From positions 1 to 22,820 of the forward strand of contig CAXXTX010000012.1 of assembly GCA_963666425.2 (NCBI GenBank): a stretch of 22,820 nt of DNA, written 5' to 3'. The translations under genes were made by a program, and so were the position numbers. Positions 1 to 22,820 of the stretch are shown here, piece after piece. Origin of the DNA: Bacillota bacterium. Lineage in GTDB: Bacteria > Bacillota > JAAYKD01. Within the stretch, counting starts at the first letter, position 1. Each line of letters begins with the position of its first letter. The notes under the pieces are model-generated. The model did not search any database. It was not told where the DNA came from and saw only the letters and a program-made list of their open reading frames with translations.

Positions 1-112
1 GCTCCATGTAGCCTACGGCGCCCAGGCCCAGCAGCAGCATGAAACCAAAACCTGTCAGCAAGGCATTGAAGCCAAAACCGGTGTCTTTCAAAGGGCGCAA
101 AACAAATTTCAT
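1..112 (-). CDS. dsrP: DsrP (NrfD/PsrC-family membrane subunit), 5' part only; runs off the window edge
   Basis: Manual translation from ATG at 112 gives MKFVLRPLKDTGFGFNALLTGFGFMLLLGLGAVGYME, a hydrophobic N-terminus ending in YME as in DsrP. It lies directly downstream of dsrO. Confidence 0.8.
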   Translation of the reverse strand, partial: MKFVLRPLKDTGFGFNALLTGFGFMLLLGLGAVGYME

Positions 113-127
113 GACCAAGGTCTTTCT

Positions 128-889
128 TCAAATGCCGCTGTAACGAACGCCAGTGTTCAAGTTGAGGTCTTCCCGGATTTGCCGTGACGGGTAGCTGGCC
201 ACACGTTTGGCAATGTCGCTCTCAGGGTTGTTCAGGTCACCAAACAGAATGGCTCCGTGCTCTGCTTCGGCACACGCGGTGACACAGGCGGGCATTTCAC
301 CGCGATCCACCTTGTGCACACACAGGGTGCAGCCTTCCACCGTGCCCATACCCCGTGGCACATCGGCCTTTTGGTCATGCAGGGGCTCATGGACAAACGA
401 GCGAGCCTTGTAAGGGCAGGCCATCACGCAGTAGCGGCAACCAATACATATGTGCTTGTCCACCAGCACAATACCGTCGGCCCGTTTGAATGAGGCTCCG
501 GTGGGGCACACATCCACACAGGGGGGCTCGGCACAATGCTGGCACATCATCGGCAGCGACTGGGTCTTGCCGGTGCGAATTTCCTTGATCTCGATCTTGC
601 GAATCCACTGCGAATCGGTGGGTAGCTTGCCACCTGACAGGCCGTTTTCGGTGTTGCAGGCGGTGACACAGGCGGTACATCCGCTGGCGCATTTGCTGCT
701 GTCAATCAACATGCCCCAGCGCACCTGTTTGCTAGCACCGGTTGCGGCAGTGAGTGGCGCGGCCTGGGCAATTTCAATCAGGCGAACGCCAGGAGCCAGC
801 ATCACACCCGCCAAACCAGCCGCAGCAACGCCCAAAAAGCCACGCCGACTTGGCACAAGGGCACTCCGTGTGTTTTGATCATGACTCAT
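128..889 (-). CDS. dsrO: DsrO, Tat-exported 4Fe-4S ferredoxin-type subunit of DsrMKJOP
   Basis: Tat motif SRRGFLG; Cys clusters CASGCTACVTAC, CQHCAEPPCVDVCP, CIGCRYCVMACP, CTLC. ATG at 889 overlaps the dsrJ stop (ATGA). Confidence 0.95.
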   Translation of the reverse strand: MSHDQNTRSALVPSRRGFLGVAAAGLAGVMLAPGVRLIEIAQAAPLTAATGASKQVRWGMLIDSSKCASGCTACVTACNTENGLSGGKLPTDSQWIRKIEIKEIRTGKTQSLPMMCQHCAEPPCVDVCPTGASFKRADGIVLVDKHICIGCRYCVMACPYKARSFVHEPLHDQKADVPRGMGTVEGCTLCVHKVDRGEMPACVTACAEAEHGAILFGDLNNPESDIAKRVASYPSRQIREDLNLNTGVRYSGI

Positions 890-1383
890 GGCTTGGCCTT
901 TTCCTGAACCAGCATCTGCTGCATTTGTGCAATCTGGGCTTGACCCACGCCCGCAGGCTGTTGCGCCAAGCCGGATGGCACCTCTTTCACCGCCGGTTTG
1001 TTGGCATGGCACTCAAAACAATCGATCTTGACGGCCGCATACGTATGGCAGCTCTGGCAAAAATCACCGGCCGACGCATTGACACTTTGGGTGCTCTGGC
1101 TGGCATGACATGACACACAGGCTTTAAGCGAGTATTTGCCTGTGCGAACACCGCCACGCAAGGTGTCGTCGCGCTGGTGTTTCAGCAGCTTCATGTGGTT
1201 ACGCCGCATGAAAGCCGCGTCTTCCACACACTGCCCTCCCCTGGCTTTTTCAATCAGGGGTTGCAGTCCTTGGGGCTTACCAGTCGATGCCGCAGAACCC
1301 TGCGCCGCAGCGCTCAGGCTGACCGTCAAAACAAGCCCGACACAGGCTGCCTGCCACCATCGAGCGCATGTCATCCCAAGCAT
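886..1383 (-). CDS. dsrJ: DsrJ, periplasmic triheme cytochrome c
   Basis: Signal peptide, CVEDAAFMRRNHM segment and three CxxCH motifs (CVSCH, CQSCH, CFECH); lies between dsrL and dsrO. The start could be the ATG at 1374. Confidence 0.93.
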   Translation of the reverse strand: MLGMTCARWWQAACVGLVLTVSLSAAAQGSAASTGKPQGLQPLIEKARGGQCVEDAAFMRRNHMKLLKHQRDDTLRGGVRTGKYSLKACVSCHASQSTQSVNASAGDFCQSCHTYAAVKIDCFECHANKPAVKEVPSGLAQQPAGVGQAQIAQMQQMLVQEKAKP

Positions 1384-1386
1384 GGG

Positions 1387-3345
1387 TCAGTCCCCCAAGC
1401 CCATCTGGATGTAGCCGGTTGGGCAGACATCCGCGCAAATGTGGCAGCCAATACATTTGCTGTAGTCGGTGTCCACATAACGCCCGGTGGTGGCTTTGGC
1501 CTTGGGCACTTTGAACACCGCCGTTTGCGGGCAATACACCACGCAGTTGTCACACTCAAAACACTGACCACAACTCATGCAGCGTTTGGCCTCTGCCTGG
1601 GCCTGGGCCTCCAGCAAGGGTTGCAAACGCTCATCAAAATTGTTCAGTGCCTCTTGTGCCGTCAAGGACACAATGCCGCGTTTATTGCGCGGTGCAAAGG
1701 GGAAATGGCCCAAAAACAGTTCTTTGTGGGAGATCACATAGCGGTCTGAGCGATTGTCATAGTTGTGAATGGCGGCCGTGCTCTTGTCCGTACCACGGGT
1801 GGGCTCATGCACCTCGGTGAACGTCAAACCTTTCTCCAGCATCTTGCGCTTGAGGTCAAACGCATGCACATCAATCTTGGGGCGTTTTTCCAGTGCCTCG
1901 CTGTGCAGAAAGCGGTCAATACCATCGGCCGCAATGGCCCCATGGCCAATGGCGGTGGTCAGCAAATGGGGGCGAACCACATCACCACCGACAAAGAAAC
2001 CGGCTTGCCCTTGCACCTGGTAATTCTTGTCAGAGTTGATGGCACCTTTGCCGTTGTTGAATTCTTCAAGACCGGTGAAGTCTACGGTTTGGCCAATGGC
2101 GGAGACGATCAGATCGGCCGGAATGTCCTCTTCAGTGCCTTCAACGTTTTTGATCTCCAGGCGGCCCCCCACCATCTTGGCTTCGCAGCGCATGATGCGC
2201 AAGGCCACAGCACGACCATCTTCACCCTGGATCACGGCCACCGGAACCATACTGCCCCGGATGGTGATGCCTTCAGACAAAGCGTGCTCGACCTCATGTT
2301 TGGAGGCTTGCATTTTGTCAATGGCAAAAACCGTGGTCAAAGTGACCTCTGCACCTTGCCGCACCGAAGCCTCAGCCACGTCATGCGCCACATGGCCGGC
2401 AATCGCATGCTCAGGACGATCTGACTCGTTGACCTTGTCGATATGCCCCAGACGACGTGCCACCGTGGCCACGTCAATCGAGGTGTCGCCGCCGCCAATC
2501 ACCACCACCCGTTTACCCACATGGCGCAGACGGCCATCGTTGAACGCTTTCAGGAATGATGTGGCGGTGACGCAGTTCGGCGCATCAGCCCCCTCCACCG
2601 CCAAGGCGCGGCCCGCCTGGGCCCCCAAGCCCAAAAACACGGCATCAAAATCCTCACGAATCTGCGCCATGGTGATGTCGGTGCCAATGCGGCAATTCAT
2701 GCGGGCCACCACACCCAGATCCAGAATACGCGCAATTTCAGCGTCCAGCACATCCCGTGGTGTGCGGAAACCGGGAATACCGTAGCGCATCATGCCGCCC
2801 AATTCGGCCCGCTCGTCAAAAATGGTGACCGAGTGACCTTTCAAGGCGAGTTGGTACGCGGCAGACATACCGGCGGGACCACCACCAATCACGGCCACGG
2901 TTTTGCCGGTAAGCTGTTCCGGTTTCTTGAACGCCAGCTTGTTCTTGATGGCGTAGTCACCCAGAAAGTGCTCCACCGAGTTGATGCCGACAAAGTCTTC
3001 CACCTGGTTGCGGTTGCAGCCCGATTCACACGGTGCGGGGCAGACCCGGCCCATCACGGAAGGAAATGGGTTGGCTTCGGTCAGGCGGCGAAAGGCATAT
3101 TCTTGCCAGACCATGCCTGCGGGTGGTTTTTCAATACCGCGAACAATGTTCAGGTAGCCGCGAATATCTTCACCGGCCGGGCAACTGCCTTGGCATGGCG
3201 GCGTGCTTTGAATGTAGGTCGGGCATTTGTGAGAGTGCCCGGCATCAAATATTTGCGCCTGCCAGGTTTTGACTTTGGATTCACCGTCTTTAAAACGACG
3301 AAACGTGAGGGGTTTGACTTCGATGGCTTCGGGGGTCGCAGACAT
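1387..3345 (-). CDS. dsrL: DsrL, iron-sulfur flavoprotein NAD(P)H:acceptor oxidoreductase (DsrL-1-like)
   Basis: GltD-like N-terminus (PPCQGSCPAG, GRVCPAPCESGCNR), two Rossmann motifs (VIGGGPAG, VIGGGDT) and a C-terminal 2x[4Fe-4S] domain. ATG at 3345 follows AGGAGA. Confidence 0.95.
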   Translation of the reverse strand: MSATPEAIEVKPLTFRRFKDGESKVKTWQAQIFDAGHSHKCPTYIQSTPPCQGSCPAGEDIRGYLNIVRGIEKPPAGMVWQEYAFRRLTEANPFPSVMGRVCPAPCESGCNRNQVEDFVGINSVEHFLGDYAIKNKLAFKKPEQLTGKTVAVIGGGPAGMSAAYQLALKGHSVTIFDERAELGGMMRYGIPGFRTPRDVLDAEIARILDLGVVARMNCRIGTDITMAQIREDFDAVFLGLGAQAGRALAVEGADAPNCVTATSFLKAFNDGRLRHVGKRVVVIGGGDTSIDVATVARRLGHIDKVNESDRPEHAIAGHVAHDVAEASVRQGAEVTLTTVFAIDKMQASKHEVEHALSEGITIRGSMVPVAVIQGEDGRAVALRIMRCEAKMVGGRLEIKNVEGTEEDIPADLIVSAIGQTVDFTGLEEFNNGKGAINSDKNYQVQGQAGFFVGGDVVRPHLLTTAIGHGAIAADGIDRFLHSEALEKRPKIDVHAFDLKRKMLEKGLTFTEVHEPTRGTDKSTAAIHNYDNRSDRYVISHKELFLGHFPFAPRNKRGIVSLTAQEALNNFDERLQPLLEAQAQAEAKRCMSCGQCFECDNCVVYCPQTAVFKVPKAKATTGRYVDTDYSKCIGCHICADVCPTGYIQMGLGD

Positions 3346-3391
3346 GTTGGAATCTCCTGGTTTTTTGTGCTTTAAGGGCTGAAAGACGGGG

Positions 3392-4885
3392 CTACTTGTC
3401 GCCCAGACGAATGGCCTTGCTGACCAATTGGTGGACACCGCCCACCATGCTCATGTTGAATCCGTAATACGGCAGAACCTTGGTGAACTGGGCTTTGCAG
3501 ATGGCACAAATCGTGGCCATGAAATTCACACCGTGGTCGTCCACCACATGTTTGAGGGACTCCATCCGGGGCAACGCACCCTTGACACGTAATTCCATCA
3601 AGTCATCGGTCAACAGGCCACCACCACCACCGCAGCAAAAGGTGCTTTCGTGAATAGTTTCCTGGGCCATGTCATGAAAATGGTTGGCCACCGAGGTGAT
3701 GATGCGCCGGGGAATGACAAACTGCCCACCCGGCATGTTGCCCATGCGTGAACCCCGCGCCACATTGCATGAGTCATGGAAAGTGATGATGCGGTGGTCG
3801 TTGGCCTCTTTGTCAAACTGCAGTGCACCGCGTTGAATCAGGTCATCGGTCAGCTCACAAATGTGCTGGGGCACCGGGTAGCGCGGGTCCAGGTAATCAA
3901 ACGGTCCAATCAAGGTATTCCAGAAGCTGTAGGCCACCCGCCAGGCGTGCCCACACTCACCCACCACAATGCGCTTGACACCCAGCTCCAGCGCGGCCTC
4001 TTTGACCCGCATGGAAATGTTGCGCATTTGCTCATAATTGCCAATGAACATGCCAAAGTTGCCGGCCTCGGAGGCATGGGAGCTCAGCGTCCAACTGATG
4101 CCAGCGGCGTGAAACACCTTGGCATAACCGATCAGGCTCTCCACATGCGGTTCCGAGAAAAAGTCTGCTGAAGGGGTGATCAGCAGCACTTCAGCGCCCT
4201 TCACGTCGATCGGGAACTTGACATCCACACCGGTGTCGTCCTTGACATCTTCTTCAAGACCTTCAAGGGTGTTGAGCAAGGCCGGGCCGGGTAGCCCCAA
4301 GTTGTTGCCGATGCGGTGCACCTTGCCAATGATTTCATTGGAATATTTTTGCCCCTGCCCAACCGAGTCCATGATCTCGCGGGCGGCCATGGTGACTTCT
4401 GCGGTGTCAATGCCATACGGGCAAAACACCGAGCAGCGGCGGCACTCGGAACACTGGTTGAAGTAGCTGTACCACTCGTCCAGCACCTCACGGGTGAGGT
4501 CAACCGCGCCGACCAGTTTGGGGAAATATTTACCGGCAAAAGTGAAATACCGGCGGTAGATTTTGCGCATCAAATCCTGGCGCGCCACCGGCATGTTTTT
4601 GGGATCAGCCGAGCCCAAAAAGTAATGACATTTGTCTGAGCAGGCCCCGCAATGGACACAGGCATCCATGTAAACCTGAAGCGAGCGGTATTTGCCCAGC
4701 ATTTCGCCCATCTTGGCGATCACTTTGTCTTGCCAGTCTTCCACCAAACCCTCAGGAAAACCCAAGGCTTTCTGGATGGGCCCGGCAGCCGGGAACGACT
4801 TGATATGCGACATGGCCCCGACTTGCACCAGGGGAATGACCGGATAACTCTTCAGTTTGGGGGTTTCAAATGCAGCGGTGGCCAT
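3392..4885 (-). CDS. dsrK: DsrK, HdrD-like Fe-S/CCG-domain subunit
   Basis: CVHCGACSDKC, CSECRRCSVFCP, GECGH, HDSC, CCGGGGG and CAIC motifs; follows dsrM. Confidence 0.96.
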   Translation of the reverse strand: MATAAFETPKLKSYPVIPLVQVGAMSHIKSFPAAGPIQKALGFPEGLVEDWQDKVIAKMGEMLGKYRSLQVYMDACVHCGACSDKCHYFLGSADPKNMPVARQDLMRKIYRRYFTFAGKYFPKLVGAVDLTREVLDEWYSYFNQCSECRRCSVFCPYGIDTAEVTMAAREIMDSVGQGQKYSNEIIGKVHRIGNNLGLPGPALLNTLEGLEEDVKDDTGVDVKFPIDVKGAEVLLITPSADFFSEPHVESLIGYAKVFHAAGISWTLSSHASEAGNFGMFIGNYEQMRNISMRVKEAALELGVKRIVVGECGHAWRVAYSFWNTLIGPFDYLDPRYPVPQHICELTDDLIQRGALQFDKEANDHRIITFHDSCNVARGSRMGNMPGGQFVIPRRIITSVANHFHDMAQETIHESTFCCGGGGGLLTDDLMELRVKGALPRMESLKHVVDDHGVNFMATICAICKAQFTKVLPYYGFNMSMVGGVHQLVSKAIRLGDK

Positions 4886-4900
4886 GATCGAGGATGTTGT

Positions 4901-5635
4901 TTAGGCTTTTTTATCCAGAGCGGCGGCCCAAGCCGAAACGTGGCGAACTTCGCGGGCGTTATCCACTTGATTGCGGGTCGGGCTGAAAAACAGGCCGGGT
5001 GCATGCAAGAGCTTGCTGATTGGAAAAATAATCATGAGAACCGCCACCAGGCCCAAGTGCACCAGTAGCACTGGGTCTGCAGGCAAAGGCTGCACATTCA
5101 GACGCATCAGCCCCAGCACAAAGGCCTTGAGCGCCACGATGTCGGTGTGGGCCACATAACGCATGGCCAGACCACTCAGGCCAATGGCCAGCAGCAGCAC
5201 CAGCATCAGGTGATCAGAGGGTGTAGAGATGTAGCGCACTCGATCCACCAGCCAGCGCCGTGCCCACAAGCCACCCAACGCGGCCACCATGGCAAAACCG
5301 GCGTAGAGGCCAAAGGGTTGAACCAGCACCACTGGCAACCAAACCGGATCCTGAAAGTAGCGCAGATGGCGCAACACCACCAGCAGCAGCGCCACATGGA
5401 ACAGCCAGCCAAAAATCCAGGTCCATTTGCTGGACTTGAACAGGCTCTCGAAAAATACCACTTCACGCGCCATGCGCCAGCGCACTCCGCCCACGGTGGT
5501 GGGGGCCGGTGTGGTGGGAATTTTCAAAGGCGCGGGTGTTTGTGCATAGATCCGAATTTTGCGAGCCACCCCAACAACGAAGATGATGGTGGCAAGGTAG
5601 AGCAACACCGCATAAACAATTGTCAACATGGACAT
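4901..5635 (-). CDS. dsrM: DsrM, NarI-like membrane cytochrome b
   Basis: Multiple TM helices with His ligands (WLFH..LRHLRY, LVHL, SKLLHAPG), PAPLKIPTTPAP and PTRNQVDN segments. Confidence 0.95.
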   Translation of the reverse strand: MSMLTIVYAVLLYLATIIFVVGVARKIRIYAQTPAPLKIPTTPAPTTVGGVRWRMAREVVFFESLFKSSKWTWIFGWLFHVALLLVVLRHLRYFQDPVWLPVVLVQPFGLYAGFAMVAALGGLWARRWLVDRVRYISTPSDHLMLVLLLAIGLSGLAMRYVAHTDIVALKAFVLGLMRLNVQPLPADPVLLVHLGLVAVLMIIFPISKLLHAPGLFFSPTRNQVDNAREVRHVSAWAAALDKKA

Positions 5636-5667
5636 GGTCTGGCCCGCAAGTTCGTGGATGTCAATTC

Positions 5668-5829
5668 AGGGATGCAGAAATTGCCAATGTCCCGTTTATG
5701 GCGAGCGCTGGAGGGATGCAGTGCTAGGCGTAAAGCGCGACGTGTGGCGAGCCACACTAGCGATTTGCAACGACGCAATGCGCCCGCCAGTGCCGCCAGA
5801 AATGGGATATTTGGCATTTCTGCATCCCT
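5668..5829. mobile_element. 162-bp imperfect palindromic MITE/REP-like element between dsrC and dsrM
   Basis: The ends share a perfect 14-bp inverted repeat (AGGGATGCAGAAAT) that continues imperfectly for about 50 nt. Central hairpin GTGTGGC-GA-GCCACAC at 5742-5757. Confidence 0.75.
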
Positions 5830-5833
5830 AAGC

Positions 5834-6166
5834 TCAGATACAGCCTGTGGGCTTAGGCAAGCCTGCAATCTTGCAAGCTTGTTTGGCCGGGCCATAGGGG
5901 AACAGGTCGTACAGGTACTTGCTGTTGCCTTTTTCTTCGCCAAATTTCTTGCCAATGGCCTTGGTCAAGACACGCACAGCGGGTGCGATCTGGAACTCGT
6001 TGTAGTACTCACGCAGGAAGTTGATCACTTCCCAGTGGTTGTCTGACAACGGTACTTTTTCTTCTTCAGCCAGGTGAACCGCTGCGTCAGTGGTCCATTC
6101 AGCCAGGTTGATCAAATAACCTTCTTCGTCAGTTTCATAGGTCTTGCCGTTGATTTCAAAGCTCAT
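5834..6166 (-). CDS. dsrC: DsrC sulfur carrier (both C-terminal cysteines present)
   Basis: [19 protein letters not shown] and C-terminal [19 protein letters not shown] with CysB and CysA; canonical operon position. Confidence 0.97.
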
Positions 6167-6204
6167 CTTGTGCTCCAGTTTGTAAATTGTTAAAAGGGGA
6201 TGGC

Positions 6205-6504
6205 TTAGAGCCAGGAATGGGAGGTGTCGTATTTCTCGACCAGGTCAACAAATCCGCCGTAGTCCACCAGGTTGACACCCGGCATCAATTTGGCAGACAT
6301 GCCGCGTGCGTCCAGGTCGGGTTGCAGCACAAACACGCTCAAATTGGCGCAAGCTTGTGTCATGCGCTCCTGTGCGGCGCTGCCCTGTGTGGCGGCATAA
6401 ATACCGTCTTCGATCAACAACAAGGCATGCCCTGGCTGGGCCATGCGCAAGCAGGTATCGAGCGTGTTTTTTTCAAAGGGTGATTTGTTAATGATGTGCA
6501 GCAT
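6205..6504 (-). CDS. dsrH: DsrH (TusB family)
   Basis: [27 protein letters not shown] and [10 protein letters not shown] motifs. Confidence 0.96.
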
Positions 6505-6521
6505 GTTCGTCTTTCTCTTTA

Positions 6522-6759
6522 AACCTAGATTCCTTAGTTGGACACGCCCGAGTGGGCTGTCAGGAGCGTGTCTGGGTAGGCGCGACGACGCTGAAGGCTC
6601 CTGCCTTCGAGGAGGAGCAACGCCCCCAGGCGCGTTCCTGGCGGCTCAATCGGGTGTGTAGCGTCGTCACCCAAAAAGTGAAGTGGATCAACGCTGGAAA
6701 AGTCAATGTTCATAGGCACTTACTGATACAAATGAGCGGTCAACTGAGGAATCTAGGTT
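6522..6759. mobile_element. 238-bp MITE-like element between dsrF and dsrH
   Basis: 19-bp terminal inverted repeats match 18/19: AACCTAGATTCCTTAGTTG (6522-6540) vs the reverse complement of CAACTGAGGAATCTAGGTT (6741-6759). Long internal imperfect hairpin at about 6542-6659. The right end overlaps the dsrF stop codon. Confidence 0.8.
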
Positions 6760-7153
6760 AGAAGCTCAGGATCACGTCCTGTTGCGCCATCAGTTCACCC
6801 ATTTGCTTGGCATCGAGCACTTCCACCGGCACGAGCAGATCACTGGTACTCAAACCACGTTGATCCAGAGAGTCCTGATCGACGTAGAGTTTTTCAACGT
6901 CATAACCGTCCAAGGCCCGATAGCTTGGCGAAAAGTTTTTGATGCCAATGCCTTTGGTTTGCTGACCCTTGGCAAGCTCATACACACCATCGTCGATAAA
7001 CACCAGGCTCACGTCCTGGTCAAAGGTGGCGGTGATCAACACCACTTCCAGGCTTTCAAGGGCGTAGATGGTGCCGTAAGGGGCCTTGCGGTTGACAAAC
7101 ATGAATTTCTTCACTTTGGGGCCGCTGGCTGCAGTTGTTGCTTGTTCACTCAT
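6758..7153 (-). CDS. dsrF: DsrF (TusC family)
   Basis: KKFMFVNRKAPYGTIYALESLEVVLI, FIDDGVY and SLDQRGL motifs. Confidence 0.96.
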   Translation of the reverse strand: MSEQATTAASGPKVKKFMFVNRKAPYGTIYALESLEVVLITATFDQDVSLVFIDDGVYELAKGQQTKGIGIKNFSPSYRALDGYDVEKLYVDQDSLDQRGLSTSDLLVPVEVLDAKQMGELMAQQDVILSF

Positions 7154-7173
7154 GGTGTGTTCTTCTCAAGGGG

Positions 7174-7533
7174 TTAATCACCAAAGGTCACCAGGCGGTC
7201 GGCCTTGATGCCACTGTCCACCAACTGGCCCAGACCCGAAATGCGAAACCCGGGAGCCAAGACTTCTTCTTTGATGCCCCGGCGCAAGGCCGCAGCCACA
7301 CACACCACCAGATCAACCTTGTGCTCAGCAGCCAGGCTAGACCAGCGGTTCACCACATGGCGGTCATCTTGCGGTGGCTCGGTGAGCCGGGTCGCGTTGT
7401 TGACCCCATCGTGGTAGAAAAACACACGTTGAATGGTGTGGCCTTTGCTCAGTGCCGCCACCACAAACTGGTAAGCGCTGTCTGACGCCTGGTGCGTGTA
7501 AGGGCCTTCATTGACGAGTACGCCAAATTTCAT
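7174..7533 (-). CDS. dsrE: DsrE (TusD family) sulfurtransferase
   Basis: NEGPYTHQASDSAY, RVFFYHDGV, active-site Cys in VVCVAAALRRG, and SGLGQL. Confidence 0.96.
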   Translation of the reverse strand: MKFGVLVNEGPYTHQASDSAYQFVVAALSKGHTIQRVFFYHDGVNNATRLTEPPQDDRHVVNRWSSLAAEHKVDLVVCVAAALRRGIKEEVLAPGFRISGLGQLVDSGIKADRLVTFGD

Positions 7534-7560
7534 GGTAAATCTGTGCTCCTGATTTTTGCG

Positions 7561-7582
7561 GGACAGAGCTTGAGCTCTGTCC
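7561..7582. other. Perfect hairpin in the dsrB-dsrE spacer
   Basis: GGACAGAGC-TTGA-GCTCTGTCC, a 9-10 bp stem. No U-run follows on the transcribed (minus) strand. Confidence 0.6.
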
Positions 7583-7610
7583 TCAACGGTTTGTCGGATG
7601 TGGGTCGTTC

Positions 7611-8681
7611 TTAGAAACGAATGTGGGTCGAGGCGTTCAGGCTGGCACGAGAACCACGCCAGTCATCAATCAGGTACTTGGTGAAGGGCAAGTCGCATTT
7701 TTCAAAGAATGCGGGCCAGCCAATACGGTCAATCCAGTCGGCCATGCGTTCCCACGAACGGGCATCGGCCTTGTAGGTGGTCAAAATCTTCTTGACCATG
7801 GCCGAGACCTCTGGCCAACGTGGCGCGTTATTGGGCAAGCCCGAAGCCACCATCTTCATGAAAGTCGGTTTGCCACGCGCATTGGAGTTCTTGCCACCCA
7901 CCCAGATCGCCAGCTTGCTGTTTTCCGGGTCGTTGATCTGCATTGGGGGGCAGGGTGGGTAGCAAGCGCCGCAGCACATACATTTGGATTCGTCAATTTC
8001 AAGTGACGGTTTGCCATTGACCATGGCCGGGCGAATCGCCGCCACCGGGCAACGCGCCACCACGGTGGGGCGTTCACACATGTTGGCTACCAAGTCGTGG
8101 TTGATCTTGGGGGGTTTGGTGTGTTGAACAATGATGGCAATGTCAGCTTGGCCACCGCAATTGATTTCGCAGCAGGAGGTGGACAAGTGAACCCGGTTGG
8201 GCATTTCTTCCTTGATGAATTCCTCATGTAACTCATCCATCAATGCCTTGACTGCGCCAGAGGCATCTGTACCCGGAATATCGCAGTGCAACCAGCCCTG
8301 GGTGTGGGCAATGGCAGATACCGAGTTACCGGTGCCACCGACTGGAAAGCCATTGGTGGTGAGCGCCTCGATCAAGGGCTCCACACGGGCCGGGTCAGAC
8401 ACCATGTACTCGATGTTGGAGCGGATGGTGAAGCGCACATGGCCGTCGGCATAGGTGTCGGCAATGTCGCACAGCTTGCGGATGGTGAACAAATCCATTT
8501 GACGCTGCGTGCCGGCACGCACGGTCCAGATTTGGTCGCCGCTGTGGGCCACGTGGTGCAACACACCGGGGCGTGGCCGGTCATGGTATTTCCAGTTGCC
8601 GTAGTTACGGGCCATCAATGGGTGCAGGTATTGCTTGTTGTCGGGTACGCCGCTCTCAATGGGGGTGCGCATAGTTGCCAT
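7611..8681 (-). CDS. dsrB: Reverse dissimilatory sulfite reductase beta subunit
   Basis: HTQGWLHCDIPGTDASG, TSCCEINCGG, ferredoxin motif CMCCGAC, NNAPRWPE, and C-terminus LNASTHIRF. Confidence 0.98.
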   Translation of the reverse strand: MATMRTPIESGVPDNKQYLHPLMARNYGNWKYHDRPRPGVLHHVAHSGDQIWTVRAGTQRQMDLFTIRKLCDIADTYADGHVRFTIRSNIEYMVSDPARVEPLIEALTTNGFPVGGTGNSVSAIAHTQGWLHCDIPGTDASGAVKALMDELHEEFIKEEMPNRVHLSTSCCEINCGGQADIAIIVQHTKPPKINHDLVANMCERPTVVARCPVAAIRPAMVNGKPSLEIDESKCMCCGACYPPCPPMQINDPENSKLAIWVGGKNSNARGKPTFMKMVASGLPNNAPRWPEVSAMVKKILTTYKADARSWERMADWIDRIGWPAFFEKCDLPFTKYLIDDWRGSRASLNASTHIRF

Positions 8682-8720
8682 GGTGATCTTTCTTAGTCAG
8701 TTATCAAGGACAAGCTGGTT

Positions 8721-10001
8721 TCAGGCAGCGGCTTTACGGGCGTTGATCTTGGCGACCTCGTCATCCCAGCCATCGGTGCGAACGTAGGGGTTGGTGCGAG
8801 GTGTCGTCACCATGTTGGCATCAATCTCCAGGCCAATACCTTCAAGGAAATTGATCAGACCAATACGTTCGATCATTTCGCCGGTGCGCTCATGCTCCAG
8901 TGCGTTCTCGGCAAAGAAGTCAATCGACTTCTGCGCAATCTCAACCAGAGCCTCGTAGTCTTCTTCGGTTTTCAGGGGCAAGAACGGCACCACCACCGTG
9001 CCCATCAGGTCACCAATTTTGAGGGTACGTTTGCCGCCCATCAGAATGGTGGCACCTTTGTCAACGCCAGTACCCAGAGCGCCCGTCATAACGTTGATGC
9101 AGTGCATACAACGCACGCAGTTGCCATTGTCAATTTCCAGTGAGTTCGTGTCGCTGACCGCCACTGACGAAATTTTGGCCCCCTGGCAGACATCTTTGCT
9201 TTCCTTGAGCATGATGGCTTTGGTCGGGCAGCGGCTGACCACGTCATTGACCAGCTCGGTCATGCCATGTTTGTCGAACCATTTGCGAGCCAGCGCTTCA
9301 TCGGTACGGATGTTGTCGCGCCAGGTGCCAATCACTGCCATGTCGGCGCGTTGAATGGAGTTCATGCAGTCATTCGGGCAACCCGAAAACTTGAACTTGA
9401 ACTTGTAAGGCAAGGCCGGGCGGTGCATATCATCCAGAAAGGTGTTGAGCACTTGACGATGCGCACGGGCTTCGTCATAACAGGACTGCTCACACCGGGC
9501 AGCCCCCACACACGACATGCTGGTCCGCACGGCCGGGCCGGCCCCCCCCAGATCAAACCCCAACTCGTTCAACTCATCAAACGCCCCTTGCACATTGGCA
9601 GTGCTGGCCCCCTGGAACATGATGTCACCCGACTGGCCGTGAAAAGCGATCAGGCCTGAGCCATGTTTTTCCCAGATGTCACACATTTTGCGTAGCACAT
9701 CGGTGTTGTAGTGCATGCCTGCGGGCGGCTGAATCCGCAAGGTGTGAAACTCCTTGGAAGCCGGAAACATCTCGGCCACTTCGGAGAAACGTGGAATCAC
9801 CCCGCCCCCGTAGCCAAACACACCAACCGTGCCGCCCTTCCAATACCCTTTGCGGGTTTTGTAGGAGTGCTCCAGCTGACCCATCAGGTCAGTCATGTAC
9901 TCACTGTCTTTGGCCAGGCGTTTCAGGCCTGTCACAAAACTGGGCCACGGACCGCTTTCAAGCTGGTCGAGCATGGGGGTGTCATGTTGCTTCTTGCTCA
10001 T
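8721..10001 (-). CDS. dsrA: Reverse dissimilatory sulfite reductase alpha subunit
   Basis: TPMLDQLESGPWPSFV, WKGGTVGVFGYGGG, siroheme-[4Fe-4S] Cys motifs CVGAARC and SGCPNDC, and CVRCMHC. Confidence 0.98.
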   Translation of the reverse strand: MSKKQHDTPMLDQLESGPWPSFVTGLKRLAKDSEYMTDLMGQLEHSYKTRKGYWKGGTVGVFGYGGGVIPRFSEVAEMFPASKEFHTLRIQPPAGMHYNTDVLRKMCDIWEKHGSGLIAFHGQSGDIMFQGASTANVQGAFDELNELGFDLGGAGPAVRTSMSCVGAARCEQSCYDEARAHRQVLNTFLDDMHRPALPYKFKFKFSGCPNDCMNSIQRADMAVIGTWRDNIRTDEALARKWFDKHGMTELVNDVVSRCPTKAIMLKESKDVCQGAKISSVAVSDTNSLEIDNGNCVRCMHCINVMTGALGTGVDKGATILMGGKRTLKIGDLMGTVVVPFLPLKTEEDYEALVEIAQKSIDFFAENALEHERTGEMIERIGLINFLEGIGLEIDANMVTTPRTNPYVRTDGWDDEVAKINARKAAA

Positions 10002-10289
10002 CGAGTGTCTCCTGTCATGGGGCGCAGGGCTTGCGCTGATCGGTCGAACCGGGCGTTTTGGTCAATCACACTGGGCAGTGCACATTGATCAAATCTGGGC
10101 TAAATCGTAGGAGCCAGCGCCACAGTTCACCATCCCCCTCGTTGGGTATTTAGGGCTACCCATTTGGGCTATACCGCCCCACCCGTCCCGGTAATAGACG
10201 ATCAGCCCCTCTATTGCGCCCAATAGAGGCCTAGGCAATTTGCTTGGCATTGAGCCTGACAAATGTTGACTGATCTCACCCAACAACCC
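10002..10289. promoter_or_regulatory. Divergent promoter region between dsrA and the cas6-containing operon, with dyad elements
   Basis: Head-to-head gene layout. Perfect inverted repeat CCTCTATTG-CGCC-CAATAGAGG (10208-10229) and TGGGTA-N8-TACCCA (10143-10162). Promoter boxes were not confidently located. Confidence 0.55.
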
Positions 10290-10529
10290 ATGAACACCCT
10301 CACGCCCCTTGCCAAACTGACCATTCCCATCGGTGGGCAAGTCATTGAATTGCAGCAACTCGACTACGAGGCCGGTGGCATGAGCCTGCTGCGCACCCGC
10401 ATTCGTGAAAAAAGCCGCTTCACCGTGTTTGACATTGACCCGCAATCGGCCCAGCTCTGGGGCGAAGCCTTGCTGCGCTGGGCGCAAGCACAACCCGCAG
10501 CCATGCCGGATGCAGAGGTGTCTTCATGA
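10290..10529 (+). CDS. Small conserved hypothetical protein (DUF6967-like, from memory)
   Basis: 79 aa containing GGMSLLRTRIREKSRFTVFDID. Its stop overlaps the cas6 start (ATGA). Alternative start at 10263. Confidence 0.75.
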   Translation: MNTLTPLAKLTIPIGGQVIELQQLDYEAGGMSLLRTRIREKSRFTVFDIDPQSAQLWGEALLRWAQAQPAAMPDAEVSS

Positions 10530-11140
10530 GCTTGAACCCAGTGCTTGAGAGCACATCGGTCGATGTGGTTTTCCCTCTGGAAGGGGCGTTTCTGCCGCGT
10601 GATCACGCCCAAGTGCTAAAAGATGCGCTGTGCCACCAATGGCCGTTTCTTGAACAGGAAAGCCAGGTTGGCATTCACGCCGTGAAACTCGTCAGCGGCT
10701 GCGATGAACCCGCCCTGCTGTCACGTCGCACCAAGCTGTTGCTGCGCGTCCCCACCCTGCTGGCCGCTGAATTGCTGACCACACAAGGCGTTGATTTGCG
10801 CGTAGATGGCCAAACCCTGCGCCTGGGCCAGCCCCATACCCGCGAATTGCAGCCCCATGCCACCTTGTATGCCTACCAGGTGGCCGCCAGCAGCGCCGAT
10901 GAAGTGGCCTTCATGGCGGATGTGACACGCGAGCTGGCGAGCCTGGAGATTGCGGGTGAACGGGTCTGCGGCAAACACCAGCACATGACACTGAGCGGCG
11001 CTGTGGTGAACACCTTCAGCCTGATGCTGCATGGCTTGCGGCCAGAACAATCCTTGCGCGTGCAAGAACACGGCATTGGCCCACACCGGCTTCTCGGGTG
11101 TGGGCTGTTTATTCCTCACAAATCCGCAGCAGCGGTATGA
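10526..11140 (+). CDS. cas6: Orphan Cas6-family RAMP protein (type I-MYXAN Cas6/Cmx6-like)
   Basis: N-terminal VDVVFPLEGAFLPRDH, GIHAV, LSRRTKLLLRVP, SLRVQEHG, and the C-terminal Cas6 G-rich loop GIGPHRLLGCGLF (GhGxxxxxGhG). Confidence 0.88.
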   Translation: MSLNPVLESTSVDVVFPLEGAFLPRDHAQVLKDALCHQWPFLEQESQVGIHAVKLVSGCDEPALLSRRTKLLLRVPTLLAAELLTTQGVDLRVDGQTLRLGQPHTRELQPHATLYAYQVAASSADEVAFMADVTRELASLEIAGERVCGKHQHMTLSGAVVNTFSLMLHGLRPEQSLRVQEHGIGPHRLLGCGLFIPHKSAAAV

Positions 11141-11168
11141 ATTTTCAACTGACAAAAGGAGACAAAAC

Positions 11169-11498
11169 ATGGGTTACAGCATCAATGGCACCGAAGTTGA
11201 GGCCGACGAGCAAGGTTTTCTAATGGAGCCACTGTATGACGATGAAGCCGTGCGGGTGATTGCGCAGGCCGAAAACATCAGCCTGACCGATGCCCACTGG
11301 GAAGTGGTGAACTACCTGCGTGAAGAATACCGCGAGCACGGCCACACCCCCAACTTTCGTAACATGCTAAAGGGTTTTGCCGAAATTCACCCCGGTGTGG
11401 ACAGCAAATACCTGTACGACTTGTTCCCCATTGGCCCAGCCAAACAAGGCCCCAAAGTGGCCGCCTTGCCGCAGCCCTTGGGCAAAGGTGGTTACTAA
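11169..11498 (+). CDS. DsrC/TusE-family paralogue lacking both C-terminal cysteines (RspA-type)
   Basis: DEQGFL, LTDAHWEVVNYLREEY, YLYDLFPIGPAKQ, ending GPKVAALPQPLGKGGY. The protein contains no Cys. ATG at 11169 follows AAGGAGA. Confidence 0.9.
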   Translation: MGYSINGTEVEADEQGFLMEPLYDDEAVRVIAQAENISLTDAHWEVVNYLREEYREHGHTPNFRNMLKGFAEIHPGVDSKYLYDLFPIGPAKQGPKVAALPQPLGKGGY

Positions 11499-11510
11499 CC
11501 CAAGGACCAT

Positions 11511-12128
11511 ATGGCCAACATCAGAATCAAAAGCCAGTGGTTTCGTGATGGCCCGGCCAAAACGCCACAGCAAAACGCCAGCGCCATGGCCTTCATCACC
11601 TGGCGTGTGGCACAAAACACGCTCAAACAAATGCGCAGCGCCAGTTTTGACATTGAGATCGGGCCACAGTACTTTGCCTTCACCCGCGAAGTCTTGGTGT
11701 TTTTGATTCAGGTGATTGACCGCATGGCCAATGAACGTATGGATGCCGACTTGCGTGCTGAGTTCATGACGGCACTGGTATTGCGCGTGGCAGAAGTCCT
11801 GCAAGACAACGAAGACGGCCTGCTCGGCCCCACTCCAGCCGGACAAGCCAGCTCCCGTGATCAATTCATTGACCTGTTCAACGAATTGGCCGACCACTAT
11901 GCAGACTTTGGCTTCAACACCGATGGCCCGGATTTTGCCTTTGTGCGCTACCTGGGCCATCGCATTGAAGCCCTGATGCCGCAAAAAGACCAGCGCTGGG
12001 TGGTAGATCAAATCATGGCCAGCGAAGTGCCCGATGCCTTTGGCATGATCAAGCGCGGCCTGCAAGGTGTGTTGTCCACCGAGCCACGGCCGCAACGCGC
12101 AGCCCGTGCGGTGGCCTCGGGTGATTAG
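11511..12128 (+). CDS. Conserved hypothetical protein, predicted mostly helical
   Basis: 205-aa ORF with AAGGA RBS, tightly packed in the operon. No recognised motif. Confidence 0.8.
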   Translation: MANIRIKSQWFRDGPAKTPQQNASAMAFITWRVAQNTLKQMRSASFDIEIGPQYFAFTREVLVFLIQVIDRMANERMDADLRAEFMTALVLRVAEVLQDNEDGLLGPTPAGQASSRDQFIDLFNELADHYADFGFNTDGPDFAFVRYLGHRIEALMPQKDQRWVVDQIMASEVPDAFGMIKRGLQGVLSTEPRPQRAARAVASGD

Positions 12129-12130
12129 CC

Positions 12131-13064
12131 ATGACCCAGCCCTTTGACCTCACCCAAGCGTCAGCCTACCAGCGCTGGCGCGATGCCAAGCTGGCCAAAC
12201 TGCCGCGCCAGGCCAGCGACCTGATCGTCGATGTGGTCGACCCCAGATCGCTCCAAAAAGAAGAGCTGCTTGCGCTTATCAAACGGTGCTCAGAGGCCAA
12301 TATGGCCATTTATCGCAGCCCGATCAAAGACGAAGACAAGGCGATTCCCCCTGCGCTTGGGTCAGCAATTGGGCCTGCACCGGCTTGACGGCAACTGGCT
12401 GGCCGATGAAGACGGCGTGTCACCGATTGCGGTGGCCGCCCCGGTGGGTGATCGCCCGGCCTTTATTCCCTACACCAACCGCCCGATCAAGTGGCATACC
12501 GACGGCTATTACCAGCCCCCAGAGCGCCTGATCCGCGCCATGGTTTTGCATTGTGTGCGCCCGGCCAGCAGCGGTGGCGATACCGCGCTGATCGATCATG
12601 AGATGGCCTACATGGCCCTGCGTGATGCCAACCCTGAATGGGTTCGCGCCCTGATGGCCACGGATGCCATGACCATTCCCGAGCGGCTGGACGACGATGG
12701 CATCGCCCGCCCGGCACAGACCGGCCCGGTGTTTGTGGTCGATGCCCAAAGTGGTGAATTACACATGCGCTACACCGCACGCACCCGCAGCATCGTCTGG
12801 AAAAACAATACCGCCACCCAGGAAGCCATCGCCTTTTTGACCGAGTTTCTGGCCAGCGACAGCCCCTGGGTGTGGCGTTTGCGCCTGCAAGCCGGTATGG
12901 GGCTGGTGTGCAACAACGTGCTGCACGACCGCAGCGGTTTTGTCGATGACCCGCTGCACCCCCGGCTGTTGTACCGGGCTCGCTACCTGGATCGCATCAG
13001 CTCTGCGGAAATTTATAACAAATCAGCCTCTAGCGCTTTATTAACATGCGCAAGCAGCTATTAA
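12131..13064 (+). pseudogene. TauD/TfdA-family Fe(II)/2-oxoglutarate dioxygenase-like gene split by a +1 frameshift
   Basis: ORFs 12131-12388 and 12231-13064 join into one 310-aa frame if one C is removed from the C5 run at 12347-12351. Has HxD (WHTDGYY), LHCVRPAxxGG and distal H..R (NNVLHDR). Confidence 0.8.
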
Positions 13065-13073
13065 ATAGATAGT
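13020..13073 (+). repeat. REP-like ~55-bp repeat, copy 1; supplies the last codons and stop of the TauD-like gene
   Basis: AAATCAGCCTCTAGCGC...TGCGCAAGCAGCTAT...ATAGT; four related copies at 16961-19409. Confidence 0.75.
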
Positions 13074-13079
13074 AACACC

Positions 13080-14555
13080 ATGACCCACAAAGTCAGCATC
13101 TGGCGCGCCGCACAACTTCTGGGGATTGCCCGTGGGGTGTTGCAACATCAGGTGCGAGAAGGCACGCTGGTGCTGGAAGACGGCTGGGTGTCCACCGATG
13201 TGCTGGCGCAGCTCTACCCGCATGCCCAACTGGAGGAGTCCGGCATGCTGGAGCGGGTGAGCCAGATTCGCGACGAAGCGTTTGGCAAACGGGTGCGCGA
13301 GCGCCTGTTGCCCAGCCAGGAGGTGTTGGCGCAGCGCATGTTTGCCCAAAGCCAGGAGCTGGCCGACTTGCGCCGCCATTTGCAGCGCTATCACACCCTG
13401 GTGATTGAGTTGCAGCAAAAAATCCGCCAACAATGCCAGCAGCAACCCAGTGCCGTGGCCTGGCTTGAACTGGAACAACAAATCACCCAGGGCTTGGCCC
13501 AGGCCCTGGCGACCGAGCCGGTCGGCATGCTGGAGGTGATGGACGATATGCTCAAAATCATGACCGCCCATGTCACGGTACGCCCCAGCGGGCACGAATT
13601 CTCGGTCGAAGGCCACGCCAATCTGTTGCAAGCCGGTTTGCATTCCGGGCTCAAGCTCAACTACGGCTGTGGCAACGGCAGTTGTGGCATGTGCAAGGTG
13701 CGGGTGATTGACGGCAAGGTGGCCCCCACCCAGCATTCAGACTACATTTTTTCAGAGGCCGAAAAAGCCCAGGGCTACACCCTGATGTGCTGCAACACTG
13801 CCGCCAGCAGCAGCCTCAGTCTGGAGCTGCTCGAAGCCAGTGGCCCACAAGACATTGCGCAACAGCTCATTGTGAGCACGGTGCGTGCCATCACCCCCCT
13901 GGCCCCGGACACCTTGCTGCTGCACTTGCAAACCCCACGCACCCACCGCTTGCGCTTTCTGGCCGGCCAGTCGGTGCAGCTTGGCCTATCCTTGCCGGGG
14001 CAAGGTGACATGTCGGCCATCTACCCGGTGGCCAGTTGCCCCTGTGATGACCGGAACCTGCTGTTTTTTGTGACACGTAACCCGGCTGATGCCTTGGCCA
14101 GCCAACTGTTTGCGGGTCATGTCAAACACGGCACCAGCCTCACGGTGACCGGCCCCAGCGGTGAATTTGTGTTGTCCGCAGGTCACCGGCCGTTGGTTTT
14201 TGCGGCTTGTGATGAAGGTTTTGGACCCATCAAAAGCCTGATCGAATACGCCTTGTCACTGGATGCTGCGCCATCACTGTCCCTGTTTTGGCTGGCCACC
14301 CGCAACGACGGTCACTTTTACGGCAACCAATGCCGTGCCTGGTCTGACGCATTGGATCAGTTCGAGTTTGAGTTGGTCACCCAACCCGATGCTGCCATGG
14401 GAGCCTGGCAAATTGCTCAAGCCATGCGGGCAGATTTGTTTGACATTGACTGCGACTTTTACCTGGCCGGGCCGATGAACTTCATCCAGACTTTGCATGA
14501 TGAATTACGCACCTCGGGCGTGGCCGAATCACAAATTTTTACCCAACTGCTTTGA
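13080..14555 (+). CDS. Fusion protein: N-terminal HTH-like segment, coiled coil, [2Fe-2S] ferredoxin and FAD/NAD-binding reductase-like domains
   Basis: VSIWRAAQLLGIARGVLQHQVREGTL (excisionase/MerR-like HTH); YGCGNGSCGMCK..TLMC ([2Fe-2S]); LRFLAGQ, GPSGEF, GFGPIKSLIE and YLAGP (FNR-like). Confidence 0.85.
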   Translation: MTHKVSIWRAAQLLGIARGVLQHQVREGTLVLEDGWVSTDVLAQLYPHAQLEESGMLERVSQIRDEAFGKRVRERLLPSQEVLAQRMFAQSQELADLRRHLQRYHTLVIELQQKIRQQCQQQPSAVAWLELEQQITQGLAQALATEPVGMLEVMDDMLKIMTAHVTVRPSGHEFSVEGHANLLQAGLHSGLKLNYGCGNGSCGMCKVRVIDGKVAPTQHSDYIFSEAEKAQGYTLMCCNTAASSSLSLELLEASGPQDIAQQLIVSTVRAITPLAPDTLLLHLQTPRTHRLRFLAGQSVQLGLSLPGQGDMSAIYPVASCPCDDRNLLFFVTRNPADALASQLFAGHVKHGTSLTVTGPSGEFVLSAGHRPLVFAACDEGFGPIKSLIEYALSLDAAPSLSLFWLATRNDGHFYGNQCRAWSDALDQFEFELVTQPDAAMGAWQIAQAMRADLFDIDCDFYLAGPMNFIQTLHDELRTSGVAESQIFTQLL

Positions 14556-14977
14556 TGCCGTTGCGCTTACCCACTTTTTTGGCAATGCAAACACCTGCAG
14601 CACACACCACAACATTACCCACCGGGGCAGAAATCCATTCGCAGCCGGTTGCCAACAACATGGCCCTGCCCGATTGCGCCGGTGGCGAGTCTTTTGCCCT
14701 GATGGTGCAAGGCCAAAGCATGGTGCCTGAGTTTCAGGAAGGTGAGATCATTCTGATCGAACCCGAAGGCCTGGCCAAAGAGGGCGCGTATGTGCTGGCC
14801 TGGCACCAGGACGAATGGACGTTCAGGCAACTTTTGCGCAACACTGAGGGCTGGTTGCTGCACGCCCTGAACCCGGCGTTTGAGGATGAAAAGCTGGCTG
14901 ATTTATCGGCCATCAAAGGGGTCATCATCCAGAAAGCCTTGCCGGGCAGACGACGCGCTTCCAAGTTTTATGTCTGA
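14555..14977 (+). CDS. Stand-alone S24 (LexA/UmuD-like) peptidase domain protein
   Basis: FALMVQGQSMVPEFQEGEIILIEP and LHALNPAF. No HTH. ATG overlaps the upstream stop (TGATG); alternative start at 14585. Confidence 0.85.
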   Translation: MPLRLPTFLAMQTPAAHTTTLPTGAEIHSQPVANNMALPDCAGGESFALMVQGQSMVPEFQEGEIILIEPEGLAKEGAYVLAWHQDEWTFRQLLRNTEGWLLHALNPAFEDEKLADLSAIKGVIIQKALPGRRRASKFYV

Positions 14978-15018
14978 AGCCACCCCGACCATCCCCCGCA
15001 ACACCCGCCTCCAACACC

Positions 15019-15237
15019 ATGCCTTATTACATTTACCGCGTCAAACCCTTTGGTCAACTTGAACAGCTCAGTGTCTTTGACAATTTCCCCGATGCCTCCA
15101 GACAAGCCAAAGTGCTGCGCCAGCAGCTTGACCTGCCAGCCACCGACAAGGTGAAAGTGATTTTTGCAGACGATGCTTTTCAAGCAGAAGACCTGCTCTG
15201 CCAGGTGCGCGTGGCGGGGCCCAAGGGTGATGACTGA
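15019..15237 (+). CDS. Small conserved hypothetical protein
   Basis: 72-aa ORF MPYYIYRV...KVIFADDAFQAEDLL, co-oriented with and overlapping the next gene. Confidence 0.7.
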   Translation: MPYYIYRVKPFGQLEQLSVFDNFPDASRQAKVLRQQLDLPATDKVKVIFADDAFQAEDLLCQVRVAGPKGDD

Positions 15238-16207
15238 ATCCAATGCCCAAACATCATTCAGTATGAAGATGTGGAAACACCTCGTCGCCCTTGTGCTGCT
15301 GGTCGCTGCCCACACAACCCAGGCCGTCGAGCCGATCTTCAAAACCGTGAAAGTCACCGACCGGGTGTATGCCCTGGTGGGGGAATTGACCCAGCGCTCC
15401 CCGCGTAATCTGGGCAACAACATGACCTGCGGCTTCATCCTTGCCGATGACGGCGTGGTGGTGGTTGATTCAGGTGGCTCGGCAGAAGGGGCCAAGGCGA
15501 TTGTTCAGGCCGTTCGCGCGGTCACAGACCAGCCGGTGCGCTGGGTCATCAATACCGGTGGACAAGATCACCGCTGGTTTGGCAATGATTATTTTCAGCG
15601 TGTGATCGGGGCCAAGGTGATTGCGTCCGAGCCCGGCGTGCTGGACATGAAAGCCCGTGGGCTCCAGCAATTGGAAGCCGCCCGTACCAACCTGGCCACA
15701 CATTTTGCGGGCACCGTGCTGGCCTACCCGGATGTCACGTTCAGCAAACGCCACAAACTGGCCGTACGTGGCATCCACATTGAGTTGATGGAATCCGGCG
15801 GCGCACACACCCAAGGCGACCTGTTGGTGTGGTTGCCCCAAGAAAAACTGGTGTTCTCGGGTGACATGGTGTTCACTGACCGCCTGCTGGGCATCATGCC
15901 CGGTACGGGCTTGAAATGGATCACCGCCCTGACCTATCTGCGTGATGAATTACACCCCGCAACCGTCATCCCCGGGCACGGCAACGTAGCCACACTGGAA
16001 AAAGCCATGAAAGACAGCCTGGGTTACCTGACCCTGCTGCGCGATGGTGCTGCACGGGCATTTCAAAATGGGGCCTTTGACCCGGTAGAGGCTTCACAGC
16101 AGATTGACCAATCACCCTATGCGTACCTGGAGAACTTTAGCGATACCCAGTTTCGCAGCAACAACGCCATTCACATGGCCGAAGAAGTGTTTGCGGGCAT
16201 GCGCTGA
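15230..16207 (+). CDS. Exported metallo-beta-lactamase-fold protein (SoxH-like)
   Basis: Signal peptide; VVVDSG, VINTGGQDHRWFGN, AHTQGD, FSGD and IPGHG motifs. The start could be 15263. Confidence 0.85.
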   Translation: MTESNAQTSFSMKMWKHLVALVLLVAAHTTQAVEPIFKTVKVTDRVYALVGELTQRSPRNLGNNMTCGFILADDGVVVVDSGGSAEGAKAIVQAVRAVTDQPVRWVINTGGQDHRWFGNDYFQRVIGAKVIASEPGVLDMKARGLQQLEAARTNLATHFAGTVLAYPDVTFSKRHKLAVRGIHIELMESGGAHTQGDLLVWLPQEKLVFSGDMVFTDRLLGIMPGTGLKWITALTYLRDELHPATVIPGHGNVATLEKAMKDSLGYLTLLRDGAARAFQNGAFDPVEASQQIDQSPYAYLENFSDTQFRSNNAIHMAEEVFAGMR

Positions 16208-16318
16208 AGCGTTGGATTGGCAAGCACTGCGCATGAAGGCCCCATTGCCGTGGCATGCGCCTTGCTTATCAGCCCACGCGCACTGCCCCACGCCATGCTC
16301 AAATTTGAAAGACCCGTC

Positions 16319-16939
16319 ATGCACACCAAAGACCATTGGGAAAACGTTTACAGCCACAAACCCGCTACCGATGTCAGCTGGTTTCAGGCTCACGCAGAAC
16401 AATCCCTGCGCCTGATTCGCAACACCGGCGTGCCGGAATCAGCCGCCATCATTGATGTGGGCGGTGGTGCCTCAACCCTGGTGGATGATCTTTTGCAGCA
16501 CGCCTTCACCAATCTGACGGTGCTGGATCTTTCAGCGGCAGCACTGGAAACTGCCCGTGCACGACTCGGTGCACAAGCCCGCCAAGTGCAATGGCGGGTG
16601 GGCGACATTACCAAGGCCAGCTTGCCCCAGCATGCTTTTGATGTCTGGCATGACCGCGCCGTGTTCCACTTTCTGACCGATCCCCAAGACCGCCAAGCCT
16701 ATGTGGACTGCGTGCTGCGCAGCGTCAAACCCGGTGGCCACGTCATCATGGCCACATTTGCCAGCGATGGCCCGCTGCAATGCAGCGGTTTGCCGGTGAT
16801 GCGCTACGAGCCCGAAGCCTTGCACGCCGAATTTGGCGCGCCTTTTGTCTTGCTCAGCCATGAGCGCGAAGACCACCACACCCCTTTTGGCACGGTGCAA
16901 AAGTTTGTCTACTGCTATTGCAGAAAGCAGCTCTCGTGA
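16319..16939 (+). CDS. Class I SAM-dependent methyltransferase
   Basis: HWENVY, VSWFQ, IIDVGGGAS, VLDLS, WHDRAVFHFL and LRSVKPGG motifs. Confidence 0.9.
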   Translation: MHTKDHWENVYSHKPATDVSWFQAHAEQSLRLIRNTGVPESAAIIDVGGGASTLVDDLLQHAFTNLTVLDLSAAALETARARLGAQARQVQWRVGDITKASLPQHAFDVWHDRAVFHFLTDPQDRQAYVDCVLRSVKPGGHVIMATFASDGPLQCSGLPVMRYEPEALHAEFGAPFVLLSHEREDHHTPFGTVQKFVYCYCRKQLS

Positions 16940-16960
16940 GTTTTCTCTGATTCAGAAAAA

Positions 16961-17012
16961 ACTATTTTTGATAGCTGCTAGCGCTTATTCAATATGGGCT
17001 AGAGGCCAATTT
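16961..17012 (-). repeat. REP-like repeat, copy 2 (inverted)
   Basis: Reverse complement reads AAATTGGCCTCTAGCCC...AGCGCTAGCAGCTATCAAAAATAGT. Confidence 0.75.
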
Positions 17013-17047
17013 CATCAAGATGATTGGGGGCAGACACCCATTTCGCT

Positions 17048-17179
17048 GCCGCGCAAATCTTCCTGATCGGGGCCGAATTCACCTGGGTGTATGCGAACAC
17101 GTTGGGGCCGAGAAAACTGCCCAGCGATGCCGACCGCCAAAGGCTGGCTGACTGCCTGGCTGGCGATGGCATGGCTTGA
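17048..17179 (+). pseudogene. C-terminal fragment of a YihY/BrkB-family membrane protein
   Basis: Manual translation from 17051 gives AQIFLIGAEFTWVYANTLG...*, matching the YihY C-terminal xAQIFLxGAEF motif. An in-frame stop lies just upstream at 17021. Confidence 0.7.
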
Positions 17180-17208
17180 CGTTGCGCTGCTGGGTGCAGT
17201 TTGCATAC

Positions 17209-17266
17209 AAATTGACCTCTAGCCCTTTATTGACCTGCGCAAGTAGCTATATATTTTGAATAACTT
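17209..17266 (+). repeat. REP-like repeat, copy 3; near-identical to copy 5
   Basis: AAATTGACCTCTAGCCCTTTATTGACCTGCGCAAGTAGCTATATATTTTGAATAACTT. Confidence 0.8.
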
Positions 17267-17312
17267 AACGTTTTTTCATACAGGCTTGAGTATGGGTTGA
17301 TTTTTTTATACG

Positions 17313-17366
17313 TTTTTGGCTTGTAGCCCTTGTCTGCATTGCGCAGACAGCTATTGATTGAATAGT
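17313..17366 (+). repeat. REP-like repeat, copy 4 (diverged)
   Basis: TTTTTGGCTTGTAGCCC...TGCGCAGACAGCTAT...AATAGT. Confidence 0.65.
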
Positions 17367-17442
17367 TGTTCAGCCCACTATCTACCCGCCTCTTTCCACC
17401 CGTACCGGGGAGGAATGAGGTGCCAACACTCAATCTCAGGTG

Positions 17443-17556
17443 CACCCAGTACAAATCAACCTTCTCGGTGCTGAGACTAAAGTGCCTGTACCGGATACGC
17501 TGGCGCAGCTGATCCAGCAGGCGGGTTGATTGCAAGGATGGTGTGCCGGGTTTCAG
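17443..17556 (-). pseudogene. intI: Integron integrase N-terminal stub (about 38 codons)
   Basis: (L)KPGTPSLQSTRLLDQLRQRIRYRHFSLSTEKVDLYWV resembles the IntI N-terminus (LLDQxRxRIRxxHYSxxTExxYxxWV). The expected ATG reads CTG, and similarity stops after WV. Confidence 0.85.
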
Positions 17557-17569
17557 GGGAAATTTAGAC

Positions 17570-17585
17570 CTGGTTACGTATCCAC
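17570..17585. promoter_or_regulatory. Possible decayed LexA (SOS) box upstream of the intI stub
   Basis: CTGGTTACGTATCCAC differs by one base from CTG-N10-CAG and lies 13 bp upstream of the intI start position, where integron LexA boxes usually sit. Confidence 0.3.
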
Positions 17586-17690
17586 CGTATTGGCCTGCAA
17601 GCTAGACTACAAGCCACTTTCAGGAGAATTTCATGACCAGATTAATAAGCAGCGGCCAGAATATTTTGCAAGTCTTGCCGTGGTCATTAC

Positions 17691-17700
17691 GTTAGCGGCC
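17691..17700 (+). other. Integron cassette core (recombination) site
   Basis: GTTAGCGGCC just before the cassette ATG is complementary to GACCGCTA(AC) at the gene's 3' end (18523-18530), as expected for the R'/R'' pair of one cassette. Confidence 0.7.
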
Positions 17701-17703
17701 ACC

Positions 17704-18531
17704 ATGTCATACAGCGCCGACTACGCCACATTGCTTGGCCTGTTTATTGACCTCGTTCAATCACAAGCAGGAAGCGCTATCGCCCCGGACGATGAGTGGT
17801 GGAATGATGCGCAAACACTATCTATCAAGCTGTTTCGCCATTTAGTCTCCATGCAAACTTTGGCTGTCGGTGCGACGGTTGAGCACAACAACGATCAAAT
17901 CGTATTTTTCATAGACCATGCATCAGTCAAAGTAGTCGCCCGAGCAGCACTCGAAACATATCTTGTGTTCTTTTACATCTACGGCAGCAGTGACCATGAG
18001 CTGGCCAAGTTCAGGCACAAGACCTGGCATCTTGGTGGCCTTGCGGATCGTCAGCAGTCCCATGCATCAAGAGATGAGCACATGGAAAAGCTGGCAGAGG
18101 AAAGGCAACAAATCGAAAACCTAAGATCTGAAATTAAGGCTGCGCCTCAATTTCAAGCCTACTCTTCAAGGCAGCAAACAAAACTGTTGGAAGGCGAATG
18201 GAAGATCGGCATCAGCTGGACTGATCTCGGCATAGAAGCAGGTTTCCATGAAAAATACTTCAAAAACATATACAGCTACCTTTGTGGCTACTCACATTCG
18301 AGCTACATCAGCGCACTCCAAGTTGGCCAAGCTAATTCAGTGGATACACAGAAAGTTCTCACGCAGGCAATACTAGGAATTGGTGTCGTCATCATGGCTC
18401 ACTACACATTCGCTTACTCTCGTGTCTTCAAGCAGGCCGAAGCGGTTCTTTCATCAAATCCTGAGGTTCGGCGCATTGCCGAAAAGTGGCATCTTGGCCC
18501 GAATGACATGGCATCGATCTATGACCGCTAA
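17704..18531 (+). CDS. Integron cassette gene, 275 aa, DUF5677-like helical protein of unknown function
   Basis: Visibly more AT-rich than the flanks. Motifs ARAALE and YSYLCGYSH. Bounded by core and inverse-core sites and divergent from the intI stub. Confidence 0.75.
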   Translation: MSYSADYATLLGLFIDLVQSQAGSAIAPDDEWWNDAQTLSIKLFRHLVSMQTLAVGATVEHNNDQIVFFIDHASVKVVARAALETYLVFFYIYGSSDHELAKFRHKTWHLGGLADRQQSHASRDEHMEKLAEERQQIENLRSEIKAAPQFQAYSSRQQTKLLEGEWKIGISWTDLGIEAGFHEKYFKNIYSYLCGYSHSSYISALQVGQANSVDTQKVLTQAILGIGVVIMAHYTFAYSRVFKQAEAVLSSNPEVRRIAEKWHLGPNDMASIYDR

Positions 18532-19050
18532 TCGGGTAGCCGGGAGTCTCTAACTCCCAGCCCTCACACCACCCACCGTGCGGGTCCGCAGTGGGCGGAA
18601 CAACCAAGTCGGCACGCTCGACGAAGTTTTTTCTCTTCTTCTTTGCCGTATAGCCCTGTGCCTTGCACCACAGGTCCTTCACACTGAGCAAACCTTGCTC
18701 CTTTAACCAGCCTTGCAGGCCGCACCCACGCCTCAGGCGTGGCCTCTTCGCGCTGTCCAACAGTGCGCAGGCACTGTTGGAGCCGCAGCGCTCAGCGTTG
18801 GAAATGGCTCGGTTGATCACCGGGGTTCTGGACATCTGCCAGTAGCTGTTGCTACTGACACCGTGCTGAATCGCGGACTTCAGGTCAACTCCCAAAGCCA
18901 GCAGATTCTTGATCTTGGGTAACGCGACCAGCGCCACTGTTTCCAGTAGCAGATGCGCATGCGCCGTCTGATCCACTCATCCAGTTCAAGAACCGGGCGG
19001 TAGTACTGGCTGATGCCAAAGTACGCCGTCCAGTCCCGAAGGTATTGCCC
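18531..19050 (-). mobile_element. 3' remnant of a group IIC-attC intron (maturase/X-domain fragment, domain V, domain VI)
   Basis: Minus strand encodes GQYLRDWTAYFGISQYYRPVLELDEWIRRRMRICYWKQWR, a frameshift near 18918, then KIKNLLALG...SYWQMSRTP...WLKEQGLLS. DV CCGCCCACTGCGGACCCGCACGGTGGGTGG (18569-18598, CGC triad) is followed by DVI ending CTACCCGAT at 18531. Confidence 0.9.
18710..18793. repeat. 84-bp double-hairpin insertion in the intron ORF
   Basis: Separates ISNA from WLKEQGL in frame. Hairpins CCACGCCT-C-AGGCGTGG (18726-18742) and TCCAACAGTGC-GCAG-GCACTGTTGGA (18756-18781). Confidence 0.65.
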
Positions 19051-19067
19051 CACTTCTTCAGTCAGCC

Positions 19068-19355
19068 AAGTCGCGCAGAACCCAGCACTTTGAAGTGGTG
19101 GTGCGTTTGCAAAATGGCAGCGCCCAAACCGTGAGCTTTGCCGCCGATCCCGGCTTCAAGGTGGGTGACAAGGTGCGGATCAACGCCGGCGTGAGCACCC
19201 ATGCCCTTGAATGGCTACTGATCGTGATCTCGGTGGCCGGGTTGGTGTTTGGGCAGGATGCGGCGCGGGGCGAGATCGAATGGCAATTGCGCACCCTGAT
19301 GGGCGAGTCAGGGGCCAGCGCAGCACAGGCCTTGCTTGCCATTGTGAATCAATAA
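19068..19355 (+). pseudogene. Chimeric remnant: C-terminus of a glycine-zipper lipoprotein fused in frame to an N-proximal YihY/BrkB fragment
   Basis: 19068-19193 encodes FEVVVRLQNGSAQTVSFAADPGFKVGDKVRINAGV. 19215-19352 encodes LLIVISVAGLVFGQDAARGEIEWQLRTLMGESGA. The stop codon forms at the junction with REP copy 5. Confidence 0.65.
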
Positions 19356-19409
19356 ATTGACCTCTAGCCCTTTGTTGACCTGCGTAAGTAGCTATATTTT
19401 GAATAGCTT
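19354..19409 (+). repeat. REP-like repeat, copy 5
   Basis: AAATTGACCTCTAGCCCTTTGTTGACCTGCGTAAGTAGCTATATTTTGAATAGCTT; three substitutions and one 2-bp indel versus copy 3. Confidence 0.8.
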
Positions 19410-19512
19410 TATGCGGTATTTCAAATCTGGCTGTTGTGGTCATTGGCGCGGGCCTGTTCGACTTTCTCGCTGTCAAATGGGACTGCGCTGTCACAAACCT
19501 GCAAGTCAGGGC

Positions 19513-19806
19513 TTAAACACAGCCTGTGGGTTTGGGCAGACCACCATACTTGGTGATCGGCTTCATCGGGCCGGTCATCCACAGCTTGAACACGGCGTTT
19601 TGATCTTCTTCGATGTATTTGGCAAATTTACGGATCGGCGGCACGCTGCCGAATTCTTCGTAATAGGCCCGCGCTTTCAGAATTTGTGCCCACTTGAGAT
19701 CATCCAGTTCAAAGCTGTCAGCCTGCGCCATGGCACGGCCAATGTCGTCCGTCCAGGCGGCCATATCGGTCAGATAACCATCACCATCACGCTCGGGAAG
19801 ATTCAT
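19513..19806 (-). CDS. TusE/DsrC-family sulfur relay protein with a single C-terminal Cys
   Basis: DGDGYL, PPIR, and C-terminus [19 protein letters not shown] (CysA only). Confidence 0.9.
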   Translation of the reverse strand: MNLPERDGDGYLTDMAAWTDDIGRAMAQADSFELDDLKWAQILKARAYYEEFGSVPPIRKFAKYIEEDQNAVFKLWMTGPMKPITKYGGLPKPTGCV

Positions 19807-19844
19807 ACATCAGTCTCTTTCTTGGTTGCTGATCAGGTTAAGGC

Positions 19845-20222
19845 CTACTCGGCCATGGTCGATGCGCTCAGATGGGTTTGATCCGCATGCTGCGCCACCA
19901 GTTGATCCAGAAACCGGCGCAAAAAGCCTTCGGTTTGCATGCTGTGAAAACGGTCGGTCACCATGCCATGGCTGTAGGCGATCACGGTTGGAAAACCTTT
20001 GGCCTGATGTCGGCCGGCAATGCGCATGTTTTCATCGGCATCCACTTTGGCCAGGATGAACTGACCAGAGTATTCCATGGCCAATCGTTCCAGCAAGGGG
20101 GTCAAAACCCGGCACGGGCCACACCATTCGGCACCGATATCCAGCACAACCGGCACGCTGTGCGAACGCTGAATGACACGTTCCTCAAAATCCGCCTCTT
20201 CGACATTGATGATCGACTTCAT
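19845..20222 (-). CDS. Thioredoxin-family protein
   Basis: FEERVIQRSHSVPVVLDIGAEWCGPC, LAKVDADEN and GFPTV. ATG at 20222 lies 5 bp after the YeeE stop. Confidence 0.9.
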   Translation of the reverse strand: MKSIINVEEADFEERVIQRSHSVPVVLDIGAEWCGPCRVLTPLLERLAMEYSGQFILAKVDADENMRIAGRHQAKGFPTVIAYSHGMVTDRFHSMQTEGFLRRFLDQLVAQHADQTHLSASTMAE

Positions 20223-20227
20223 GGCCT

Positions 20228-21337
20228 TCACGCACGCCAGTTTTGGTAGTGCATGGTGGCCACAGACCCCGCCATGATGCTGGCCAGTACCAGGAATGAG
20301 CCCACCGCCAGCGTCGAGACACCCGACAAGCCTTGCCCAACGGTGCAGCCCAATGCGGTGACACCACCAAAGCCCATCAGCACAGCACCCAACAGTTGGG
20401 TGCGCAAATCCTCGACCGAGGCAAAACCTTCCCAGCGAAATTGGCGCGAGCTGAGGGCATATACCCATGAACCCAGCACCACACCCATGGCGCTGGCAAT
20501 GCCAAAGCTGATCAATAAGGATTTGTCCGTCCACAGCATCAACAACTCCAGACTGAATGCGGTGGGGGCTACAAAACTGAACGACTCCAGCGTGCGGGTA
20601 TTGGTGGCAAAGTAAACCATCTCCATCGTGTCAGGGTTTTCGCCGTAGCCGATGTGACCGGTGAGGTACCAAGCGGCCACCACCAGCGCCCCCAACACGA
20701 TACCCCCCACCAGCTGATTGGTGTTGCTGCGGAAGCGCTTGTCTTTCAATGCAAAGACCAGCAAGGCCAGACTCAGCACCGACACACTGGCCAGCACGGC
20801 CACTTTGTCAGCCAGACCCGTGAGCTTGGCCAAAATCAGCGGCAGGGTTTGCCCCGTGAGCCCCCAGCGGGACAAATCCAGCGTCACAGGATCCAGAAAA
20901 CTGGCACGCCACTGGCCGAACAAGCCCTTGAGCGTCATGTAGGCAGAAATGGCCACAAACACCAGCACCACCAGCGAGCGCAAGCTGCCGCCCCCCACGC
21001 GCACCAGATTTTTGTTGACGCAGCCCCCGGCAATCGTCATGCCGACCCCAAACAAACCGCCCCCGATCAACAAGGACAGCCAGGGCAAACTGGGTCGCAC
21101 ATAGATCGACTTGGACAGATCAATCAACCCCTGCACATGAAGCACCTGAGTGCCCACCATGGCCACGGCCATAGCCAACAGCCACATTCGCAAGCGCCCC
21201 CAATGTTCCATGTTGACCACATCAGAAATCGCCCCCATGGTGCAAAAATTGGTTTTGTTGGCCACTACACCAAACACGAAGGCCAACACAAAGCCTCCCC
21301 AAACAACCCAGGCAGACGGATTCATGGTTTCAGTCAT
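20228..21337 (-). CDS. YeeE/YedE-family sulfur-compound transporter
   Basis: Multi-TM protein with three conserved Cys motifs: NFCTMGA, GMTIAGGC and GGVTALGCTVGQGLSG. Confidence 0.92.
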   Translation of the reverse strand: MTETMNPSAWVVWGGFVLAFVFGVVANKTNFCTMGAISDVVNMEHWGRLRMWLLAMAVAMVGTQVLHVQGLIDLSKSIYVRPSLPWLSLLIGGGLFGVGMTIAGGCVNKNLVRVGGGSLRSLVVLVFVAISAYMTLKGLFGQWRASFLDPVTLDLSRWGLTGQTLPLILAKLTGLADKVAVLASVSVLSLALLVFALKDKRFRSNTNQLVGGIVLGALVVAAWYLTGHIGYGENPDTMEMVYFATNTRTLESFSFVAPTAFSLELLMLWTDKSLLISFGIASAMGVVLGSWVYALSSRQFRWEGFASVEDLRTQLLGAVLMGFGGVTALGCTVGQGLSGVSTLAVGSFLVLASIMAGSVATMHYQNWRA

Positions 21338-21363
21338 GTCACAACTCCAAGTGTCCTTAGGGC

Positions 21364-22251
21364 TTAATTGCCGGAAGCGCCAGAACTTGCCAAACGCACC
21401 AATGTGTTCCGAATAGCCTCCGGCGCATTGATGATGCCCATGAATTGCCCCATACCCAAAGCCGGCCAGGCCAGTGCAATGCGGTACCGCGCATAAAGAG
21501 CGTAAACCTTGTGATCCACAATAAACAGCTCATAAGGCAACGCAGCCGGAAAATCTGTACCAATCTTGTTGACCCACCAGGCTTCACCGTCGTTGCCACT
21601 GTTCATGGCCACACCAAACACCGCCATTTTCTGAGCCGGCATGACCACTTCGTAGACCCGCTGGGTATCCCCCACACCTTTGGCCAGGTTGCCTTGAACC
21701 GCTTTCAGTGCTTCATCAAAATTGGCAAAACTGCCAATCTCGCTGTTGGCTGAATCAAAGCGCTCCATGCCAAACATATAGCGGTAGTCGGTCAGTTGTC
21801 CCTGGGGTACATCACCCCCAAAACCAGTCCCCTCGCCCAAGGCTTTGCTCAAACGCAGCTGGACAGATTTGACCGCTTCCTGAGCACCAGAAAATTGGTT
21901 GCGCAAATAAGCCCGATACCAGTAGTCCGGTGTCATGTAAGAAACACTGCCATCCGCGGAAATACCCACACGCAGGCCCGCCGCAACAATGCTGCTACTG
22001 GTTCCAGTGGTACGAATCAATTCCAGCAAAGCGGGGTCAGAAACCACCACACTGGCCTGACCCGCAATGCCTTTGGGCATGTGATGCCCCAGCACCGTAA
22101 AGCCCTCGGCTTGCAATTTTTTCTCAACCTGAGCCAACTGGGTTGGCAAATCAGCACCGGATAACTTGCCGGCGTGTGTGTAAGGTGCCAGAGCCAGGCT
22201 GAGTTGCGCCGCACACAGCAGGGCGCAACCCATGAGCCATTGTTTCATCAT
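21364..22251 (-). CDS. Exported conserved hypothetical protein
   Basis: 295-aa ORF with a signal peptide, tightly packed between dsrE2 and the YeeE gene. Confidence 0.8.
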   Translation of the reverse strand: MMKQWLMGCALLCAAQLSLALAPYTHAGKLSGADLPTQLAQVEKKLQAEGFTVLGHHMPKGIAGQASVVVSDPALLELIRTTGTSSSIVAAGLRVGISADGSVSYMTPDYWYRAYLRNQFSGAQEAVKSVQLRLSKALGEGTGFGGDVPQGQLTDYRYMFGMERFDSANSEIGSFANFDEALKAVQGNLAKGVGDTQRVYEVVMPAQKMAVFGVAMNSGNDGEAWWVNKIGTDFPAALPYELFIVDHKVYALYARYRIALAWPALGMGQFMGIINAPEAIRNTLVRLASSGASGN

Positions 22252-22254
22252 GGC

Positions 22255-22725
22255 TCAGATGAACAGGCAAACATCAGACTCACCCGCGAACTTCATGAAG
22301 GTGGCGGCCCCGCCGTACTCCACATCCTTGATGAATTCGCTGGTTTCAAACTCAAACAGATCCACCGTCATCTGGCAGGCGACAAATTTGACATCAGACT
22401 CCAGGCAGATGTCACGCAACTCTTGCAGTGATGCCACCCCCTTGGACTTCATCTTGTTTTTCATCATCATGGTCGCCATGGACTCCATGCCGGGCAGCAT
22501 TTGCACCATGACCGGCATCGGCACCGGCATGGGCATGGCCGGATTGGCCAGTGGACTGATCTTGATGTCGTCAAGGCTTTTGCGCAGCAGTTGCAGCCCG
22601 TAAAAGGTGAAAAATATTTGGACATCCCAGCCCAACGCCGCTGCGGTGGAGGCCAAAATGAATGGCGGATACGCCATATCCAAGGTGCCTTTGGTGGCGA
22701 TCAGTGCCATTTTTTTGCTTGCCAT
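22255..22725 (-). CDS. dsrE2: DsrE2-type sulfurtransferase
   Basis: ATKGTLDMAYPPFILASTAAALG, FFTFYGL, ACQMTVDLF and GAATF motifs. Confidence 0.9.
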   Translation of the reverse strand: MASKKMALIATKGTLDMAYPPFILASTAAALGWDVQIFFTFYGLQLLRKSLDDIKISPLANPAMPMPVPMPVMVQMLPGMESMATMMMKNKMKSKGVASLQELRDICLESDVKFVACQMTVDLFEFETSEFIKDVEYGGAATFMKFAGESDVCLFI

Positions 22726-22768
22726 GCGAGCGCTCCGGGTGTGTGGTTAAGTGTGGTCAAACTGGAAA

Positions 22769-22820
22769 TCAGGCTTTCTTGAGAAAGAACACAAACTTGC
22801 TGTTTTCACTACCCTGCTCC
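22769..22820 (-). CDS. tusA: 3' end of a probable TusA sulfur carrier (start lies outside the window)
   Basis: Manual translation ...EQGSENSKFVFFLKKA* fits a TusA C-terminus, and tusA-dsrE2 is a known pairing in sulfur oxidizers. Only 16 residues are visible. Confidence 0.6.
   Translation of the reverse strand, partial: EQGSENSKFVFFLKKA

What the first reader, a model, noticed from the sequence alone, without database searches (positions are those of the whole stretch)
10526..11140. Orphan Cas6 embedded in a sulfur-oxidation locus, with no CRISPR array or other cas gene
Seen: an intact 204-aa RAMP-type ORF with the Cas6 G-rich loop (GIGPHRLLGCGLF) and the N-terminal LPRDH segment. It overlaps the upstream ORF (ATGA), is followed by a DsrC paralogue and lies head-to-head with dsrA. 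No repeat-spacer array or other cas gene occurs in the window (about 10 kb each side). Known: Cas6 proteins bind and cut short stem-loop RNAs to mature crRNA. Inference: this Cas6 has been co-opted from immunity as an RNA-binding or processing regulator of dsr/sulfur-relay transcripts. I recall similar Cas6/Cmx6 annotations near dsr genes of other sulfur oxidizers but no functional description; this needs checking.
Basis: partly seen in the sequence, partly recalled or inferred. Interest (0 to 1): 0.9.

Follow-up and report, generated by a model that had tools for sequence, protein, structure and literature searches.

The report
Cas6-like protein wedded to dsr genes
A protein with the fold of the CRISPR RNA-cutting enzyme Cas6 turns out to be a regular companion of the sulfur-oxidising dsr genes rather than of CRISPR, which points to an unrecognised, probably RNA-linked, part of bacterial sulfur oxidation.

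Summary
Window 10526-11140 (+) encodes a 204-aa protein that matches Pfam Cas6 PF09559 (190 bits) and TIGR02807 Cas6/Cmx6 (146.5 bits, cut-off 98.85). Its model has the Cas6 fold (pLDDT 96; TM 0.87 to the type I-B CAST Cas6, 8FCU/8FCJ).

It is not an accidental orphan. In 401 sampled genomes of the order of its closest relative, 81 carry the family, 83 carry dsrA and 80 carry both. 78 of 82 copies lie 0.4-2.1 kb from dsrA, and all 78 are divergent from it. Cas1 is no commoner with the family than without it (35/81 vs 116/320).

In a class-level sample 121 of 381 genomes carry it, including two 1.1-Mb genomes without Cas1. Four cyanobacterial relatives inside cas operons (27-29% identical) sit across a long, well-supported branch.

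A DsrC paralogue without cysteines usually follows the gene; its tail always ends in KGGY. A TauD-like dioxygenase is usually nearby, and in the order sample also a helical protein and a rhodanese or TusA.

The G-rich loop, R74 and mostly the D-H motif are kept, so RNA binding or cutting is the likeliest activity. No RNA target was found. The co-option is strongly supported; the RNA-regulator mechanism remains inference.

The parts
10526..11140 (+). Cas6-like (RAMP) protein of the dsr-linked clade, 204 aa
   Evidence: PF09559 at 190 bits and TIGR02807 at 146.5 bits. AF2 model pLDDT 96.2. Foldseek TM 0.87 to 8fcu_B/8fcj_B Cas6.
10263..10529 (+). DUF6967 small arginine-rich protein, 88 aa; its stop overlaps the Cas6-like start (ATGA)
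   Evidence: PF22295 at 95.4 bits. Present in 69 of 80 order-sample loci but only 1 of 60 class-sample loci. Alignment A2 has invariant R44, R52, D59 and W73.
11169..11498 (+). DsrC/TusE/RspA-family paralogue without cysteines in the C-terminal arm; ends ...GKGGY
   Evidence: PF04358 at 102.7 bits and TIGR03342 at 89.1 bits. Of 70 listed C-termini, 69 end GKGGY and one ends GKAGY. All 48 class-sample copies end RKGGY.
11511..12128 (+). Conserved helical protein 'P3', 205 aa, no known family
   Evidence: No Pfam or NCBIfam match. Found by tblastn in 74 of 80 order-sample loci. AF2 model pLDDT 92.3, six helices. No PDB fold match at E<=0.001.
12131..13064 (+). TauD/TfdA-family Fe(II)/2-oxoglutarate dioxygenase-like gene, split over two frames in this contig (12131-12388 and about 12357-13064)
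   Evidence: PF02668 at 77.3 bits. The single 317-aa ORF of L079 matches the window in frame 2 (12128-12373) and frame 3 (12357-13004). Contigs of run X2 lack one base at 12347.
13080..14555 (+). 2Fe-2S ferredoxin / FAD / NAD reductase, 491 aa; in the operon in a minority of relatives
   Evidence: Fer2 and FAD_binding_6. tblastn finds it in 6 of 80 order-sample loci and in L186.
10156..10171 (.). Operator-like inverted repeat CTACCC-N4-GGGCTA in the dsrA / DUF6967 intergenic region
   Evidence: The only exact match in the window. The motif occurs in 49 of 75 order-sample intergenic regions. The hexamer CTACCC/GGGTAG is in 65 of 75 regions against 14 of 75 coding controls.
7611..10001 (-). dsrA (8721-10001) and dsrB (7611-8681), divergent from the operon
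   Evidence: TIGR02064 at 534 bits and TIGR02066 at 516 bits.
128..7533 (-). Rest of the dsr operon: two DsrE-family genes, dsrH, dsrC, and dsrM-, dsrK-, dsrL-like genes plus a 4Fe-4S protein
   Evidence: Pfam DsrE x2, DsrH, DsrC, Nitrate_red_gam, Fer4/CCG, Pyr_redox_2/Fer4_20, Fer4_11. The gene names M, K, L and O are my reading of those domains.

Best explanation
The ORF encodes a member of a large Cas6-derived clade that has left CRISPR immunity and become a fixed accessory gene of the oxidative dsr locus. It heads, or sits in, an operon divergent from dsrAB. Its constant partner is a cysteine-less DsrC paralogue whose tail ends in KGGY. Usual further partners are a TauD-like dioxygenase and, in the order sample, a helical protein (P3), a rhodanese or tandem TusA, and the small DUF6967 protein.

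Shown: the family membership by sequence and fold, the CRISPR-independent dsr linkage, and strong purifying selection.

Inferred: the protein keeps the Cas6 G-rich loop, R74, R188 and in most members the D-H motif. It therefore most likely still binds a specific structured RNA and may cut it. On this reading it acts after transcription on sulfur-oxidation transcripts, for example by trimming or protecting dsr-locus mRNAs, perhaps together with the KGGY-tailed DsrC paralogue. The RNA target is unknown.
For: Family and fold:
- PF09559 at 190 bits and TIGR02807 at 146.5 bits.
- AF2 model pLDDT 96.2, pTM 0.91.
- The top Foldseek hits are all Cas6/Cse3 chains. The best are 8fcu_B and 8fcj_B, TM 0.87, 24-25% identity. 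8fcj_B is also found by sequence at E 1.2e-9.

dsr linkage in the order sample of 401 genomes:
- PF09559 is in 81 genomes, dsrA in 83, both in 80; Fisher p 1.4e-79, though kin are not independent.
- 78 of 82 copies have dsrA on the same contig at 443-2113 bp, and all 78 are divergent from it. The other 4 copies had no dsrA match on their contig; at least two lie at or near a contig end.

Not linked to CRISPR:
- Cas1 is in 35 of 81 genomes with the family and 116 of 320 without it (p 0.25). 46 of 81 have no Cas1.
- Genomes G368 and G177, each essentially one contig, have the gene and no Cas1 match.

Class sample:
- 121 of 381 genomes carry the family.
- Of 60 loci fetched, 47 have dsrAB within 1.2-5.8 kb.
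- Nine genomes whose copy is not next to dsr all have dsrA elsewhere.
- The 1.1-Mb genomes G619 and G778 keep it beside dsrAB and have no Cas1.

Separate clade: in a tree of 282 sequences, the 5 cyanobacterial plasmid sequences split from all 277 dsr-type sequences. Support is 0.997 and the branch about 1.0 substitutions per site. Four of those five lie in cas6-cas3-cas8-cas7-cas5-cas4/1-cas2 operons.

RNA-binding features kept:
- G183, G185, G191, G193 and R74 are invariant or nearly so in both groups.
- Position 27 is H in 59 of 60 class-sample, 56 of 80 order-sample, 71 of 137 representative and 5 of 5 cyanobacterial sequences.

Conserved operon partners.
Against: - No RNA target was found. 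Rfam has no match in the window.
- The dsrB-dsrE spacer holds a hairpin in the window but is short and unstructured in most relatives.
- As RNA, the conserved intergenic palindrome can pair only 3-4 bp in 30 of 45 strict instances, and only 3 bp in the window itself.
- His27 is replaced by Tyr in 21 of 80 order-sample sequences and 55 of 137 representatives. Cleavage, if any, is therefore not uniformly conserved in the form seen in CRISPR-linked relatives.
- The neighbours are sulfur-carrier and redox proteins, not RNA enzymes. That fits a protein-level role equally well.
- Only 5 outgroup sequences were available, so the direction of evolution rests on thin sampling.
- No expression data for the gene were obtained.
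Confidence: 0.5

Rival explanations
1. The Cas6 fold has been re-used as a protein-binding module of the sulfur relay, with no RNA involved. For example, it could hold or present the KGGY tail of the DsrC paralogue to the TauD-like dioxygenase or to DsrAB, or serve as a scaffold for rhodanese or TusA.
For: - The constant neighbours are a DsrC paralogue with an invariant KGGY end (69 of 70 and 48 of 48) and a TauD-like dioxygenase (61 of 80 order-sample loci, 45 of 60 class-sample loci).
- A rhodanese or tandem TusA is present in 71 of 80 order-sample loci.
- No RNA target was found.
- Residues conserved in the dsr-type sequences but variable in the CRISPR-linked ones (R68, H198) suggest a new interface. 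K199 looked the same, but the alignment gives K in 3 of the 5 cyanobacterial sequences.
Against: The features kept unchanged from CRISPR-linked relatives are the G-rich loop, R74, R188 and the D-H motif. From my recall of solved Cas6-RNA complexes, these contact or cut RNA in Cas6. A pure protein scaffold would have little reason to keep them over this much divergence.
Confidence: 0.27
2. The protein brings a stable RNA, such as a tRNA, to a TusE-like sulfur relay or to the dioxygenase. The operon would then modify RNA rather than regulate mRNA.
For: - The partner belongs to the DsrC/TusE family (TIGR03342 at 89.1 bits; weak match to TusE NF008562).
- From recall, TusE acts in tRNA 2-thiouridine synthesis.
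- TusA-like and rhodanese genes are in the operon.
- In two genomes the gene is unlinked from dsr. In one of them (L161) the divergent neighbour is rnc by Pfam; in the other (L159) I judged it rnc-like from ORF sizes only.
Against: - The DsrC paralogue has no cysteine in its tail, so it cannot carry persulfide.
- The phyletic pattern follows dsrA, not tRNA metabolism.
- No tRNA-modifying enzyme lies in the operon.
Confidence: 0.1
3. It is an ordinary crRNA-processing Cas6 that serves a CRISPR array elsewhere in its genome, and its place beside dsr is a coincidence.
For: It scores above the 'equivalog' cut-off of TIGR02807, and public records name such proteins type I-MYXAN Cas6/Cmx6. 35 of 81 carrier genomes do have a Cas1 somewhere.
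Against: - 46 of 81 carriers have no Cas1.
- Two 1.1-Mb genomes have the gene and no Cas1.
- Adjacency to dsrA holds in 78 of 82 and 47 of 60 copies.
- Where Cas1 was listed on the same contig, it was 42 kb or more away.
- The clade is separated from cas-linked relatives.
Confidence: 0.02

Closest known systems
Cas6/Cmx6 of type I-MYXAN / I-B systems (Pfam PF09559, TIGR02807), e.g. the cas6 genes of Synechocystis sp. PCC 6714 pSYLB, Gloeothece PCC 7424 and Nostoc plasmids
   Same: Same Pfam and NCBIfam family, same length, and the same G-rich loop GxGxxRxxGCGxF, R74 and A/P-D-H motif.
   Different: - Only 27-29% identical and separated by a long branch.
- Those genes open cas6-cas3-cas8-cas7-cas5-cas4/1-cas2 operons next to arrays.
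- This clade lies beside dsrAB with no cas genes.
- It has its own conserved residues: R68 at 97%, H198 at 84%, K199 at 91%.
Cas6 of the type I-B CRISPR-associated transposon Cascade (PDB 8FCJ/8FCU chain B)
   Same: It is the nearest solved structure, with TM 0.87, rmsd about 2 A and 24-25% identity. It is also the only PDB sequence match, at E 1.2e-9. From the entry titles, it is a Cas6 already working outside immunity, in guide-RNA-directed transposition.
   Different: It still works on crRNA inside a Cascade complex. Here there is no array, no Cascade genes and no transposon.
DsrC/TusE/RspA family members without the C-terminal cysteines (for the partner gene)
   Same: The partner 11169-11498 is a DsrC-family protein lacking both cysteines. 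The family name DsrC/TusE/RspA appears in passages of PMC8477390. A passage of PMC5944118 states that A. vinosum DsrC binds DNA upstream of the dsr cluster.
   Different: The invariant KGGY end and the fixed pairing with a Cas6-like gene are not mentioned in the passages I saw. That cysteine-less members are regulators is my recall (Venceslau et al. 2014, not seen here).
Cas6-family endoribonucleases in general (Cas6 of Pyrococcus, Cse3/Cas6e, Cas6b)
   Same: Two-RRM RAMP fold with the G-rich loop. Foldseek hits at probability 1.00 to 3pkm, 2y8w, 4c97 and 4z7k. This is the model for how the protein could work: binding a short hairpin and cutting at its base.
   Different: TM is only 0.45-0.68 and identity 9-16%. 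All of these are CRISPR enzymes.

Membership tests
Cas6/Cmx6 (PF09559 / TIGR02807) | Sequence match above the curated cut-offs over the full profile | tested here: met
   PF09559 at 190 bits against 26.7, profile positions 1-191 of 191. TIGR02807 at 146.5 bits against 98.85.
Cas6/Cmx6 (PF09559 / TIGR02807) | RAMP fold (two ferredoxin-like/RRM halves) with a C-terminal glycine-rich loop | tested here: met
   AF2 model pLDDT 96.2. Foldseek TM 0.87 to 8fcu_B, followed by many Cas6/Cse3 chains. Loop GIGPHRLLGCGLF at residues 183-195.
Cas6/Cmx6 (PF09559 / TIGR02807) | Encoded in or next to a cas operon and CRISPR array (the 'CRISPR-associated' criterion, and the equivalog assumption of TIGR02807) | tested here: not met
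   - No cas gene or array on the contig.
- 78 of 82 order-sample copies lie beside dsrA.
- Cas1 is absent from 46 of 81 carriers and from two 1.1-Mb carriers.
Cas6/Cmx6 (PF09559 / TIGR02807) | Candidate catalytic histidine at the start of helix 1 (the A/P-D-H motif) | tested here: inconclusive
   H27 is present in the window protein. Across the groups the position is H in 59/60, 56/80, 71/137 and 5/5, and Tyr in 21/80 and 55/137. That this histidine is catalytic is my inference from its invariance in cas-linked members and from recall of other Cas6 enzymes.
Cas6/Cmx6 (PF09559 / TIGR02807) | Binds and cleaves repeat-derived hairpin RNA | not testable with these tools
   Needs biochemistry. No candidate hairpin was found in the locus.
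dsr-linked Cas6-like clade (proposed here) | Divergent from, or near, dsrAB and followed by a DsrC paralogue ending in KGGY | tested here: met
   In the window, dsrA ends 525 nt upstream on the other strand and the DsrC-like gene ends GKGGY. The same holds in 74 of 80 order-sample loci (DsrC-like) and 48 of 60 class-sample loci.

The most novel reading that the evidence does not exclude
A Cas6-derived, sequence-specific RNA-binding or RNA-cutting protein is a co-inherited working part of the oxidative Dsr pathway. It acts with a KGGY-tailed DsrC paralogue and a 2-oxoglutarate dioxygenase. Dissimilatory sulfur oxidation in Gammaproteobacteria (Burkholderiales included) would then contain an RNA-dependent step, either post-transcriptional control of dsr mRNAs or an RNA-linked sulfur relay, that nobody has described.
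Probability: 0.35. Interest if true: 0.9.

Novelty: new variant of a known kind. Interest (0 to 1): 0.8.

Why it matters
For CRISPR biology, this would be a large natural case of a Cas6 recruited to a housekeeping energy pathway. At least 150 clusters at 50% identity resemble the dsr-type sequences. Annotation pipelines at present label all of them 'type I-MYXAN Cas6/Cmx6'. Such labels would inflate counts of 'orphan cas genes' in sulfur oxidisers.

For sulfur microbiology, it adds a near-universal, uncharacterised operon to the oxidative dsr locus of the genomes sampled: the Cas6-like protein, the KGGY-tailed DsrC paralogue, the TauD-like dioxygenase, P3, and a rhodanese or TusA. The gene pair survives in 1.1-Mb genomes. 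That argues that it matters for the pathway, and it gives a concrete handle on how dsr expression or DsrC chemistry is controlled.

The gene may also serve as a marker for oxidative-type dsr loci in metagenomes.

Tried and rejected
- **Own-genome search for arrays and cas genes.** There is no Cas1. My k-mer chain scan listed 29 short chains of 3-6 copies on C1, C2, C16 and C17, and none on C13. I did not inspect them, and I set this test aside because the contig looks mis-binned: GC is 56% against 47% for the 2.9-Mb main contig, contamination is 6.85%, 0 of 30 relatives of the bin carry PF09559, and the closest homologues are Comamonadaceae or Rhodoferax.
- **Complex prediction of the Cas6-like protein with DUF6967.** No verdict, score 0.01.
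- **RNA evidence.** One RNA run held 6% of the sampled words. Its three contigs lay on dsrE, dsrB and dsrA only. Nothing can be said about expression or RNA ends of the Cas6-like gene.
- **Hairpin between dsrB and dsrE as a target.** The window has a 10-bp stem at 7561-7582. Most of 47 relatives have spacers of 6-40 nt without structure. Rejected as a conserved target.
- **Hairpin 10208-10229 upstream of DUF6967.** Not conserved in relatives.
- **The intergenic palindrome as a Cas6 hairpin.** It has the same 4-nt-loop geometry as the repeat of the Synechocystis 6714 array. But 30 of 45 strict instances pair only 3-4 bp. I judge a DNA operator more likely; this is not excluded as an RNA element.
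- **DUF6967 as the protein that tracks the palindrome.** The CTACCC form is absent from 47 class-sample loci, which also lack DUF6967. Those loci carry the same architecture with TATCCC half-sites, so the link is not specific.
- **P3.** No Pfam or NCBIfam family. The Atlas gives only hypothetical proteins. No PDB fold match at E<=0.001.
- **Rfam on the window.** No match.
- **Literature.** No paper in the searched library links Cas6 to dsr:
  - 'Cmx6' gave 7 papers; none looked relevant from titles and abstracts, and I opened none.
  - 'Cas6'+'dsrAB' gave 8, seen as a listing only.
  - 'Allochromatium vinosum'+'dsrA'+'CRISPR-associated' gave 3.
  - 'Cas6'+'sulfur oxidation'+'dsr'+'upstream' gave 2.
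  - 'Cas6'+'sulfite reductase'+'RAMP' gave 2.
  - Alvin_1248-1250 gave 0.
  - 'orphan/stand-alone/solo cas6', DUF6967 and PF09559 gave 5, none on dsr.
  - My first search was mis-set with min_terms 1 and is useless.
  - PMC11406059 has no occurrence of CRISPR or Cas6, and neither does PMC8477390. In PMC5944118 Cas6 occurs only in the CRISPR section.
  - Subscription journals and supplements were not searchable.
- **Sample frequencies.** The family was found in 81/401 (order), 121/381 (class) and 4/356 (phylum) genomes. These figures are mutually inconsistent as population rates, so I use them only within each sample.
Full report
**What is at the coordinates**

Window 10526-11140 (+) is an intact 204-aa ORF. 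Its ATG overlaps the TGA of the preceding ORF 10263-10529 as ATGA. It matches Pfam PF09559 'Cas6' over the whole profile (E 5.4e-56, 190 bits, cut-off 26.7). It also matches NCBIfam TIGR02807 'type I-MYXAN Cas6/Cmx6' (146.5 bits, cut-off 98.85).

An AlphaFold2 model built on 137 homologues is confident (pLDDT 96.2, pTM 0.91). Foldseek against the PDB puts the Cas6 of a type I-B CRISPR-associated transposon Cascade first: 8fcu_B and 8fcj_B, TM 0.87, 24-25% identity. Many Cas6 and Cse3 chains follow. 8fcj_B is also the only PDB hit by sequence (E 1.2e-9).

**Surroundings in the window**

On the minus strand lie dsrA (8721-10001), dsrB (7611-8681), two DsrE-family genes, dsrH, dsrC and dsrM-, K- and L-like genes.

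On the plus strand, divergent from dsrA, lie in order:
- DUF6967 (PF22295, 88 aa);
- the Cas6-like gene;
- a DsrC-family gene (11169-11498) that has no cysteine in its C-terminal arm and ends GKGGY;
- a 205-aa protein of no known family (P3);
- a TauD-family dioxygenase gene;
- a ferredoxin/FAD reductase;
- an S24 peptidase;
- a SoxH-related metallo-hydrolase;
- a methyltransferase.

None of the ORFs I scanned is a cas gene, and my repeat scan found no array on the contig.

**Why the 'own genome' test cannot be used**

The window is a whole 22.8-kb contig (C13) of an 18-contig bin. The bin's 2.9-Mb main contig has 47% GC against 56% here, and contamination is 6.85%. dsrA and PF09559 occur only on C13. 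None of 30 relatives of the bin has PF09559.

The closest homologues are Comamonadaceae and Rhodoferax proteins of 61-94% identity. A Rhodoferax MAG (L005/L079) has the same gene order with DsrA 94% identical. The contig most likely comes from another organism. The absence of Cas1 from the bin therefore says nothing.

**Linkage to dsr, not to CRISPR**

I searched one sample of 401 genomes, from the order of that Rhodoferax MAG, three times:
- PF09559 is in 81 genomes, with a single locus in all but one.
- dsrA (TIGR02064, E<=1e-60) is in 83.
- Cas1 (PF01867) is in 151.

80 genomes have both PF09559 and dsrA. One has only PF09559; its copy lies about 750 bp from a contig end. Three have only dsrA. 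The Fisher p of 1.4e-79 overstates the case, because relatives are not independent.

Of the 82 PF09559 matches, 78 have dsrA on the same contig, 443-2113 bp away, and all 78 are on the opposite strand pointing away. The other four had no dsrA match on their contig; at least two of them lie at or near a contig end.

Cas1 occurs in 35 of 81 carriers and 116 of 320 non-carriers (p 0.25), and 46 carriers have none. The Cas1 tally includes one unpublished genome, G029.

**Wider distribution**

A class-level sample gave 121 carriers among 381 genomes (this includes the unpublished G740). I fetched 60 of these loci.
- 47 have dsrAB 1.2-5.8 kb away. The gene order there is different: dsrBA, then divergently TauD-like, Cas6-like, DsrC-like.
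- I tested nine genomes whose copy is not beside dsr. All nine have dsrA elsewhere.
- Two carriers have genomes of about 1.1 Mb. Both keep the gene beside dsrAB and have no Cas1.

A phylum-level sample found only 4 carriers in 356 genomes. The single new one has the window's gene order. The three sampling schemes clearly weight taxa differently, so I draw no population frequencies from them.

**The operon is conserved**

In the 80 order-sample loci, tblastn with the window's proteins finds:

| Protein | Loci of 80 |
|---|---|
| DsrA | 79 |
| DUF6967 | 69 |
| DsrC-like | 74 |
| P3 | 74 |
| TauD-like | 61 |
| two-domain rhodanese | 39 |
| tandem TusA | 33 |

The rhodanese or tandem TusA lies between the DsrC-like gene and P3, and one or the other is present in 71 loci. 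The window has neither. Some loci are cut by contig ends.

The DsrC paralogue ends GKGGY in 69 of 70 sequences listed, with one GKAGY. In the class sample 48 of 60 loci have it directly after the Cas6-like gene, and all 48 end RKGGY. The core of the module is therefore the pair Cas6-like plus KGGY-tailed DsrC paralogue, usually with the TauD-like gene. DUF6967 is specific to the order-type loci (69 of 80 against 1 of 60).

**Relation to true CRISPR Cas6**

tblastn against plasmids found seven cyanobacterial genes, 25-31% identical. I inspected five of them.
- Four open canonical cas6-cas3-cas8-cas7-cas5-cas4/cas1-cas2 operons. One of these has a 12-repeat array downstream.
- The fifth, from Gloeobacter, lies among genes of the PAPS-reductase family and DNA methyltransferase genes.

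In a FastTree of 282 sequences these five form a clade apart from all 277 dsr-type sequences. Support is 0.997 and the branch about 1.0 substitutions per site. The outgroup is small, so the polarity (recruitment from CRISPR) is the likely reading, not a proven one.

The 150 best representative clusters at 50% identity, out of 1047 with E<=0.001, interleave with the dsr-linked sequences. The clade is therefore large.

**What the sequence says about activity**

Shared by both groups and invariant or nearly so are the G-rich loop (G183, G185, R188, G191, C192, G193, F195) and R74.

The A/P-D-H motif at the start of helix 1 is invariant in the five cyanobacterial sequences. In the dsr-type sequences, position 27 is:

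| Group | His | Tyr |
|---|---|---|
| class sample | 59 of 60 | 0 |
| order sample | 56 of 80 | 21 |
| representatives | 71 of 137 | 55 |

The window protein has His. That this histidine is catalytic is my inference, from its invariance in cas-linked members and from recall of other Cas6 enzymes.

The dsr-type sequences have conserved residues of their own: R68 (97%), H198 (84%) and K199 (91%). One further apparent difference, E126, depended on the alignment used, and I do not rely on it. K199 is also less clean: the alignment gives K in 3 of the 5 cyanobacterial sequences.

Keeping the RNA-contacting loop over this much divergence is the main reason for preferring an RNA-directed activity.

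**Search for an RNA target**

Nothing convincing was found.
- Rfam finds nothing in the window.
- A 10-bp hairpin lies between dsrB and dsrE in the window, but most relatives have a short, unstructured spacer there.
- The dsrA-operon intergenic region does hold a conserved element. It is CTACCC-N4-GGGT(A/T)(G/A) in 49 of 75 order-sample loci. The hexamer is in 65 of 75 regions against 14 of 75 coding controls. Its only exact copy in the window is at 10156-10171.
- Class-sample loci have the same architecture with TATCCC-N4-GGGATA in 15 of 40, and none of 47 has the CTACCC form.

The fixed 4-nt spacing and the tolerated weak second half-site point to a DNA operator for a dimeric regulator rather than a Cas6 hairpin. 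As RNA, 30 of 45 strict instances could pair only 3-4 bp, and the window copy only 3 bp. The symmetric change of both half-sites between the two lineages would fit either reading.

A passage in PMC5944118 says that A. vinosum DsrC binds DNA upstream of the dsr cluster. The KGGY paralogue is therefore a candidate binder. This is inference.

**Other attempts**

The complex prediction of the Cas6-like protein with DUF6967 gave no verdict. The only RNA run held little of the stretch and did not cover the gene. P3 is a six-helix protein with no fold match. Details are under Tried and rejected.

**Is it known?**

Public records call these proteins 'type I-MYXAN CRISPR-associated protein Cas6/Cmx6' or 'CRISPR-associated protein Cas6'. 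Nine full-text searches found no paper that links Cas6, Cmx6, PF09559 or DUF6967 to dsr genes. They are listed under Tried and rejected. One was mis-set and useless. Two dsr-focused papers contain no mention of CRISPR or Cas6. Subscription journals and supplementary files could not be searched, so a passing mention elsewhere cannot be excluded.

**Verdict**

The 'orphan' is a member of a large, conserved Cas6-derived clade that is independent of CRISPR and belongs to the oxidative dsr locus. I put the chance that it acts on RNA at about one half and the chance of a protein-level role at about a quarter; an ordinary crRNA role is close to excluded. By the criterion 'CRISPR-associated' it fails membership of Cas6/Cmx6 as a functional equivalog, while it is a member by sequence and fold.

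Noticed in passing
window 10156-10171; the dsrA-side intergenic regions of L040-L119 and L126-L185: There is a conserved operator-like inverted repeat between dsrA and the divergent operon. It reads CTACCC-N4-GGGT(A/T)(G/A) in 49 of 75 order-sample loci and TATCCC-N4-GGGATA in 15 of 40 class-sample loci. The binding factor is unknown.
   Followed up: partly
window 11169-11498 and the homologous genes in L040-L185: The DsrC paralogue that follows the Cas6-like gene has no cysteines in its arm and always ends in KGGY: GKGGY in 69 of 70 and RKGGY in 48 of 48. The tail may be a recognition or modification site.
   Followed up: partly
window 12131-13064: The TauD-like gene is split over two reading frames near 12347-12373. 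In the Rhodoferax relative L079 it is a single 317-aa ORF. Contigs of run X2 lack one base at 12347. This is an assembly error or a real frameshift.
   Followed up: partly
whole window (contig C13 of G000): The contig has 56% GC, while the bin's main contig has 47% GC. The bin's 30 relatives lack PF09559. This is probably mis-binned Comamonadaceae DNA.
   Followed up: partly
L040-L119, between the DsrC-like gene and P3: Most order-sample loci carry a two-domain rhodanese (39 of 80) or a tandem TusA protein (33 of 80) here. The window's operon has neither.
   Followed up: partly
L121 (Gloeobacter morelensis plasmid pGMOR1), 8971-9762: A Cas6/Cmx6 gene has no cas genes within 9 kb. It sits among two PAPS-reductase-family genes, a cupin and two DNA methyltransferases. 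This may be a second, independent non-CRISPR use of the family.
   Followed up: no
L161 (G749) 6176-6883 and L159 (G583) 7694-9237: In two genomes the Cas6-like gene is unlinked from dsr. In L161 it lies divergent to an RNase III gene, confirmed by Pfam. In L159 I judged the neighbour to be rnc-era-like from ORF sizes only.
   Followed up: partly
window 13080-14977; L079, L107, L118, L186: A ferredoxin/FAD reductase and an S24 (LexA/UmuD-like) peptidase follow the TauD-like gene in the window and in a minority of relatives: 6 and 8 of 80 loci.
   Followed up: no
window 7561-7582: A perfect 10-bp inverted repeat, GGACAGAGCT..AGCTCTGTCC, lies between dsrB and the first DsrE-family gene. It is partly kept in L005 but is not general among relatives.
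   Followed up: yes

Follow-up and report, generated by a model that had tools for sequence, protein, structure and literature searches.

Evidence for a conserved companion cluster back-to-back with oxidative dsrAB in sulfur-oxidising Gammaproteobacteria, and for its extended local version

What are the eight genes that face away from an oxidative-type dsrA, and do they belong together? The window analyzed here is the whole 22,820-nucleotide stretch of contig CAXXTX010000012.1 (assembly GCA_963666425.2). It carries dsrA (8721-10001, minus strand; NIR_SIR and NIR_SIR_ferr domains) as the first gene of a dsrABEFHCMKL... cluster that reaches the left end of the window, with dsrB, dsrE, dsrF, dsrH, dsrC, dsrM, dsrK and dsrL downstream of it. 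Across a divergent intergenic region (10002-10289), eight plus-strand ORFs, g1 to g8, span 10263-15237 and follow one another at -4, 28, 12, 2, 15, -4 and 41 bp. All eight exist, as an earlier, sequence-only reading had described them: tightly packed, co-oriented and divergent from dsrAB. The contig, deposited under a Bacillota bacterium, looks mis-binned.

The arrangement of the block is far beyond chance, as synteny counts establish, and the block is composite: a core of g1 to g5 is joined to a second set of g6 to g8. The core comprises a DUF6967 protein, a Cas6-fold protein, a KGGY-tailed Cys-free DsrC paralog, a putatively Cbp3-like protein and DsrQ, and it lies beside dsrA in almost every sampled rDsr genome. 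Among 68 well-covered dsrA loci of the order, g2 is present in 65, g3 in 62, g4 in 66, g1 in 53 and g5 in 51; among 40 gammaproteobacterial loci, g2 occurs in all 40, g3 in 33 and g5 in 27. Phylogenetic profiling against rdsrAB, a check proposed with the sequence-only reading, upholds the link in counts where kin among the genomes are not independent. In the class sample, 118 of 125 dsrA-positive and 0 of 80 dsrA-negative genomes have PF09559 (Cas6); in 88 genomes the distance between its gene and dsrA is 650-4484 bp, with divergent orientation in 88/88. Of the 401 genomes sampled from the order, 71 have a DUF6967 match above its cut-off, and 70 of these encode dsrA; the remaining one carries a dsrA fragment where a contig ends. 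g6 in its full length, N-terminal extension included, occurs in 59/80 dsrA-positive and 0/79 dsrA-negative genomes. The expected synteny in beta- and gammaproteobacterial relatives holds for the core, but g6 to g8 follow it in only 4 of the 68 loci and sit mostly elsewhere in the genome. It is well supported that the second set is also rDsr-linked but usually remote, and that the block represents an extended, local form of a companion cluster back-to-back with oxidative dsrAB in sulfur-oxidising Gammaproteobacteria, Burkholderiales included.

The first two genes suggest how such a cluster might work. g1 (10263 or 10290 to 10529, plus strand; PF22295, 95.4 bits), whose likely start is the ATG at 10290, shares four bases of its stop with the start of g2 (10526-11140, plus strand), and the two are fused into one ORF in three loci (L056, L068, L074). 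g2 scores 190 bits against PF09559 and 146.5 bits against TIGR02807 (cut-off 98.85 bits), and the fold of its predicted model (pLDDT 93.6) is a true Cas6 fold. Its best Foldseek match is 8fcu_B, the Cas6 of a type I-B CAST Cascade (TM 0.87, rmsd 1.9, 24% identity, E 2.7e-16; 24-25% identity across 8fcu_B and 8fcj_B), and the matches listed at E<=0.001 are all CRISPR Cas6-type proteins or complexes containing one. The g2 family shares an invariant G-rich loop with type I-B Cas6 and conserves Arg/Lys. Unlike type I-B Cas6, it is strictly dsrA-linked, has no CRISPR array or cas genes nearby and shows no invariant His in its alignment. Cas6 proteins, the closest known relatives of g2, bind RNA hairpins.

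A candidate target lies between dsrA and g1, where alignment with two related loci (L001, L002) reveals a strongly conserved non-coding block at ~10124-10230. An imperfect palindrome copy (CTACCC-ATTT-GGGCTA) is located at 10155-10172 and a perfect 9-bp inverted repeat at 10208-10229; the window yielded zero Rfam matches. CTACCC/GGGTAG occurs in 61 of 71 related intergenic regions versus ~11 in shuffles. The form TAYCC-N4-6-GGRTA is present in 25/71 beta and 26/40 gamma regions (300 shuffles: mean 0.29, maximum 3) and in none of the 5 upstream regions of lone, module-less dsrA paralogs. This recurrence shows the palindrome between dsrA and the module as a putative site of action for some nucleic-acid-binding factor.

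The best explanation overall, which we hold tentatively and at somewhat less than even confidence, is a companion cluster beside oxidative dsrAB that combines nucleic-acid binding, coupling and helpers. We favor nucleic-acid-based feedback together with enzyme-level helpers. The Cas6-fold protein, with CRISPR lost and no conserved catalytic His, would bind nucleic acid at the intergenic palindrome, either as an RNA stem-loop in the leader or as DNA. DUF6967 may be its bound partner, the gene fusion in three genomes being the sole evidence. The Cys-free DsrC paralog, with its docking arm kept and sulfur carriage impossible, would tie this binding to the state either of DsrAB or of the Dsr sulfur relay, while DsrQ, the Cbp3-like protein and TusA/rhodanese would act at the protein and sulfur level. 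In this lineage, the [2Fe-2S] protein g6 and the catalytically altered S24 protein g7 may add a redox-sensing layer. Alternatively, an unrelated regulator could use the palindrome as its operator: the sequence of the arms is itself conserved, not merely their pairing, and mismatches show no strand bias. As RNA, a gamma copy forms a 6-bp stem capped by a tetraloop (z -1.9), whereas the imperfect copy of the window shows no folding advantage over shuffles (z 0.14 and -0.51).

The proposed coupling turns on g3 (11169-11498, plus strand; PF04358, 102.7 bits), a clear member of a family, DsrC/TusE/RspA (PF04358, TIGR03342), that Venceslau et al. reportedly studied in 2014. As had been claimed, g3 contains zero cysteines. 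Aligned with the window's own DsrC, it retains the C-terminal AGLPxPxG arm and ends in KGGY in place of Cys-Val/Ile; in 50 sequences, three of them gammaproteobacterial, K106, G108 and Y109 never vary. This invariant end distinguishes g3 within the family, and its role is putative. The arm is described, in the relevant part of PMC8477390, as typical of DsrC and DsrC-like proteins and absent from TusE and RspA, and g3 is unlike both in possessing it. Cys-less family members are named RspA and thought to be regulatory in a passage of PMC9371685 that deals with the DsrC-like gene MHY1_00075, located three genes away from dsrQ.

The same protein also suits a purely enzyme-level role, and here DsrD offers a precedent that weighs against our favored explanation. 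Long held to be a DNA-binding regulator by its fold, DsrD turned out to activate DsrAB allosterically, according to the portion of PMC8794893 that treats it. DsrD, which acts on reductive DsrAB, resembles g3 as a small, dsr-linked protein with no cysteines; it has a nucleic-acid-binding-type fold and, like this cluster, marks one direction of the pathway, DsrD the reducers and the cluster the oxidisers. The two folds are unrelated (winged helix versus DsrC fold), and the analogy with the cluster would be functional only.

A helper module without gene regulation is thus a plausible rival, if short of probable. g3 would dock on rDsrAB, DsrEFH or DsrK as a DsrD-like effector or placeholder, the Cas6-fold and DUF6967 proteins would form a scaffold, the Cbp3-like protein would assemble a Dsr component, DsrQ would act as a hydroxylase on a residue of a protein or on a small sulfur compound, and TusA/rhodanese would feed sulfur. 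Beyond the DsrD precedent and the docking arm and invariant tail of g3, sulfur carriers in relatives' operons argue for it: tandem TusA lies inside the core in 29/68 loci and tandem rhodanese in 32/68, placed between g3 and g4. They recall the sulfur relay rhd-tusA-dsrE2 known from Allochromatium vinosum (Stockdreher et al. 2014, cited in passages of PMC6397845 and PMC7787665), and the window has a DsrE2 gene (22255-22725). Unlike that relay, the relatives' proteins are two-domain forms, and the window operon has no TusA or rhodanese, its g3-g4 gap being 12 bp. g4 (11511-12128, plus strand) is a conserved all-helical protein of about 195-205 aa by its predicted structure (pLDDT 91.4), with no Pfam or NCBIfam match, no Foldseek matches and no named family in Atlas. 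VIA-align ranks a homolog of Cbp3 from Brucella, 6rwt_A, highest (Z 9.4 over 162 aligned residues; runner-up 6.9), a helical-bundle match below the tool's safe level; a weak PDB profile match points to PAP12/pTAC7 (E 0.19), and the R. lithotrophicus ortholog bears the name 'Ubiquinol-cytochrome C chaperone' in one source. From the model, g4 may be Cbp3-like, with the ubiquinol-cytochrome c chaperone fold, and looks like an assembly chaperone. The family of g5 (12131-13064, plus strand; PF02668, 77 bits) conserves the catalytic triad of a TauD-family Fe(II)/2-oxoglutarate dioxygenase, with HxD, the distal His and Arg (iron and 2OG residues) at least 95% conserved in 51 sequences. Overall, sulfur carriers, conserved dioxygenase residues and a chaperone-like g4 fit enzyme-level helpers at least as well as regulation. 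A helper module nevertheless leaves the conserved palindrome unexplained, sits uneasily with the Cas6-type matches listed for g2 at E<=0.001 and leans on a Cbp3 match that neither Pfam nor Atlas supports.

The sequence-only reading itself, a single redox- or sulfur-sensing regulatory unit made up of all eight genes and dedicated to rDsr, is unlikely. The tight packing and shared orientation in the window and the co-occurrence of both sub-sets with dsrA speak for it, as do the few loci in which the block is complete: all eight genes are syntenic in L002 (identical to L110; a Rhodoferax MAG whose dsrA is 94% identical to that of the window), L063 and L064, and all are present in L106, where ~2.4 kb with an opposite-strand DsrE2 match separates g5 from g6. 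The rarity of g6 to g8 behind the core speaks against it, as does the composition of the core (enzymes and, in relatives, sulfur carriers); among 12 remote g6 loci, g7 and/or g8 are nearby in 4. The genes are tied to rDsr, by dsrA co-occurrence and the palindrome, but a single eight-gene control unit is not supported. The idea that its members are degenerate or partnerless stands for a Cas6 without CRISPR, a DsrC paralog without Cys and an S24 protein with Arg and no HTH. The TauD-like family keeps its iron and 2OG residues and is therefore not degenerate.

The family calls of that reading agree with DUF6967, Cas6, DsrC, TauD, Fer2 and Peptidase_S24 matches, but the HTH assigned to g6 was undetected by Pfam at E<=5 and by PDB sequence search at E<=10. 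g6 (13080-14555, plus strand) combines an N-terminal extension (~160 aa, fold unknown) with a [2Fe-2S] ferredoxin domain of plant type (Fer2, 54.8 bits) and an FNR-like module (FAD_binding_6, 25.6 bits; NAD_binding_1, 17 bits, below the cut-off of 22), and it scores 117 bits against the BenC model (cut-off 430). In alignment to the BenC reductase 1krh, its FAD and NAD motifs are degenerate: Ala takes the place of the Arg in RxYS, and CDEGFGP that of GGTGIAP. g7 (14552-14977, plus strand; PF00717, 61.3 bits) is indeed an HTH-less S24 protein. It shares the S24 domain and Gly-x-Ser-Met motif of LexA and lambda cI (GQSM matching GNSM of lambda cI). Unlike these autoproteolytic repressors, it has no DNA-binding domain and carries Arg at the catalytic general-base Lys (TFRQL matching TFKKL, the Lys being marked by the lambda cI K192A mutant chain). 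Other lineages, too, have g7-like proteins close to the module, and the same Arg is found in the g7-like proteins of L111, L113, L116, L118, L122 and L145. g8 (15019-15237, plus strand), a 72-aa protein with zero Pfam or NCBIfam matches, travels with g7: orthologs follow g7 in L063, L064, L106 and L110, as well as in L169 and L174, two of the remote g6 loci.

A similarly improbable reading takes up the printed speculation on DsrQ, whereby the dioxygenase frees sulfite from sulfonates for Dsr/Soe and the other genes are unrelated neighbors. g5 is the dsrQ of the literature, which is tauD-like and faces away from dsrA (Lenk et al. 2012, as cited in passages of PMC7596348, PMC6018796 and PMC9371685), and resembles it in family, in strand opposite to dsrA and in lying beside the dsr cluster; it is the gene nearest dsrA in 27/40 gammaproteobacterial loci, matching the description in the cited part of PMC7596348. 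The passages of PMC7596348 and PMC9371685 on dsrQ discuss it alone and quote the sulfonate role; the searched passages of PMC9371685 and PMC6397845 hold 0 mentions of Cas6. The intact iron and 2OG residues and a TauE sulfite-exporter gene in one gamma locus are consistent with this role, but g2, g3 and g4 are conserved beside dsrQ across the class, and the best NCBIfam matches of g5, far under cut-off, are trimethyl-lysine and butyrobetaine hydroxylases, not TauD proper. Moreover, g5 differs from the published dsrQ as the fifth gene of its block and by a +1 frameshift, one extra C in the C-run at 12347 splitting the ORF over two frames, with the rest of the block intact. The extra C is missing from contigs of three other runs (depth 10.7/10.7 in X1, 48.9/48.9 in X5 and 15.9/35.6 in X3), and g5 is a single ORF in L002.

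Finally, a decayed CRISPR-Cas remnant adjoining dsr by chance, as the name 'type I-MYXAN Cas6/Cmx6' given to g2 by NCBI-type models might suggest, is in our view refuted by the counts, with position and orientation relative to dsrA the same in 88/88 genomes, PF09559 confined to dsrA-positive genomes of the class sample, no CRISPR-like array in the window, and Cas1 absent from 3 of 10 genomes with a g2-family gene and >60 kb from it or on a different contig in the other 7.

In summary, a little-studied companion cluster adjoins dsrAB in nearly all such bacteria, and it is therefore probably a helper or control unit of the rDsr pathway.

Eight tightly packed, co-oriented open reading frames (ORFs) occupy positions 10263-15237 of the window on the + strand, divergent from dsrA (8721-10001, - strand), the first of the left-hand dsr genes; dsrA, B, E, F, H, C, M, K, L and further dsr genes follow one another leftward on the - strand. 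The arrangement described in the sequence-only reading is real according to ORF, Pfam and NCBIfam calls, with corrections needed for individual genes. Numbered outward from dsrA, g1 (10263 or 10290-10529) is a DUF6967 protein (Pfam, 95 bits), g2 (10526-11140) a Cas6-family protein (PF09559, 190 bits, cut-off 26.7; TIGR02807 Cas6/Cmx6, 146.5 bits, cut-off 98.85), and g3 (11169-11498) a member of the DsrC family (PF04358, 102.7 bits; TIGR03342, 89.1 bits, cut-off 53.5). Further out, g5 (12131-13064) is TauD-like (Pfam, 77 bits), g6 (13080-14555) combines Fer2 (54.8 bits), FAD_binding_6 (26 bits) and NAD_binding_1 (17 bits, under its own cut-off), and g7 (14552-14977) matches Peptidase_S24 (Pfam, 61 bits). 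Neither g4 (11511-12128) nor g8 (15019-15237) matches a Pfam or NCBIfam family. Consecutive genes are separated by -4, 28, 12, 2, 15, -4 and 41 bp. A promoter scan of 9900-17300 returned two promoter-like sites, equal to the number in shuffled sequences, and zero in the intergenic region; a terminator scan of the same interval found no convincing terminator between genes. No Rfam family was found within the window, nor any CRISPR-like repeat array.

The transcription unit may extend past 15237. Directly 3' of g8 and co-oriented with it (15164-16939) are genes for a SoxH-like metallo-beta-lactamase-fold protein (128 bits against TIGR04559, under the cut-off) and then a class I methyltransferase; the former also comes after g8 in related locus L001, though not in L002, the locus of a Rhodoferax metagenome-assembled genome (MAG). 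Farther along, a block on the - strand (20228-22725) encodes a DsrE2-type protein, a 295-aa protein matching no family and a "sulphur transport" protein of the YeeE/YedE type. L002 has retained this block, and in many of the order-sample loci described below (hereafter beta-type) the DsrE2 gene of the block comes directly after the module. Between module and DsrE2 block, GC falls to 0.49-0.50 at 17000-18600, around a DUF5677 gene (17530-18531); this segment is absent from L002 and may have been inserted.

The window, which is the entire contig C13, looks like a mis-binned Rhodoferax-like contig, because its GC content is 56% relative to 47% in the 2.9-Mb main contig of the assembly, its tetranucleotide correlation to the genome is 0.45, and it carries the sole dsrA of its assembly. 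In addition, its closest DNA relatives are a Comamonadaceae MAG, with proteins 86-99% identical to those of the window, and a Rhodoferax MAG, and protein clustering at 90% groups both g2 and g4 with proteins of Rhodoferax lithotrophicus MIZ03. Small contigs C3, C7, C10 and C12 of the same assembly also have GC near or above 0.59 with low correlation. DUF6967 occurs in 0/9 other genomes of the assembly's nominal class, which comprises 10 genomes; since the contig looks mis-binned, that class is uninformative for context. Relatives were accordingly sampled around the Rhodoferax MAG genome (G011) and not around the nominal assembly.

The order and class figures that follow are raw counts, not probabilities, since kin among the genomes are non-independent and the sampling scheme is not given: among 401 genomes of G011's order, DUF6967 occurs in 72 (71 above the cut-off) and dsrA in 83. 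All but one of the DUF6967 genomes above the cut-off contain dsrA (70/71), and the exception (L096) shows part of a dsrA where its contig ends. We compared up to 20 kb around each DUF6967 match together with the dsrA regions of 13 dsrA-positive, DUF6967-free genomes, 12 of which still have g2 and g3 next to dsrA, arranged in one of two different orders. Profile HMMs built from orthologs were run on 84 of 86 loci, leaving aside a second, weak DUF6967 copy (L108) and a sub-cut-off match (L109). dsrA is present in 78 of the 84 scanned loci, and the 68 whose module side is covered over 7 kb or more serve as the base for counts. Within these 68, g4 is found in 66, g2 in 65, g3 in 62, g1 in 53 and g5 in 51; tandem rhodanese and tandem TusA genes appear in 32 and 29, respectively, g6 in 7, g7 in 4 (plus 5 on the opposite strand) and g8 in 4. 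In most relatives, the gap between g3 and g4 spans ~480 or 900 bp (median 896 bp) and contains a two-domain TusA or two-domain rhodanese gene; in the window this gap measures 12 bp. In three loci, g1 and g2 are fused as a single ORF.

The block is a composite of a core, g1-g5, and a looser second set, g6-g8. The proposal that all eight genes form one control unit for the oxidative Dsr pathway (rDsr) therefore survives in part: the link to rDsr stands and, in the synteny comparison, the core lies beside dsrA in most beta-type and gammaproteobacterial loci, but g6-g8 are only seldom joined to it. As a separate observation, second dsrA-like genes, 68-77% identical to the DsrA of the window, occur at five loci (L117, L124, L125, L126 and L127, from genomes G304, G030, G377, G120 and G250). 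They stand alone, with no dsrB, module genes or intergenic palindrome nearby; a DsrA paralog without DsrB is unusual.

The association also holds at class level. In a class sample of 401 genomes, dsrA was detected (E<=1e-40) in 126. With G011 set aside, PF09559 is matched in 118 of 125 dsrA-positive genomes, almost always exactly once, and in 0/80 dsrA-negative genomes of the class sample and 0/14 control genomes. In 88 genomes the gene shares a contig with dsrA at a distance of 650-4484 bp (median 1720), and it is divergent from dsrA in 88/88; in the rest it is on another contig (25 genomes), far off on the same contig (5) or missing (7). The phylum sample contributes just 2 of 201 genomes with PF09559 (G011 and G562, both dsrA-positive), too few for claims beyond the class, and a search with the g2 alignment (A2) returned 2117 homologous proteins whose names add little on taxonomy. 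Gene order was examined in 40 of the 88 dsrA-adjacent class loci. The commonest order, with dsrA divergent from g5, g2 and g3 in that sequence, is found in 25; others are g5 and g2 only (2), g2 and g3 without g5 (8), and g1, g2 and g4 (5), and g4 lies within 12 kb in 23. Some gammaproteobacterial loci (L131:3763-4695; L132:3963-4754) place a 263-310-aa gene without a Pfam family between dsrQ (the g5 gene) and the Cas6-fold gene, and one has a TauE sulfite-exporter gene downstream (L131:6908-7675). Overall, it is well supported that the cluster is a conserved companion of oxidative dsrAB.

The second set has its own association with the pathway. Full-length relatives of g6, including its N-terminal extension, occur in 59 of 80 dsrA-positive order-sample genomes (4 more have N-terminal fragments) and in 0/79 dsrA-negative genomes, which yield only generic Fer2-FNR matches to residues 114-489. 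Co-occurrence with dsrA, which the sequence-only reading had named as a check, is seen for DUF6967, PF09559 and g6 alike. Because g6 tracks dsrA while its full-length relatives are mostly remote from it, and because 4 of 12 remote g6 loci have g7, g8 or both no more than about 4 kb off, we regard g6-g8 as a second, looser rDsr-linked set that is joined to the core in the lineage of the window. At remote loci L169:2030-7722 and L174, the stretch of about 3.5 kb after g6 holds four Pfam-free ORFs in the same orientation, and g7 and g8 come next.

Both recognizable proteins of this set depart from their families. Unlike BenC-type ferredoxin-NAD(P)H reductases, g6 retains Fer2 but has altered FAD and NAD motifs: in alignment to BenC, Ala replaces the Arg of RxYS and CDEGFGP replaces GGTGIAP, and the BenC model scores 117 bits against a cut-off of 430. 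Its N-terminal 107-167 residues match no HTH family in a Pfam search at E<=5, just coiled-coil-type noise, and a PDB sequence search of the N-terminus found nothing below E 0.5. The S24 protein, g7, is HTH-less, as had been described. Unlike LexA-type S24 repressors, it is without an N-terminal DNA-binding domain and its Ser-Lys dyad is broken; aligned to the C-terminal domain of lambda cI, it keeps the Gly-x-Ser-Met motif and has Arg at the Lys192 position. Six g7-like proteins of other lineages share the same Arg, and none has an HTH.

The core features a Cas6-fold protein outside CRISPR. The predicted model of g2 (pLDDT 93.6) matches 8fcu_B, the Cas6 chain in a CAST Cascade of type I-B, with a TM score of 0.87, rmsd 1.9, 24% identity and E 2.7e-16. 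Foldseek returned 48 PDB matches at E<=0.001, and every one of the matches listed is either a CRISPR Cas6-type protein or a complex that includes such a protein. Like Cas6, g2 adopts the double ferredoxin-like (RAMP) fold, carries a glycine-rich loop in its C-terminal part and belongs to PF09559 and TIGR02807 above curated cut-offs; unlike Cas6, it has no array in the window and adjoins dsrA in 88 genomes. G183, G185, G191 and G193 do not vary across 53 sequences, nor do several Arg and Lys. Most characterised Cas6 enzymes have a catalytic histidine; the 53-sequence alignment contains no invariant or near-invariant His. As catalytic residues differ among Cas6 families, we only infer that cleavage has been lost. 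A decayed CRISPR locus, which would account for the family match, is rejected because there is no array in the window, Cas1 is lacking in 3/10 carrier genomes and lies >60 kb from g2 or on another contig in the other 7, and the gene is divergent in all 88 genomes where it adjoins dsrA and was found in none of 80 dsrA-negative genomes.

The neighboring g3 retains the C-terminal DsrC arm with both cysteines gone and ends in Lys-Gly-Gly-Tyr (KGGY). The window protein has zero Cys; KGGY takes the position of CysA, and CysB is replaced by Pro, Ala or Val across the alignment (Cys in a few). K106, G108 and Y109 are invariant in 50 sequences. It therefore resembles DsrC in fold and family but is without the redox-active CysB-X10-CysA pair, and it differs from TusE in having no conserved penultimate Cys and in scoring 76 bits against NF008562 (cut-off 191). 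RspA proteins are Cys-less members of the DsrC family thought to be regulatory. Compared with RspA by description only, g3 is similar in missing both cysteines and different in having the AGLPxPxG arm; the AGLPKPTG arm motif is absent from TusE and RspA (PMC8477390).

The remaining core genes, g4 and g5, encode a helical protein and a putative dioxygenase. The predicted g4 model (pLDDT 91.4) is a six-helix protein with no Foldseek match in the PDB at E<=0.001, no named family in an Atlas search (best score 0.84) and no match in a Pfam search, including to the ubiquinol-cytochrome c chaperone family PF03981. Its best VIA-align match is 6rwt_A, a Brucella Cbp3 homolog (Z 9.4, 162 of 181 residues aligned; next 6.9). 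We take a weak PDB profile match to PAP12/pTAC7 (E 0.19) and the name of the R. lithotrophicus ortholog in one source, "Ubiquinol-cytochrome C chaperone," as pointing the same way. A Cbp3-like identity is a lead only, to be treated with caution as the modeled protein is helical. In g5, a C-run at 12347 is longer by a single C (+1 frameshift), which splits the gene over two frames, 12131-12388 and 12231-13064. Because g5 is a single ORF in L002 and the extra base is missing from contigs of other sequencing runs (X1, 10.7/10.7 depth; X5, 48.9/48.9; X3, 15.9/35.6), the frameshift is an assembly error or a strain-level lesion and not a family trait. H122, D124, H265, R278 and R282, corresponding to the HxD...H triad and 2OG-binding Arg, reach 95% conservation or more across 51 sequences, and the family is, by its sequence, predicted to be catalytically intact.

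The intergenic region between dsrA and g1 is itself conserved. A block at ~10124-10230 is >90% identical between the window and L002, even though the g2 proteins of both are merely 69% identical. CTACCC/GGGTAG is present in 61 of 71 beta-type intergenic regions (shuffles ~11, maximum 19), and the strict pattern TAYCC-N4-6-GGRTA in 25 of the 71 beta regions and in 26 of 40 from the gamma group (300 shuffles: mean 0.29, maximum 3). The palindrome consensus is aCCTACCC-N3-5-GGGTAGGt in beta and cTATCCC-N4-GGGATAg/t in gamma loci; none was found in the 700 bases upstream of the five lone dsrA paralogs, which have neither dsrB nor module. As RNA, a gamma copy is predicted to fold into a stem of 6 bp capped by a tetraloop (z -1.9), and the imperfect window copy (10155-10172) folds no better than shuffles. 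Its arms are conserved in sequence identity, and neither outer-arm pairing nor the counts of G-T versus A-C mismatches display a strand bias; the data are compatible with an RNA hairpin or a DNA operator. The palindrome is the only candidate RNA stem-loop ligand of g2. About 35-60 bp upstream of g1, the window also contains an inverted repeat (10208-10229) whose 9-bp arms match perfectly around a loop of 4 nt; L001 and L002 keep its right arm and loop but not its left arm.

Parts of this neighborhood have been described previously. The tauD-like gene divergent from dsrA is known as dsrQ, a name from Lenk et al. 2012 as cited in passages of PMC7596348, PMC6018796 and PMC9371685, where its role is given as unknown or speculated to be sulfite release from sulfonates. 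PMC9371685 also describes, at three genes' distance from dsrQ, a DsrC-like gene that lacks CysA and that it calls probably regulatory; a term search of its main text yielded neither Cas6 nor CRISPR, and a search of PMC6397845 did not yield Cas6. In openly available full texts, we found no paper linking Cas6/Cmx6/PF09559 or DUF6967 to dsr; Lenk 2012 and Grimm 2011 may say more.

What the cluster does may be read in several ways. We tentatively favor nucleic-acid-based feedback by the Cas6-fold g2, which would be linked to the Cys-free DsrC paralog and accompanied by helper enzymes, a mechanism that we infer from the folds, residues and palindrome described here. A purely enzyme-level helper of rDsr is a possible, slightly less likely account of the same genes. 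The predicted intact dioxygenase family is compatible with it, as is the precedent of DsrD, which was presumed to be a regulator from its fold and is in fact an allosteric activator of DsrAB (PMC8794893), a warning against reading regulation from fold; the Cas6 fold of g2 and the palindrome beside it are features that nucleic-acid-based feedback would address more directly. A more specific form of the feedback reading, which we consider unlikely as a whole, is that one lineage of Cas6 endoribonucleases departed from CRISPR immunity and was permanently incorporated into oxidative Dsr. Here, the Cas6-fold protein together with DUF6967 would recognize a repeat-like CCC-N4-GGG stem-loop retained in the dsrA leader region; with the sulfur-blind DsrC paralog, whose KGGY tail is perhaps modified by DsrQ, it would adjust dsr expression or mRNA fate to enzyme state.

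rDsr occurs widely, in groundwater and sediments as well as in symbionts and phototrophs, and, to our knowledge, the regulation and assembly of rDsr-based sulfur oxidation are poorly known. A gene set accompanying dsrAB in nearly all sampled genomes, with its Cas6-family member found in 0/80 dsrA-negative genomes, provides a direct candidate list for both, and the conserved palindrome is a defined sequence for binding studies. "Type I-MYXAN Cas6/Cmx6" annotations in sulfur oxidisers are no evidence of CRISPR; instead, PF09559 combined with a KGGY-tailed DsrC paralog is a usable marker of oxidative Dsr in metagenomes. A Cas6 fold at work outside CRISPR would clearly exemplify the recruitment of a defence protein by metabolism and, if the proposed feedback is true, an exapted defence protein would take part in the control of energy metabolism.
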